NCBI GenBank assembly: GCA_030145425.1
Contig: JAQYVO010000195.1
Location: 48,756 to 112,755 of the forward strand
DNA: 64,000 bases
Reading direction: 5' to 3'
DNA from: Chromatiales bacterium
GTDB taxonomy: Bacteria; Pseudomonadota; Gammaproteobacteria; Chromatiales; Chromatiaceae
Part shown: piece after piece, positions 1 to 64,000 of the stretch
Numbering within the stretch: the stretch's first letter is position 1
How the letters are laid out: each line of letters opens with the position of its first letter
The notes under the pieces: generated by a model
What the model saw: only the letters and a program-made list of their open reading frames with translations
What the model was told of the DNA's origin: nothing
Databases searched by the model: none
Translations under genes and position numbers: made by a program

Positions 1-1117
1 GCCCTGGCATCGGAGTGGCGGCATCAATGTTGGTGTGAATACCACCCATCATGTAGTGAACCACGGGTCTAACCGGCACCAGTTCATGAACCGGATCCGC
101 CCCGACATAGCTCGCGGCCAGGTCCCTGACCAGCGGCAGCTTCTCGTTGATCTTTTTCTCGCCAAGGTGGCGCATATCCAGGTATACCACGTCGCCCCAG
201 CGCGAACCCACGGTGCGACCCTTTTTCTGCTCGTGCCAGAATGCCTGGCTGAGGCGATCCCGGGGCCCCAGTTCCATGGCCTTGTTCCGGGGCCAGGGAT
301 CCGGCGGCCCCAGATCGTAATCCTGGAGATAGCGATAGCCGTCTTTGTTGACGAGGATTCCGCCCTCCCCCCGGCAGCCTTCCGTAAGGAGAATCCCGGT
401 TCCCGGCAGGCCGGTTGGGTGGTACTGAACGAACTCCATATCCTTGAGGGGCACCCCGGCACGGTAGGCCATGGCCATGCCGTCTGCGGTCTTTATCGCA
501 CCATTGGTGGTGAAGGGGAACATCCATCCGGCCCCGCCGGCTGCGATAATGACGGAACGGGCCTGGAACAACTGCATGAGCCCGGTGCGCATCTCGATGG
601 CCGACACACCCTGGCACACGCCGTCAGCCACGATCAGGTCAGTGCAGTAGAACTCGTCATAGCGTTCTATAGATGGGTACTTCAGGGATGTCTGGAACAG
701 CGTATGAAGAATATGGAAACCGCTCTTATCGGCGGCAAACCAGGTCCGCTCGTTCTTCATGCCTCCGAACGGCCTGACCGCGACATGCCCATTTTTCTCG
801 CGGCTCCAGGGGCAACCCCAATGCTCAAGTTGGGTCAGTTCGACGGGCGCCTGCCTGATAAAGAGATCCACGGCGTCCTGATCACACAGCCAGTCACCAC
901 CCGCCACCGTATCATTGAAATGATCTTCCAGGCTGTCGCCCTGTTTGATTACGCCCGCAGCACCGCCTTCGGCCGCCACCGTGTGGCTGCGCATGGGATA
1001 AACTTTTGATATAAGGGCAACTTTCAGATCGGGGGCACTTTCCGCAACCGCAATGGCCGCCCGCAGACCTGCCCCCCCTGCACCGATGATTGCCACGTCG
1101 GTTTTTATGGTTTCCAT
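1..1117 (-). CDS. frdA: Fumarate reductase/succinate dehydrogenase flavoprotein subunit, FrdA-type; 5' part only, C-terminus runs off the window edge
   Basis: Absent from the ORF track because it is open at the window edge. My translation of the minus strand from ATG at 1117 gives [98 protein letters not shown]. It shows the GxGxxG FAD fold, the [10 protein letters not shown] covalent-FAD histidine context and the [12 protein letters not shown] motifs, and is colinear with E. coli FrdA as I recall it. The + ORF 35..1009 is its antisense shadow. Confidence 0.9.
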
Positions 1118-1535
1118 CTCTCCAGCATCCCCCTTTCCGCTTTTTTTGTTTCCTGCCTTTCTGATTAACAGAGCACTGCCGTTGGTATTTGTGTAACTAT
1201 CAGATAATGAAATTTCCTCCGTGGAGCATAGGCCGTGTCCAGGTTCCTTCGGAGCCAATCACCTGGGAATTGTACTTGATTTAACCGTTACAATGATGTT
1301 ACATCTTTTTCACTGAAGGTAAAAAGTTGAATAACAATAATTCGATATAAGTTTGTACATTCATTTTATCTGGATAACCCTGGATTTTCCTGAAGAGGTT
1401 AACGGGCAGCGTATTGCCCGAAGGCATAACATGGTGAAGTAACAGCGTCTCCGGAATTTGTGATGATCAGCTGGCTAATCAGCGATTGTTTCGATATGAA
1501 CCGGTTGGCGGCTGAAAGGATAAAAATGCAGCTTT

Positions 1536-2285
1536 ATGGCTAAACAAAGTACCGTCGCATCAAATTTCCTCCCATCCAACACCGAGAAACCAGACGCGGT
1601 TGAGCAGCCTGCGGGGCCACCGGTTCCGGATTACCTTGTCAGGACATACTGGTGGGCCTATCTGCATCCTCGCGGCGTGCGGATATTCGAACACCAGTGG
1701 ATAGTAAATCTCATTCTCTGGGGTAATTTTTCCCGACTGAGGGACAGCGCCCTGGACACCCTGGGGAAGCGCATCTCCGGTCGCACCCTCCAGGTAGCCT
1801 GTGTATACGGCGATTTCACCCGCAAGCTGGCAGAAAGACTCTCCCCGGGTGCCAGACTGGATGTGATCGACGTTGCCCAGATCCAGTTGGAAAACCTCGA
1901 GAACAAGATAGCTGATCGAAAGGATGTCTTCATGAGTCGGCAGGATGCCTCCGACCTCTCGTATGAGAAGGACAGCTTCGATCAGGTGGTGGTATTTTTT
2001 CTGCTTCACGAACTGCCGGCGGAGTTCCGAAAAAGGACCGTACAGGAGGTGATGCGGGTGGTGAAGCCGGGCGGCAAGGTGGTATTCGTGGATTATCACC
2101 AGCCCGTCCGCTATCACCCACACCGCTATATCATGCGCCCTGTCCTTCGGCTTCTCGAGCCCTACGCCCTGGACTTGTGGAATACTGAGATAACCGACTG
2201 GCTTTCCAGAGACACCCCGCCGGTACGTGTTGAAAAATCCACTTTCTTCGGTGGCCTGTACCAGAAGGTGGTGCTGACCTGCTGA
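1536..2285 (+). CDS. rquA: Class I SAM-methyltransferase-fold protein, RquA-like (candidate rhodoquinone biosynthesis protein)
   Basis: 249 aa. Contains PDYLVRTYWWAYLHP, NLILWGN, GRTLQVACVYGDF in place of the canonical motif-I GxGxG loop, FFLLHELP, VDYHQP, LLEPYALDLW and FGGLYQKVVL. These are the features I recall for the RquA family. Not verified by a search. Confidence 0.5.
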   Translation: MAKQSTVASNFLPSNTEKPDAVEQPAGPPVPDYLVRTYWWAYLHPRGVRIFEHQWIVNLILWGNFSRLRDSALDTLGKRISGRTLQVACVYGDFTRKLAERLSPGARLDVIDVAQIQLENLENKIADRKDVFMSRQDASDLSYEKDSFDQVVVFFLLHELPAEFRKRTVQEVMRVVKPGGKVVFVDYHQPVRYHPHRYIMRPVLRLLEPYALDLWNTEITDWLSRDTPPVRVEKSTFFGGLYQKVVLTC

Positions 2286-2297
2286 CGCAGGCAGGCG

Positions 2298-3083
2298 TTA
2301 ATTAGACCCGTACCCCCGATTGACATAGACATCGTAGCGGGTGTTGGGGCTTTTGATTTCGATGTCCGGAAACTCGTCTGCCAGTCGAGTGGATCGGGCA
2401 GGCCGCTTGACCACCACTCGGAATCGCGCACATTTCCTGGCTGCGGCCAGCAGATCCCGGCTGTCCGAATCGTCACCCACCAGTTGTCTGAATATCCGCA
2501 TCTCTTTTTTTACCAGCGCTGTCTTCATGCGATGGGGATACATGGGATCGAGATAGACAACATCGGGACAGGCGGCCGCAGGCAGGTTCTCCATATAGCC
2601 AATGGCATTCTCGCACCGAAGCTGCATCAAGCGCACGATGGGACGGGTCTTTGTGTCTACCGATGCCCGGTCAATGGCATCAGCCAGCAATGCCGCGGCT
2701 ACGGGGGAACGCTCCAGCAACAGCACGCTGCAGCCAAGAGAGGCAAGCACGAAGGCATCCCGGCCAAGTCCTGCGGTGGCGTCAAGAACATAGGGTAACC
2801 TCCCCTTCTTCAGACCGACAGCCCGCGCAAGCGGCTGCCCCCTTCCCTCCCCGGAGCGTCTACGATGACCTGCTTTGCCCTGTACAAAATCAACCCGAAT
2901 CGGGCCAGGGGTTCCCATGCCGGCCTGCCTGAGCTCCAGTCCTGAGGGGGCAGCTACCAACAGCATATCGAACCCATCGGCCGCAAGACCGGTCAGTGGC
3001 AGTTCCAACCGATGTGCCAGGGATTCGGCATGGGCCTGCTGGGCTTCTCCCTCCCACCCTACGGCTATCCGCCCTTCAGTCAT
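2298..3083 (-). CDS. rsmJ: 16S rRNA (guanine1516-N2)-methyltransferase RsmJ (YhiQ family)
   Basis: 261 aa. VLDATAGLGRDAFVLASLGC, VVYLDPMYPHR, ALVKKEMRIFRQLVG and VVVKRP are colinear with E. coli RsmJ. Confidence 0.85.
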   Translation of the reverse strand: MTEGRIAVGWEGEAQQAHAESLAHRLELPLTGLAADGFDMLLVAAPSGLELRQAGMGTPGPIRVDFVQGKAGHRRRSGEGRGQPLARAVGLKKGRLPYVLDATAGLGRDAFVLASLGCSVLLLERSPVAAALLADAIDRASVDTKTRPIVRLMQLRCENAIGYMENLPAAACPDVVYLDPMYPHRMKTALVKKEMRIFRQLVGDDSDSRDLLAAARKCARFRVVVKRPARSTRLADEFPDIEIKSPNTRYDVYVNRGYGSN

Positions 3084-3181
3084 TTCCAGATATCGACATC
3101 CTCAAGGGGTTCGGATCAAGCATAGCACTGATATACCCCTTTAAAGCGGTGCAATCGAGAAGGCAATTACCGCATACGGCG

Positions 3182-3901
3182 TCAGGGCAGCCAGAGAGAG
3201 AAGCATCCACCACTCAGGGTGTGGCAGTTGCTCAGGGAGATACGACCGTACCGGTCCTTGTTGCGATGCATGTTAGCCACCATGGCGGCGAAATAGAGGC
3301 CAAGATGCGTGTGTTCGCTGACCAGTTCATCGGATTGCCACTGGCCTGCCTGGGTATTGAGCATCTCCTCTGGGTATCCTTCCCCGTCATCTTCAACCCG
3401 CAGCACCAGATATCCCTTCTCCTGGACGCCGGACACCAACAGCTTGCTGCTGGTATAACGAAGACCGTTTCCGAGGAGATTATTAATGACGCCGCGGATC
3501 AGGCTCTCGTCGAAATAACCGTATAATCCAGGGTCGCTGCGCCATTCCAGCTGGACCTGTTTCGCTTCGGCGGATGCACGGTTTTCAATGACGAGTTCCT
3601 CAAGAAACTCTCCGACATTCCATTCCTCCACGTGAGCCGAGATTCGCTCGTTCTCAATCTTGTATAGTGTCAGAAGCTCGATAAGATGATTGTTCAGGCG
3701 CTTTGCCTCTTGCTGCAGGGCCACAATCTTCTTCCGGTCAATAGGGGCATCCCCAGAGTCACGGGTAAATTCCTCCAGGGTGTTGATGACCACCCCCAGG
3801 GAATTCTTCATGTCGTGGATCAGGGATGCCAGGATATCTGCGAATTTCATCACGGCCTGCCGGTGATCAGGACCCCAGGGACAATTGACGATACATGGCA
3901 T
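3182..3901 (-). CDS. Soluble histidine kinase (DHp + HATPase_c only, no sensor or TM domain)
   Basis: H-box SLIHDMKNSLGVV, N-box NNLLGNGLRY, and G-boxes EDDGEGYP and GLYFAAMVA. Start at 3901 has GAGG about 7 nt upstream and overlaps the upstream gene by 35 nt. Alternative ATG at 3850. Confidence 0.8.
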   Translation of the reverse strand: MPCIVNCPWGPDHRQAVMKFADILASLIHDMKNSLGVVINTLEEFTRDSGDAPIDRKKIVALQQEAKRLNNHLIELLTLYKIENERISAHVEEWNVGEFLEELVIENRASAEAKQVQLEWRSDPGLYGYFDESLIRGVINNLLGNGLRYTSSKLLVSGVQEKGYLVLRVEDDGEGYPEEMLNTQAGQWQSDELVSEHTHLGLYFAAMVANMHRNKDRYGRISLSNCHTLSGGCFSLWLP

Positions 3902-5507
3902 GCACCCGCCTCAGACCCGGATCCTTGTCATCAACTTTTCGAACTTTATCGAGGTATTGCTTTACCTTGCCAAGCTGCCCTCTGTCGGTCCCGCTCTCCT
4001 TCATGTTCATGATCAGAACCCGCGCGGCATTCAGGTTGACCACCTTGTTGGCCGGCATCCCCTGTGTAGCCTCCTCGAAATGATCAAGAGCTTGCTTCAA
4101 GTTACCTGATTTCGCGAGTTCCACACCATGGTTGTTGATATTTACAACCTCCTTGTGTATCTCTTCGATATAGCTCTCCGGATCCGATTCCATTCCGAGT
4201 TCACTCATCAGACTGCCTACATCCTTCAGCAGCCTGTCCTCAGAATGGTTGTTCTTTACAACCGTATTCAATAGACTTTTCGCCGTGTCGGAATCACCCA
4301 GTTTGTCACAGACTCGGACCATCTCCAGTGCAGCATTCGGTCCCGCTTCCAGACCAATCTGCTCGTAGAGCTCCCTGGAACGCTGAAGACTGGCTTCAGC
4401 AGCATCGGCTTCGCCCGCGTCCGAGTGAATCACGCATTCAGCCATGGATGCGTAAAGGGATGCTTCATGGCTACCCGAAAACTCCCCCATCATGTTTTTC
4501 AGAATCTTCAGCCCTTCACGACTGGCGCCCGCACGGGCCTTGATCTTGGCCAGACTGGCATTTACAGATGGGTGTTTGTAAACCGAGTGCCTGCCCAGCT
4601 TGACGGCTTGTGCGAGGGCTTTTGAAGCTGTTTCCTCATCCTGATTCTTCAGCGCCAACTCACCCAGGGCCTGCTGACGCAATATGGCATTCGGAGAGAG
4701 GGTTACCGCCCTGTGCAGTACTTCCTGGGCATCCTCGGGCTGATCGAGCATCTGCAGAGTGCGCGCCAGCCAATCGTAGGCCGCCGTGAATCGTTCGTTC
4801 TCCAACAACAGTTTCTCGAAAAGTGTCCGAGCCTTCTGGTAGTCGCCCCGGGCGTAGTAGACCTTGCCCAGGCCAAGCAGGGCCCAGGTCATTTCCCGTT
4901 CTGCAATTATTCCCTCCAGAATAGTCGCAGCCTGTTGGTAGTCACCTGCCAGGAAACAAAGTTCCGCCTTGAGTTTGATCAGCTCCCGCAGATTTTTCGG
5001 TTTCCCGGCCATCTTTTTGTCCAGCAAAATGACAGCCACTTCAAAGTCATTGCGGTCCACCGCCTGCTCGACATCCTTCAGGTTTTTCTTTTTTTCGACC
5101 AACTTGTCCAGTCTGGCCCTGAGAAGGTCCTTGGTGAACGGCTTGGTCAGATAGGAATCAGGCTCGTACTCCACCGCACCCATCACCATGTCGAGGGTGT
5201 TTTCGGCAGTAATCATGACGAATATGGATCCCAACCCGATCAGGTTGCGGTGCCGCGCCTCCTCCAACACCTGCTGCCCGTTTTTGCCGGGACCCAGATT
5301 ATAATCGCATAGGACGATATCGTAGCGTTTGGCCTCCATGGCGCTGACGGCATCCATTCCATTTGCGGCAGCGTCAAGTTTGGTGATGCCGATAGCCTGC
5401 AGCATGCTTTTTATCATGCTGCGCATATCACCGAAGTCATCGATTATGAGAAAATCCTTTTTCTCCAGTTCATTGGTCCTGAAATTAAGTGGTGCACGTT
5501 TTTCCAT
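3867..5507 (-). CDS. Response-regulator receiver domain fused to a long TPR-repeat region
   Basis: 546 aa. N-terminus FLIIDDF..DIVLCDYNLGPGKNG..MITAE..KPF is a CheY-like REC domain with its phospho-acceptor Asp. The remainder consists of repeated A/Y/L-rich TPR-like helices (YYARGDYQKARTLFEKLL etc.). Confidence 0.85.
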   Translation of the reverse strand: MEKRAPLNFRTNELEKKDFLIIDDFGDMRSMIKSMLQAIGITKLDAAANGMDAVSAMEAKRYDIVLCDYNLGPGKNGQQVLEEARHRNLIGLGSIFVMITAENTLDMVMGAVEYEPDSYLTKPFTKDLLRARLDKLVEKKKNLKDVEQAVDRNDFEVAVILLDKKMAGKPKNLRELIKLKAELCFLAGDYQQAATILEGIIAEREMTWALLGLGKVYYARGDYQKARTLFEKLLLENERFTAAYDWLARTLQMLDQPEDAQEVLHRAVTLSPNAILRQQALGELALKNQDEETASKALAQAVKLGRHSVYKHPSVNASLAKIKARAGASREGLKILKNMMGEFSGSHEASLYASMAECVIHSDAGEADAAEASLQRSRELYEQIGLEAGPNAALEMVRVCDKLGDSDTAKSLLNTVVKNNHSEDRLLKDVGSLMSELGMESDPESYIEEIHKEVVNINNHGVELAKSGNLKQALDHFEEATQGMPANKVVNLNAARVLIMNMKESGTDRGQLGKVKQYLDKVRKVDDKDPGLRRVHAMYRQLSLGS

Positions 5508-5604
5508 GTTGCAAACCAGGCATTTATGAATCTTTGCGATAGACAGCGTATCGGCAGATCTGGTGGGAAACTGAAGTACCTACGAAACTGATTCTCTCCT
5601 TGAA

Positions 5605-7425
5605 TCAAGGGCCTGACGTATGTTCCTCTTCCTTCAGGCAGCAGTTTCGCCCGCTCTCCTTTGCCTGATAGAGCGCCCTGTCGGCTCTTTCGAACAGGCT
5701 GTCTGCGGAATCCGGTTCACGAAACAGGGCGAGACCACAGGATGCAGTAATGGACACCCTTTGATTGGTGTATTGAAAGTGCTTGTTCTGTATCGCCAGG
5801 CGCAGCTTTTCCGCCACGGCATATGCCCCCTCGAGATCGGTTTCCGGCAGGAGGATCACGAACTCTTCCCCACCGTAACGTGCGGCATAATCCGATTCAC
5901 GGATAATCTGGCGCATGAGTGTACCGATTACCTCCAACACCTTGTCTCCCGCCTTGTGACCATAGTTGTCGTTGACACGTTTGAAATGGTCCACGTCCAG
6001 CAGGATGAGACTCAGGTCGTTGCCGTAGCGCTTCCAGCGTGCAATCTCCTCTTCCAGGCGGTTGTCGTAGGCAATCCGGTTGTGAAGCCCGGTTAAGGCG
6101 TCCCTAAAGGCCTCGCTGCGGGCTTCGTTGACTTGCTGTTGCAGCTTGTCCGACTCACGCTCCATTTCTCCGATTCTTTCCTTGAGCCGGCTTACCGAAT
6201 CCTCCAACGCCTGTTCCCTGCGATGCTCCAGATCCCGCTGTTCCCTGAGTCGATCCTGGATCTGCGCCAGGCGACGGCTTATGCTTTGCTTGAGATCTTC
6301 CAGGTCGCTGGCCGATGCGACCGAGGCATGCAGGTCTGTCACCTCGCCGGTCACGGTTTCCCCAAGGGCCCGCTGCTCCTGCAGAATCTCGCCGCCTTGA
6401 TTCTGAATACCCTCCAGGACCTGTCCAAACTGTCCGAGACGGTTCGTCAGCTGCAGCAGAAAACGCTCTACCTCGTCCCGCTCCGCTTCGGCTTTCCTTC
6501 TGGCTCCACCGACCAGTTCCACCAGCTCATCGAGCACGGTTGGCAGTTCATTTTCCCCCAACCCAACCAGAAGACGTTCCCTGAGAGCGGTCATTCTCGG
6601 CCTGATCTCCGTGGGTAAATCCATTTTCTCCAGCAATTGGATCAGGATACTCTCCCGGTTCGGTAACATTTTCACTGACGGTTCGGGATTGAGCAGCGGC
6701 AGAAGTTCTTCCGTCAGATCCTCCAGGTCCGCGCGGCTGTCGACATGATCCAGCTTCTCCCGCAGTCCGGCTACAGACTCGGATTCGGTTTCGGGGTCTG
6801 AAATCCGATCGAAGATGCGATGTAAAAGCCCTATCGTCGCCTGTTCAGCTTCGGATTCCCGGCGATCGCCCGAAGCCGCCGACGCCTGTGGAGATTCCGT
6901 ACCCTTGTTGAAAAACCTGCCGATCAATCCCACTTCCGGTTTTTCACCCCCGGACACGCCCTCCAGCGCATCCAGCAGCAGGCTCTCTGTGGTTGCCAGG
7001 GTCTCTCTGTTCAGGCCTTCCTTTTTAAGGCTGCGACGCAGCTTCCTTGCGCGCGACTGCAGATCTGCAGGGAAAGAGGCTTCCTGGATCAGGCTGACAA
7101 GGGCATTCGTCATCAGTTCGGGATCCACCCTGTTCCCTGATTCGAGCTTGAACGCCTCCAGACGCTGATTAATCCCTTCAATCATGCCATCCAGGCGATC
7201 CAGATCCTTTTCTCCGCGGACTCGATTCCGCAACTTCTCCAGGCGGTTATCCAGCTTGTCGTCCCTGCCCCCACCCACGAAACTGAGGCGCGAGATGAAT
7301 CGCCTCAATGTCGTTTCAACATCTACCCAGAATGCCTCTCGCTGTTCCAGTTTTTTGAGGCTGTCAAAGTATTTCGTTTTCCAATCCGATTCTGCATCCA
7401 TTATTGAGTTTGCCTGTGGGATCAA
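5605..7425 (-). CDS. Diguanylate cyclase (GGDEF domain, GGEEF active site) with about 430-aa coiled-coil/charged N-terminal region
   Basis: 606 aa. C-terminus DALTGLHNR..LLDVDHFKRVNDNYGH..GDKVL..RYGGEEFVILLP..SCGLA. The N-terminal region is E/R/L-rich with no TM segment. First gene of a three-gene operon with the two genes above. Confidence 0.85.
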   Translation of the reverse strand: MIPQANSIMDAESDWKTKYFDSLKKLEQREAFWVDVETTLRRFISRLSFVGGGRDDKLDNRLEKLRNRVRGEKDLDRLDGMIEGINQRLEAFKLESGNRVDPELMTNALVSLIQEASFPADLQSRARKLRRSLKKEGLNRETLATTESLLLDALEGVSGGEKPEVGLIGRFFNKGTESPQASAASGDRRESEAEQATIGLLHRIFDRISDPETESESVAGLREKLDHVDSRADLEDLTEELLPLLNPEPSVKMLPNRESILIQLLEKMDLPTEIRPRMTALRERLLVGLGENELPTVLDELVELVGGARRKAEAERDEVERFLLQLTNRLGQFGQVLEGIQNQGGEILQEQRALGETVTGEVTDLHASVASASDLEDLKQSISRRLAQIQDRLREQRDLEHRREQALEDSVSRLKERIGEMERESDKLQQQVNEARSEAFRDALTGLHNRIAYDNRLEEEIARWKRYGNDLSLILLDVDHFKRVNDNYGHKAGDKVLEVIGTLMRQIIRESDYAARYGGEEFVILLPETDLEGAYAVAEKLRLAIQNKHFQYTNQRVSITASCGLALFREPDSADSLFERADRALYQAKESGRNCCLKEEEHTSGP

Positions 7426-7710
7426 ACACCCGTAAGAAGGCTATTCCTCGATTGCGTCCTGCCATGAACACCCGCTTTGGTCTTAGGCCGGGCCGGAGTC
7501 GGCGACTCCAATTACCGTTTCGGGCGATTGGGCTGAAGTCTTTAGCGAACTGGCCATACCGGCTTTTCGCCGGCAAACAAAGATTAAGATCTGGGACCCG
7601 CTCGACGCTGTTGCAGCGCAGCATCATGTTGTCTAGTATTGCGGAGAAACCCGCCAGCCATGCGGGATACTGACCATCTCCAAAATCAGATCGATAGATA
7701 AAGTGACCCG

Positions 7711-9348
7711 ATGAGCGTCGATTTGCGCCGAAACCCGTGGAATCGGGAGATACCGGAATACTTCAATGTCGGCAGCGCCTGTACCGACGTCCAGGCTGAC
7801 TCGCCCGTCGCGGACCAGGTGGCCATGATTGTCGGGGATGACGCCCTGGGTACCAGCAACGCGACCTACCGGGAGCTTGCGAATCGCACCGACAGATTCG
7901 GGCAACTGTTGCGCAATCTGGAAATAGAAGCCGGCGAGCGTGTGCTGGTTCGCCTGCCAAACTGCCTGGATTATCCAACCGCATTTCTTGGTTCCATGAA
8001 GGCGGGGGCCGTCTCGGTACCCACTTCGACGCTCCTGGTGCCTGAGGAGGTAAATTACCTCGCGGAGAACTCTGGCGCCTCGGTTCTGGTCACCCATAAA
8101 TCCATGTGGGGGGAACTGGGCAGGGAACTCCAGGATTCAGGCGGGCTGCGTCATGTCCTGCTCTCGGGAGAGGGACCCATGCCGGAAAGCAGGGGCCATC
8201 CGCAACTGCACGATCTGGAGCAGGAACTGACGGCCATTACACGTTGGGACGAGCACTTCCCCACCCGCGCCAATGACCCGGCCTATCTCGTCTACACGTC
8301 CGGTACCACAGGCCATCCCAAAGGCGTGCTGCATGCGCACCGGGCACTGCTCGGTCGTCTCCCGGCCATGCGGCATTGGTTCGACTTCGAAGAGGGCGAC
8401 AGAATCCTGCACTCGGGCAAATTCAACTGGACCTACGCCCTGGGCACGGCCATGATGGATCCGCTGTTCCAGGGGAAGACCGTGGTGGTCCATGAAGGCG
8501 CCACCCAGGCAGACACCTGGCTGAAACTGATTGCGGCTCACGGATGTACCATTTTCATCGGTGTACCCAGAATCTTTCGTCAGATCGTCCAGTACACAAC
8601 CCTGGGCGCCGGCGATGTCCCGACGCTGAGACACTGCATGAGTGCCGGTGAACACCTGTCCGACGATTTGCGCCTCGCCTGGCGGAAACGATTCGATCTG
8701 GAGATCTACGAGGGCCTCGGCATGTCCGAGTGTTCCTACTACATTTCACAGGACAAAAGGCACCCGATCCGGCTGGGGTCTGCGGGCCGCATCCAGCCTG
8801 GCCATAAGGTGGCCCTGCTTGACGAGAATCGCAGGCCGGTACCGGATGGGAATGAGGGTATGATCTGCGTGGCCGAATCCGACCCGGGGCTTTTTCTGGG
8901 TTACTGGGATCAGCAGGATGAGACGATAACGGCATGCCAAAACGGCTGGTTCTATACCGGTGACTACGCCAGAAAGGACGAGGACGGCTACATCTGGTTT
9001 CTGGGCAGGCGTGACGACATCATCAACACGTTCGGATACCGGGTATCCCCCCAGGAGATTGAACGGGTGATGAAGACTCACCCCGATGTGTCGGACTGCG
9101 TCGCCATTGGTCAGGAAATAGAGGCGGAGAAAACACTGGTTGCCCTTTGCGTGATTCTGGAATCCGGCTCGCAGTCGGGCACGAAGGAACTCCTCGATTT
9201 CGGAGAACTGCATCTGGCATCCTACAAGTGTCCCAGGCTGGTACACATCATGGAAGACTTTCCGCGCACCAGAAACGGAAAGGTCTTGCGCGGCAGAATC
9301 AAACAGGAAATCGAGGCACATACTGGTACCCCGTCAATATCAGGTTGA
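7711..9348 (+). CDS. AMP-forming acyl-CoA synthetase/ligase (substrate unknown)
   Basis: 545 aa. Contains LVYTSGTTGHPKGVLH, GYWD, WFYTGDYARKDEDGYIWFLGRRDD and PRTRNGKVLR (A10 lysine present). Confidence 0.85.
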   Translation: MSVDLRRNPWNREIPEYFNVGSACTDVQADSPVADQVAMIVGDDALGTSNATYRELANRTDRFGQLLRNLEIEAGERVLVRLPNCLDYPTAFLGSMKAGAVSVPTSTLLVPEEVNYLAENSGASVLVTHKSMWGELGRELQDSGGLRHVLLSGEGPMPESRGHPQLHDLEQELTAITRWDEHFPTRANDPAYLVYTSGTTGHPKGVLHAHRALLGRLPAMRHWFDFEEGDRILHSGKFNWTYALGTAMMDPLFQGKTVVVHEGATQADTWLKLIAAHGCTIFIGVPRIFRQIVQYTTLGAGDVPTLRHCMSAGEHLSDDLRLAWRKRFDLEIYEGLGMSECSYYISQDKRHPIRLGSAGRIQPGHKVALLDENRRPVPDGNEGMICVAESDPGLFLGYWDQQDETITACQNGWFYTGDYARKDEDGYIWFLGRRDDIINTFGYRVSPQEIERVMKTHPDVSDCVAIGQEIEAEKTLVALCVILESGSQSGTKELLDFGELHLASYKCPRLVHIMEDFPRTRNGKVLRGRIKQEIEAHTGTPSISG

Positions 9349-9358
9349 CGGAGTACCA

Positions 9359-9380
9359 GGGCCTGTTAACACTATGCGGA
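9359..9380. repeat. 22-nt element GGGCCTGTTAACACTATGCGGA (half-site copy)
   Basis: Identical over 22 nt to 44902..44923. Lies in the 57-bp spacer between the acyl-CoA synthetase and mch. Confidence 0.7.
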
Positions 9381-9405
9381 AACAACCGAACAGGAAGAAA
9401 TAAAG

Positions 9406-10473
9406 ATGACTAAGACCTATCCGGGAAACTTCTTCGAGGACTTCAAACTGGGGCAGACACTTGTCCACGGTACGCCAAGGACCATTACAGAGGGGGATAT
9501 GGCGCTCTATATCGCCCTGACCGGTAGCCGTTTCCCCTTGCATTGCTCCCAGCCCATGGCCCGGCAGCTTGGATTGGAAGGTCAAACAGTGGATGATTTG
9601 TTGGCCTTCCACATGGCCTTCGGAAAGACTGTTGCCGACATCTCCTTTAACGCCGTCGCCAATCTGGGATATGCGGACATGCGCTTCACCAGGCCAGTCT
9701 ATCCTGGAGATACGCTGCAGTCGGTGAGTTCTGTAATCGGCCTCAAGGAAAATTCCAACGGAAAGAATGGAAACGTTTACGTGCGTTCCAACTGCCACAA
9801 CCAGAATGGGGAAGAGGTGCTTACCTGGGCGCGCTGGGTCATGGTAAACAAAAAAGACCCGAACTCACCCGTAGCGGAGGCCCGTATTCCGGAATTACCT
9901 TCCACGGTATCAGTGGAGGATCTGCCCATACCCCCCGGACTGGATCTTTCCGGCTACGACACGGATGTCACGGGCTCCCCCTATCTCTGGGAAGACTACC
10001 AGGCGGGTGAACGCATCGATCACATCAACGGCATGACGGTTGATGAATCCGACCACACGCTGGCCACTAAACTCTATCAAAACAATGCGCGCGTGCATTT
10101 CGAAGACTCGATGATGAAATCATCCCGATTCGGAAGACGGCTCATGTACGGTGGTCATGTCATATCCATCTGCCGGGCCCTGTCGTTCAATGGACTGGCC
10201 AACTCGGTTCGTATCGCCGCCATCAATTCCGGGGCCCACTGCAACCCGGCCTTCGCCGGAGACACCTTCTATGCCTACAGCGAGATCCTGGACAGCATGG
10301 AGCTTTCCGGACGCAAAGATGTCGGCGCCCTGAGAGTGCGCACTATCGGCCTGAAGAATATGGAAAGCAGCGAGTTGGAGGATCCCAAGGTGGAGATCGA
10401 CGGAAAGAAGCGCTACCACGAAAACGTGGTGCTGGATCTGGACTACACGGTGCTCATGCCGCGTAGATCTTGA
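9406..10473 (+). CDS. mch: Double MaoC-hotdog enoyl-CoA hydratase, mesaconyl-C1-CoA (beta-methylmalyl-CoA) hydratase-like
   Basis: 355 aa. PGNFFEDFKLGQTLVHGTPRTITEGD..., FGKTV.DIS.NA.ANLGY, RFGRRLMYGGHVIS..RALSFNGLAN and the C-terminus LDLDYTVLMPRRS match my recollection of Chloroflexus Mch in both sequence and length. Confidence 0.7.
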   Translation: MTKTYPGNFFEDFKLGQTLVHGTPRTITEGDMALYIALTGSRFPLHCSQPMARQLGLEGQTVDDLLAFHMAFGKTVADISFNAVANLGYADMRFTRPVYPGDTLQSVSSVIGLKENSNGKNGNVYVRSNCHNQNGEEVLTWARWVMVNKKDPNSPVAEARIPELPSTVSVEDLPIPPGLDLSGYDTDVTGSPYLWEDYQAGERIDHINGMTVDESDHTLATKLYQNNARVHFEDSMMKSSRFGRRLMYGGHVISICRALSFNGLANSVRIAAINSGAHCNPAFAGDTFYAYSEILDSMELSGRKDVGALRVRTIGLKNMESSELEDPKVEIDGKKRYHENVVLDLDYTVLMPRRS

Positions 10474-10521
10474 GGATACTTCCTAAACACAGGCTACCAA
10501 CTGAAAATTTATCCCTGATCG

Positions 10522-10836
10522 TCAGTCTTTGGGGCCTTTTCGTACGTGGAGGTAGAGCCGAAATTTCAAGAAGATACCCAGCACCATGGTACCCATAATA
10601 ACGGAGAGAATAATCAGGTTCAGGGTACCGTCCAGAATGAAAAGGCCCGCCTGAAAAAACAGGCTGAACCAGAAAAACAGGGCCGCTACCACCCAGAGTC
10701 TCTTGAGCCGCTCCCTTTCCTTTTCCCAGTCATTCTGTGGTTCCGGGGCCTGGCATTTGGGGCAGACACCGTCTTCGTCGGTCAGTGTTTCGCCACACTG
10801 GGGGCAGACGGGGGCTGCCTGTAATTCTGTATTCAT
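10522..10836 (-). CDS. Small membrane protein with N-terminal zinc ribbon (CPQCG..CPKC) and two predicted TM helices
   Basis: 104 aa. Two CxxC pairs followed by hydrophobic stretches WVVAALFFWFSLFF and LIILSVIMGTMVLGIFL. Confidence 0.5.
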   Translation of the reverse strand: MNTELQAAPVCPQCGETLTDEDGVCPKCQAPEPQNDWEKERERLKRLWVVAALFFWFSLFFQAGLFILDGTLNLIILSVIMGTMVLGIFLKFRLYLHVRKGPKD

Positions 10837-10895
10837 TTCCTAAAATGCCCTTACAAATAGATGTGAATGCCTACCTGACCCCCACAAAACCAAAA

Positions 10896-11303
10896 TCAGA
10901 AGACACCTTTAGCATTGAGATATTCCCCCAACTTCTTATCAAACTTCAGGACATGATTTAAAAACCAGTCGTTGGAAACATCGTAATCTGAATAGAAAGT
11001 GGGATACTTTCCCTTGGAGACAGCATTTACCAGCTGTTCCAGATGCTTTTGCAGTGACCTGTGTTCCTTGTGGTGCTTCTTCATCCGCTCGAATTTGTGT
11101 TCCTTCATCAGTTTTTCTTCGGTTTCGAAATGGTGGTACGTGAACTTGGCAAGATTGGCCAGCATCTTGCGCAGTTCATCCTTGTCTATCCTGGCTTCCA
11201 CAGCCCCATGCAGTTCGCCTACAAGCTCAAGTAACCTTTTATGCTGTTCGTCGATTTCCGCCACATTGATGCTGTATTCGTCAGACCAGGTAAGAATTGG
11301 CAT
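10896..11303 (-). CDS. Bacteriohemerythrin (hemerythrin-like metal-binding protein)
   Basis: 135 aa. W.DEYS..V.EIDEQHKRL, HF..EE..M and H..EH are typical hemerythrin His/Glu ligand spacings. The gene is visibly more A/T-rich than its neighbours. Confidence 0.85.
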   Translation of the reverse strand: MPILTWSDEYSINVAEIDEQHKRLLELVGELHGAVEARIDKDELRKMLANLAKFTYHHFETEEKLMKEHKFERMKKHHKEHRSLQKHLEQLVNAVSKGKYPTFYSDYDVSNDWFLNHVLKFDKKLGEYLNAKGVF

Positions 11304-11407
11304 ATCTTTATCGTCTCCAAATAAGATTCGTTATTATCACTCAAACACCAAATGCATTCCGTGATTGATCTCTGCCCTTAGCTTAGCGGACCGCAAAGAC
11401 CCGCTAT

Positions 11408-12355
11408 TTAATTTTTTTCCGAATCCAGAACCCCCTGTATGACGGAGGTCCAGGCATCGGCGATGCTTGCTCGGTTATAACCGCCGCCTCCAAGGGCCAG
11501 CAGACCCGCGATGCCAGGCTCAGCCGCCAGATCCGCGAGTTCTTTGGCGGCATGGTAATGAGCCTTGCTGCTAAAGGCCATATGCGTAATGGGATCTCCC
11601 GCTATGCTGTCGGCACCGCACTGCATAATGAGGAACTGTGGCTTATGATCCGCAATAAACGTCTTCACTTTGGGCCAAACCTCGAAGAAGATCTCATCGT
11701 CCGCTCCCGGCGGGAGCGGAACATTCAATTTCATACCCGCCGCATCCCCCCGGCCGATCTCATGAACACCTCCGGTGCCCGGGTAAAGGTATCTGCCATC
11801 CTCGTGGAGATCGGCAAATATGAGATTCTTATCGTATTCAAACGCGTAAAACACCCCATCTCCGTGATGGGCATCGATATCGACATAGCCGATGCGCTCA
11901 ACCCCATGTCGTTGCCTCAATGCCTCGATAGCAATCCCGATATCGTTGAAGACACAAAATCCGGCAGAACGATCTCTCTGGGCGTGATGCAGCCCTGCTA
12001 TCGGCACGAAGGCTGACTTGGTCTCCTTTCCGATAATCCTGTCCACTGCATCGAGTACGGTCCCGACCACATAAAGGGCCGACTCGCAGATGCCCCTGGC
12101 GGCCGGCGTATCCGGATCGAGCATTCCGGTTCCCTGCTCGGTCAGGGTCTCCACCCGCTGCACATATTCAGGGGTGTGAAACAGCAGCAGATCCTCCCGA
12201 GTGCCCGACACGGGTTCCCGGACCTCGACACGTTCTTTCAGACCTTTAGCCAGAAACGCCTGCCAGAAAGCATGGAATCTGTCCGGCCCGAATGGATGGC
12301 CATCTCCAAACCCGTAGCGAGCCAGCTCATCCCCTGCGTATACATATATACTCAC
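11408..12355 (-). CDS. Histone-deacetylase-family (AcuC/HDAH-like) Zn-dependent deacetylase
   Basis: Contains GLHHAQRDRSAGFCVFND, DIDAHHGDG and YPGTGG. The track ORF runs to 12532, but its N-terminal 59 aa look non-native. I prefer the GTG at 12355 (VSIYVYAGDE..), which is the usual start position for this family. Confidence 0.75.
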   Translation of the reverse strand: MSIYVYAGDELARYGFGDGHPFGPDRFHAFWQAFLAKGLKERVEVREPVSGTREDLLLFHTPEYVQRVETLTEQGTGMLDPDTPAARGICESALYVVGTVLDAVDRIIGKETKSAFVPIAGLHHAQRDRSAGFCVFNDIGIAIEALRQRHGVERIGYVDIDAHHGDGVFYAFEYDKNLIFADLHEDGRYLYPGTGGVHEIGRGDAAGMKLNVPLPPGADDEIFFEVWPKVKTFIADHKPQFLIMQCGADSIAGDPITHMAFSSKAHYHAAKELADLAAEPGIAGLLALGGGGYNRASIADAWTSVIQGVLDSEKN

Positions 12356-12618
12356 TCGCGACAACCTGCTGCCCTGAATATCCAGTGAAGGCGGAATTTC
12401 GGAATCTGGCTGCCTGCACTCGTATTCATCGAGATGCCGTTTGGTATGGCATGCCGCCTTAACACCGCAATATTTCAGGAATAATATGCTTTTTTGGGAT
12501 AAATGGGTATTGGGCGGCCCGCGGCAAAGCAACCTCCCGACCCTGTTCTGGAAGATCTGTACTAAAATCTGGATTGAAGCCGGGTTTCACCAAACCTGCT
12601 ATAGAGAGGAGGTGCAGC

Positions 12619-13089
12619 ATGTCGATTTCGCCGAGCCTGAAGGAATACCTTGATCAGCAGTCCGCCCGATATGAGACCGTATCCCACCCACACACCCTGT
12701 CGAGCGTGGACAGTGCCGCTGCCGCCCATGTCCCCAGCGAACAGCTTGCCAAGGCCGTGATCGTCAAGGAAGAGGAGGTTTATCTGATGGTGGTTGTCCC
12801 GTCCGACCATCATCTGCATCTGGGTCGCTTACACCACCATCTTGGTCATGAGGTGGGACTGGCGACAGAGGACGAGGTCTTCAATCTTTTCCCCGATTGT
12901 GACGAGGGGGCCATTCCCCCGGTTGGTGTCGCCTACGGATTCAGGACCCTGGTGGACTCCGATCTGATGGACCAATCCGATATCTTCTTCGAATCGGGTG
13001 ACCACCGGAATCTGATCAAGGTATCCGGTCAGCAGTTCTCAACACTGCTTGGCGGCGCCGAGCGGGTGCAGATGGGCCTTAATCTTTAA
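12619..13089 (+). CDS. YbaK/EbsC-like (aminoacyl-tRNA deacylase fold) protein with a His-rich loop
   Basis: The ATG at 12619 is preceded by GAGGAGG; the track ORF starts at 12574. Contains QLAKAVIVK, GAIPPVG and FFESGDH. Confidence 0.6.
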   Translation: MSISPSLKEYLDQQSARYETVSHPHTLSSVDSAAAAHVPSEQLAKAVIVKEEEVYLMVVVPSDHHLHLGRLHHHLGHEVGLATEDEVFNLFPDCDEGAIPPVGVAYGFRTLVDSDLMDQSDIFFESGDHRNLIKVSGQQFSTLLGGAERVQMGLNL

Positions 13090-13108
13090 GTCCCAACAAG
13101 ATAGCAAG

Positions 13109-14008
13109 TTAACTCCCCGCGGCCTTGACCTGATCCGCCTCCATGGCCTCGATCGCCTCCGCCATGCTCACAAGGCGTTGGGCACTCTCCACATGGAGGT
13201 TCTCGATCAGCATCCCGTCGACGACGGCAACGCCCTCTCCCTTCGCCTCCGCCTCTTCATGGGCCCGAATGATTTTTCTGGACCAATCGACGTCCTTTTG
13301 TGAAGGAGTGAAAACACGGTTGGTGGCCTCCACCGTCTTGGGATGAATAAGGGTCTTACCGTCAAAACCCATTTCCCTGCCCTGTTCGCAGGCATACTCG
13401 AATCCGTCATCGTCGTTGAGATCGAGAAAAACACCATCCAGGATCCCGATCTTGGCCGCTCGTGCGGCAAGCAGACAATGCCCGAGCGACGTGATCATGG
13501 GCAACCGTTCGCGGGTGTGGGCACAATCGAGATCCTTAGCCAGATCCGAGGTCCCCATCACCAGACATTCCATCCTGCTCGAGGCCTCTGTAATCATCTG
13601 AGCCCTGAGAATACTGCGCGGTGTTTCCATCATCGCCCAGATGGCCATTGAATCGGGAGCACCGCTGGCCACCATGATATTTTCCAGTTGCCGGATCGCA
13701 TCGGCACTCTCCACCTTGGGCAGCAGTATGGCGTTGGCACCGCTGGCTGCAGCGGCCGCCACGTCGGCATATCCCCAGGGTGTAGCCAGTCCGTTGACTC
13801 GGATCACCAGCTCACGCAAACCGTATCCGCCGGCCTTCACCGCATCGCACACCTGATTCCGGGCCTTCTCTTTGGCATCCGGTGCAACGGCATCCTCCAG
13901 GTCGAGTATCAGGCCGTCGGCCGGGAGCGTCCTCCCCTTCTCCAGTGCTCTGGCATTGGAACCGGGCATATAAAGAACGCTCCTGCGTGGCCTTGCAGTG
14001 TTCGGCAT
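13109..14008 (-). CDS. CitE/HpcH-family protein, Mcl2-like ((3S)-malyl-CoA thioesterase-like)
   Basis: The ATG at 14008 is preceded by AAGGAGA; the track ORF starts at 14074. RRSVLYMPGSNARALEK, LILDLEDAV, AMMETP, GTSDLAKDL, CEQGREMGFDGKTLIHP and GEGVAVVDGMLIENLHV resemble Rhodobacter Mcl2 as I recall it. Confidence 0.65.
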   Translation of the reverse strand: MPNTARPRRSVLYMPGSNARALEKGRTLPADGLILDLEDAVAPDAKEKARNQVCDAVKAGGYGLRELVIRVNGLATPWGYADVAAAAASGANAILLPKVESADAIRQLENIMVASGAPDSMAIWAMMETPRSILRAQMITEASSRMECLVMGTSDLAKDLDCAHTRERLPMITSLGHCLLAARAAKIGILDGVFLDLNDDDGFEYACEQGREMGFDGKTLIHPKTVEATNRVFTPSQKDVDWSRKIIRAHEEAEAKGEGVAVVDGMLIENLHVESAQRLVSMAEAIEAMEADQVKAAGS

Positions 14009-14231
14009 GATTCGAATCTCCTTGGAAACGGATGAAAAGATGTTGGACCCGAAGTGTAAAAAATTAGGCATCAACTGTCTAACCGTTGCCGAAAAAAAAC
14101 CGGCGAATGCCCTGCGCGTTGGCCGTAGTTTTGTCGTTGGCCGGCCGTGGGCTTAGAATTCACCCATTGACCCGTGTTCCTCCCTGTCGGCGAGTGACAC
14201 AGGTACCATCGAGGCCAGGAGAATAGCGACC

Positions 14232-15218
14232 GTGAGTTTCAAAACCATCCCCCACCGCACTCAGCGATTAAATCGAAGCACGCTGGCCGTCCCGGGATCC
14301 AAAACCGGCATTTTCGAAAAAGCTGCTGCCGGTGCCGCAGACGTTGTTTTCTTCGATCTGGAGGATTCGGTTCCGCCTGACAACAAGGAACAGGCACGCA
14401 GGGACGTAATCGCTGCATTGAATGACCTCAGCTTCCCCGGTAAAAGCGTGTCGGTGCGCATCAACGGCCTGGACACCCACTACATGTACCGGGATCTGGT
14501 GGATCTCGTGGAACAGGCGGGAGACAACCTGGACCTGGTCCTGGTGCCCAAGGTGGGTTGCGCCGCCGATGTCTACGCCGTGGATATGCTGCTCACCCAG
14601 ATCGAGCGCGCCATGGGCATACGAAAAGCTATCGGCATCGAGATGCTTATCGAGACGCCGCTGGGCATTCAAAACGCCGATGAAATTGCCGCTGCCTCAC
14701 CCCGAAATGAGAGTATGCTCTTCGGCTCAGCCGATTATGCCGCGTCATCCGGTATGCAGATCAAGATGATCGGAGGTCCCAATCCCGACTACCAGGTACT
14801 GACGGATCCGGATGCAGACGGCACCCGCCGGACCCATTGGGGGGATATGTGGCATTACCCCCTTGCCCGCCTGGTGGCTGCCGCCCGGGCGAACGGGTTG
14901 CGGCCCGTCGACGGCCCGTTTGCCGATATCAGGGATCCGGACGGCTGGCTGGCCAGTGCGAAACGGGCCAGGACCCTGGGATTCGAGGGCAAGATGGTCA
15001 TACATCCAAGCCAGATCGAACCGGCCAACCGGTTATTCAAGCCCTCCGCCCTGGAGTTGGACCAGGCGCGCCGTATCCTGGAGGCCATGGAACTGGCCGA
15101 AAAAAGGGGTGCGGGCGCCGTGAGCCTGGATGGTAAGATGATCGACATCGCCTCAATCAGACAGGCGGAGGCTACCGTAAGGAAAGCCGAACTTGCCGCC
15201 GCAAAGGATGTCTCCTGA
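14232..15218 (+). CDS. CitE/HpcH-family L-malyl-CoA/beta-methylmalyl-CoA lyase, proteobacterial Mcl1-like
   Basis: 328 aa. GTG start with AGGAGAA 8 nt upstream. Contains FDLEDSVPPDNKEQAR, SVRINGLDT.YMYRDLVDLVEQAGDNLD, VPKVGCAADVYAVD, VDGPFADI and GKMIDIASIRQAE. Confidence 0.7.
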   Translation: MSFKTIPHRTQRLNRSTLAVPGSKTGIFEKAAAGAADVVFFDLEDSVPPDNKEQARRDVIAALNDLSFPGKSVSVRINGLDTHYMYRDLVDLVEQAGDNLDLVLVPKVGCAADVYAVDMLLTQIERAMGIRKAIGIEMLIETPLGIQNADEIAAASPRNESMLFGSADYAASSGMQIKMIGGPNPDYQVLTDPDADGTRRTHWGDMWHYPLARLVAAARANGLRPVDGPFADIRDPDGWLASAKRARTLGFEGKMVIHPSQIEPANRLFKPSALELDQARRILEAMELAEKRGAGAVSLDGKMIDIASIRQAEATVRKAELAAAKDVS

Positions 15219-15292
15219 AACTGTGGATGATCAGTGCAGGATGAAAAATTGTAATTCCCGGTATGACCGCGAATAACTGATGAATAATTTTG

Positions 15293-15365
15293 AACCGCGA
15301 GGGTACAAAGACGCAGTGAGGATTTTTTCATAGATTTTTCTCTGTGTCTTTGTGCCTCTGTGGTT
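15293..15365 (+). repeat. Long imperfect hairpin in the mcl1-like/mcl spacer
   Basis: Arms AACCGCGAGGGTACAAAGACGCAGTGAG (15293..15320) and CTCTGTGTCTTTGTGCCTCTGTGGTT (15340..15365). Several positions pair as G-U only in plus-strand RNA. Confidence 0.6.
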
Positions 15366-15442
15366 GGTACTAATGGAATGTCGCACTGACTTTCTGAGGT
15401 CATGCGGACATTCGGAAGTAAAACGACTGGAGAGAATGACAG

Positions 15443-16486
15443 ATGAAAATCCCCTCAGATTTTTTCAAGCCCCTCGCCATTGGCGCACCCGATCCCATCC
15501 GTGAACTGCCCGTTACGCTGGAACGCACCATCCACTTCCTGCCGCCGCATATCGAAAAGATGCGTGCCAAGGCCGGTCAGATCGCAAAGAACGTGGATGT
15601 GTTGCTGGGCAATCTGGAAGATGCCATTCCGGTCGAGGCCAAGGAAGCAGCGCGCTCCGGATTCATTGAGGTGGCCAAGGCAGTGGACTTCGGTCAGACC
15701 GGCCTCTGGACCCGCGTCAATGCCCTGAACAGCCCCTGGTTTCTGGACGACATGACCGAAATTGTTGCGGAGGTGGGCGACAAACTGGACGTCGTGATGA
15801 TCCCCAAGGTGGAAGGCCCCTGGGATATCCATTTCGTCGACCAGCTGCTCGCACTCCTGGAGGCCCGCCACGGGGTGCGCAAGCCTATCCTGATACATGC
15901 CATTCTGGAAACCGCCCAGGGCGTGAAGAATGTCAACGAGATAGCCCAGGCCAGCCCGCGCATGCACGGCATGAGTCTGGGGCCAGCGGACCTGGCCGCC
16001 TCCAGGGGGATGAAGACCACCCGGGTGGGCGGCGGCCACCCCTTCTACGGCGTGCTGGCTGACCCCGGCGAGGAAAATGAGGCAAGGGCTTTCTATCAGC
16101 AGGATCTTTGGCACTACACCATAGCGCGCATGGTGGATGCCTGCCTGTCCAATGGACTGCGCGCCTTCTACGGCCCGTTCGGCGATTTTCAGGACGGTGC
16201 GGCCTGCGAAGCCCAGTTCCGCAATGCCTTTATACAGGGCTGTGCCGGTGCCTGGACGCTCCATCCGAATCAGATTGAGATCGCCAAACGGGTCTTCAGT
16301 CCCGAGGTGAATGAAGTGCTCTTCGCCAAACGCATCCTGGAGGCCATGCCCGACGGCACAGGAGCGGTGATGATCGATGGAAAGATGCAGGACGACGCCA
16401 CCTGGAAACAGGCCAAGGTGATCGTGGACCTGGCCAGGCTGGTAGCCAGCAAAGATCCGGAAAGGGCAACTGCCTACGGCTTCTGA
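15443..16486 (+). CDS. mcl: Trifunctional-type malyl-CoA/beta-methylmalyl-CoA/citramalyl-CoA lyase, Chloroflexus-type
   Basis: 347 aa. Contains [108 protein letters not shown] and [23 protein letters not shown]. This is near-colinear with Chloroflexus aurantiacus Mcl as I recall it. Confidence 0.75.
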
Positions 16487-16512
16487 GATTCGATCTGACG
16501 GGGGGGCGCATC

Positions 16513-17751
16513 ATGTACAAGATCCTGGACGGCCTGCGGGTGGTGGAGGCGTCTGCGTTCGTCGCCGCCCCGCTCGGGGGAATGACATTGGCGCAACTCG
16601 GCGCGGATGTCATCCGCTTCGATCCGCCCGTCGGGGGATTGGATGCCAGAAGATGGCCCATCACAAAGGACGGTAAAAGCCTCTATTGGGTGGGGCTGAA
16701 CAAGGGAAAGCGGTCCCTGGCCATTGATACGAGAAAGCCGGAAGGCCAGGAAATCCTGACCCGTCTCATCACAGCCCCGGGTGAAGGTAACGGCATCTTC
16801 CTTACCAATTTCCACGCCGACAAGGGCTGGATGAGTTATGAGGAACTCAGGAAGCACCGGGAAGATCTCATCATGGTCAACCTGGTCGGCAACTCTGACG
16901 GCAGTTCAGCGGTGGACTATACGGTCAACTGTGCCGCCGGTTTCCCCTATGTAACGGGAAACCATCATGCCGACGGACCGCCTCATCCGGTCGACCACGT
17001 CTTTCCGGCGTGGGATGCGATGGCCGGCATCAACCTGGCCCTGGCCATACTGGCCGCTGAACGCCACCGTCGTCTGACCGGGGAGGGCCAACTGGTCCGG
17101 CTGGCTTTGTCGGACATCACCTTTGCCATGACCGGCAACCTGGGTTTCATCCAGGAGGTGCAGATCAACCACGAGGAGCGGAAAGGCTACGGCAATTATC
17201 TGTACGGTGCTTTCGGCAACGAGTTCGAAACCAGGGACGGGCGGCTGATCTATATCATCGCGGTTACAGATCACATGTGGAAATCCCTTCTCACAGCCAC
17301 CGGCCTGGGTGTGGATATCGGCAATATAGAACAAAGACTGGGACTGGATTTCACCAAAGAAGGCGACCGCTTTGCCGCCAGTGAGGAGATCTCCGTGCCC
17401 ATCCATGAATGGTGCGCCAAATATACCCTGGAACAGATCGGGGAGATATTCAAACTCCGGCACGTCTGTTGGGGGCCTTACAGGACCTTTCGACAAATGC
17501 TCGACGAGGACCCCCGCGTCTCCACCGAAAACCCCATATTTTCCGAACTGGAGCAGCCGGGCATTGGCAGTTTTCTGGTCCCGGGTTCGCCTATCAGCTT
17601 CGGGGCATTTACACGACAGCCACCACGGCGGGCCCCGCTCCTGGGTGAGCACACGGATGAGATATTGGGGGACGACCTGGGGCTGAGCGATAAGGAGATA
17701 GGCCGCTTGCGTGAAGACGGCGTGGTTGCTGGACCGGTGGAAATCCAATGA
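16513..17751 (+). CDS. mct: Class III (CaiB/BaiF) CoA-transferase, mesaconyl-CoA C1-C4 CoA-transferase-like
   Basis: 412 aa. N-terminus L.GLRVVE.SAFVAAP.GGM.LAQLGADVIRFD is the family III signature. Its position between mcl and meh matches the Chloroflexus gene order. Confidence 0.65.
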   Translation: MYKILDGLRVVEASAFVAAPLGGMTLAQLGADVIRFDPPVGGLDARRWPITKDGKSLYWVGLNKGKRSLAIDTRKPEGQEILTRLITAPGEGNGIFLTNFHADKGWMSYEELRKHREDLIMVNLVGNSDGSSAVDYTVNCAAGFPYVTGNHHADGPPHPVDHVFPAWDAMAGINLALAILAAERHRRLTGEGQLVRLALSDITFAMTGNLGFIQEVQINHEERKGYGNYLYGAFGNEFETRDGRLIYIIAVTDHMWKSLLTATGLGVDIGNIEQRLGLDFTKEGDRFAASEEISVPIHEWCAKYTLEQIGEIFKLRHVCWGPYRTFRQMLDEDPRVSTENPIFSELEQPGIGSFLVPGSPISFGAFTRQPPRRAPLLGEHTDEILGDDLGLSDKEIGRLREDGVVAGPVEIQ

Positions 17752-18602
17752 CGATGGAGGGCGCCAGACCTTTGGCAGACTGGGTCGGTTCACGGGAGAT
17801 CCGGGAAGAGGTTATCTCCCCGTTTCCCGCACAGGCCGCTGCAGCCATGCTGGATCTCGGGGGTACACGGATGGACCAGGGTGACCCCCTGCCCCCACTG
17901 TGGCACTGGTTCTATTTTCTGCCCAAGGCCCTGCGCTCTGAGATTGATAAAGACGGTCATCCGAAGCGTGGCGGTTTTTTCCCGCCCGTCGAACTGCCGA
18001 GACGCATGTTCGCCGGCGCGAGAACCCGTTTTATCGAACCCGTTATCATCGGGGAGTCCGCCGCCCGGGAAGGGGAGATTCTCAAGGTCTCAGAAAAATC
18101 CGGCAAGAGCGGACGGCTGGTGTTCGTTACAGTACGTTACCGGATCAGTCAGGCCGGCAGGCTTCGAGTCGAAGAGGAACAGGATATCGTCTACAAGGAG
18201 CCGGGGGCGCCAATCCAGGCACCCGTGCCGGTGGAGCACCCGGCAGCAGTCGATTCGAAATCCTGGGTAAAGGAGATCCGTCCGGATACGGTTCTGCTTT
18301 TCAGATTTTCGGCATTGACCTTCAATGCCCACCGCATTCATTACGACAGACCCTATGCGCTCCGGGAGGAAGGCTATCCCGGCCTGGTGGTGCACGGACC
18401 CTTGACTGCAGTCATGCTTGCGGGATTGGTCGGGGAACACAGCACCAGGGCTATCGGCAGCTTCAAATTTCAGGGCCGAGCACCCCTTTTCGATCTGCTT
18501 CCCTTCCGCCTCATCGGCCGACCGGAAGGAGACTCCGTGGTTCTGGAGGCAAAGGGGCCGGACGATTCCATCGCAATGCAGGCCCACGCGGAGTTGATTT
18601 GA
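17748..18602 (+). CDS. meh: MaoC/FAS1-like hotdog hydratase, mesaconyl-C4-CoA ((S)-citramalyl-CoA) hydratase-like
   Basis: 284 aa. Start overlaps the mct stop (ATGA). Contains PLPPLWHWFYFLP, DGHPKRGGFFPP, RRMFAGAR, EEEQDIVY.EPGAP, LLFRFSALTFNAHRIHYDRPYA and EGYPGLVVHGPL. Confidence 0.65.
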   Translation: MTMEGARPLADWVGSREIREEVISPFPAQAAAAMLDLGGTRMDQGDPLPPLWHWFYFLPKALRSEIDKDGHPKRGGFFPPVELPRRMFAGARTRFIEPVIIGESAAREGEILKVSEKSGKSGRLVFVTVRYRISQAGRLRVEEEQDIVYKEPGAPIQAPVPVEHPAAVDSKSWVKEIRPDTVLLFRFSALTFNAHRIHYDRPYALREEGYPGLVVHGPLTAVMLAGLVGEHSTRAIGSFKFQGRAPLFDLLPFRLIGRPEGDSVVLEAKGPDDSIAMQAHAELI

Positions 18603-18635
18603 CCGGATATTGACAACAACGACAGGAGAGCGGCC

Positions 18636-20588
18636 ATGAACAGCAAGATCGTCACCGCTGATGAAGCAGTCGCACTGATTCAGGATGGCAATACCTTATG
18701 TTGTAACGGTTTTGTACAAAGCGGTTATCCCGACGCACTCTTAGAGGCTCTGGAACGCCGCTTTCTGGAAACCGGATCCCCAAGGAACCTCACACTGTTC
18801 GCAGCTGCCGGGCAGTCAGACGGCAAAACCAAGGGCACAAACCGGCTCGGCCACGAAGGCCTGCTCCGTCGTGTCGTCAGCGGCAACTGGGGCCGCATGC
18901 CCAATGTGGTGAAACTGGCCCGGGAGAACAAGATATACGGTTACAACCTGCCCCAGGGGGTCATCTGCCAGCTTTACCGGACCCGGGCCAGTGGTCAGCC
19001 GGGCCTGTTCTCCAAGATCGGTCTGAACACCTTCGTGGACCCCCGCCTCGAAGGTGGCAGGATCAACGAGATCACCACCAAGGATATCGTCAATCTGGTT
19101 AATATCGATGGTGAAGAGTGGCTCTTCTACAAAGTCGGCACCGTGGACGTGGCTTTCATCCGCGGCACCACCGCCGATCCGTCCGGCAACATCACCATGG
19201 AAAAGGAGGCCATGCCTCTGGACAACCTTGCCCAGGCCATGGCGGTAAAGAACTCCAACGGTATCGTCATCGCCCAGGTGGAGCGCATTGCCGAGCAGAA
19301 TTCCCTGAATTCCCGGGATGTTAAAATCCCCGGCATCCTGGTGGATTGCCTGGTGGTGGCCGAAAAGCCGGAACATCACATGATCAACTGCGGATCACAG
19401 TACGACCCTGCACTGGCTGGTGAGATCCGGGTTCCCCTGACATCCCTGAAACCCATGCCCCTGGACGCCCGCAAGATCATGGCCCGGCGTGCAGCTTTCG
19501 AGTTGCCGCCGAACGGCATCGTCAATCTCGGCGTTGGAGTCCCCGAAGGGGTGGCCGCCGTGGCCAACGAGGAGAAGATCACACAGTACATCACGCTGAC
19601 TTCCGAGGCGGGAACCATCGGCGGCGTACTGGCCAGCGGTGCCAGTTTCGGGGCGGGCGTCAACGTGGATGCGGTAATCGATCAGAATCAGCAGTTCGAT
19701 TTCTACGACGGCGGCGGGCTGGATATGGCCTGCCTGGGAATGGCCGAGTGTGATGAACGGGGCAATGTCAACGTCAGCCGATTCGGAGACCGGCTTATCG
19801 GCTGCGGCGGGTTCATCAATATCTCCCAGAATGCCCGCTGCATGGTGTTCACCGGCACCTTTACCGCCGGTGGACTCAAGATAGGCATCGAAGACGGCAA
19901 GGTCAGGATTCTTCAGGAAGGCAAGGTCCGGAAGTTCGTCAGGCAGGTCAAGCAGGTATCATTCAGCGGTGATTTCTCGGTGACCCGTAAGCAGCCCGTC
20001 TATTTCGTCACCGAACGTTGCGTATTTCGCAGGGGATTGCGGGGACTGGTCCTGACAGAAGTTGCACCGGGTATCGATATCGAGCGGGATATACTGGCCC
20101 ATATGGATTTTATGCCGAAAATCCGGGATCCGGTTCTCATGGACGGACGCATTTTCCATGAGGACAACATGAACCTGGAAGCCGAGCTGCTCAATTTGTC
20201 ATTGCCGGACCGTATCAGTTATGACGCAACCCGCAACATGCTCTTTATCAACCTGGAGGGACATTACCTCCGGGTTAGGGAAGACATCGCCACGTTGCGC
20301 GATCTGCTGGTCAACCGCTGCAAGAAGATAGGAAAACGGGTGGGTGTATTCATTAACTACAATTCGTTTCGGATCAACGAGAACATTGTAGACGATTATG
20401 CGGACATGGACCGCTACATGCTGGAACACTACTACACCACCATCACCCGCTACGCCACCAGCGCCTTCATGCGCATGAAACTGGATCAGGCCTTTTCGGA
20501 GCGGGATATCGCACCCCATGTTTTTGAAAGAAAGGAGGAGGCCCAGGCATTTCTCACCTCGAACGGAACGGAATCCGGCGCCCCTTGA
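18636..20588 (+). CDS. Fused alpha/beta class I acyl-CoA:carboxylate CoA-transferase (YdiF/Pct-like) with about 130-aa C-terminal extension
   Basis: 650 aa. Contains GF...GYP, ITLTSEAGTIGG (catalytic Glu context) and DFYDGGGLD. The C-terminal region LNLSLPDRISYD...TRYATSAFMRMKL lies beyond the usual length of about 520 aa. Confidence 0.75.
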   Translation: MNSKIVTADEAVALIQDGNTLCCNGFVQSGYPDALLEALERRFLETGSPRNLTLFAAAGQSDGKTKGTNRLGHEGLLRRVVSGNWGRMPNVVKLARENKIYGYNLPQGVICQLYRTRASGQPGLFSKIGLNTFVDPRLEGGRINEITTKDIVNLVNIDGEEWLFYKVGTVDVAFIRGTTADPSGNITMEKEAMPLDNLAQAMAVKNSNGIVIAQVERIAEQNSLNSRDVKIPGILVDCLVVAEKPEHHMINCGSQYDPALAGEIRVPLTSLKPMPLDARKIMARRAAFELPPNGIVNLGVGVPEGVAAVANEEKITQYITLTSEAGTIGGVLASGASFGAGVNVDAVIDQNQQFDFYDGGGLDMACLGMAECDERGNVNVSRFGDRLIGCGGFINISQNARCMVFTGTFTAGGLKIGIEDGKVRILQEGKVRKFVRQVKQVSFSGDFSVTRKQPVYFVTERCVFRRGLRGLVLTEVAPGIDIERDILAHMDFMPKIRDPVLMDGRIFHEDNMNLEAELLNLSLPDRISYDATRNMLFINLEGHYLRVREDIATLRDLLVNRCKKIGKRVGVFINYNSFRINENIVDDYADMDRYMLEHYYTTITRYATSAFMRMKLDQAFSERDIAPHVFERKEEAQAFLTSNGTESGAP

Positions 20589-20684
20589 TCCGCCGGATCA
20601 TTGGTCAATTGGCTTGAATTTAACGCGACCTGGAAAGGCTGCGTGAGAATCTTACGGGGAAGGACTCAAGGTCCAGGAAAAAGA

Positions 20685-20885
20685 TCAGCCGAATACTTTC
20701 GGCTCGCCACTCCCGATTTCCTGGCATACGGGAACGGGATCGTTCTGAAAGAATATGTGGTTGTCATTGTGACAGCAGTATTTTCTTTTTCTGTAAACCA
20801 GCCGCTCTTTAACCGTCCTGTTCACCTGATGGACATCGTGTGAACCGCACCTGGGGCAGATAACATTGTGCGAGTCGAAGTCCAT
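20685..20885 (-). CDS. Hypothetical small Cys/His-rich (zinc-ribbon-like) protein
   Basis: 66 aa with CPRCG...CCHNDNH. No other support. Confidence 0.3.
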   Translation of the reverse strand: MDFDSHNVICPRCGSHDVHQVNRTVKERLVYRKRKYCCHNDNHIFFQNDPVPVCQEIGSGEPKVFG

Positions 20886-20986
20886 GTAATTAGATACGGC
20901 TCGATTCCGGGATTCTTGAGTTGACCGAGATCACAAAACTGTAGAAAAACGGGCTCGTTCCCTGATCCAGTGGGTAAATTTCAGTT

Positions 20987-21108
20987 GTAGGGCCGAATTC
21001 ATTCGGCCAGCAGCCATTATTACCATTGCACAAACAGGGTGATGGGGTTTGCCTTGCCTGGGTTGTGATGTCTGATCATATGCATTGGTCGAATGAATTC
21101 GACCCTAC
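20987..21108. repeat. REPIN-like pair of inverted REP hairpins (GTAG ... CTAC)
   Basis: GTAG-GGCCGAA-TTCA-TTCGGCC at 20987..21008 and GGTCGAA-TGAA-TTCGACC-CTAC at 21087..21108 are in inverted orientation about 78 bp apart. Confidence 0.7.
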
Positions 21109-21184
21109 ATGCTCCCCGGGTAAAGTAAAAAGCCTCAGGTGAGATGATTCTTTGATTTGTGGATTGTGAGGCAGGGATTGATTC

Positions 21185-21277
21185 GCCCGCTTTTCGGGCT
21201 CACCCCTTCGGGGCGTCATCACTGCGTGATGACGTCTGCGCCGATGCTCTTGCATCGGCTGTCGAACCGAAGGGTTC
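21185..21277 (+). other. Cluster of five consecutive short stem-loops (candidate structured RNA or element remnant)
   Basis: GCCCG-CTTTT-CGGGC (21185..21199); CCCC-TTC-GGGG (21203..21213); CGTCATCAC-TGC-GTGATGACG (21214..21234); GCCGATGC-TCTT-GCATCGGC (21240..21259); GAACC-GAAG-GGTTC (21264..21277). Confidence 0.4.
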
Positions 21278-21301
21278 TCATCAAGCCTGCACTCCCCTGG
21301 T

Positions 21302-21335
21302 AATACAAAAGGCCCCTGATGGGGCCTTTTGTATT
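21302..21335. terminator. Bidirectional intrinsic terminator
   Basis: AATACAAAAGGCCCC-TGAT-GGGGCCTTTTGTATT is a perfect palindrome with a U-run on both strands. It lies immediately 3' of tRNA-Ser. Confidence 0.8.
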
Positions 21336-21337
21336 AC

Positions 21338-21425
21338 TGGCGGAGAGGCAGGGATTCGAACCCTGGGAACCTTACGGTTCAACGGTTTTCAAGACCGCCG
21401 CTTTCGGCCGCTCAGCCACCTCTCC
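21338..21425 (-). tRNA. tRNA-Ser (anticodon UGA), long variable arm, CCA encoded
   Basis: Reverse complement reads GGAGAGGTGGCTGAGCGG...GGT-CTTGAAA-ACC...long variable arm...CAGGGTTCGAATCCCTGCCTCTCCGCCA. The acceptor stem GGAGAGG/CCTCTCC pairs. Confidence 0.9.
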
Positions 21426-21604
21426 GGATTGTCGAGGGCGAAGAATACCCGAATAACACCCGGTTTTACCACTGGTTTTCAGATTAAGCCTTGAAATGTT
21501 GAAGTTTCCGCCCAATTGAGTATGCTGTGGAACAAATACCAAGTATCGCAGTCTGATAACTGGGTTATCCAAGAGAATTATATAAACAGGAGTGAGCAGA
21601 TATC

Positions 21605-22276
21605 ATGAATAGACTGGATTATTCGGTTGCCCGTCCGGCGGCAACTTCGGTCTCGATCAACAAGGTTCTGAAGAATACCTATATTCTTTTGTCGGCGACG
21701 CTGATATTCAGTGCCTTGATGGCGGCAGCCTCGGTGGCCTTCCAGATGCCGCCCATGACCTACCTGCTGAGCCTCGGTGCGGCGTTCCTGCTTATCTGGC
21801 TGGTTCTTCCCAAAACCGCCAACTCCAGTTCGGGACTTGTGGTGGTTTTTGCCATAACGGGCCTGATGGGATTTGGCCTGGGACCGATTCTCAGCATGTA
21901 CCTTGCCCTGTCCAACGGTCCTCAGATCGTGGCTACCGCTTTTGGCGGTACTGGCGTGATCTTCCTGGGCTTGTCAGGATATGCCCTGACGACCCGCAAG
22001 GATTTCAGCTTCATGGGCGGGTTTCTTATCGCAGGCATGCTGATGATACTGGTGACGGCGCTGGCCAATATCTTCCTGGCCATCCCGGCCCTTTCTCTGG
22101 CGATATCGGCGGTGGTCATCATGCTGATGAGCGGCTTCATCCTGTACGATACCAGCCGCATGATCCACGGGGGTGAGACCAATTACATCACCATGACGAT
22201 TAGCTTGTATCTCGCCATTTACAACATCTTCGTCAGCCTGCTGCACATACTGGGCGCATTGGGCGGTGACGATTGA
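21605..22276 (+). CDS. Bax-inhibitor-1/YccA-family integral membrane protein
   Basis: 223 aa with seven hydrophobic segments. N-terminus VLKNTYILLSATL and the C-terminal region IYNIFVSLLHILG are typical of the BI-1/YccA family. Confidence 0.8.
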   Translation: MNRLDYSVARPAATSVSINKVLKNTYILLSATLIFSALMAAASVAFQMPPMTYLLSLGAAFLLIWLVLPKTANSSSGLVVVFAITGLMGFGLGPILSMYLALSNGPQIVATAFGGTGVIFLGLSGYALTTRKDFSFMGGFLIAGMLMILVTALANIFLAIPALSLAISAVVIMLMSGFILYDTSRMIHGGETNYITMTISLYLAIYNIFVSLLHILGALGGDD

Positions 22277-22308
22277 CACCCTGAATCTTTGATTCAGTGA
22301 TTCCGAAC

Positions 22309-22339
22309 AAGCCCCGGTAACCCCGGGGCTTAATTTATT
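22309..22339 (+). terminator. Intrinsic terminator after the yccA-like gene
   Basis: AAGCCCCGG-TAACC-CCGGGGCTT followed by AATTTATT. Confidence 0.65.
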
Positions 22340-22360
22340 CAGAAAGGCGTAGGCGTAACA

Positions 22361-22540
22361 ATGGACTGGATGCAGATCGGTTCGGCCATTCTCCTCGGGG
22401 CGATGATTGTGTTCCTTTGGCCCCGGGCAAAACAGATGCTCAAGGAAACCCGCAAGGCGGAAGCCGGCGAATGGCAGTCCGCAATACTGCCTATTCTTGC
22501 CGTCATGGGGTTTGTTGCCTTACTGGTGATGATGGTCTGA
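22361..22540 (+). CDS. Hypothetical 59-aa two-TM membrane peptide (below the track's length cutoff)
   Basis: My translation is MDWMQIGSAILLGAMIVFLWPRAKQMLKETRKAEAGEWQSAILPILAVMGFVALLVMMV: two hydrophobic helices joined by a basic loop. The SD is weak. Confidence 0.35.
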   Translation: MDWMQIGSAILLGAMIVFLWPRAKQMLKETRKAEAGEWQSAILPILAVMGFVALLVMMV

Positions 22541-22573
22541 GACATCCACCGTTCGTCACCGGCTATCGCTGGT

Positions 22574-24161
<1,588 letters not shown>

Positions 24162-24165
<4 letters not shown>

Positions 24166-24536
24166 AACTGTCTCCCAAGCAAAAGGCCTGCCCAGGCTGC
24201 CAGCAGACAGGCGAACACGGAAACTGCCATATTGAGTATCGCTTTCATGTAGTCGGCCTGTTCGATCAGATTGAGCGTCTCTATGGAGAATGTTGAAAAG
24301 GTCGTAAATGACCCCAGCAAACCGATAATGATTGCCGCCCTGACTTCCGGCTCAACGGTCATTCGCTCCATAAAGAGCACATACAGAAAACCCATCAGCA
24401 GCGAGCCGATCACATTGACCACCAGGGTTCCCCAGGGAAACCCACGTCCCAGGATTCCATATACTCCACTGGAGATCCAGAATCTCAGCAAGGCACCTGC
24501 GGCGCCACCGGCAGCAATGGAAAGCATCTGGATCAA
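24162..24536 (-). CDS. crcB: Fluoride channel CrcB/FluC
   Basis: 124 aa with four TM segments. Contains GGAAGALLRF, FPWGTLVVNVIGS and GSFTTFSTF. Confidence 0.9.
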
Positions 24537-24641
24537 TGGGACGAACTCTCAACCTGTCTCAACAATTTTTCGGGCAATTACTCAGGGTATCAAAGCGGCG
24601 CATTCTACACCCAGATGACGCTCCGGACGAATCCAAAAAAA

Positions 24642-25982
24642 CTACTCCCTTTCGCTCTCGGCCGCGCGGTCCAGTGCTCGCAACCGCTCCAGCTTCTCCC
24701 TGATTCTGATCTCCAGCCCTCTGTCCACCGGCCGGTAGTAGACAGGTTCGGGCATATCGTCCGGAAAATAGTGCTCGCCGGCAGCATAGGCATCCGGCTC
24801 ATCGTGGGCATAACGGTATGCCTTGCCGTGCCCCAGTTCCTTCATCAGACGGGTCGGGGCATTGCGCAGGTGTACCGGCACATCACGGGTACCGGACTCC
24901 CCGGCATCTTTCGTGGCGGCCTGGTAGGCCTTGTAGACCGCGTTGCTCTTTGCCGCCGATGCCAGATAGAGCACCGCCTGGGCGATACAGAGTTCCCCTT
25001 CCGGACTGCCGAGGCGTTCCTGGGCCTCCCATGCATCGAGTGCGATTGCCAGGGCTCTCGGATCCGCGTTGCCGATATCTTCGGCCGCCATCCTCACCAC
25101 CCGCCTGGCAATGTACAAAGGATCACAGCCCCCGTCTATCATGCGACAGAACCAGTAGAGCGCGGCATCGGGCGCCGAACCCCGAACCGATTTGTGGAGT
25201 GCGGAAATCTGATCGTAGAAGAGATCTCCGCCTTTGTCGAAGCGTCGCAGGTTTCCCGTGATGACCTCTTCGACGGCCTGCTCGGATATGGAAGAGCCGT
25301 CAGAAAGATCGGCGGCCAGTTCCAGGAGATTCAGGGCCCGGCGAGCATCACCGTCCGCCGCCACGGCGATGGTATGTCTGAGATCGGATTCCAGGGTGAG
25401 TCCCCGTTCGCCCAATCCTCGTGTCGGATCGGCCAGCGCCTGTTCTATGACCTCCTCCAGGTCCGTGGGCTCAAGACTCCTGAGCACATAAGTCCTGGCC
25501 CGGGAGAGAAGAGCATTGTTCAGCTCGAAAGATGGATTTTCAGTGGTGGCGCCGATAAAAACCACGGTGCCGTCTTCCACGTGGGGCAGAAAGGCATCCT
25601 GCTGTGATTTGTTGAAGCGATGCACCTCGTCGATGAAAAGTACCGTGGATCGCCCCTCCAGTTGCTGTACCCGACGGGCCTCCTCCACCGCGTTTCGAAT
25701 ATCCTTGACCCCGGACAATACGGCGGAAAGGCTCAGGAAACACGCACCCGAGTGGTGGGCGATGATGCGGGCCAGGGTGGTTTTGCCCGTGCCCGGAGGT
25801 CCCCAGAAAATCATGGAATGATACCGGTCGGCCTCGATGGCGCAACGCAGGGGTTTGCCCTTTCCTACGATGTGTTCCTGTCCGATGAATTCAGAGAGAA
25901 CCCTTGGCCGCATGCGATCCGCCAGCGGACGGGGTCCGGCAGGGAACTCCTTGGCGAACAGATCGGGGTCTGGGGGTGTCAT
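24642..25982 (-). CDS. rarA: Replication-associated recombination protein A (MgsA/RarA AAA+ ATPase)
   Basis: Starts at the ATG at 25982 ([17 protein letters not shown]). Has Walker [20 protein letters not shown] and the C-terminal MgsA domain. The track ORF extends to 26177. Confidence 0.9.
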
Positions 25983-25989
25983 GATCCGT

Positions 25990-26613
25990 TCAGCGGTTAT
26001 AGATATCGGTGCCGAAAGGTCGCTCAAACCGGAAAAAATTGCTGTCGAACTCCGGATTCTTACGGATATCGTGAAAGCTGAAACGGGTGATCTGACCAAA
26101 CTTGTCCGCCATCTCCATTCGGCGCAGTTCGCCATCGGCGAATGCCAACAACACACGGATAAACTGACTCTCCTCATCCTTGGGGATCAGTTGCACCCAG
26201 GACAGATCCTCCCTCGATCCCATATCTGTGATCTCGAATGTATCGCTTAGCCTGTCACCGCTGACAAGGAGCATCGCCGGTGTTCCCTTCAGGGCCTTTT
26301 TTTGTGACTGTACGCTCACCTGCTCCAGTTCCGGATCGTAAAGCCAGATCTGGCGGCCGTCGGCAATCAACTGCTGGCTATCGGGCTCCAGATAATCCCA
26401 ACGGAATTTGTCTGGCCTTTTGAGGTAGAAGATTCCCCTCGTGCTGGTGGTCTGTCTGTCCTGGATATTCAAGAGGGTCTGTTCGAAGCGTGCCTCCAGG
26501 CCGTCCACCTCATTCAGAAAGCGTTGCAGTTCCTCGATGCCACTGGCGGCCCAGGTGTTTGCGACAAGGAAAAAGGTTAGTGCCAGGGTAACCAGGAAAC
26601 TTCTTATGGACAT
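25990..26613 (-). CDS. lolA: Outer-membrane lipoprotein carrier protein LolA
   Basis: 207 aa with a signal peptide ending ..NTWA. Contains L..F......L.A.F.Q and [10 protein letters not shown]. Confidence 0.9.
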
Positions 26614-26622
26614 ATTAGAATC

Positions 26623-28878
26623 TCAGGGCGGTGGAGGTGCCAACACTTCCCGGTTCCCGTTTGTCTGGGCGGGAGTCACGATGCCGATGCGCTCCATCTC
26701 CTCGATAAGCCGCGCAGCTCGGTTGTACCCGATCTTGAGCCTGCGCTGCACCCCGGAAATCGAGGCTCGTCGGCTCTCAGTGACGATCCGCACCGCTTCG
26801 TCATACAGGGGATCCGACTCCTCGACACTGCCGGCACCGGACTCATCCTGTAGACCCGGGATTGCCTCTAATGGTTCCTGGAGTATGGCCTCGATATAGT
26901 CCGGCTCACCCATGGTCTTGATATGCGCCACTACCCGGTGCACCTCGTTATCGTCGACGAAGGCCCCATGGATGCGCTGGGGTATACTGCTGCCCGGCGG
27001 AAGATAGAGCATGTCACCGTGTCCCAGCAGGTGTTCCGCGCCCATTTGATCGAGGATGGTTCGGGAGTCGATACGCGACGAAACCTGGAAGGCGATCCGG
27101 GTTGGTATGTTGGCCTTGATCAGGCCGGTAATCACATCCACCGAGGGACGCTGGGTCGCCAGGAGCAGATGGATGCCCGAGGCGCGGGCTTTCTGGGCCA
27201 GGCGGGCAATCAACTCCTCCACTTTCTTACCGACAACCATCATCATGTCGGCCAGCTCATCGATGATGATAACGATATAGGGCAGAGTTTCGAGATCCGG
27301 CGCCTCCTGGTCCTCCATGAGGGGGTCGGGCTGGAACAGCGGGTCCTTGATGGCCTCACCGCGTTTCCGGGCATCCTTTATCTTGCGGTTGCAACCGGCG
27401 ATGTTCCGCACCCCCATGGTAGCCATCAGGCGATAGCGCCGATCCATCTCACCCACGCTCCAACGCAGGGCGTTGGCCGCCTCCTTCATATCGGTCACCA
27501 CGGGAGTCAACAGATGGGGTATCCCTTCGTATACCGAGAGCTCCAGCATTTTTGGATCCACCATGATCATGCGGACCTCCTGGGGGGATGCCTTGTAAAG
27601 CAGGCTGAGAACCATTGCGTTGATGGCCACCGATTTTCCGGAACCTGTGGTCCCGGCAATCAGGGCATGGGGCATCTTGTCCAGGTCGACAACCGTGGGA
27701 TTGCCGGCGATATCCTTGCCCAGCGCCAGGGTCAGGGGCGATTTGGCCGCATCGTAGACTTCAGATTGAAGTACTTCGCTCAGGTAGACCATCTCCCGTT
27801 TATCGTGAGGAATCTCCAGCCCGACCACCGATTTTCCCGGGATCACTTCCACCACCCGCACGCTGATCGTGGAAAGTGCCCGCGCCAGATCCTTGGACAG
27901 GTTGGTGATCTTGCTGGCTTTGGTGCCCGGTGCCAGCTGCAGTTCGAACAGGGTGATGACCGGACCGGGGTACACAGCCACAACCTCGGCCTCCACGTTG
28001 AAGTCCCTGAGCTTGAGCTCCACCTGCCTCGATAAGGCCTCCAAAGACTCCTTCGAATAACCCCGACTGCCGTGACTGGCCGGATCGAGCAGGGCTAGCG
28101 GCGGCAGGTCACCCTCTACCGCCTTTTCGAACATGGGCACCTGGCGCTCTTTCTCCACCCGTTCGCTCTTCTTTACCGTCTGGATGACGGGTTCTATCTT
28201 GGGGGGCTTGCGGTTCTCGATCTTCTTTTGTTCGAAGTTGACCAGGGCACTGCGTCTTTTCCGGGCCTCGCGGGCCTTCCAGGCATCGGACAGGCGGTCC
28301 GAAGTAATTACCACCCACCGATAAATCTGCAGTGTCAGCCCGCCAATGCCGTCCACGACTGTCAGCCAGGAGATGCCGGTAAAAAGCGTGAACCCGCTTA
28401 ACAACAGTGCCAGCAGCAGGAGTGAACTGCCCGCAAAACTGAATATCGAAACCAGCTGCTCCTGCAGGTACGCACCCAGTATTCCACCGCCACCCCCGGG
28501 CAGCTGCATTGATTCTCCCGGTGCATGCAGTGCGGTGAAGGCGCAGCCGGCGCCGAGGATAATGAAGAAACCTATCCAGCGCAGGGCAATCAGGTGAACG
28601 CCGGGATGATCCACGGGCTCCCGGTCACGAAAAAATATCCAGCCGATCCAGCCGATCATGAAAGGAAACAGATAAGCCAGCAGCCCGAACAAATTCAGGA
28701 ATACATCGGCAAACCAGGCACCCATCGGGCCGCCGGCGTTAAGCACCTGTTCCCTTGTGCCCGTATAGGACCAGCCCGGGTCTTCAGGTGAAAAACTGAC
28801 AAGCGACAGCAGCAGGTAGGCGGTAAACGCCAGCAGGAGCAGCAAAGCCCCTTCCCTTAATCGCCTTCCGATATGCAT
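26623..28878 (-). CDS. ftsK: DNA translocase FtsK
   Basis: 751 aa with N-terminal TM helices, Walker [23 protein letters not shown] and a C-terminal gamma winged-helix domain ([21 protein letters not shown]). Confidence 0.95.
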
Positions 28879-28949
28879 TACAGATAGTTTCCCTGGTGCG
28901 GCCGACAGCTCAGATCAGAATATACAATTTCTACTAATATATTTTTGAA

Positions 28950-28980
28950 ATTATACAGTTATAGAAACTATTTCTGTCAA
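28950..28980 (-). promoter_or_regulatory. Putative sigma70 promoter for ftsK
   Basis: The minus strand reads TTGACA-19 nt-TATAAT. Both hexamers match consensus perfectly but the spacer is long. Confidence 0.4.
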
Positions 28981-29004
28981 TTTCTGGCTTTTTTCGCGTT
29001 GTCA

Positions 29005-29787
29005 CTATTCGTTCACTCCGGGCCGGAACAACCTCAGAAAGTTTTCGGACGTTATTCGGGCAACCTCTTCAGGGGCCAACCCCCGAAGTTCGGCGACGCA
29101 GGCGGCAACATGGGAGACATACTGTGGAATATTGGATCTGCCCCGATGAGGTACGGGGGCCAGATAAGGTGCATCAGTCTCTATAAGCATTCGATCCAGG
29201 GGTACCCTTTTCACCACATCCCTGAGTTCGGCGGCACTTTTGAAGGTAATAATGCCGGAAAAGGAGATGTGGAAATTCAGGTCCAGGGCCTTTTCCGCCA
29301 TGCTCCAGTCTTCCGTGAAACAGTGCATCACGCCCCCTGCTTCCCGGGCCTGTTCTTCCCGCATGATGGAGATGGTGTCTTCACGGGCTGCGCGGGTATG
29401 GATGATCAGGGGCTTGTCGCTTTGCCTGGCTGCAGCAATATGACGCCTGAAGCGGTCTCTCTGCCAATCCAGATCCCCTTCGCTTCGAAAATAATCCAGT
29501 CCTGTCTCGCCTATGGCGACATTACGGGGATCGGACGCCAAGGCCACCAGTTCCTCGGGCTCAGGTTCCCGGCGATCGAGATCATTGGGATGGACGCCCA
29601 CCGAAACCGATATCTGGGGGTAATCCTGAATCAGTCGCCGCATTCCGGGATAGGATTCAAGATCAATGGACACGCACAGCATATGCGATACGCCGGCCTC
29701 CAGAGTCTGCCTGATCAGCTTATCGAAATCGTTGTCGAAAGGCTTCAGATCGAGACGATCCAGGTGACAATGTGAATCAACCAGCAT
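29005..29787 (-). CDS. TatD/YcfH-family metal-dependent hydrolase
   Basis: 260 aa. Contains MLVDSHCHLD, GE.GLDY, IHTR and ETD.PYL. Confidence 0.9.
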   Translation of the reverse strand: MLVDSHCHLDRLDLKPFDNDFDKLIRQTLEAGVSHMLCVSIDLESYPGMRRLIQDYPQISVSVGVHPNDLDRREPEPEELVALASDPRNVAIGETGLDYFRSEGDLDWQRDRFRRHIAAARQSDKPLIIHTRAAREDTISIMREEQAREAGGVMHCFTEDWSMAEKALDLNFHISFSGIITFKSAAELRDVVKRVPLDRMLIETDAPYLAPVPHRGRSNIPQYVSHVAACVAELRGLAPEEVARITSENFLRLFRPGVNE

Positions 29788-29857
29788 GTAGTGATAGGAC
29801 CCTCGAGTTGCAGGGGATAATTAAAAACCGGTGCGAATGACTGTCGTCCGGGAACGA

Positions 29858-30217
29858 TTACATGGTATGTGTGGGACGATCCGATTTGAGGGCGCCGGCG
29901 AGGTAGGTTTCTATTTTGTTTCTGGCCACCCCTCCGTCCTGTTCGCTGAACTGGACGCCTATACCCGCAGCCCTGTTGCCCTCCGCCCCGATTGGTGTCA
30001 CCCATATTATTTTCCCGGCCACGGGTATTCTTTCCGTCTCTTCCATCAGGGTCAACAGCATGAACACCTCATCGCCCAGCCGGTACTTTTTATTGGTCGG
30101 GATAAACAGGCCGCCATTTTTTACGAACTGCATGTAAGCGGCGTACAGGGCGTTTTTGTCCTTGATTGTCAGCGACAGAATCCCCTGGCGGGTTGGAGTG
30201 ATCTTTGATGCGGCCAT
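29858..30217 (-). CDS. pilZ: PilZ-domain protein (type IV pilus biogenesis PilZ-like)
   Basis: 119 aa with the PilZ fold. Its position between holB and tatD matches Pseudomonas. Confidence 0.75.
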   Translation of the reverse strand: MAASKITPTRQGILSLTIKDKNALYAAYMQFVKNGGLFIPTNKKYRLGDEVFMLLTLMEETERIPVAGKIIWVTPIGAEGNRAAGIGVQFSEQDGGVARNKIETYLAGALKSDRPTHTM

Positions 30218-30294
30218 AGCGATAACCTTCTGCGTTTTTTGTTTGTCTTTCCGAAAACTGGATGTCTGGGATCACTAATCCGGCTTGGCGTCGT

Positions 30295-31293
30295 TCAATC
30301 CGAATAGCAGGCACGAAGTCTCAACAACAGCCCCTCAAGCAACATCTGGGTGTTCAGCTGCCCGCCCAGATTTCCTATGGCTTCGTACACTTCATCCAGT
30401 ACTTCGTATAACCCGTTGAATTCTAGCGTATTACCAATGGCTTGCAAAGATCTTCTCTGATCAGGATTCAACAGTGTGGAAGTTTCCGACGTGGATTTGA
30501 GACGCAGTATGTCGATGATCCAACCGGAGATCCAGATCAATACCCTTTTCAACTCCTGCTTGTGCCATCGAGCTGCTATATCCACGGGATTCTGTTTTCC
30601 CTCCAGCACTGAGACGAACTCTCCCAGCATGGTCTTACGCAGTTGGAGCAGCTCGGGATCAGCGAGTTCAAGTGCCAGCAGGGGTGCGCCTGAGGCGAGA
30701 TCCAGGAGCAGATCGGGATCGCCCGCGCCACCTTGCGCCTCCAGCCAGTCCCTCGCCTGCGCCCGCTCCGGCACCCTGATATCCACCCGCTGACATCTAC
30801 TGCGTATCGTCGCCTGAAGCTTGCCGGGTATAGAGGATACCAGAACCATCAGCGTGCGGGACACGGGCTCTTCCAGGGTCTTCAAGAGGCTGTTCGAGGC
30901 CGCCATGTTGAGCGCATCGGCGGGCTCGATGATGATCACCTTGTATCCGCCATACTGGGCAGTCAACACCTCCCGGCCGGTAACTTCCCGGATGGCATCT
31001 ATTCGAATACCCTTCCCCGGTTCTTCCGGTGTGACGAGGAAAAGATCAGGGTGATTGCCCGCTTTGAGAAGCAGACAGCTCTTGCAGTTGCCACAGGGCA
31101 TATCCGCCTCGCCGCTTCCGGTGCAGAGCAGCGATGCCGCAAAACAGCGGGCGAATCGGCTTTTGCCCAGACCTGCCGGGCCGTTGATCAGCAGTGCATG
31201 GGGAAGCCGCCCTTCAGTGTGTCCGGTTTGGAGGCTCTGCCACTGGGGATGGTGCCATGGCAGTATTGAAAAACTGTCGTAGACCTTTTCCAT
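30295..31293 (-). CDS. holB: DNA polymerase III delta-prime subunit
   Basis: 332 aa. Contains HALLINGPAGLGK, a zinc module C..C..C, and AAN.LLKTLEEP. Confidence 0.9.
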   Translation of the reverse strand: MEKVYDSFSILPWHHPQWQSLQTGHTEGRLPHALLINGPAGLGKSRFARCFAASLLCTGSGEADMPCGNCKSCLLLKAGNHPDLFLVTPEEPGKGIRIDAIREVTGREVLTAQYGGYKVIIIEPADALNMAASNSLLKTLEEPVSRTLMVLVSSIPGKLQATIRSRCQRVDIRVPERAQARDWLEAQGGAGDPDLLLDLASGAPLLALELADPELLQLRKTMLGEFVSVLEGKQNPVDIAARWHKQELKRVLIWISGWIIDILRLKSTSETSTLLNPDQRRSLQAIGNTLEFNGLYEVLDEVYEAIGNLGGQLNTQMLLEGLLLRLRACYSD

Positions 31294-31301
31294 TCGAGCC
31301 C

Positions 31302-31961
31302 CTAAGGGTTCCCGACCGATAGGTAACCGCCGAGTACCGTTTCGATCTGGCCTCTGACCCGATCAACGGATAGCGATGCGTCAATGACTCTCACGCGTTC
31401 GGGCTCCATACCAGCTATCTCCAGATAGGCCTTTCTGACGCCATCGAAAAATGACCGGTGCTCCACCTCGAAGCGATCAGGTTCGGAGCGATTGCCTGCC
31501 CTGGCCAGGCCCGTTTCCACGGGCAGATCCAGTAATAACGTCAGGTCTGGTCTCAAATCACCCTGTACCCATTGTTCGAGGCTCCGGATGCGCTCCCGAT
31601 CTATCCCGCGGCCACCGCCCTGATAGGCATAAGAGGCGTCGGTGAAACGGTCACACAGCACCCACACTCCCTCTTTCAGCGCCGGGCCGATCACGCTTTC
31701 GATATGTTCCGCCCGGGCCCCAAAGATCAGCAGGAGTTCGGCATCGTTTCCCATGCCGCTGTGTTTGTGATCCAGCAGGAGCCGGCGGATATCCTCACCC
31801 AGTTCCGTACCTCCCGGTTCACGGGTGAATATATGCTTCTTGCCCGCCGAATCCAGCAGTTCCCGGATATAGGCCAGATTACTGCTTTTTCCGGCACCTT
31901 CGATACCCTCAACCGTAATGAATTTTCCTCTCTCGGTCATGCTGCCCGTCTGGTGCCTCAT
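31302..31961 (-). CDS. tmk: Thymidylate kinase
   Basis: Contains FITVEGIEGAGKS and DRF..S..AYQG. The ATG at 31961 overlaps the mltG stop (ATGA). Alternative ATG at 31940. Confidence 0.9.
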   Translation of the reverse strand: MRHQTGSMTERGKFITVEGIEGAGKSSNLAYIRELLDSAGKKHIFTREPGGTELGEDIRRLLLDHKHSGMGNDAELLLIFGARAEHIESVIGPALKEGVWVLCDRFTDASYAYQGGGRGIDRERIRSLEQWVQGDLRPDLTLLLDLPVETGLARAGNRSEPDRFEVEHRSFFDGVRKAYLEIAGMEPERVRVIDASLSVDRVRGQIETVLGGYLSVGNP

Positions 31962-32956
31962 CGTTTCAGCTGGTACTTGCGCACCGCTCGGTTGTGTTCC
32001 TTGAGCGTTGCGGAAAACTGGTGACTGCCGTCCCCCCTGGCCACGAAATAAAGGGCATTTCCATCCTCTGGATGCAGAACCGACCTGATTGCGTCAGCGC
32101 CCGGCATACTGATGGGTGTCGGTGTCAGGCCCTTGTATACATAGGTATTGTATGGGTTGTCGCGTTTCAGATCACGACGACGAATGTTGCCTTTATACTC
32201 GTCACCCATGGCGTAGATGACCGTGGGATCTGTCTGAAGCTTCATTCCCTTTTTCAGGCGCCGGATGAATACTCCGGCTATGGCGGGTCGCTCGCTGGCA
32301 AGCCCGGTCTCTTTTTCCACGATAGAAGCCAGGATCAGTGCCCCGTAAGGTGTTTTCAGGGGAAGCCCTTCCTGACGTTCAGGCCATTCCCGCTCCAGGA
32401 TTTTCTGCATGGCCCTGCGGGCCCTTCCGAGAAAGGCCTTGTCCGTGGTGCCTCGGGGAAAATGATAGGTATCGGGGAGAAATCGCCCTTCAGGGTGCTC
32501 ATCCGGATAACCCAGTTCCTTCATGATTTCCCCGGGCGTAAGATCTTTCAGCGTCCGGGTCAGGGCGGAATGCTGCCCGACCGCCTGGAGCACCTGTTGA
32601 AAGTTCCATCCCTCGATCAGGGTCAGGGAGTAGGAGATCACCTTTCCTGACGTCAACAGATTCAGAAGATCCCTCGGGTTCAGACCAGGATCGAGTTGAT
32701 ACTCGCCGGCCTTTATCTTGGTTGCCGATCCATCCCAGCGGGCCAGCAGGCGCAGGTATAAAGGCTTGCCCAGGTAACCCTTTTTATGCAGATCGTTGGC
32801 GAGCGTGGATATCGTGCTGCCGGGCCTCAGTTCGTATACCTCGCCTTCCGCGGGTATCTGAAGGGGGGAATCAATAAAGTTATCGACATCCATTATCAGC
32901 CAGGCAAACAGAAAGCTCGCCAGGATAATAGCCAGACCTATAAAACGCTGCGCCAT
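31958..32956 (-). CDS. mltG: Endolytic murein transglycosylase MltG (YceG)
   Basis: 332 aa with an N-terminal TM anchor. Contains LASIVEKET and NTY...GL.P.PI..PG. Confidence 0.9.
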   Translation of the reverse strand: MAQRFIGLAIILASFLFAWLIMDVDNFIDSPLQIPAEGEVYELRPGSTISTLANDLHKKGYLGKPLYLRLLARWDGSATKIKAGEYQLDPGLNPRDLLNLLTSGKVISYSLTLIEGWNFQQVLQAVGQHSALTRTLKDLTPGEIMKELGYPDEHPEGRFLPDTYHFPRGTTDKAFLGRARRAMQKILEREWPERQEGLPLKTPYGALILASIVEKETGLASERPAIAGVFIRRLKKGMKLQTDPTVIYAMGDEYKGNIRRRDLKRDNPYNTYVYKGLTPTPISMPGADAIRSVLHPEDGNALYFVARGDGSHQFSATLKEHNRAVRKYQLKR

Positions 32957-32957
32957 G

Positions 32958-33773
32958 CTAAATTTTGAATCCCTGTTTTATGACGTCACCGATGAAAGTG
33001 TCTTCCATGTAGTCCAATCCATAGCTCAATTCCCCCACTCTCCTTACGGGGCATATACCGATCAACGAGCTGGTCAGGAACAGACCATCGGCAGACTTCA
33101 GATCCGCCAGGCGAAGATCCTGAACCGACAGGGGAATGCCCCGCTTTTCCGCCTGTTCGATAACCAGGCCACGCATAATACCGGCGATTCCGCAGTTTGA
33201 TAAATCAGGGGTGAACAGATGGCCCTCGCGATAAAGAAACACATTGCTCGCGGTGCCCTCGATCAGATATCCCTCAGTGTCGAACATTAACCCCTCGGCG
33301 ATTCGATCGTCAGACCATTCAGCTCTCGCCAGCACCTGCTCAAGGCGGTTAAGGGTCTTCATCCCGGCAAGCACCGGATTTCTACCCAGCCGAACCGAAC
33401 ACAGTTGTACTTCCACCCCCCGGTCGGCCCGGTTTTCCGAATGCGTGGGCCAGGGCATGAAATTCAGAATCCGGCTGGGATTTGACGGCATGGGTGGCCG
33501 GTAACCCCTTTGGCCAATCCCCCGGGTGACAATAATTTTCAGTATCCCACGCTGTGCGGAATCTATCTCCGCCAAGGACTCCTCCAACAGCAGAGACTCG
33601 TCCGGACAATCTATTCCCATTCGTTTGCAGCCGGATCGAAGGCGATTCAAATGGCCCTTCCAGAGACAGGGCCGTCCATCAACCACAGCCAGGGTCTCAA
33701 AAAGACCATCGCCGTACTGCAGGCCCCGGTCGGCCGCTTCGATAACCTGGGCAGGTGTGCCGTTAATCAGCAA
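32958..33773 (-). CDS. pabC: Aminodeoxychorismate lyase (class IV PLP enzyme)
   Basis: 271 aa with RGL.YGDGLFET. Its position between fabF and mltG matches E. coli. Confidence 0.85.
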   Translation of the reverse strand: MLINGTPAQVIEAADRGLQYGDGLFETLAVVDGRPCLWKGHLNRLRSGCKRMGIDCPDESLLLEESLAEIDSAQRGILKIIVTRGIGQRGYRPPMPSNPSRILNFMPWPTHSENRADRGVEVQLCSVRLGRNPVLAGMKTLNRLEQVLARAEWSDDRIAEGLMFDTEGYLIEGTASNVFLYREGHLFTPDLSNCGIAGIMRGLVIEQAEKRGIPLSVQDLRLADLKSADGLFLTSSLIGICPVRRVGELSYGLDYMEDTFIGDVIKQGFKI

Positions 33774-33854
33774 GCTGAAATTCTCGCCGTCAAAATGAAA
33801 AGGCGGGAAGCCGATCCCGCCTTTTTTTCTTCAACAAGATGATGGCTTCCTTGG

Positions 33855-35099
33855 TCAGCCGGTGAAGCGGCGGAATACCAGAGACCCGTTGGTGCCCCCA
33901 AAACCGAAAGAGTTGGAGATGGCCACATCAATATTCATCTCCCGTGCAGTGTTGGGGACGTAATCGAGATCGCAGGCCGGATCCTGGTTCTCCAGGTTTA
34001 TCGTGGGGGGGGCGACTTGATCGCGCAGGGCCAGAACGGTGAAAACAGCCTCCGCACCCCCTGCTGCTCCCAGCATATGCCCGGTCATGGATTTTGTGGA
34101 GCTTACACACAGTTTATGGGCATGGTCACCGAAGGTTCTTTTGACGGCAATTGTCTCCGCCAAGTCGCCCGCCGGTGTGGAGGTCCCGTGTGCATTGATA
34201 TAGTCGACCTTATCCAGGTTAATGCCCGCATCATTCAACGCAATCAGCATGCAGTCACTCGCACCCTCTCCGTTTTCCGAGGGCGCAGTCATATGAAAGG
34301 CATCCGAATTCATGCCTATACCGACCACCTCCGCCAGAATGTTCGCGCCCCGGGCCTTGGCAAGATCGTACGCTTCCAACACCATGACACCTGCGCCGTC
34401 GCTAAGTACGAATCCGTCCCTGTCCCGGTCCCAGGGCCGGCTGGCCCCTTGTGGGTCGTCATTGCGCGTCGACAGGGCGCGGGCCGCCGCAAAGCCGCCC
34501 AGTCCGACCGGAGATGTTGCCATTTCGGCGCCACCCGCGACCATTACATCTACGTAACCGTGCCGGATGAGTCGGGCTGCCTCGCCGATATTATGTGTGC
34601 CGCTGGCACAGGCGGATACGATTGAGTAATTGGGTCCCTTCAAACCGTATTTGATGGAGAGATCACCCGCCACCATGTTGACGATGTTCGCGGGCACGAA
34701 GAAAGGTGAAATCTTTCTCGGTCCTCTGTCCACATAGGCCTGGTAGTTGTTTTCAATACCCGTTATTCCACCGATTCCAGACCCGATCGCCACGCCGATG
34801 CGCTTGGCATTCTCCTCGGTGACTTCGATCCCCGACTCCTCAATGGCCTGACAGCCTGCGGCTAACCCGTAATGGATGAACTTGTCCATCTTGCGCGAAT
34901 CTTTTTTCGAGATGTACTGGGTGATGTCAAAGTCATAGATGGGGCCGCCGAAATGCACGCTGAACGGTTCGACGTCGAAGTGGGTGATGGGCCGGATACC
35001 GCTTTTACCGGCAACTATATTGCCCCAGGACTCTGAAACCGTATGCCCCACGGGAGCGACCATGCCGAGACCGGTTACCACAACCCTTCTTTCAGACAT
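33855..35099 (-). CDS. fabF: 3-oxoacyl-ACP synthase II
   Basis: 414 aa. Contains SACASG (active-site Cys), NAHGTSTP and GH.LGAAG. Confidence 0.95.
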
Positions 35100-35137
35100 G
35101 TTTGAATCTAACCTCTATAGCTATATTCTTCGAATCG

Positions 35138-35183
35138 AAAAGACAAAAGGCCGAATCCCGCTGAAACGGCAGATTACGGCCTT
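35138..35183 (-). terminator. Hairpin/attenuator between acpP and fabF
   Basis: The minus strand reads AAGGCCGTAATC...GATTCGGCCTT followed by TTGTCTTTTCG. Confidence 0.5.
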
Positions 35184-35204
35184 GTCCGATGACTTGCGGA
35201 GCGA

Positions 35205-35441
35205 TCAGCTGGAATGTGAGACGATATAGTCCACTGCCTGCTGTATCGTGGTGATCTTTTCGGCATCCTCGTCGGGGATCTCAGTCTCGAATTCCTCTTC
35301 CAGAGCCATGACCAGTTCCACGGTGTCCAGGGAATCGGCACCCAGATCATCTACGAATGATGCCTCCATGGTGGCCTCGTCCTCGGTGACGCCGAGCTGT
35401 TCCACAACAATTTTCCTAACCCGTTCTTCGACTGAGCTCAT
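35205..35441 (-). CDS. acpP: Acyl carrier protein
   Basis: 78 aa with [20 protein letters not shown], including the phosphopantetheine-attachment Ser. Confidence 0.97.
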
Positions 35442-35628
35442 TTTCTTTATTACCTCCGCGTAATTTCCTAGTGACGCCCAACGGTGACCGCCGGGCTATT
35501 GTATAACAATTATGTGAATTTTGAAGTAAATCCAACAGCGATATCCATTTTGGCGTCAGGCTTGATTTCTGACTGATATCCTTTGGTAAATACAGCCCTA
35601 CAACCCCCGACCGGGGTTTCCCCCGTTG

Positions 35629-36372
35629 TCATGCCATGTGCATGCCGCCGTTGACGTGAAGCGTCTCACCCGTAATGTAACCGGCCGCCTCCGATGCCAG
35701 AAAAGCTACGGCGGAGGCAATCTCTTCAGGGCTCCCTAGCCTGCCCAGGGGAATATTCGACAACAGGGCCTTCGTTTGCGATTCAGGCAGTTCCCTGGTC
35801 ATGTCCGTGTCGATAAACCCCGGCGCCACGGAATTGACCGTGATACCGCGGGAGCCGACCTCCCTTGCCAGGGATTTGGTAAAGCCGATGAGGCCTGCCT
35901 TGGCGGCAGAATAATTGGTCTGCCCGGGATTGCCCGTCGCACCTACGACGGAGGTAATATTGATAATTCTCCCCTTTCGCGCCTTCATCATGGCCCGCAG
36001 GCAAGCCTTCGACAACCGGTATACGGAGGTCAGATTGGTGTTGATGATGTCATCCCACTCCTCGTCTTTCATGCGCATGAGCAGGTTGTCGCGGGTTATA
36101 CCGGCATTGTTGACCAGAATCGACGGGGCGCCAAACTCACTGGACAGGGTTTTGATCACCTCTTCCACCGAACTCTGTTCAGTGACATCCAGCCTGATAC
36201 CGCGGCCCTTGATCTGAGCCGCCGCAAAGCGTTCACTGATGGCATCGGCGCCGCCCCCGGAGGTTGCCGTGCCAATGACCGTGGCCCCCTGAGCACCAAG
36301 GGTATCGGCAATGGCTTTGCCAATCCCTCTGCTGGCACCGGTCACAAGGGCTATTTCATCTTGTAGCATCAA
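35629..36372 (-). CDS. fabG: 3-oxoacyl-ACP reductase
   Basis: 247 aa. Contains TGASRGIGKAIA, NNAGI, YSAAKAG and the C-terminus GGMHMA. Confidence 0.95.
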   Translation of the reverse strand: MMLQDEIALVTGASRGIGKAIADTLGAQGATVIGTATSGGGADAISERFAAAQIKGRGIRLDVTEQSSVEEVIKTLSSEFGAPSILVNNAGITRDNLLMRMKDEEWDDIINTNLTSVYRLSKACLRAMMKARKGRIINITSVVGATGNPGQTNYSAAKAGLIGFTKSLAREVGSRGITVNSVAPGFIDTDMTRELPESQTKALLSNIPLGRLGSPEEIASAVAFLASEAAGYITGETLHVNGGMHMA

Positions 36373-36431
36373 AGGTCTCCAAACTCTCGGGCCGGCTTAG
36401 CCCGAAAAACTATTATTCCAAAACTGGGGTC

Positions 36432-37400
36432 TCAATACCTGGCCAGGACCCCACCCCACGTAAACCCTCCCCCGAAGGCCTCCATGAGCAGCATATCACC
36501 CCGCTTTATCCGGCCGTCCCTAACTGCGACATCCAGCGCCAGGGGAACCGAGGCCGCAGATGTGTTGCCGTGCTCGTCAACTGTCACCACTACGCGGTCC
36601 ATGGACATGCGCAGCTTTTTCGCCGTGGCGCGGATGATGCGAATATTGGCCTGATGAGGAATCAACCAATCGATATCGCTCTTTTCCAGATTATTGTGTT
36701 CCAGGGTCTCGTCCACGATACGGCCCAGGGTGTTAACCGCCATCTTGAAAACCTCGTTGCCCCTCATCTCCACGAAGGCGCGCTCCGTGCTCATCTTATC
36801 GTAGCCTTTGGACACCCCGTCGGGCACCTGAAGCAGACTGGCATAGTCTCCATCCGCATGTAGATGGCTCGACAATATACCGGGCTCTTCGGACGCTTCC
36901 AGGATAACCGCGCCGGCCCCATCGCCAAAAAGTACGCAGGTGCCGCGATCTTCCCAGTTGAGGATGCGGGAAAAGGTTTCAGCGCCGATCACCAACGCGC
37001 ATTTCGCGCTGCCGCTTCGAACAAAATTATCTGCCACGCCCAATGCATAGACAAAGCCCGTGCAGACAGCCTGGATATCGAACGCCGGGCAGCCGTGGAT
37101 GCCGAGTCTGCTTTGCAGCAGACAGGCCGTGCTAGGAAAGACCTGATCCGGGGTTGTCGTTGCCAGCACGATCAGATCTATATCTTCCGGTCCTTTGCCC
37201 GCCGCTTCCATTGCAAGTTTTGCCGCGTTTTCCGCAAGGTCGCAAGTGGTTTCACCGGGTTCGGCTATATGCCTTTTTTTGATGCCCGTACGATCCTGAA
37301 TCCACTGGTCGGAAGTATCGACCAGCTTCTCGAGATCGTGGTTGGTCATCACGTTCTGTGGCAGATAACCCCCCGTTCCTGCTATCCGGGAATAAGTCAC
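36432..37400 (-). CDS. fabH: 3-oxoacyl-ACP synthase III
   Basis: 322 aa. Contains ACTGF (active-site Cys), HQAN and GNTSAAS. Confidence 0.95.
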
Positions 37401-38422
37401 ACGCCACCCCCGTTGTCTAGTTGTGCCCCGACACGGCTGGCGATTCGATCCGGTACATGGGTGAAGACGGCCTTCTTGGCGATACTGATGGCATTATTGA
37501 ATGCCATGGCGTCGGCCCCCCCATGGCTCTTGATCACGATACCTCGAAGCCCGAGGAGACTGGCGCCGTTGTAACGTCTGGGATCAATTTTCCGCCGGAG
37601 GCCCTTGAGTACGGGCAGGGCCACCAGCCCCGCCGCACGTGTCAGAATATTCTGATTAAACCCCTGTTTCATAAAGTGGCTCACCATCTTGGCCACACCC
37701 TCGGAACTTTTCAGTGCCACGTTGCCGACAAATCCATCCGATACGATCACGTCCACGTCACTCTGGTAGATGTCGTTTCCTTCCACATAACCCACATAGT
37801 TCAGAGAGCTGGCGGACAAGAGTTCATGCGCCCCCTTCACCTGCTCGTTACCCTTGATCTCTTCCTGACCGATATTGAGAAGGCCGATACGGGGATTGGT
37901 CACCTCATCATCGACCGATGCAACCAGCTCACTGCCCATGACGGCGAACTGGAAGAGGTGACCGGCACTGCAGTCGACGTTGGCACCAAGATCGAGCATC
38001 CAGGTATGACCATGGATGGAGGGGATGGCCGTGATGATCGCGGGCCGGTCGACATTGGGAATCATTTTCAGGACGAATCGCGCGGTTGCCATCAGTGCCC
38101 CGGTATTGCCGGCACTGACGCAGGCATCCGCCGTGCCCGCCTTCACCAGGTTGATGGCCACGCGCATGGAGGAATCTTTCTTGCCTCTCAGCGCCTTTGA
38201 GGGAAGCTCACCCATCTCCACTTGCTGGGTCGCGTGCTTCACCTGCAACCGTGCATCGTAATGCTTACCCTCCAGTTCTTGCTGAATCGCCTCTTCGCGA
38301 CCTACCAGGATCAGATTCACATCTGTGTTGCTGCGCAGGAATTTCAGGGCGGCCGGTACCACAACCGCCACTCCGAAATCCCCACCCATGGCATCCAGGG
38401 CAATGGTTATTTGCTCAGACAT
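37397..38422 (-). CDS. plsX: Phosphate acyltransferase PlsX
   Basis: 341 aa. Contains [16 protein letters not shown] and VIKSHG. Confidence 0.95.
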
Positions 38423-38533
38423 ACAGGCCTATGGCGGTAATGACAAGGAGCGTTCCGGCAAGGCGAAACAACGACCGCCCCGGGGCGGGACGGTGCGGAT
38501 GGCCGGAATCTGCACAGAACAGCTACGAGTGAT

Positions 38534-38713
38534 CTACTCGTTCTTGCCGCTGACGACTTTGCGGCCCCGGTAGAATCCATCCGGCGTCACGTGGTGACGA
38601 AGGTGGGTTTCCCCGGAAGTCGGGTCAATTGAGAGGCTCTCGGTATTGAGCCCATCATGGGATCGGCGCATGCCACGCCGTGAGGGAGTCTTCCTGCTTT
38701 TCTGGACCGCCAT
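38534..38713 (-). CDS. rpmF: 50S ribosomal protein L32 (below the track's length cutoff)
   Basis: My translation is [54 protein letters not shown]... (59 aa). Confidence 0.95.
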
Positions 38714-38740
38714 TTTTTCAAGCTCCTGGTATCGGTGTAA

Positions 38741-39277
38741 TCAATTATTTCGCTTAGTCTTTATTCCGGACAGCACCGCAAATGGACTGTCCGGAACTGT
38801 TATCTGTTCTGTATCGGCCCCGTCCTGGCCTGCCACTACCCCTTGTGCCGCACCCTCACAAACACCCATCTCATGCCTGGGTACCTGTGGTACGGCAAGC
38901 AGCAACTCATCCTCAATGATGTCCAGAAGTCGCACGCGGCCGTCTTCCGCCAGCACCGGTTCACAGGCATCCGGCAGTGTTTCGGCTTCATCCAGGACCT
39001 CAATGACAGCAAGATCCAGCATTGCGTCCACGGGAATCTCCAGTTCCCCCAGGCAACGCTGGCACTCCAGGTTCAAGGTGGTACGCACCCATCCCATGAT
39101 TCGGGGCCATCGCCCTTCGCCACGGCCGAACCGCAGCTCGTAAGCCACTTCGCCGTCCGGGCGCGCCAAAAAACCGCAAAGACGGGGGAGATTACCAACT
39201 TTTTCCTGCCCTGAGAAGGACTTGCGCTGATCTGCGAGTCGCCAGGGATCCACAAATTCAGGCAACCGGGTCAACAT
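38741..39277 (-). CDS. yceD: YceD (DUF177) large-ribosomal-subunit accumulation protein
   Basis: 178 aa with C.RCL. Its position upstream of rpmF-plsX supports the call. Confidence 0.85.
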   Translation of the reverse strand: MLTRLPEFVDPWRLADQRKSFSGQEKVGNLPRLCGFLARPDGEVAYELRFGRGEGRWPRIMGWVRTTLNLECQRCLGELEIPVDAMLDLAVIEVLDEAETLPDACEPVLAEDGRVRLLDIIEDELLLAVPQVPRHEMGVCEGAAQGVVAGQDGADTEQITVPDSPFAVLSGIKTKRNN

Positions 39278-39334
39278 AAGCGGACAATGATATTATGGGC
39301 CGCTGGAAAGGTCAAAGTTGGGGATGCCCTCCGG

Positions 39335-39925
39335 ATGAGAAAATCAGAGCCCAGGATCGTGCTGGGATCCACCTCCGTTTATCGAAAGCAGCTTCTTGAA
39401 CGTCTGGGTCTGAAGTTTGTCACGGCTGCCCCGGACATCGACGAGTCGTCCCGGTTGGACGAGTCCCCGGATAATCTGGTTGTCCGACTTGCTGAATCCA
39501 AGGCCAGAGCAGTGGCAGGCGAATTTCCGGAAAGCCTGGTCATAGGATCGGACCAGGTGGCCTGCATCAATGGCAAGATCCTCGGAAAACCGGGTTCAAG
39601 ATCTGCCGCCACAAAGCAACTGACAGCGGCCTCCGGCAGGAAGGTCACATTTCTGACCGGTCTTTGCCTGCTGAATACGGCAACCGGCCGCGCCCGAACG
39701 CTCTGCGAACCTTTCCATGTCCATTTTCGCAGCCTTGATTCTGGACAGATCGAGCGATACCTGGATAAAGAGAAACCCCACGACTGCGCCGGCAGCTTCA
39801 AATCGGAGGGACTGGGTATCGCCCTGTTTGAGCGTCTGGAGGGGAACGATCCCAATGCACTGGTTGGCCTGCCCCTCATACGACTCGTCCAGTTATTGGC
39901 CAACGAAGGAGTAGAGGTCCCATGA
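39335..39925 (+). CDS. Maf-family nucleoside-triphosphate pyrophosphatase (YceF-like)
   Basis: Contains LGSTS.YR..LLERLGL.F....PDIDE, GSDQV and CAGSFKSEGLGIALFERLEG.DPN.LVGLPL, colinear with E. coli YceF. I chose the ATG at 39335; the track ORF begins at 39287. Confidence 0.85.
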   Translation: MRKSEPRIVLGSTSVYRKQLLERLGLKFVTAAPDIDESSRLDESPDNLVVRLAESKARAVAGEFPESLVIGSDQVACINGKILGKPGSRSAATKQLTAASGRKVTFLTGLCLLNTATGRARTLCEPFHVHFRSLDSGQIERYLDKEKPHDCAGSFKSEGLGIALFERLEGNDPNALVGLPLIRLVQLLANEGVEVP

Positions 39926-40485
39926 ACGAGAAAATCTATATCAGTGCCCAGGAGCTGCTGACAGACTCCTTCAGACTGGGACTGCAGATTCTGCAGTCAG
40001 ACTTCAGGCCGAATTTTATCGTGGGTATCTGGCGCGGCGGCACGCCGGTGGGGATTGCCGTGCAGGAAATCCTGGATCTGCAGGGGGTAAAAACAGACCA
40101 CATCGCCATACGTACGTCGTCTTATACCGGCATCGGTCAGCGGGAAAAGCAGGTCGAGGTCTATGGGCTGGGCTACCTCATCCGGAAAATGAATTGGAAT
40201 GATTCACTCTTGATCGTGGACGATGTTTTCGATACCGGCCTGAGCGTCCAGGCAGTGATGGACACCCTGCAGCGCAAGGCCCGGCGAAATACACCCGGGG
40301 ACATCAGAATTGCCACGCCCTGGTTCAAACCCACCAACAACAGGACGGACATAAAGCCAGACTACTGCATCCACGAAACCGATCGGTGGTTGGTTTTTCC
40401 CCATGAGCTACAGGGGCTCAACCGCGCGGAGATGCTCGAGAACAAACCCGGGTTGAAAGCGCTGTTCGATGAAAGGGGGCTGTGA
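39922..40485 (+). CDS. Phosphoribosyltransferase-fold protein (purine PRT-like)
   Basis: 187 aa with a PRPP loop LLIVDDVFDTGLS. Overlaps the maf stop by 4 nt. Confidence 0.7.
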   Translation: MNEKIYISAQELLTDSFRLGLQILQSDFRPNFIVGIWRGGTPVGIAVQEILDLQGVKTDHIAIRTSSYTGIGQREKQVEVYGLGYLIRKMNWNDSLLIVDDVFDTGLSVQAVMDTLQRKARRNTPGDIRIATPWFKPTNNRTDIKPDYCIHETDRWLVFPHELQGLNRAEMLENKPGLKALFDERGL

Positions 40486-40526
40486 AAGAAGGGCCGAGGG
40501 CCAAGGGCCAAGGAAAGAATAGTTTG

Positions 40527-40604
40527 GTAGCCTGTGTTGAGCTTGCGAAACACGGGTTGAAGCGGTTCTTGTTCCCCCGCGTTTCGTTCCTCAACGCAGG
40601 CTAC
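40527..40604. repeat. 78-nt GTAG...CTAC long imperfect hairpin between convergent genes
   Basis: Outer arms are GTAGCCTGTGTTGAG / CTCAACGCAGGCTAC (one T-G wobble on the + strand). Inner arms are GCGAAACACGGG / CCCGCGTTTCGT. Confidence 0.65.
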
Positions 40605-40635
40605 GAAGGTCAGGTTTGGAAAGGCTGCAGGCGCA

Positions 40636-41547
40636 TCAACCCCGCCTGTTGGGGGATGCCTTAGGGTTTCCATTACCTATCAGTACGGCAAACATCTCCA
40701 TTATCTGATCACCCAGCAAATCCATACTGGCCAGGCAGTCCTCAACCGTCAAACCCGTCAATTCCCAGACACCCTCATCGATGTAACCCAGGTCATCCTC
40801 CTTACCCCAGACCAGGTGGTACGCCATTGCCTGGCTGATATGCACCAGAGCCGATTCCAGGCGGAATTCCTGAGCCACCATTGGATCATGGTGGTACCGG
40901 ATACTTGTTGCAATGCTTTCCGGCAAACTCCAGGCCTTGGCCAGTTCATAGCCCACCTCGGCATGATCGAATCCCAAAATCTCCTGTTCGGCGCCAGTCA
41001 ACAGGTCATTCCTGCCATCAGCCACCAGAAGCACATCCCTGGCCTTCTCCGTCATGTGCTGCAAAATAACCAGGCGCCCGATGTCGTGCAACACGCCCAT
41101 AACGAAGAGGCGTTCCCCGTGCAGCACGTTGCATTTTTTCGCCAAGGTACGGCCGAGAATGCCCGTTGCCACGGAGTAGTGCCAGAAGTCCCTCATGATG
41201 AACATATCAGCCGGAATACCCTGAAACAGGTCGCAGGTTGCGGTCATCAGGGCGAGATCTCGCAGCTCTCCCGTGCCGATGATGGTAACCGCCCGTGAAA
41301 TGGTCTCCACACGACCGGTCAGACCGTAATAGGCACTGTTTACCAGTCGCAGCATACGCCCGCTCAGATCAGCATCCTGGGCAATAACTTCGGCTATGTC
41401 CGATGAAGAGGCATTCGGATCCTCGATCAACTGGTTGACACGCAGGCAGGCGTCGGGAAGCGACATTACCTGTTCCAGCCCCTGAACCAGTTGCCCGGCC
41501 GTCATTGCGTGGGAATCGTCTGCCGCCAGAATTTGTCTGTCCATCAT
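40636..41547 (-). CDS. HDOD-domain signalling protein
   Basis: Contains LP....RV..L..DP..S...IA.VI..D..L..R.LRL.NSAYYG and GVLHDIGRLV. The track ORF starts at a TTG at 41595. I prefer the ATG at 41547, which has GAGG 9 nt upstream. Confidence 0.7.
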   Translation of the reverse strand: MMDRQILAADDSHAMTAGQLVQGLEQVMSLPDACLRVNQLIEDPNASSSDIAEVIAQDADLSGRMLRLVNSAYYGLTGRVETISRAVTIIGTGELRDLALMTATCDLFQGIPADMFIMRDFWHYSVATGILGRTLAKKCNVLHGERLFVMGVLHDIGRLVILQHMTEKARDVLLVADGRNDLLTGAEQEILGFDHAEVGYELAKAWSLPESIATSIRYHHDPMVAQEFRLESALVHISQAMAYHLVWGKEDDLGYIDEGVWELTGLTVEDCLASMDLLGDQIMEMFAVLIGNGNPKASPNRRG

Positions 41548-41701
41548 GTGTTTCAACCTCATTTCTGCTGCATGGTATTTCGGCAGGGAAAACAAAAAGT
41601 TGAGTATGATTCCAGCTATGCCATTAGATTCCCAGGCAGGGGATTCCGTATAGCGATCGACAACGTTATAGGATCAATGGTTTAGGATGCTGGCCGACCG
41701 G

Positions 41702-43111
41702 TCAGACGCCGATCACCTTGCTCATCGCGAAGCCGCTCAGCGAGCCGGGGCGCAGCCTGGCAAAGCCCTTGATGTTGGTCTTCGGCGTCTGATGGGACAT
41801 CAACTGGGTGTTGCGGAACTGGATCTCCATGAAGACGTGGTCCGGCGCCGGTTCGTCGAACGCAGCGGCGAGGCTGCGGGCCAGGTTGAATATGTCCTCC
41901 AACTCGTCAACCTTGTGAATGGCCGCCACATCGAGATAGGTTTTTTCGAAACTTTCCAACCAGCTGCGCACGATGGGATTGTTGGAGAAGAGTTCCAGAT
42001 AGACATCCTGCACGCCCATGACGTCGGCAATGCGAAGAATCTCCGTGCGTACCGAATCGAGCACATCCCCGCATTGGGTTTCCGACAACCGGTTTTCTCC
42101 CGGGATATCCCTTCGCATGACAATGGCGGTTTCTATGGCATCCACGGCAAGAAAAACCTGCACCTTGCCGGATTCATAAGTTACCAGCGGAAGCAGATGC
42201 ACCTTCATGACCAGGCTTCCCTGGTGGTGTACCTTCAGAATCAGGTAGTTCCGGTCGAGCATCCATGGGTACAAGGTCCAGTAGATATTCTCCGTATGCG
42301 CATCTACCTGCCGGAATGGCACCGCGGTGCAATCACCAATGTCGCTGCCCAGCCGCAACATATCCAGATCCCTCGAGGCAAAGACAAACTCCGTTCCTTC
42401 CCCGGAGAGGGATTCCAATCCCCAGCCCTCATCCCCATTGATCCTGCACAACGCTGCAAGCCCATGGGATATCTCGTCCGTATAGATGGATGCCGTCAGT
42501 CTGTCGATCCTGCTTGGGGGCATGCCCATGCGTTCGTTCAGCCCCTGGAGCAGTTCCCTTACCCTCAGTTTCCTGACTACCGCATCATATTTCTCGACCC
42601 CACTGACATGGTTGCGGATCTTCTGGTCCCGCTTTCTGACCAGGATTTCCTGAGCCTTGATCAGCAGCATCTCATCGGAAATTGAATTGAGCACATCCCG
42701 CCTGATCAGGCCTTTTGAGAGTATTTCATCCCTGATGGGAAAAGACTCATGGGTTTCCAGAAGTCCGCGGTGGAAATCTATCCAGGACATCAGTTGATCG
42801 ACACGGCCGCGGTTGAAAAGCGGCTTTGTATCGATACCGAATTCAATGGGCCAGTCCCTGTGCCACGACTCGTAGAATTCGAAGACTTGCCGCTTAAGAT
42901 CGGGTACGTGACGGAGGATGTTGTTGATGGCCGTACCCAGTGCCAGATTCAGTGTGCGCCTTTGCGTCCGCTCCTTTAACTCCGGAAGGAGCCCGTAGCG
43001 GCTGGGTAAATCCCCGAATGCTTCCACGGCTTCCTGAAGCGGCAGCCAGACATCCCCCGAGCGGCCGCCCTGCTCCACGAAACCGAGTATGTAGGGGTTA
43101 TAGTCGGTCAC
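41702..43111 (-). CDS. Hypothetical 469-aa soluble protein, no family recognised; 14 nt downstream of hynL
   Basis: Long uninterrupted ORF with the same strand and codon style as hynL. GTG start with a weak SD. No TM segment, no signal peptide and no motif I can name. The + ORF 41687..42685 is its shadow. Confidence 0.6.
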   Translation of the reverse strand: MTDYNPYILGFVEQGGRSGDVWLPLQEAVEAFGDLPSRYGLLPELKERTQRRTLNLALGTAINNILRHVPDLKRQVFEFYESWHRDWPIEFGIDTKPLFNRGRVDQLMSWIDFHRGLLETHESFPIRDEILSKGLIRRDVLNSISDEMLLIKAQEILVRKRDQKIRNHVSGVEKYDAVVRKLRVRELLQGLNERMGMPPSRIDRLTASIYTDEISHGLAALCRINGDEGWGLESLSGEGTEFVFASRDLDMLRLGSDIGDCTAVPFRQVDAHTENIYWTLYPWMLDRNYLILKVHHQGSLVMKVHLLPLVTYESGKVQVFLAVDAIETAIVMRRDIPGENRLSETQCGDVLDSVRTEILRIADVMGVQDVYLELFSNNPIVRSWLESFEKTYLDVAAIHKVDELEDIFNLARSLAAAFDEPAPDHVFMEIQFRNTQLMSHQTPKTNIKGFARLRPGSLSGFAMSKVIGV

Positions 43112-43124
43112 TTACCCGGCTTGT

Positions 43125-44846
43125 CTAGGTCACCTTAATGCGCATCATTTCCTTTCCCTGTTCATCGGACAGATGCACGGCACAGGCAATACAGGGATCG
43201 AAACTGTGGATGGTGCGCAATATCTCGACCGGTTGCTGGGTATCGACCAGGGTGTGGTTGTCTTCCAGCGCCGCTTCGTAAGCGCCGGGTTGACCGCTGT
43301 TATCGCGGGGCCCGGCATTCCATGTCGATGGAACCACTGCCTGGTAGTTGGCGATCTTCTGGTTCTCGATCACTATCCAGTGACAAAGCGCACCACGCGG
43401 CGCCTCCGTGAATCCGGCCCCGCGACACTCGGTCGGCCAGCTGGATGGTTCCCAGAGCGTCTCGTTGAAGGTCCGAGTGTCGCCGCTCTTGATATTGGAT
43501 TTAAGATCGTCGAACCAGCCCTGCATGGCATCCCCGATCAGTTTGGATTCAAGGGTGCGTGCGGCGGTGCGGCCCAGGGTGGAAAACATCGCCTCAATGG
43601 GTTGATCGAGCTTTTTCAATGCCATACCCGCCAGCTCGCGGGTCGGTTCGTGTCCCCTGGCATACAGCATCAGAACCCGGGCCAGTGGCCCCACCTCCAT
43701 GGATTTGTCTTTCCAGCGGGGTGATTTCATCCAGGAATAAGACTGCTCCACATCCAGATGCTCATAGGGCGGCTCCGGTCCTGTGTAGTTGAGGCTGGTC
43801 TCGCCCTCGTAGGGGTGCAGTCCCTGCTCCTTGCCGCCCTGATAATCGTACCAGGAGTGGGATATGTACTCCTGGATCTGTTCTCCGTCGTGCAGGTCCA
43901 CATCATGCACGGTACTGAGGTCCCTATCCAGAATAACTCCAGGTGGGAAAAAGTAGCTGTCGGTATCTCCCATGCCGGTTGCCGGAAAATCCCCATAACA
44001 GAGAAAGTTACCCAGTCCCTCGCCGCGCTTGAACCAATCCTTGTAAAAAGAGGCAATGGCCAGGGTATCAGGAAGATAGACCTGATCCACAAAGACACGC
44101 ATCTGTTCAATGACATCCTGAACCTGGGAAAGCCGCTTGGCGTTGATGGCCGAATCGGAGTTGAGATCGATGGGCGACGGCACGCCTCCCACCACAAAGT
44201 TGGGGTGCGGATTTTTCCCGCCGAAAATTGCGTGCAGCTTCACCACATCCCGCTGCCAGGTGAGCGCCTCCAGGTAGTGTGCAACCGCCATCAGGTTTGC
44301 CTCGGGGGGCAGTTTGTAAACGGGACTGCCCCAGTAGCCATTGGCGAAGATTCCAAGCTGCCCCGATTCGACGAATCCCTTGATCTTTTTCTGTGTATCG
44401 GAAAAGTAGCCTGCCGAAGCCTTGGGCCAGTTACTCAGGGACTGGGCCAGCGCCGCCGTCGCTTTGGGATCCGCCTTGAGCGCAGAAACCACGTCAACCC
44501 AGTCGAGGGCGTGCAGATGGTAGAAATGCATCACATGGTCGTGAACGTATTGCGCCCCGATCATCAGATTACGTATGAGCTGGGCATTTTGGGGGATCTC
44601 ATAGTTAAGGGCATCCTCCACCGCACGGATCGAGGCAATACCGTGGACCAGGGTGCATACGCCGCAGATGCGTTGGGCGAAGGCCCAGGCGTCTCGGGGA
44701 TCACGCCCCTTCAGGATGGTCTCTATGCCGCGCACCATGGTGCCAGAGGAATAGGCTTGTCCGATCCGGTTTCCATCCATCTGCACCTCAATGCGCAGAT
44801 GGCCCTCGATGCGCGTGATCGGATCGACGACGATGCGTTCGCTCAT
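43125..44846 (-). CDS. hynL: [NiFe] hydrogenase large subunit (Hyn/group-1 type)
   Basis: 573 aa. N-terminal RIEGH and RICGVC (L1/L2 Ni-binding cysteines). C-terminal DPCIACAVH is followed by a 15-aa tail typical of protease-processed large subunits. Confidence 0.92.
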   Translation of the reverse strand: MSERIVVDPITRIEGHLRIEVQMDGNRIGQAYSSGTMVRGIETILKGRDPRDAWAFAQRICGVCTLVHGIASIRAVEDALNYEIPQNAQLIRNLMIGAQYVHDHVMHFYHLHALDWVDVVSALKADPKATAALAQSLSNWPKASAGYFSDTQKKIKGFVESGQLGIFANGYWGSPVYKLPPEANLMAVAHYLEALTWQRDVVKLHAIFGGKNPHPNFVVGGVPSPIDLNSDSAINAKRLSQVQDVIEQMRVFVDQVYLPDTLAIASFYKDWFKRGEGLGNFLCYGDFPATGMGDTDSYFFPPGVILDRDLSTVHDVDLHDGEQIQEYISHSWYDYQGGKEQGLHPYEGETSLNYTGPEPPYEHLDVEQSYSWMKSPRWKDKSMEVGPLARVLMLYARGHEPTRELAGMALKKLDQPIEAMFSTLGRTAARTLESKLIGDAMQGWFDDLKSNIKSGDTRTFNETLWEPSSWPTECRGAGFTEAPRGALCHWIVIENQKIANYQAVVPSTWNAGPRDNSGQPGAYEAALEDNHTLVDTQQPVEILRTIHSFDPCIACAVHLSDEQGKEMMRIKVT

Positions 44847-44901
44847 TGATTCAGTCTCCAGCTAACTTCCAACACAAGGTCCGGATCAGGTTATGCATCC
44901 G

Positions 44902-44947
44902 GGGCCTGTTAACACTATGCGGATATCCACATAGTGTTAACAAGCCC
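44902..44947. repeat. 46-bp near-perfect palindrome built from the 22-nt GGGCCTGTTAACACTATGCGGA element
   Basis: Reads GGGCCTGTTAACACTATG-CGGATATCCA-CATAGTGTTAACAAGCCC. It abuts the isp2 stop codon. A further 6-bp hairpin CCGGAT..ATCCGG lies at 44881..44902. Confidence 0.8.
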
Positions 44948-46215
44948 TAGTCCTCTTCGATTACCAGATGTTCCGCCAGCATTTCGGTGAGCCCCGTTAC
45001 CGGGAATTCCATGTTGTACTCCTCCAGACCCTCTTCGATCACCAATCTGCAGTTGGCACAGGCAGTCACCAGGGTGGTGGCGCCACTCTCTTCCAGCTGA
45101 CTTTTCTTGCGCCTGAACACCCGGGTACGCAATTCCTCCGCATCGGTGTTCGCGCTGACGCCGCCGCCACCGCCGCAGCACCAGTTCCATTTGCCATGAT
45201 CCGGCATCTCCACGAAATTGGTACTTACCATATTCATGAGATGACGGGGCGAGTCGATTACGCCGCCTTTACGGACGATCGAACAGGGATCGTGAAAGGT
45301 GACACATTCGCCGGAAAGATCTTTCGTACTGATCCTGCCGGATGCCCGCAGTTCGTCCAGCAGTTCCAGGATGTGCACCACCTTGAACGGAAACGGACGG
45401 CCTATCAGGTTCGGTCCATCCCAGCGAATGGCCGTATAGGCGTGCCCGCACTCCGGACTGATGATGTATTTGACCTTCAGCTTCTCGGCCCCGTCGACAA
45501 CCCGCTGCACCAACTCCCGGGCAATATCCGTGGATCCGATCTGAATGCCTGTGTTTGTTGCCTCGAACGCCTCGGAGCACAGGGTCCAGCTGACACCCGC
45601 CTGCTTGAAAATTTTCGCCAGCGACTCTATGTATTCAGGAAAATTGATCACCTCCATGGAGGAGAGCAGCGCCAGGTAGTCGGCGCCTTCCACATCCACC
45701 GGTATCTTCAATCCCGTATCCGCTTCGATATGTTTTATCTGCGCCTGAAGGGCCTTGAGCCTGATGCCCATCGGGCTGCCGATCTTTACTGCCCGGATCG
45801 CCGCAGACTGCACATCCGGCGGCGCGTTGCCCGACGCCACCATGCCTTCCCGAACCTTTCGGACCATGAACGCGATATCGTTTCCCACAGGACAGACCAG
45901 GGAACAGCGGCCGCACAGGGTACAGCTGGCATAGATCAGTTCCTGCCATTGTTCGAGCATCTCATCCGTAACGGGCTCTGCCAGTCCAATCAGCTTCTTG
46001 AGCTTTCCAACAATCGTGTACTCCTGCTCCCAGATTCGACGCATCGGTTCCAGTTTGCGAATCGGCGTGTACTTTGGATCTCCCGTCTCAGTGTAGAAAA
46101 GGCAGGCTTCGGCGCACATGCCGCAGTTGACACAGCTTGAAAAGAAAGCGGCGACCGGGGCGTCAATCTGTTCCCGCAACGCGTTCAGGCCCCGTTCCAG
46201 TGTGGCCGTACTCAT
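44947..46215 (-). CDS. isp2: HdrD/DsrK-like iron-sulfur protein Isp2 (two 4Fe-4S motifs plus CCG domains)
   Basis: 422 aa. Contains CVNCGMCAEAC and CTLCGRCSLVCP, plus the CCG domain WCCGGGGG and CANC. Confidence 0.85.
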   Translation of the reverse strand: MSTATLERGLNALREQIDAPVAAFFSSCVNCGMCAEACLFYTETGDPKYTPIRKLEPMRRIWEQEYTIVGKLKKLIGLAEPVTDEMLEQWQELIYASCTLCGRCSLVCPVGNDIAFMVRKVREGMVASGNAPPDVQSAAIRAVKIGSPMGIRLKALQAQIKHIEADTGLKIPVDVEGADYLALLSSMEVINFPEYIESLAKIFKQAGVSWTLCSEAFEATNTGIQIGSTDIARELVQRVVDGAEKLKVKYIISPECGHAYTAIRWDGPNLIGRPFPFKVVHILELLDELRASGRISTKDLSGECVTFHDPCSIVRKGGVIDSPRHLMNMVSTNFVEMPDHGKWNWCCGGGGGVSANTDAEELRTRVFRRKKSQLEESGATTLVTACANCRLVIEEGLEEYNMEFPVTGLTEMLAEHLVIEED

Positions 46216-46874
46216 GATTCCACCCCCCTGCGGCCATGCATGGCCCCGTTATACCAACGCGCCAGAAACAGGGTGAACGTATGCATCAGCTTGGTGAACG
46301 GAAACAGGATCAGAAAAAACTCGATACTCAAAATGTGCAGACCCAGTATCAGCGGATAGGGATCGACCATCCGGTGATAGGCCAGATAACCGGTGAGCAG
46401 GGGTAAGAATGTCAGCACCCAGACCAGATAATCCTCTTTGTCCGAAAGTAGTTTCATGACCGGATTGGTAAGCCTGTTCCAGAGCACGGCCAGCAATCCT
46501 GCGATGCCCAGAACCGCAGCCGCGTCCACAATGGGCGTGGGCAGGCCGGGCCAGCCGAATCCGAAGGTGGCCGCGAACAGCTGAATGTGGGGTACGAAAA
46601 AGAACAGGCTGATCAGCAACCCGATGTGAAAAACATAACCCGCGATAACCGTCAACGGTTGGCGTTTGAAGGTACCGGCTTCGGGGATGTTGCGGGTCAG
46701 TATGGTTCGCATACCCGGACCGAACTCTGTCCCCCTGGGCTCCGCGAAGTTGGCCGCACGCCCCAGGGAGAAGATTTCGAAAAACCGCACTACAACGCCT
46801 ATAACGAAGATACCCAACGACACATCAAATGCAGTGCCCCTTACCCACAAGAGAAAATCCATCGGTTCAATCAT
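46212..46874 (-). CDS. isp1: NarI/DsrM-like membrane cytochrome b, Isp1
   Basis: 220 aa with five hydrophobic helices and conserved His residues. Start and stop overlap the neighbouring genes by 4 nt each. Confidence 0.8.
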   Translation of the reverse strand: MIEPMDFLLWVRGTAFDVSLGIFVIGVVVRFFEIFSLGRAANFAEPRGTEFGPGMRTILTRNIPEAGTFKRQPLTVIAGYVFHIGLLISLFFFVPHIQLFAATFGFGWPGLPTPIVDAAAVLGIAGLLAVLWNRLTNPVMKLLSDKEDYLVWVLTFLPLLTGYLAYHRMVDPYPLILGLHILSIEFFLILFPFTKLMHTFTLFLARWYNGAMHGRRGVES

Positions 46875-47965
46875 GATGTCTTCTCCAGATCGTCAACGGT
46901 TACCGTGCCGTGTTGCTGTTTCGCCCGTGACTTGGCCGCACGATTGAGTCCAACTGCCGCTGCCCCAATAGCCAGACCGGCAGCCCCCGCAATACCCACG
47001 GTGCGGGAGATATCCCCCGTGGGAATCGACAATGCCTTGTAGAATCCTCCGGCATCCCAGAAGCTTGGCTCGGAACACCCGAGGCAACCGTGTCCCGATT
47101 CAACCGGCCAACTCGTGCCCTGGTTCCATTTCATGGTGGCACATGCGTTATAGGCCATGGGCCCCTTGCAACCCAATTTGTACAGACACCAGCCCTTCCT
47201 TGCACCCTCGTCGTCAAAGGTTTCGGCAAAGAGCCCCTTGTCGTAGAAGGGTCGCCTGTAGCAACGATCGTGAATACTGGTACCGAAAAAGGCCATCGGC
47301 CGTCCGTACTGATCCAGCTCAGGCAGCGTATCGAAAGTCAGATAGTGGGCCAGAACACCCGTGATGACGGACGGGATCGGGGGACAGCCCGAGACATTGA
47401 TGATGGGCTTGTCCGTGATGATATCGGACACGGAAACCGCACCGGTCGGGTTCGGTGCCGCTTTCGGAAGCCCTCCGAATGCCGCACAGGTACCCACTGC
47501 GATCACAGCCGCGGCTCCGGCCGCGGTTTCCTGCAGCATTTGCAGGTTGCTGATGCCGGCAATAGTGGAGTAACCCGGATGCCCCAGGGGGATGGAACCG
47601 TCCACCACCAGGAGATATTTCCCCGCGTTATCGTGCATCGCCTTTTCCCTTGCCGCCTCGGCGGCGGCGCCGGAGGCTGCCTGAAGGGTGTGATGGTAAT
47701 CGAGAGAGATGTAATCGAACAGGAGGTTTTCGACCGTCGGCGCATGACTTCGGGTCAGCGATTCCGTGCAGCCGGTGCACTCCTGGAAGGAGAGCCAGAT
47801 GACCGAGGGCCGCCTGGCCTTTTCCAATGCAGCAGCCACGGCGGGTGCCATGCCGGCAGGCAATGCCAACATCGAGGCTGTGGCTGTGCAGAACTTCAGA
47901 AATCCGCGCCGTGTCACCCCTTGTCTTCTAAGGCTCTCGCCCAAGGTCGATGAGTTATCGGTCAT
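46871..47965 (-). CDS. hynS: [NiFe] hydrogenase small subunit with Tat signal
   Basis: The ATG at 47965 is preceded by GGAGGAGA; the track ORF starts at a TTG at 47992. Contains the twin-arginine signal TRRGFLKF, SVIWLSFQECTGCTES and distal/medial cluster cysteines. Confidence 0.92.
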   Translation of the reverse strand: MTDNSSTLGESLRRQGVTRRGFLKFCTATASMLALPAGMAPAVAAALEKARRPSVIWLSFQECTGCTESLTRSHAPTVENLLFDYISLDYHHTLQAASGAAAEAAREKAMHDNAGKYLLVVDGSIPLGHPGYSTIAGISNLQMLQETAAGAAAVIAVGTCAAFGGLPKAAPNPTGAVSVSDIITDKPIINVSGCPPIPSVITGVLAHYLTFDTLPELDQYGRPMAFFGTSIHDRCYRRPFYDKGLFAETFDDEGARKGWCLYKLGCKGPMAYNACATMKWNQGTSWPVESGHGCLGCSEPSFWDAGGFYKALSIPTGDISRTVGIAGAAGLAIGAAAVGLNRAAKSRAKQQHGTVTVDDLEKTS

Positions 47966-47996
47966 AAACTTCTCCTCCGATGCCCCTGACAAATCC

Positions 47997-48452
47997 TCAG
48001 GGTTCCTCCTGCGGATTCTCTGATGTAAAACCCTGCCGTCCGGTTATCAGAGTTTCGTTGAGTCTTTTGAGACCGGATTCGATATCGGCCGAGTGGGCGC
48101 AAAGGATCTCCGGCATCCTGGTAATCTCAATCTGAAAGGCAACCCGTTGCCCATCCAGGTTCCTGTGCTCGACGACCCATACACCGGAGTACCGGCTTTC
48201 CCACACCCGGGATTCTCCCAGGGCATTCAATGTAGCGCTCACTTCCCCCTGCCCCAACTCTGAAAGCAGCCTGTCTTCATCAGTGGGTCCGAAAGGAATG
48301 GCGAGAAGGTCCAGTGTTCTGGATTCCCCGGTTTCCAGAAGATGCCTCATGGCATGGGCAATCTCCTGCAGCAGAATCAGAGCATTCCCCGTCTCACCCG
48401 AAAGCGCACCTGACGGGTCGACTGGAATATTAATATCATCTAATACGTTCAT
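47997..48452 (-). CDS. Single-domain HupH/HyaF-like hydrogenase expression/formation protein
   Basis: 151 aa. GNALILLQEIAHAMRHLLETGESRTLDL..IPFGP.DEDRLLSELGQGEVSA and GVWVVEH resemble the HupH C-terminal domain as I recall it. The stop is 4 nt from the TTG at 47992 and 31 nt upstream of my preferred hynS ATG at 47965. Confidence 0.5.
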   Translation of the reverse strand: MNVLDDINIPVDPSGALSGETGNALILLQEIAHAMRHLLETGESRTLDLLAIPFGPTDEDRLLSELGQGEVSATLNALGESRVWESRYSGVWVVEHRNLDGQRVAFQIEITRMPEILCAHSADIESGLKRLNETLITGRQGFTSENPQEEP

Positions 48453-48564
48453 ATTCTTATGCGTATTATATATCTAAGTCGGCCTACTCCCCCCTGTATT
48501 GAATGACCCAGATCAGTTTTTGGATCTTTAACGCCACCACTGGGTTGTTCGGCCCCGAGCCAGA

Positions 48565-48584
48565 CTGCTTAACACTGTGTCGGA
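48565..48584. repeat. Degenerate third copy of the TTAACAC element
   Basis: CTGCTTAACACTGTGTCGGA compared with CTGTTAACACTATGCGGA. Lies upstream of the hyn operon. Confidence 0.35.
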
Positions 48585-48680
48585 CTCAAAAATCGGCCTT
48601 TTTGACCTGATTGGGCTTTCACACCGCGGCAGAATCTATACAATCGGTTCGCATGGCGGGACAAACCTATCAGCTTTCCA

Positions 48681-49547
48681 ATGAGACAGAACCCAGACCC
48701 ACGCACCGCCCAGGTATTGAGGAGTCCGTCCTCTATTGGGGCTGCCCTTAGACACATGGCACCCCTGAAGCGAAAAGAAGGTCTGATCGGGTTGTTGCTG
48801 CTGGCCCTCATCCTTTCCTACTACCTCTTTGACTACGACCGGACGGTGTCGCAATTCATTGACCGGGCCTCGGAGCGGACCCTGGCGGCATTCGCCCTGG
48901 CGCGGGGAATCAACGCGGTGATTTCGGTCATCCAGGAGATCGAGATCGGCTTTACCCTGGGTGTCAGTGCAAACATCTCTCCCGGGCAGATTCTCGACCC
49001 GGTAAATGATCTTATCGAACGCTTTTCCCTGGTTATGCTTGTCGCCGCCACTGTCTTCTGGATCATGCGGCTGGCTGGAAATCTGCTCTACGGACCCGAT
49101 ACGCTCTGGCTGATGGGGTTGTTGTTCGCCGCGGGTCTGCTCCTGGTCCGCTCCAGACACGCCGCGCTGGGCACCCTGGGAGAACTCCTGCAGCGACTCA
49201 CCAGTATATTGATGATGCTGCTCGTTTTCGTGGTCACCACCCCCTTGCTGGTGGAGATTGTTCACGAGTCTGATCTGATCAGGTCTCAGTATGACGCAAC
49301 GTCACGGGAACTGTCCGAGGCAAAAGGCAAACTGGAAGAGATGAACCTGGAGATCGAGAGCTCCATTGGAGAGAAAGTAAATCGCTATATCGAACAGGCA
49401 GAGACAATCGCGGATGATATAAGCCGCCAGGTGGTAATCCAGATTGCCGTGTTCGTACTCGAGACCCTGCTGATTCCCCTTGCCTGTCTCTGGATTACCG
49501 CCTCTCTCATTTCCAGAGAGTACAAGGCCCAATTATCCCCCGGATAA
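48681..49547 (+). CDS. Hypothetical multi-TM membrane protein with a cytoplasmic coiled-coil segment
   Basis: 288 aa with at least five hydrophobic segments plus a charged helix SRELSEAKGKLEEMNLEIESSIGEKVNRYIEQAETIADD. Alternative ATG at 48756. Confidence 0.55.
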   Translation: MRQNPDPRTAQVLRSPSSIGAALRHMAPLKRKEGLIGLLLLALILSYYLFDYDRTVSQFIDRASERTLAAFALARGINAVISVIQEIEIGFTLGVSANISPGQILDPVNDLIERFSLVMLVAATVFWIMRLAGNLLYGPDTLWLMGLLFAAGLLLVRSRHAALGTLGELLQRLTSILMMLLVFVVTTPLLVEIVHESDLIRSQYDATSRELSEAKGKLEEMNLEIESSIGEKVNRYIEQAETIADDISRQVVIQIAVFVLETLLIPLACLWITASLISREYKAQLSPG

Positions 49548-49652
49548 AAGCAGTGGGGCCATTGAGCGTTTTAGCCGAAACATGTTCTTTATAAGAAGTG
49601 GACAATCCGGCCAACCTGTTTGGTCGACGCGCCCCACCTTTGAAACAATTTC

Positions 49653-50024
49653 TCACCAGTTTTCCCAGGTCGTGGTTTTGTATTCGTCGGCAGGACCCTC
49701 TTCGAACTCGGCTCCGGGTAAAAGGTCTTTCAGATTGTAATCATGCCGACGGCACCAGCGATTGCACTTCTTCAGGGCCGCCACTTCGATCTGTCGGATG
49801 CGTTCCCGACTGACTCCCAGTTGTTTGGCGACCTCTTCTAAGGTATGCGATTTGGTCATCAGCCGAATCTCCCATAAAAACTTCCTACTGCATCTATAGC
49901 GGCTGGAGAAAAGTTTTTTTAAGATCTGCTGATGCAGCTTGGAACGGAGACGCTTATGCGAATGCTTTTGTGGCCGTCCTAATGGTTGGCCGGTCCGGTC
50001 TACACCGAACGATTTAGCACCCAA
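49653..50024 (-). CDS. Stand-alone sigma-70 region-4-like HTH protein (or 3' remnant of a sigma factor gene)
   Basis: 123 aa. TLEEVAKQLGVSRERIRQIEVAALKKC is a textbook region 4.2 HTH, preceded by a 4.1-like segment. No regions 2 or 3 are present upstream. Confidence 0.5.
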   Translation of the reverse strand: MGAKSFGVDRTGQPLGRPQKHSHKRLRSKLHQQILKKLFSSRYRCSRKFLWEIRLMTKSHTLEEVAKQLGVSRERIRQIEVAALKKCNRWCRRHDYNLKDLLPGAEFEEGPADEYKTTTWENW

Positions 50025-50075
50025 AACCCCCTTTCATGTACGTCAGGGCGGGGAGTTTTATGGGGATGACTGCTT

Positions 50076-50240
50076 CTATTCTGCGGACTCCCCAACCTGA
50101 CAGTAATCGACCCGCAAAGGCGCGAAGGGTTCGCCCCACTGCAACCACGCGGGATTGATATTGAGTGCGATTGCCAAACCCGCAACAACACGTGGATGCC
50201 AGACCTTGCCGTTCTCGATCTTTTGAACAACAGCCTGATT
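50076..50240 (-). pseudogene. N-terminally truncated XRE/cI-type HTH fragment
   Basis: The frame reads ..[39 protein letters not shown].. (HTH helix 3 onward). There is no in-frame start after the tRNA-Pro terminator, and the upstream part of the frame overlaps the terminator and the tRNA. Confidence 0.35.
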
Positions 50241-50249
50241 GGTCCCCGA

Positions 50250-50288
50250 AAAATAAAAAAGCCACCCCGGTTTCCCGCTGAGTGGCTC
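50250..50288 (-). terminator. Intrinsic terminator of tRNA-Pro
   Basis: The minus strand reads AGCCACTCAGCGG-GAAA-CCGGGGTGGCT followed by TTTTTTATTTTT. Confidence 0.7.
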
Positions 50289-50315
50289 TATCTTCCTGGT
50301 CTTGATTTTGATTAT

Positions 50316-50392
50316 TGGTCGGGGCGAAAGGATTCGAACCTTCGACCCCCACAACCCCATTGTGGTGCGCTACCAGGCTGCGCTACGCCCCG
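50316..50392 (-). tRNA. tRNA-Pro (anticodon GGG), CCA encoded
   Basis: Reverse complement reads CGGGGCGTAGCGCAGCCTGGTAGCGCA-CCACA-ATGGGGT-TGTGG-GGGTC-GAAGGTTCGAATCCTTT-CGCCCCGACCA (77 nt). Confidence 0.9.
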
Positions 50393-50553
50393 ACGTGTGT
50401 CCGATGATGGATCCAGAAGTTATTGGAAGGCCTTGTCGAACCCTGCCCGATTATGATGTTGCCACCGACTGTTACCTATGGGACGACAGCCATCAGGAAT
50501 CAGAGCGCGAATACTAGGAGGAATGCCCCGCGATGTCAATGCAGCACCGGTGC

Positions 50554-50913
50554 TTACCGTTTGAGAATCTGGAGTACCTCTTCCAGTTCCGTGCGCAGTT
50601 GTCTGATGATCTGCTGGCTCTGCGCATTATCTTCTTTCATACCCTCGCCGGACATCTGCTGTCTTGCACCACCGATGGTAAAACCCTGCTCGTAAAGCAG
50701 ACTTCGAATCTGGCGGATCATGATTACGTCGTGACGCTGATAGTATCTCCGGTTGCCACGCCGCTTCACCGGTTTGAGCTGGGTAAACTCCTGCTCCCAA
50801 TAGCGCAGCACGTGGGGCTTGACCCCGCAGAGCTCGCTTACTTCGCCGATCGTGAAATAACGCTTGCCCGGTATCGCCGGCAGGTCTACCGTACTATTGT
50901 TCGCTTCCAGCAT
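50554..50913 (-). CDS. MerR-family transcriptional regulator
   Basis: 119 aa with [25 protein letters not shown]. Its position after ihfA and before tRNA-Pro matches Pseudomonas. Confidence 0.85.
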
Positions 50914-51193
50914 AAGCTTCCACCTTAGCCTTCAATTTCTGCCCGGGACGAAAGGTCACAACCCGCCTTGCCGATATCGGTATTTCCTCACCTGTCTTGG
51001 GGTTGCGCCCTGGACGCTGTTTTTTCTCTCGCAGGTCGAAGTTCCCGAATCCGGACAGCTTCACCTGTTCCCCATCCTCCAACGCGAGCCGGATCTTCTC
51101 GAAGAAGATCTCCACCATTTCCTTTGCTTCACGTTTGTTTAGCCCCAGTTCATCAAACAGCTTTTCAGCCATATCAGCCTTGGTCAACGCCAT
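50894..51193 (-). CDS. ihfA: Integration host factor alpha subunit
   Basis: 99 aa. Contains [34 protein letters not shown] and RRVVTFRPG. Confidence 0.95.
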
Positions 51194-51195
51194 TT

Positions 51196-53574
51196 TCAGT
51201 CTCTCAATTGTGCTTTTAGTTCGTTTTTGAGTTGCTGGATGATCCTTTCCACGATCCCCTCTACTTCCCTGTCTGTAAGAGTGTGCGAAGTTTCCTGTAA
51301 AATCAAGCCTAAAGCGAGACTTTTTAGACCTGAATCTATCTTCTCGCCAGTATAAACGTCAAATAGAACTATTTCTTTAAGTATTTCCGGAGCTACGCGC
51401 CTGATACAGTCTCCGACTAAGCTGAACTCGAGTTCCTCATCGACAACAATCGCAATATCCCTGCGTATGGAAGGAAACTTCGAAAGTACCTGAAAATCGG
51501 GCAGCCTGCCATCGAGCAGCCCATCGATTCTCAGCTCGAAAAGGAACATATTCCCTGGGAGATCAAGTTCTTGTTCGATCTGTGGATGCAGCATGCCTAT
51601 CCAGCCCAGTTGTTCCTTCCTGCGCATGATCTTTGCCGACTGCCCGGGATGCAATGATGGGTGCTCGGCAGCCTGAAAACCGAACGCTGCCGATACACCG
51701 GTCAGAGACAGTACGGCCTCCAGATCCCCCTTGAGGTCGTAGAAATCCACAGTCCGGGCCCGCTCACCCCACTGTTCTGCCGTCTTGGTTCCCGTTGCCA
51801 GCCCTGAAATCATTAATTCCTGTTTTATTTCAGTGTCTTTCTTTACAAACCTAAGACCTGACTCGAAGATTCTTATTCGCGTCTGCTGTCTCGCCTGGTT
51901 GTGTATCGCCGTCTGCAGCAGGCCCGGCCAGAGACTGGTGCGCATAATCGACATATCGGCGGAAATGGGGTTGCTCAATTCCACCGTCCCATGCTGCGGA
52001 TCCATCAGGTCGTGCATTTCCTTGCTGATGAAGCTGTAGGTGATGGCCTCGTTAAACCCCCTGTCCACCAGAACTTCCTTTGCCCGCAGCAGGTTGAACG
52101 CGATTTCCGGTTCACCCTGCATGACGGTTGCCACAGAGCTGCGATGGGTTGGGATTTCCGTATAGCCGTAGATGCGACCTATCTCCTCTATCAGGTCAAC
52201 CTCAATCTCAACGTCGAACCGACAGCTCGGTGCCGTAACCTTCCAGCCCTCCGGGTCTTCACTAACCTGCATATCCAGCCGGCTGAGTATGTCGAGAATC
52301 ATATCGTCATCTATCTCAACGCCAAGCAGCTTGTGCACCTTCCGGCGCCTCAACAGGACCTCGGGCCGCTGCGGGATATGACTCTCCGACACCGCCTCCA
52401 CTACGGGACCAGGTTCCCCGCCGACCATATTCAGCAACAGTTCAGTGGCCCGCTCGATCGCGGCCACCTGAAGATTGGGATCCACACCGCGCTCAAACCT
52501 GTGGGATGCATCGGTATGCATACCGTAGCTGCGTGCTTTACCGATAATCTCCGTGGGCGCGAAAAAGGCGCTTTCGAGCAGGATGTCCCGGGTATCAGGC
52601 GCCACGCCAGAGTACTCGCCGCCCATGATGCCGGCCATCGCAACGACCTTCTCTTCGTCTGCGATAACAAGGGTGTCTTCCCGCAGCGACAGCTCAGAGC
52701 CATCGAGCATCAGGAGTTTTTCATCCGGCGATGCCATGCGGACCCGTATGCCGTTCTTTAGCTGCCTGAGATCGAAGCCGTGCATCGGTTGCCCCAGTTC
52801 CAGCAGTATATAGTTGGTTACGTCCACTACCGGGCTGATGCTTCTCAAACCGCTGCGCCTCAGACGCTCCTGCATCCAGAGCGGGGTTGCGGCCTCCGGA
52901 TCGATGTTGCGTATGATCCGGCAGGCGTAACGGGGACAGGCTTTCGGTGCATCGAGCTCGACCGGGAAACGATCTTCTACTACCGCCTCCACGGGTTTTA
53001 GCGCCGGTGGCGTCACGGGACATCGGTTGATGACCCCAACCTCCCTGGCAACACCCGCCAGACCCAGGCAGTCTCCCCGATCAGGAGTCAGGTCCAAATC
53101 TATGGTCTTGTCATCCAGGTTCAGATACCGGCGGAAATCCTCACCGATGGGGGCATCGCCGGCCAGGGGCATGATGCCCTCTGAGGAGTCGGCCAGCCCC
53201 AGTTCAGCGGCGGAACAGATCATGCCTTGGGATTCCACACCTCGTAACTTTGCCTTTTTGATTTTGAAGTCACCGGGGAGTCTGGCGCCAACCAGTGCCA
53301 CGGGCACCTTCATCCCCGCCGCGACATTCGGGGCGCCACAGATAATCTGCCGTTGATCATCTGTGCCCACATCCACCATGCAAAGACTCAGCTTGTCGGC
53401 ATTCGGGTGTTGTTCTCTGGAGAGCACCTCCCCAACCACCACGCCTTCGAATTCGCCCGCAACGGGCGTGACCGAATCCACCTCGAGGCCGGCCATACTG
53501 AGCTGATCAGCCAGGGCTTCAGTATCGACGGCGGGGTCCACCCACTCACGCAACCAGGCTTCACTGAATTTCAT
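51196..53574 (-). CDS. pheT: Phenylalanyl-tRNA synthetase beta subunit
   Basis: 792 aa. Contains MKFSE.WLREW and the tRNA-binding, B3/4, B5 and FDX-ACB domains in order. Confidence 0.95.
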
Positions 53575-53651
53575 ACCTTAATATTCCAGTTTCGTTCATT
53601 ACCAACAGGCTTGGTAGCCCGACTATCATGATTTCCAAAGGCGGTGGTGCA

Positions 53652-53730
53652 GCCGGTTGATGAGGTGTCAGCAGCATGGATGCTGCTGCCAAGCCTCCAG
53701 GGATGGATCTACGGCGTCCTCAACAACCGG
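53652..53730. repeat. Nested inverted repeats in the pheS-pheT spacer
   Basis: Outer arms are GCCGGTTGATGAGG (53652..53665) and CCTCAACAACCGG (53718..53730). The central perfect palindrome is CAGCAGCAT-GG-ATGCTGCTG (53669..53688). TGCTGCCAAGC is directly repeated at about 53684 and about 53780. Confidence 0.65.
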
Positions 53731-53796
53731 GTACATCACCGGCTCACGCACATTAGTACCTTTCCTGACTCGCTACACTTGCTGCCAAGCTTTTTT

Positions 53797-54840
<1,044 letters not shown>

Positions 54841-54842
54841 TC

Positions 54843-54882
54843 AGAAAAACAGAAAGGGGAAAGACCTGTCGGCCTTTCCCCT
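54843..54882 (-). terminator. Intrinsic terminator/attenuator between rplT and pheS
   Basis: The minus strand reads AGGGGAAAG-GCCGACAGGT-CTTTCCCCT followed by TTCTGTTTTTCT. Confidence 0.6.
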
Positions 54883-54929
54883 TGAACTTCCATCGTTACA
54901 GGTCCGCAACCGGCAACGTCAGCAAGCGA

Positions 54930-55289
54930 TCAGCTGGAGAGGCTGGCCTTTGCCTGTTCAGCCAGGACACTGAACGCCGGCTTGTCGAAGATAGCCAGAT
55001 CGGCCAGGATCTTGCGATCCACCTCGACTCCCGCCTTATGCAGACCATTGATCAATCGGCTGTAGGAGATACCGTTCTCTCTGGCACCCGCATTGATGCG
55101 GGCAATCCAGAGGGAGCGAAACTGGCGCTTCTTCTGCCGGCGGTCACGGTAGGCGTACTGGCCTGCCTTGATAACCGCCTGTTTGGCGACTCTGTATACA
55201 CTGTTGCGGGCGCCGTAGTAGCCCCTGGCTTGTTTCAGCACTTTTTTGTGTTTGGCGTGTGCTTGTACGCCGCGTTTTACGCGAGGCAT
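54930..55289 (-). CDS. rplT: 50S ribosomal protein L20
   Basis: 119 aa, MPRVKRGV.A....KKVLK.A.G. Confidence 0.97.
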
Positions 55290-55312
55290 GGGTAAAGTCT
55301 CCGGTTAATCTT

Positions 55313-55510
55313 CTAAGCGTAGGGAATCATTCGACGGGCGGCTGCCATATCGGATTTTGCCAGTTCGGCCGGTGACCGCAGCTGGCGTTTACGCTTGGTG
55401 GATTTCTTCGTCAGTATATGACGACGGTGGGACTGGCCCCGCTTGATGGCCCCGGAAGCAGTCTTTTTAAACCGCTTGGCCGCGCCTCGATTGGTCTTGA
55501 TTTTAGGCAT
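55313..55510 (-). CDS. rpmI: 50S ribosomal protein L35
   Basis: 65 aa, [17 protein letters not shown]. Confidence 0.97.
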
Positions 55511-55539
55511 TTCAATACACTCCGCATTCGGTTAATAAC

Positions 55540-56058
55540 TCATTTTTTCTTGGGACGCAGCACCATTATCATCTGCCGACCTTCCATCTGGGGGGCCTGC
55601 TCGACTTCCCCATACTCCGCCAGGTCGGACTCGACGCGCTGCAGCATTTCCAATCCCAATTCCCTGTGGACGTGCTCTCGACCGCGGAACCGCATGGTCA
55701 CCTTGGTCTTGTCCCCCTCGCTTAGGAAACGTATCAGGTTGCGTAGTTTTACCTGATAATCTCCGATCCCCGTCCCTGGGCGAAATTTTATCTCTTTGAC
55801 TTGAACCTGTTTCTGTTTCTTTTTAGCCGTCTGTTTCTGCTTCTTCTGCTCGAATACGAACTTACCGTAGTCCATGATCCGGCAAACGGGCGGTTCGGCG
55901 TTCGGCACGATTTCCACCAGATCCAGCTTTACCTGATCGGCAGCCTCAAGCGCATCTTCGATTGATACGATCCCGACTTGGTCGCCCTCGGCGCCTATCA
56001 GCCTGACTTCCGGAGCCGATATGTCCTGGTTCAGGCGATTTCTTTTTGATGCGGCTAT
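55540..56058 (-). CDS. infC: Translation initiation factor IF-3, probable non-canonical AUA start
   Basis: Contains [40 protein letters not shown] and [22 protein letters not shown] lies 8 nt upstream of the in-frame ATA at 56058. The only other in-frame start is the TTG at 56094 used by the track, which would put that SD inside the coding region. Confidence 0.85.
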
Positions 56059-56134
56059 AACTTTTTCTCCTAAGCAATCAAGCCTGCCCGACAAAACGAC
56101 ACCGCTCTCGCCGGCATCCGGTCAGGGCAAGCTC

Positions 56135-58045
56135 TCAATTCAATCGGCATGCGGCCTCTTTACCCAGTTTTTCTGAGAACGCCTCGACAGTCATACTGCC
56201 GAGATCCTCACCACTGCGTGTTCGGACCGCCACCGTCCCATTTTCCACCTCACGATCTCCCACAACCAGCAGGTAAGGGACACGTGACAATGTATGCTCG
56301 CGGATTTTAAAGCCGATCTTTTCGTTTCTCAAGTCCCTTTCGACCCTAAATCCCTGTTCTTTCAAGCTTACGGCCACTTTTTCCACAAATTCTGCCTGAC
56401 GATCGGTGATATTCATCACCATTACCTGCACGGGAGCAAGCCACAACGGCAGCGCACCGGCATAGTGTTCTATCAGAATCCCGATAAATCGTTCCAGGGA
56501 ACCAAGGATGGCCCGGTGCAGCATCACGGGCACCTGCTTGCTGTTATCATCTGCGATATAGTGGGCACCCAGGCGCCCCGGCATGGAAAAATCCAGCTGG
56601 ATTGTTCCCAGCTGCCAGACCCGGTTTAGGCAGTCCCGCAGGGAAAAGTCGATCTTGGGTCCGTAGAAAGCACCCTCCCCCGGCTGCAGTTCCCAAGCCA
56701 GATCCTTCTGATTCAGGGCATCCTCCAGGGACTTTTCGGCCTTGTCCCAGAGCTCATCGGCGCCCACGCGCTGTTCCGGGCGGGTTGAAAGCTTAACCAG
56801 CACATCCGTAAAACCGAAATCCCGGTAAACTTCGAACAACAAGTTCATGAAATCCGATACTTCGGAGAGAATCTGTTCCTCGGTACAGAATATATGGGCG
56901 TCATCCTGCACGAAGTTGCGCACCCGCATCAGGCCGTGCAGGGTCCCGGACGGCTCGTTGCGGTGACAGGACCCGAATTCCGCAAGACGCAGCGGCAGAT
57001 CACGATAACTCTTCAGGCCGTGGTTGTAGATCTGGATGTGGGCCGGGCAGTTCATCGGTTTCAAGGCGTAGTCGCGATTCTCCGAGTGGGTGGTGAAGAT
57101 CATGTCGCCGAACTTGTCCCAGTGACCCGATTTCTCCCAGAGACTGCGGTCGATAACCTGAGGCGTATGCACCTCCTGATAGCCGTTGTCCCTGAGCTTG
57201 TCACGGATGTACTGCTCGATCGTGAGATAGATCTGCCACCCCTTATCGTGCCAGAACACCATTCCGGGCGCCTCTTCCTGGGTATGGAACAGGTCCTGTG
57301 CCTTGCCGAGTTTGCGATGATCCCGTTTCTCGGCCTCCTCAAGGCGGTGCAGGTAGCCCTTGAGTTCCTTCTTGTCGCGCCAGGCCGTGCCGTAGACCCG
57401 CTGCAGCATCGCGTTTTTGGAATCGCCCCGCCAATAGGCGCCAGCCACCTTCATCAGCTTGAAGGCACCCAGATAACCGGTAGCAGGTACATGGGGACCG
57501 CGGCATAGATCCGTGAAATCGCCCTGATTGTAGAGCGACAAATCCTCATCCGAAGGGATCGATTCGATGATCTCCGCCTTGTAGTTCTCGCCCTGCTCCC
57601 GGAAGAATGCCACGGCTTGGTCACGTGCCATGAGGCTGCGTGCCACTGGATGATTGGCCTTGACCAACTGCTTCATCCTGGCTTCGATTGCCGTCAGGTC
57701 CTCCAACGTGAGCGGTTTCTCAAGGGAAAAATCGTAATAGAAGCCATCTTCGATAATCGGCCCGATGGTCACCTGGGCGTCGGGAAACAGCTGCTTCACC
57801 GCCTGGGCCATGAGATGGGCCGTGGAATGACGGATCACCTCCAGCCCATCCTCATCCCGGCCCGTCACGATGGCCAGGCTCGCATCCTCTTCTATCATAT
57901 GAGAGGTATCCACCAGTATGCCGTCCACTCTGCCTGCCAATGCCGCCTTGGCCAGACCGGGGCCTATGGCAGACGCAACATCATGGACTGAAACAGATTG
58001 ATCGAACTGGCGTGAAGAGCCGTCGGGAAGAGTGATCAGTGGCAT
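56135..58045 (-). CDS. thrS: Threonyl-tRNA synthetase
   Basis: 636 aa with TGS, editing, class II core and anticodon-binding domains. N-terminus [10 protein letters not shown]. Confidence 0.97.
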
Positions 58046-58063
58046 AACAATTTTCTCTCAGTG

Positions 58064-58084
58064 GTGGCCCATACGCGAGGCCAC
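58064..58084 (-). promoter_or_regulatory. thrS leader hairpin with CGU in a 7-nt loop (possible tRNA-Thr anticodon-arm mimic/operator)
   Basis: The minus strand reads GUGGCC-U-CGCGUAU-G-GGCCAC and ends 18 nt upstream of the thrS AUG. Confidence 0.35.
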
Positions 58085-58091
58085 TTGAATA

Positions 58092-58120
58092 AAAAAACCG
58101 GGCCCTTCCGGGTCCGGTCC
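58092..58120 (-). terminator. Intrinsic terminator after the molybdopterin oxidoreductase gene
   Basis: The minus strand reads GGACCGGACCC-GGAA-GGGCCCGGT followed by TTTTTTT. Confidence 0.65.
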
Positions 58121-58236
58121 TCAGTCATCTTCGGGCATGGTCGTCTTTCCAGGAACTGGGAAGTTCCCCCCGGCACCCGAGATGAACCGCTATTTTAGGG
58201 TTTTTCCGTTCAAAATCAACCACTGATACATTGGAC

Positions 58237-60291
58237 TCAAACCGGCTTTACCCAGACAGCAGTGTCGTGAAAGACCGCCCCGCCGCAGGGTGCAGCGGCT
58301 TCGGCACTGGTCAAAAGGTTGATGCCTTTGCCCCCGTTGAAGGCGTCTCCCGGCCAGATGCCCTCCACCACCACCACGCCCCTCCTCAGGGTATCCGACA
58401 CCAAGGCGGCCAGCGTGAGCTCCCCCTGGCTGTTACCCAGCCGCACGATATCCCCGGTTTCTATCCCGAAAGGGGTGGCATCTCCCGGATGCATGCGCAG
58501 AAACGGGGCTTTTTCCTTTTTCCGGGAGGTGGGTGTTTCGGTAAAGCTGGTATTGAGAAAAGTTCGGGCAGGCGGTGTGATGAGCCGCAAGGGGTGCTCC
58601 GCATCGGTTTCATCAATGGCCGCCCAGTGGTCGGGAAATTCAGGCATCGATGCGCCCAGGGGGCCCAGGGCCTCCCAGTCTGGACGGAAACGGAATCTGC
58701 CGTCCGGCCATTCGAACCCATCCAGAAAATTCATCTCCTCGAAGCGCTTGCTGCAGTCCAGCCACCGCTGTTCCGTCATTTCGGAGATACCGGGGTAGTC
58801 AGACACCTGTAGGGTGGCATCGATGATTTCCGTCTCGGTCATCCCGAAACCGGGGTGATCTGCATCCAGTCTTGCCGCCAGATCGCAGATGACCCGGTGG
58901 TTGGACCTGCATTCCCCAGGGGGTGAAATGACCTGACGCCCCATCTGGAGATACATCTGTCCGTAGCTCTGGTAGACATCATCGTGTTCCAGAAAACCTG
59001 TGGCGGGAAGAACGATATCCGCCATCCTGGCCGTTTCGGTCATGAACTGTTCGTGCACACAGACAAACAGATCCTCTCGTGCGAATCCTTTTCTTACCGC
59101 TCCCTGGTCGGGGGCCACCGCCATGGGATTGGTGTTCTGTATGAACATGGCCTTCACCGGCGGGCCGTCCCCGAGATCTGTCGGATCTCCGCATAAGACG
59201 GGCCCTATGCGGGACATATCCAGCATTCGCGTGCCGGTATCGGGAACATCCAATGCCTCAATCAGCGTTTTATCGAGATGAAACAGATCACTGGTAGCCA
59301 GCAGCGCACCACCCCCAGGATAGCGCCAGGCGCCCGTCACCGCGGGCAGGCAGCTGACCGCATGGAGGTTATGGGCACCGTTGCGACCGCGGGCAAATCC
59401 TATTCCCAACCGAATGAAGCTGCGCTTCGTCTGGCCGTAGAGGCGGGCAAAGTCCTCGATTTCCTGCTCAGGCACACCGGTAATTTCAGCTGCCCAGGCC
59501 GGCGAGCGGGTGGCCAGATGGGCCTGCAACTCCCGGGGACGGTCGGTATATTTATCCAGATACTCCCAATCACAGAGATCCTGTTCGAATAACCGGTGCA
59601 TCAGGGCGCAGGCCAGCGCACCGTCGGTGCCCGGTCTCGGCATAATATGAAGGTCGGCCTTTTCCGCGGTCGGGGTCCGGTAGGGATCGACCACTACCAG
59701 TTTGGCCTGGCGCGCCTTGCGTGCCTTGCTCACCAGGGTCATGACATTGACCTGGGTGGAGACGGCATTGCATCCCCAGACGACAATCAGGTCGCTGTTG
59801 ACCATCTCCCTGGGATCGGCACCGCGCATTGAGCCGACCCCCGCCTGCCAACCGCTGTAGGCGATGCTGGTACAGATGGTCTTTTCCTGGCCCGAGTAAC
59901 CCATAACGTGGCGCAAACGATTGATACCGTCGCGCTGCAGCTGACCCATGGTCCCGCCGTAGTAATAGGGCCAGACCGACTCGGCGCCATGATCCCGGGT
60001 GACTCGCCGCAGGTTATCTGCGACCTCTTCCAGGGCCTGGTCCCAACCGACCGGCTCGAATCTGCCCTCCCCCTTCGCGCCGATCCTTTTCAGCGGCTGC
60101 ATCAGCCTGTCCCTGTGATGAACGCGTTCCGCGTAGCGGGCCACCTTGGCGCAGATCACCCCCTGGGTATAATCGTTGGCCTTCGCGCCCCGAACCTTCC
60201 CGATAGTGCGGCTGTCGATGCGCTCGACCTCAAGCGCACAGGCGGACGGGCAGTCATGGGGACAGACGCTTGGGAGATAGGTTGTGCTCAT
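58237..60291 (-). CDS. Cytoplasmic molybdopterin (bis-MGD) oxidoreductase family protein, substrate unknown
   Basis: 684 aa. N-terminal CPHDCPSAC....C is a 4Fe-4S motif, and there is no Tat signal. MopB core and C-terminal beta-barrel (MHP.DA...GI..GD.V...N..G) are present. Confidence 0.8.
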   Translation of the reverse strand: MSTTYLPSVCPHDCPSACALEVERIDSRTIGKVRGAKANDYTQGVICAKVARYAERVHHRDRLMQPLKRIGAKGEGRFEPVGWDQALEEVADNLRRVTRDHGAESVWPYYYGGTMGQLQRDGINRLRHVMGYSGQEKTICTSIAYSGWQAGVGSMRGADPREMVNSDLIVVWGCNAVSTQVNVMTLVSKARKARQAKLVVVDPYRTPTAEKADLHIMPRPGTDGALACALMHRLFEQDLCDWEYLDKYTDRPRELQAHLATRSPAWAAEITGVPEQEIEDFARLYGQTKRSFIRLGIGFARGRNGAHNLHAVSCLPAVTGAWRYPGGGALLATSDLFHLDKTLIEALDVPDTGTRMLDMSRIGPVLCGDPTDLGDGPPVKAMFIQNTNPMAVAPDQGAVRKGFAREDLFVCVHEQFMTETARMADIVLPATGFLEHDDVYQSYGQMYLQMGRQVISPPGECRSNHRVICDLAARLDADHPGFGMTETEIIDATLQVSDYPGISEMTEQRWLDCSKRFEEMNFLDGFEWPDGRFRFRPDWEALGPLGASMPEFPDHWAAIDETDAEHPLRLITPPARTFLNTSFTETPTSRKKEKAPFLRMHPGDATPFGIETGDIVRLGNSQGELTLAALVSDTLRRGVVVVEGIWPGDAFNGGKGINLLTSAEAAAPCGGAVFHDTAVWVKPV

Positions 60292-60595
60292 ACCGCATCA
60301 TCTCCTGATCGGTTAGGAGTAAAACTACCGAAGATGGTGTGTCAGGAAGCCCGTGGATCTCCGGTCAGACTCAGTTTGAAGAAAAAAAGTAGTGAAAAGT
60401 GTAAATTGCTTCCTAAAGCGGCCGATTGTTTCTATGTGGATGATACCACCTGTCCGGTTTTGTACTCCCGCACTGTGAGTAAGCATATGACGAATGAATT
60501 GGGGATATTTGAATCAACCTGTACTCCTGTCGGTTTCGACCGATGGCGGGTACTGATGCCGGGGTTCGAAAAACCACTTTTCTGACAGCGACTGG

Positions 60596-62488
60596 ATGGC
60601 CATTTATCAAAAATACTTCGGATTGCGGCAACCGGTGTTTTCCATTACACCGGATCCCCACTATCTGTATCTCAGCAACCAGCACCGTGAGGCACTGGCA
60701 CATCTGCTCTACGGGGTTCAGGAGGGCGGTGGATTTGTACTCCTGACCGGTGAGGTCGGCACCGGCAAGACAACCATCTGCCGCGCGTTTCTCGAGCAGC
60801 TGCCGAAACAGGTGGATGTCGCACTGGTTCTGAATCCTGCATTGACCGCCCCGGAGCTGCTTCAGACAGTTTGCGATGAATTCGGTATCGATATCCCCGC
60901 CAACGAGATCTCTCTCAAGGTGCTCCTGAACGGGCTCAACGACTACCTGCTGCAGGCTCACGCAAAGGGAACGCGTCCCGTTTTGATGATCGACGAAGCC
61001 CAGAACCTGGCTCCCGAGGTACTGGAGCAGATCCGCATGCTCACCAACCTGGAGACCCACACCCACAAGCTGCTGCAGGTATTCCTGGTCGGACAGCCGG
61101 AGCTCCGGGAATCCCTGGAACGCAGGGAACTGCGCCAGCTGGCCCAGCGGATCACCGCGCGCTTTCACCTGCTTCCATTGTCCGCGGAAGAAACCAGAGA
61201 TTACGTTAACCACAGACTGGCGGTGGGGGGCGCGGAACGATCGCTGTTCTCAAAAAGGGCCATCAGGCAGGTATTTCGACTGACAGGTGGTATTCCCAGG
61301 CTAATCAATATTCTTTGTGATAGGGCGCTTCTTGGGGCTTTTGCCACCAGTTGCTCCGTAGTGGACCGAGAAATCGTCGCCAAGGCCTCCCGTGAGCTAA
61401 GGGGTGATCAGACAGCGCCCGGAGTTCTGCTGCCGATTATCATAGGCTCCTTGTTCCTGGTTATCGTCACGTTCACGGGGTGGGTCGCCTACCAGTTGCT
61501 TGAACACAAGACATTGCCTCCCGTGCTCGCCTTTTCGATTTCCCCGCAGATCAAGTCGATCACGAGAGAAAACCCGCCAGCACCGGTTACGCGGGGTGAA
61601 ACAGGGCAGGATGCCCCCGGCTCCCTGGTGGCCCGGGTACTGGTCGAGTCGGCGGTTGAATCAACTCCACCAGAGCCACCGGAACCTCAGCAGCCACCCC
61701 CAGAACAGAAAGTTCAGGCCGCCACCCCCGATACCCTTCTGGATGAAGCGGCTCCCAGCGGGACAGACACCGCTATTAATAATGAAATCGCCGAATTGGC
61801 CGTTTCGGATGAATCAGGGGGTGCGGCACTACCTGAGAGTACGGAATCGTCGAAACCCGGGAGCGAGGAGCTTCAACTGGCCCTGAGTTCAGTGGTGGCG
61901 GACCGTTCCACTGCCCTTACTCGCCTGCTGAATCGATGGAACCTGGATTACCCTGGGAAGGAAAACAGCGATCCGTGCGTTTTTGCCAGAACGGAAAAAT
62001 TGCGTTGTCGAAAACTGACAGGTGATTGGAACCTAATGCGCCAATACGACAGACCGGCAGTGATCAGAATAGAAGGTGACTCCGGTCCATTGGGTTTTGT
62101 GGTTATCCACAGCCTCGGCCCGGATTATGCGTTACTGGATCTGGGCGACGGCCAGTCCGCCAGCATACCCCTGCCCTGGCTGAGCAGACATTGGGCCGGT
62201 GATTTCGAAATCCTGTGGCAGCCGCCGCCGGGCGGCAGTACTCTGATCGGGAACCATTCGGCGAGACATTACATTCACTGGCTGAGGCAAACCTTGTCGC
62301 TTATACCCGGTTTCGAATCGGGAGCCCCGTCATCCGGCGAATTCGACGAGGATCTGCAGGGCGAAATTTTAAGATTCCAGAGACAGTACGGACTGGCCCT
62401 GGACGGGCTGGTCGGGCCCGAGACTTTGATAGCCCTCAATAATGCTGCGGCGCTGCCTGGCATCCCCCGCCTTTCGAAGGCGAACTGA
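60596..62488 (+). CDS. gspA: ExeA/GspA-like AAA ATPase with C-terminal peptidoglycan-binding domain
   Basis: 630 aa. Contains YFGL...PFSITPDP.YLY, Walker A GEVGTGKTT, IDEAQNL, a TM segment, a Pro/Glu-rich linker and a PG_binding_1-like LRFQRQYGLALDGLVGPETL. Confidence 0.85.
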   Translation: MAIYQKYFGLRQPVFSITPDPHYLYLSNQHREALAHLLYGVQEGGGFVLLTGEVGTGKTTICRAFLEQLPKQVDVALVLNPALTAPELLQTVCDEFGIDIPANEISLKVLLNGLNDYLLQAHAKGTRPVLMIDEAQNLAPEVLEQIRMLTNLETHTHKLLQVFLVGQPELRESLERRELRQLAQRITARFHLLPLSAEETRDYVNHRLAVGGAERSLFSKRAIRQVFRLTGGIPRLINILCDRALLGAFATSCSVVDREIVAKASRELRGDQTAPGVLLPIIIGSLFLVIVTFTGWVAYQLLEHKTLPPVLAFSISPQIKSITRENPPAPVTRGETGQDAPGSLVARVLVESAVESTPPEPPEPQQPPPEQKVQAATPDTLLDEAAPSGTDTAINNEIAELAVSDESGGAALPESTESSKPGSEELQLALSSVVADRSTALTRLLNRWNLDYPGKENSDPCVFARTEKLRCRKLTGDWNLMRQYDRPAVIRIEGDSGPLGFVVIHSLGPDYALLDLGDGQSASIPLPWLSRHWAGDFEILWQPPPGGSTLIGNHSARHYIHWLRQTLSLIPGFESGAPSSGEFDEDLQGEILRFQRQYGLALDGLVGPETLIALNNAAALPGIPRLSKAN

Positions 62489-62493
62489 CTCTT

Positions 62494-63468
62494 ATGTCTT
62501 ATATCCTCGACGCACTGAAAAAATCCGAGCAGCAGCGGGACCGCGGAAGAATCCCCACGCTGACTGATGCGGCACCTGTCAGTGCAACGGGATCCGGCAG
62601 AAAAAATCTTCCTGTCATTGGTGCTCTTCTGCTCGCCATGCTGGCAGTCCTGCTGGCTCTGTATGCGGTATTAAACGGCCATTTTATGGGATCACCCGAT
62701 CCCATGGAAAATCCCCAAGCTGCAGCTACCGGGAGTAATACGAAGCCCCCTGAAACCCCAGAGCAGAAAGAAGCAGTAAGCGCTCCGGCCACAGTTAACC
62801 TGCCGACGATCAGTGAATCCGGAAAAGCTGCGGAGGAGAGCCAGCAACCGCTTAAGACAACGCCCCCGACGAGCAGGACTGAAAAAACTGTTGTCGCTGA
62901 GGCTTCTCAGCCAGGAACCATTCCTGTCGCAGTGCCGCCTGAAGAGACGGTAACGAAAACTCCATCTGCTGCCCCATCCAATGACCGGCCCTCACTTCCA
63001 GAAATACGGAGCGAACAACCGGTCCCGATGGAATCAGTTGCGACAGAAACACCGGAGCCACCAAGTGTTGTCACACGCCCTCCCCCGCCGGAAAAAACGG
63101 TGAGTAACGATTCGGTCGCCAGACGCTCTACAACGCTTCAAACTACTCCAGAGGTAAAGGATGCTGTAGCTGCAAAGCGTTCGAGAGTCGTTACACCGAA
63201 ATCACAGCCTCCGGTAAAAAAGGTACGCAAGAAACGCCCCGGTACGGAGCATACCCTGCCTTATGATGTGTACCGTCGTCTGCCGAAGCGCAAGGTCAGC
63301 GCCCTTGCCTATTCCCAAGTTCCAGAGCGGCGTTTCGTCATAGTCAACTCAAGAAAAATGCGGGAAAAGGAGAGTACGGAACAAGGTCTGGAAGTGGTGG
63401 AAATCATGGATGACGGCGTTATCTTCAGCTTTCAGGGACATCCCTTCTTCAAACAACTGATCCCCTGA
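62494..63468 (+). CDS. gspB: GspB/ExeB-like protein
   Basis: 324 aa with MSYILDALKKSEQQR, one TM segment, a Pro/Thr/Glu-rich spacer and the conserved C-terminal module (..SALAYS....RFVIVN..). Confidence 0.75.
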   Translation: MSYILDALKKSEQQRDRGRIPTLTDAAPVSATGSGRKNLPVIGALLLAMLAVLLALYAVLNGHFMGSPDPMENPQAAATGSNTKPPETPEQKEAVSAPATVNLPTISESGKAAEESQQPLKTTPPTSRTEKTVVAEASQPGTIPVAVPPEETVTKTPSAAPSNDRPSLPEIRSEQPVPMESVATETPEPPSVVTRPPPPEKTVSNDSVARRSTTLQTTPEVKDAVAAKRSRVVTPKSQPPVKKVRKKRPGTEHTLPYDVYRRLPKRKVSALAYSQVPERRFVIVNSRKMREKESTEQGLEVVEIMDDGVIFSFQGHPFFKQLIP

Positions 63469-63515
63469 CACACCGTTTCAGCCCGATACCCGCTTTGATT
63501 TTTGATCCATCGATA

Positions 63516-64000
63516 TCAGGCAAGTTTGGAAAGTAGAACACCGGCGGCGACCGCTGAACCGATAACGCCCGCGACATTGGGTCCCATGGCGTGCATCAAC
63601 AGAAAGTTCTGTGGGTCTTCTTCCAGCCCGAGCTTGTGCACCACCCTGGCGGCCATGGGTACGGCCGAGACCCCTGCGGCCCCGATCATGGGATTGATGG
63701 GTTCGCGGCTCAACCAGTTCATTAACTTCCCGAACAACACGCCGGCTGCGGTGGCAACGGCGAAGGCCAGAATACCGAGTACGAAAATTTTGATGGTATC
63801 CAGGGTCAGAAAGTTGGCGGCCGAGGTTTTGGCGCCGACGGTTACGCCCAGCAGGATGGTCACGATGTCGATCAGTGCGCCCTGTGCGGTCTTGGCCAGG
63901 CGTTTCGTGACCAGTGATTCACGAAGCAGATTACCGAAAAAAAGCATGCCCAGCAGTGGGATGCCGCCGGGGCAGAGAAAAGCCGTCAAAAGGAAACCGA
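63516..64000 (-). CDS. oadB: Na+-translocating decarboxylase beta subunit (OadB-type), 3' part; N-terminus beyond the window
   Basis: The reading frame is open to the window edge. Contains [24 protein letters not shown] and [22 protein letters not shown]. Confidence 0.8.

Follow-up and report, generated by a model that had tools for sequence, protein, structure and literature searches.

What would enzymes of the Chloroflexus 3-hydroxypropionate bi-cycle do in a gammaproteobacterium? The question is raised by a 64,000-nucleotide stretch of DNA from a Chromatiales bacterium (hereafter the window), in which an initial annotation recognized four core genes of the bi-cycle's glyoxylate-assimilation half: mch and the run mcl-mct-meh. 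Checking the open reading frames (ORFs) placed all four where they had been reported, with the sizes claimed, and every quoted peptide was found in the translations. Two further CitE-like genes (13109–14074 and 14232–15218) had been missed, as had the membership of mch and an acyl-CoA synthetase gene in a separate module. On homology, we assign the set as glyoxylate-assimilation enzymes of the Chloroflexus type in a gammaproteobacterial, sulfur-bacterium-like genome. Its features, named by homology, are as follows.

7711–9348, + strand: AMP-forming acyl-CoA synthetase (545 aa; Pfam AMP-binding and AMP-binding_C)
9406–10473, + strand: Mch, double-hotdog hydratase (355 aa; 449 bits to 4e3e)
13109–14074, − strand: CitE-like, thioesterase-like paralog (HpcH_HpaI match; Glu for catalytic Asp)
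14232–15218, + strand: Mcl1-type malyl-/beta-methylmalyl-CoA lyase (401 bits to 5ugr)
15443–16486, + strand: Mcl, Chloroflexus-type trifunctional malyl-/beta-methylmalyl-/citramalyl-CoA lyase (347 aa; 629 bits to 4l7z)
16513–17751, + strand: Mct, class III CoA-transferase (412 aa; 524 bits to 8apq)
17748–18602, + strand: Meh, mesaconyl-C4-CoA hydratase (284 aa; 58% identical to a Chloroflexus sp. MS-G gene)
18636–20588, + strand: YdiF/propionate-CoA-transferase-type family I CoA-transferase (650 aa; 456 bits to 2ahu)
43125–47992: uptake hydrogenase, in the same 64-kb window

The meh and mct reading frames share 4 bp, and the intergenic gaps (mcl-mct, 26 bp; mct-meh, −4 bp; meh-transferase, 33 bp) suggest that mcl, mct, meh, and the transferase gene form one transcription unit. 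Housekeeping genes in gamma-like order surround the cluster, and its nearest named homologs come from Thiohalocapsa, Chromatiaceae, Ca. Thiosymbion, and Sedimenticola, both of which fit a gammaproteobacterial context. Horizontal acquisition had been proposed for these genes. A recent event is not visible, since GC content is even over the whole window and the cluster lacks flanking mobile-element genes, although the patchy distribution of the genes across phyla supports old transfers. Among the genomic features cited alongside them, the uptake hydrogenase is present, whereas frd and oadB were not found among the window ORFs scanned.

Mcl, Mct, and Meh resemble Chloroflexus enzymes

Mcl matched C. 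aurantiacus Mcl (4l7z) with an E value of 1.9e-188 and 78% identity over 345 residues (BLASTP), and the next family, Rhodobacter Mcl1, scored 202 bits against the 629 obtained here. Alignment with C. aurantiacus Mcl found Glu60, Asp61, Arg92, Glu157, Asp184, and Asp318, which the literature gives as essential, all kept. For Mct, the matches to C. aurantiacus Mct 8apq (524 bits; E 2.7e-156; 60% identical by BLASTP) and to 7xkg (517 bits) were followed by formyl-CoA transferases at about 95 bits. The NCBIfam model TIGR04253 gave Mct 543 bits, which is under the curated cut-off of 725 yet four times what any other family reached. We took Mct residues from the 8apq alignment and checked them against the residue list of PMC9813914. 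This paired catalytic Asp165 with D168, Arg47 with R47, Tyr136 with Y136, and Leu43 with L43, and further Arg75 with R74, Asn100/Phe101 with N99/F100, and Arg104 with K104. Asp165, Arg47, Tyr136, and Leu43 are published as essential and define the intramolecular enzyme; judging from this alignment, all are kept. The window's Mct is also 65–80% identical to Mct of related thiotrophic Gammaproteobacteria.

Meh gave no Pfam or NCBIfam match. It is 58% identical to the gene at the meh position of Chloroflexus sp. MS-G (locus L078) and 57% to that of locus L069 (tblastn), and fragments in its 90% cluster carry the JGI name "3-methylfumaryl-CoA hydratase". Its best solved relative is the homologous, Pseudomonas-type itaconyl-CoA hydratase (8huc/8khg, 198 bits; 42% identical to 8huc by BLASTP), and this relative lends itself to a reading in which the cluster chiefly catabolizes C5 dicarboxylates (itaconate, mesaconate, citramalate, or methylsuccinate). 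Activation of the free acid would fall to the class I transferase or to the synthetase, Meh would act as itaconyl-CoA or mesaconyl-C4-CoA hydratase, and Mcl, as (S)-citramalyl-CoA lyase, would yield pyruvate and acetyl-CoA. Mesaconyl-C4-CoA hydratase activity occurs in itaconyl-CoA hydratases too, so functions overlap in the family, and itaconate degradation, like the pathway we favor, finishes with a CitE-like lyase cleaving (S)-citramalyl-CoA. A CoA-transferase gene lies immediately 3′ of meh, and the synthetase gene, immediately 5′ of mch and CitE-fused in one relative, would suit a role in activating a dicarboxylate, mesaconate for example. We nevertheless judge this reading unlikely. Meh is nearer its Chloroflexus sp. 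ortholog than itaconyl-CoA hydratase, and scores for RipB/Ich and RipC/Ccl fall far under their cut-offs (for Mcl on the RipC/Ccl model, 121 bits against 375). The transferase lies outside the itaconate CoA-transferase families, the short-chain acyl-CoA transferase YdiF being its closest characterized relative. Moreover, itaconate degradation by Ict/Ich/Ccl, as in Pseudomonas aeruginosa and Yersinia pestis, has no role for Mct and Mch, yet both accompany the operon as conserved members, Mct with its intramolecular-specific residues.

Two additional CitE-like proteins

The product of 14232–15218 is 59% identical to 5ugr (401 bits) and 53% identical to Rhodobacter Mcl1 4l9y (344 bits), has all six catalytic and metal-binding residues intact, Asp318 included, and shares 73–86% identity with the same-position gene in loci L001–L010 and L023. 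On these similarities we assign it as a proteobacterial Mcl1-type malyl-/beta-methylmalyl-CoA lyase, encoded by the first gene of the operon (module A).

The product of the adjacent, divergent gene at 13109–14074 is just 33% identical to Mcl1-type lyases. In a MAFFT alignment with C. aurantiacus Mcl it retains Glu60, Asp61, Arg92, Glu157, and Asp184 but has Glu at the Asp318 position, as do its orthologs in loci L084 and L002. The metal-binding residues and catalytic Arg are common to all three CitE-like proteins, and the catalytic Asp is present in both lyases. An Asp-to-Glu change at this catalytic position is found in the malyl-CoA thioesterase cluster only (PMC3832036), and on this one hallmark residue the protein is probably an Mcl2-like (3S)-malyl-CoA thioesterase. 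Translation probably begins at an ATG at 14008, giving 299 aa; the full-length ORF sequence has no entry in the protein collection searched, which fits a shorter real gene. In Rhodobacter sphaeroides, Mcl1 and Mcl2 are a malyl-CoA lyase and a thioesterase that make up the "apparent malate synthase" of the ethylmalonyl-CoA pathway. The window's pair resembles them in the 53% identity to Mcl1 and the Mcl2-cluster substitution, but the window holds no other ethylmalonyl-CoA pathway gene.

A separate synthetase-Mch module and an extended CoA-transferase

Mch matched 4e3e with an E value of 6.7e-134 (449 bits; 58% identical by BLASTP) and 8hgn, a "beta-methylmalyl-CoA dehydratase", with 410 bits, the next solved relative scoring 58 bits; 4e3e is itself 92% identical to the gene adjoining mcl in Chloroflexus sp. 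MS-G. The operon reads mcl1-mcl-mct-meh-pct-mch in its relatives from Chromatiaceae, Sedimenticolaceae, Magnetococcales, and SAR324, and the arrangement mcl1-mcl-mct-meh-(pct)-mch is shared by Chromatiaceae, Thiohalocapsa, Sedimenticolaceae, Pseudohaliea, Magnetococcales, and SAR324. In the window the operon lacks an mch of its own, and the mch that is present stands 5 kb away, behind the acyl-CoA synthetase gene. Its product is 75–79% identical to Sedimenticola paralogs, only 48–59% to the operon Mch of relatives, and less like Chloroflexus Mch than the latter are (58% versus 65–67%). By these comparisons we place it as the paralog of an "Acs-Mch" module (module B) and not as an ortholog of the operon Mch. 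The synthetase reached no NCBIfam cut-off, and its best solved relatives, anthranilate/benzoate-CoA ligases, scored only about 200 bits. Four Sedimenticola-like genomes each encode a synthetase 61–65% identical to it directly upstream of this Mch paralog, and one of these homologs is fused to a CitE-like domain. By this conservation we assign the window's synthetase gene as the first of the Acs-Mch pair, separate from the operon.

The gene previously called a class I CoA-transferase does encode a family I enzyme, for which a fuller identity can now be given. Its product aligns with E. coli YdiF (2ahu) over residues 5–512 (456 bits; 43% identical), E324 aligning with the catalytic YdiF Glu333, and is 78–82% identical to proteins encoded at the corresponding place in the operons of Magnetococcales, SAR324, Sedimenticolaceae, and Chromatiaceae. 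It differs from YdiF, a 531-residue single chain, in being embedded in the mcl-mct-meh operon and in bearing a conserved C-terminal extension of about 140 aa (about 20148–20585). All homologs of 643–668 aa, named propionate CoA-transferase or acyl CoA:acetate/3-ketoacid CoA transferase, carry this extension, which has no Pfam match. An AlphaFold model of it has a pLDDT of 75.7, with a well-ordered core at 86–97, and almost all of its top ~30 PDB matches are SpoIIAA/STAS folds, though weak ones (TM about 0.45–0.56, best E 0.016). We predict a STAS-like domain.

A partial bi-cycle, probably for glyoxylate assimilation

Mcr is a protein of about 1200 aa and Pcs one of about 1800 aa. ORFs in the window run to at most 792 aa, so neither can be encoded there, in keeping with the earlier view that a full bi-cycle is unsupported. 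Neither the window nor the sequence within 10 kb of the operon of the proteobacterial relatives checked contained an SmtAB-like class III paralog, and the window has no gene for glycolate oxidase, propionyl-CoA carboxylase, or methylmalonyl-CoA mutase. The entire second cycle is present in the window, and near-complete sets of bi-cycle genes beyond Chloroflexota are reported by one MAG survey, for some Burkholderiales; even so, a complete autotrophic 3-hydroxypropionate bi-cycle is highly improbable here, and the described gammaproteobacterial carriers likewise lack Mcr and Pcs genome-wide.

The likeness to the second cycle of C. aurantiacus extends to the same four families at 58–78% identity, shared Mcl and Mct catalytic residues, and clustering of mcl, mct, and meh. 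These identities, with matches to solved structures well past what chance would give and a very large score gap to the next families, support the pathway assignment and bear out the central claim of the initial annotation. The window differs in gene order and in lacking Mcr, Pcs, and SmtAB, where Chloroflexus-type loci have two class III paralogs beside mct; it adds the Mcl1-type lyase, the thioesterase-like CitE, the STAS-tailed transferase, and the acyl-CoA synthetase.

We think it probable that the region is a proteobacterial version of the bi-cycle's glyoxylate-assimilation half joined by two accessory functions. Propionyl-CoA would come from the YdiF/Pct-type transferase (with CoA from acetyl-CoA or succinyl-CoA), the AMP-forming synthetase, or both (step 1), and would be condensed with glyoxylate to beta-methylmalyl-CoA by Mcl or the Mcl1-type lyase (step 2). 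Mch would dehydrate this to mesaconyl-C1-CoA (step 3), Mct would shift the CoA intramolecularly to give mesaconyl-C4-CoA (step 4), Meh would hydrate the latter to (S)-citramalyl-CoA (step 5), and Mcl would cleave it to pyruvate and acetyl-CoA (step 6). The Mcl1-type lyase and the divergent thioesterase-like CitE may then serve jointly as a two-enzyme malate synthase, converting this acetyl-CoA and a second glyoxylate to malate (step 7), for a net conversion of two glyoxylate and propionyl-CoA to pyruvate, malate, and CoA. Close homology to characterized enzymes and conserved catalytic residues underlie steps 2–6; steps 1 and 7, like the flux direction, are inferred.

The lyase and hydratase steps of the bi-cycle's second half are reversible, and the Mct mechanism allows esterification of either mesaconate carboxyl group. 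With steps 2–6 all reversible, the direction could be either. The same enzymes might run mainly in reverse, as in the citramalate cycle, an established proposal for acetate assimilation: pyruvate and acetyl-CoA would pass through citramalyl-CoA, mesaconyl-C4-CoA, mesaconyl-C1-CoA, and beta-methylmalyl-CoA to glyoxylate and propionyl-CoA. From glyoxylate and a second acetyl-CoA, the Mcl1-type lyase and the thioesterase-like paralog would then make malate, the gene of the latter adjoining the operon and its hydrolysis of malyl-CoA pulling the route irreversibly forward. Acetate is listed by Seah et al. among the substrates that the partial pathway could assimilate. No gene in the window tells one direction from the other; the transferase and the synthetase are more obviously suppliers of acyl-CoA inputs such as propionyl-CoA. 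We regard predominantly reverse operation as a real but lesser possibility; it is compatible with the glyoxylate-assimilation reading, and a cell could run both directions.

Partial bi-cycles with neither Mcr nor Pcs have been published for Ca. Thiosymbion/Olavius gamma1 symbiont, Ca. Kentron, Ca. Competibacter, and "Pink Berry" Chromatiaceae, and expression of the genes is reported in Ca. Kentron. The window has the same enzymes in the same bacterial class, likewise without Mcr or Pcs, and is a new example of this partial pathway already described in related sulfur-oxidizing Gammaproteobacteria. In the symbiont genomes examined the genes are more scattered, with just mcl-mct-meh together in Ca. 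T. oneisti and an isolated mct in Kentrum, whereas the window joins the operon, minus its own mch, to the Acs-Mch module. The transferase, the Mcl1/thioesterase pair, and the Acs-Mch module go unmentioned in the passages of the published accounts considered. For Ca. Kentron and Ca. Thiosymbion these accounts propose that glyoxylate, acetate, propionate, and succinate are assimilated, the same kind of small organic acid role as the initial annotation had suggested. In this bacterium the set would serve mixotrophic assimilation or interconversion of C2–C4 acids (glyoxylate/glycolate, propionate, and acetate) rather than autotrophic CO2 fixation.

Chloroflexus-type lyase, transferase, and hydratase genes in the window

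The six open reading frames (ORFs) named in the initial annotation are present at the coordinates it gave, and the peptides it quoted occur in their translations. It had overlooked two further CitE-like genes, which lie between mch and mcl (13109-14074 on the minus strand and 14232-15218 on the plus strand). Together these genes comprise:

7711-9348, plus strand: acyl-CoA synthetase (545 aa)
9406-10473, plus strand: Mch-like double-hotdog hydratase (355 aa)
13109-14074, minus strand: CitE-like paralog, putative thioesterase
14232-15218, plus strand: Mcl1-type lyase (mcl1)
15443-16486, plus strand: predicted Mcl (347 aa)
16513-17751, plus strand: predicted Mct (412 aa)
17748-18602, plus strand: predicted Meh (284 aa)
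18636-20588, plus strand: CoA-transferase with a C-terminal extension (650 aa)

The best solved relative of the 347-aa lyase is 4l7z (629 bits; next family, 202 bits), which is identified as Chloroflexus aurantiacus Mcl in PMC3832036. Identity between the two is 78% over 345 residues (BLASTP), within the range of at least 57% published for the MCLC cluster of CitE-like enzymes (PMC3832036). Zarzycki and Kerfeld list Glu60, Asp61, Arg92, Glu157, Asp184, and Asp318 as the lyase residues (PMC3832036), and all six are conserved in our alignment. Identity and residues both argue for membership in this trifunctional cluster.

For the 412-aa CoA-transferase, the best solved relative is C. aurantiacus Mct (8apq; 524 bits, 60% identity by BLASTP), with the next family at about 95 bits. 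Pfister et al. trace the intramolecular reaction of Mct to several residues (PMC9813914): the catalytic Asp165; Arg47 and Tyr136, by which the free carboxylate is held; Leu43, which constricts the tunnel; and Arg75, Asn100, Phe101, and Arg104, which clamp CoA. At position 43, we accepted Leu or Ile as narrowing the tunnel. Aligned to 8apq, the window protein carries D168, R47, Y136, and L43 at the first set of positions and R74, N99, F100, and K104 at the clamp; 16 homologs all share D168, R47, and Y136. This pattern is that expected of an intramolecular transferase. The protein scored 542.6 bits against the NCBIfam equivalog model TIGR04253, short of the 725-bit cut-off and about four times the score of the next NCBIfam family; because that family reaches only 134 bits, the model appears to be tuned to Chloroflexi-like sequences.

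The 284-aa hydratase, whose gene overlaps mct by 4 bp, matched no Pfam or NCBIfam family. Its best solved relatives are the itaconyl-CoA hydratases 8huc and 8khg (198 bits, with no next family). BLASTP against 8huc gave 42% identity, below the 58% (tblastn) shared with the Meh-position gene of Chloroflexus sp. MS-G. Greater similarity to the Chloroflexus-type protein and adjacency to mct both point to Meh. Equivalog-level matches to RipB/Ich and RipC/Ccl of an itaconate (Ict/Ich/Ccl) cluster were absent from the window: RipB_Ich was matched solely by Mch, at 116 bits against a cut-off of 340, and scores for RipC_Ccl were 121-178 bits against a cut-off of 375. A catabolic role in C5-dicarboxylate metabolism is possible for meh, the 650-aa transferase, and the synthetase, but it leaves the conserved Mct unexplained.

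A paralogous Mch in a synthetase-linked module

The best solved relative of the 355-aa protein is 4e3e (449 bits, 58% identity by BLASTP; next family, 58 bits), itself 92% identical to the gene adjoining mcl in Chloroflexus sp. MS-G; the score against 8hgn, a "beta-methylmalyl-CoA dehydratase," was 410 bits. With Pfam domains MaoC_dehydratas and MC_hydratase, a predicted fused double (R)-hydratase/MaoC fold, a length of about 350 aa, and similarity to characterised Mch, the protein fits Mch. The Chloroflexus-type character that the initial annotation ascribed to Mcl, Mct, Mch, and Meh is thereby borne out, at 78%, 60%, and 58% identity by BLASTP for the first three and 58% by tblastn for the last.

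Gene order in the closest proteobacterial loci is mcl1-mcl-mct-meh-(pct)-mch, where pct encodes a YdiF/Pct-type transferase. The window Mch shares 48-59% identity with the operon Mch at nine comparison loci (L001-L009) and 75-79% with Acs-linked paralogs of the Sedimenticola group, values that place it as a paralog rather than an ortholog of the operon enzyme. We found no second Mch, mch remnant, or SmtAB-like paralog in the window by tblastn, and 3' of the transferase gene, mch is replaced by ~750 bp of non-coding DNA followed by a tRNA-Ser gene. Within this gap, where relatives have mch, sits a 124-bp element (20986-21109) with 24-nt inverted terminal arms that are 92% complementary and 76 nt apart; the arm sequence has no other copy in the window. 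This element, perhaps a small mobile or repetitive sequence, may mark the site of a rearrangement.

In four Sedimenticola-like genomes, the Mch paralog is preceded by an acyl-CoA synthetase 61-65% identical to that of the window, usually with a degenerate CitE-like protein encoded between the two and further CitE-like genes alongside; in L087, one of the four, the synthetase and the CitE-like protein form a single fusion protein. The CitE-like proteins of L085 (9091-10023), L088 (7076-7996), and L087 (5456-8023, C-terminal part) carry His/Gln, Glu, Asn, and Gln where Mcl has Glu60, Asp61, Asp184, and Asp318, and they probably cannot bind Mg2+ or run the usual lyase reaction. A Sedimenticolaceae genome (OZ245019.1) has both modules in separate places, each with its own Chloroflexus-type Mcl, and the window looks like a junction of the two.

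Orthology of the synthetase with PrpE, Acs, or MatB was rejected: it reached no curated cut-off, and its best solved relatives are aryl-CoA ligases (~200 bits). Between the Acs-Mch and CitE genes lie four others (10522-13089), which encode a zinc-ribbon membrane protein, a hemerythrin-like protein, a histone-deacetylase-family protein (11408-12532), and a YbaK-like editing-domain protein. Some bacteria use histone-deacetylase-family enzymes to restore activity to acetylated AMP-forming acyl-CoA synthetases, and a regulatory link between this gene and the neighbouring synthetase is conceivable. A hemerythrin gene is also found downstream of mch at the Chromatiaceae locus L089.

A divergent CitE-like pair and a CoA-transferase with an extra domain

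The product of 14232-15218 shares 59% identity with 5ugr, a malyl-/beta-methylmalyl-CoA lyase, and 53% with Rhodobacter Mcl1, and the alignment shows all catalytic residues present. That of the divergent gene, 13109-14074, reaches only 33% against these lyases. Its metal-binding residues and the Arg are retained, but Glu replaces the catalytic Asp, as it does in the orthologs at two comparison loci (L084 and L002). This Asp corresponds to Asp318 of C. aurantiacus Mcl and Asp299 of Rhodobacter Mcl1, and its substitution by Glu is the sole exception in the superfamily, confined to the R. sphaeroides malyl-CoA thioesterase cluster (PMC3832036). By this single hallmark residue, the 13109-14074 product looks like a member of the (3S)-malyl-CoA thioesterase (Mcl2) cluster; because the substitution is confined to that cluster, the divergent pair looks like an Mcl1/Mcl2 "two-enzyme malate synthase."

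The 650-aa transferase is 43% identical to E. coli YdiF (2ahu) over residues 5-512 (456 bits). Its E324, in "LTSEAGTIGG," aligns with the Glu of "LTVETGPIGG" in YdiF, which we take to be the catalytic Glu333. As a single chain with both CoA_trans halves and this Glu, the protein is predicted to be a family I, YdiF/Pct-type enzyme. Homologs of 643-668 aa, named propionate CoA-transferase or acyl CoA:acetate/3-ketoacid CoA transferase, all possess the C-terminal extension (~140 aa), which has no Pfam match. An AlphaFold model of the extension from 23 sequences had a mean pLDDT of 75.7 (core, 86-97), and almost all of the top ~30 PDB matches in a fold search were SpoIIAA/STAS proteins. These matches were weak (TM about 0.45-0.56, E at best 0.016), and we treat a STAS-like fold as a lead. 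Transferase-Mch fusions were also considered and rejected, as the homologs of 1041-1050 aa are tandem CoA-transferase duplications. Transferase identity is 78-82% across Magnetococcales, SAR324, Sedimenticolaceae, and Chromatiaceae, higher than that of Mct (68-72%) or Meh (57-69%) at the same loci; by this measure the transferase is the best conserved of the three.

Distribution of the operon

Scanning one genome per species turned up Mct relatives at no fewer than 576 loci, and the groups represented include Gamma- and Alphaproteobacteria, Magnetococcales, SAR324, Actinomycetota, and Chloroflexota; the best match to the window Mct among GTDB representative genomes was 82%. Versions of the operon in sampled symbionts are fragmented, and no flanking gene that would name a substrate (glycolate oxidase, propionyl-CoA carboxylase, transporters) is common to the relatives. 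The window encodes just one class III CoA-transferase. SmtAB-like class III paralogs are likewise missing from the 10 kb around mct in four relatives (L002, L004, L007, and L023), whereas two class III paralogs are present at each of the Chloroflexus-type loci L078 and L069. L069 is recorded as Roseiflexus sp. isolate SKYG45, and its Mcl, Mct, and Mch share 91-94% identity with those of C. aurantiacus, about as much as the Chloroflexus sp. MS-G proteins do (92-95%); the genus label of this metagenome-assembled genome may be wrong.

Many genomes of Solirubrobacterales, Pseudonocardiales, and other Actinomycetota (L025-L080) carry an Mct relative 56-62% identical to that of the window. Beside it are only distant MaoC-like (~30%) and CitE-like (~40%) genes, and neither Meh nor a Chloroflexus-type Mcl is encoded within 10 kb, a pattern suggesting that the transferase is the core of another pathway in these bacteria.

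Seah et al. 2019 describe Ca. Kentron as having and expressing most bi-cycle genes without Mcr (malonyl-CoA reductase) or Pcs (propionyl-CoA synthase); other carriers named there are Ca. Thiosymbion, Ca. Competibacter, "Pink Berry" Chromatiaceae, Ca. Riegeria, and Ca. Accumulibacter, and the role proposed is assimilation of organic substrates. Paredes et al. 2021 make a matching proposal for Ca. T. oneisti, with glyoxylate, acetate, and propionate as the substrates named. The cluster adds one more case to this already described partial bi-cycle. What novelty there is lies in three less-described features, all of them putative: the extra domain carried by the transferase, the pairing of a lyase with a thioesterase, and the module of synthetase and Mch.

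Genomic setting

The initial annotation considered horizontal acquisition probable. Old transfers would account for the scattered taxonomic distribution, an argument that the literature has already made; recent transfer is not demonstrated, because GC content is even (0.51-0.60) and no integrase or transposase lies near the cluster. Neighbouring genes have housekeeping functions (serS, rarA, lolA, ftsK, holB, tmk, mltG, pabC, fabF/G/H, plsX, pheST, infC, and thrS). An Rfam search of the window returned two tRNAs and no other structured RNA, and promoter and terminator counts were not above shuffled expectation, giving no firm operon boundaries.

Elsewhere in the window, 1536-2285 (plus strand) encodes the rhodoquinone biosynthesis methyltransferase RquA (309 bits; curated cut-off, 175). 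Rhodoquinone supports fumarate reduction under low oxygen and could connect to the supply of succinate and propionyl-CoA for the pathway. It is drawn in the metabolic scheme for Ca. Thiosymbion oneisti in Paredes et al. 2021. A [NiFe] uptake hydrogenase operon (43125-47992, minus strand) has two genes inserted between those for its small and large subunits:

46871-47992, minus strand: small subunit
46212-46874, minus strand: TmcC/HmcE-like membrane protein
44947-46215, minus strand: DsrK-like Fe-S protein
43125-44846, minus strand: large subunit

We take this arrangement to resemble the hynS-isp1-isp2-hynL layout of purple sulfur bacteria, and the DsrK-like gene may be what had been called frd. 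Directly downstream of the large subunit gene, a 469-aa ORF (41702-43111, minus strand) has no Pfam or NCBIfam match, nor does the plus-strand ORF that overlaps it (41687-42685). A molybdopterin oxidoreductase in the region of 58237-60291 (minus strand) and 60596-63468 (plus strand) reached no curated cut-off, its best match being formate dehydrogenase alpha (267 bits); it adjoins an XrtA/PEP-CTERM-associated ATPase-like gene and a T2SSB-domain gene.

Predicted pathway and implications

Judged from the homology of the encoded proteins, the steps from glyoxylate and propionyl-CoA to pyruvate and acetyl-CoA are well supported, and would proceed through beta-methylmalyl-CoA, mesaconyl-C1-CoA, mesaconyl-C4-CoA, and (S)-citramalyl-CoA. 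The Mcl1-type lyase and the thioesterase-like paralog would convert a second glyoxylate and that acetyl-CoA to malate, for a net yield of pyruvate, malate, and CoA from two glyoxylate and one propionyl-CoA, with the acyl-CoA input presumably furnished by the transferase, the synthetase, or both. Because the steps are reversible, the enzymes could instead run in the manner of a citramalate cycle and assimilate acetate. Extension of the route from glyoxylate and propionyl-CoA to a complete autotrophic bi-cycle is unsupported, in keeping with the initial annotation, because the window's ORFs reach 792 aa at most (PheT); the scanned ORFs are neither Mcr- nor Pcs-like.

We put forward only tentatively, and as rather doubtful, the proposal that the proteobacterial operon mcl1-mcl-mct-meh-pct-mch is more than a piece of the Chloroflexus pathway and constitutes a distinct, self-contained variant, that Acs-Mch is a separate pathway, and that the two have been joined here. 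Under this proposal, the STAS-tailed YdiF/Pct-type transferase may replace SmtAB, either recycling acetyl-CoA to activate propionate or activating malate, and the Mcl1/Mcl2-like pair may drain acetyl-CoA into malate. The Sedimenticola-like module, with its synthetase (sometimes fused to a degenerate CitE-like domain), Mch paralog, and CitE-like lyases, may serve a C5 or C4 dicarboxylate pathway; here the module and the operon seem to have been brought together and the operon's mch lost.

Chloroflexus versions of these enzymes are used by engineers in synthetic photorespiration bypasses. In a sulfur- and hydrogen-oxidising bacterium, the gene set would bring glyoxylate/glycolate, propionate, and acetate into central metabolism without carbon loss, and it bears on the extent of mixotrophy in "chemoautotrophic" Gammaproteobacteria, a point already made for symbionts. 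To this the window adds comparative detail open to laboratory tests, namely an operon of six conserved genes, a lyase and a thioesterase that likely form a "malate synthase" pair, and a separate synthetase-hydratase module, along with a well-conserved CoA-transferase bearing an extra, apparently uncharacterised domain.
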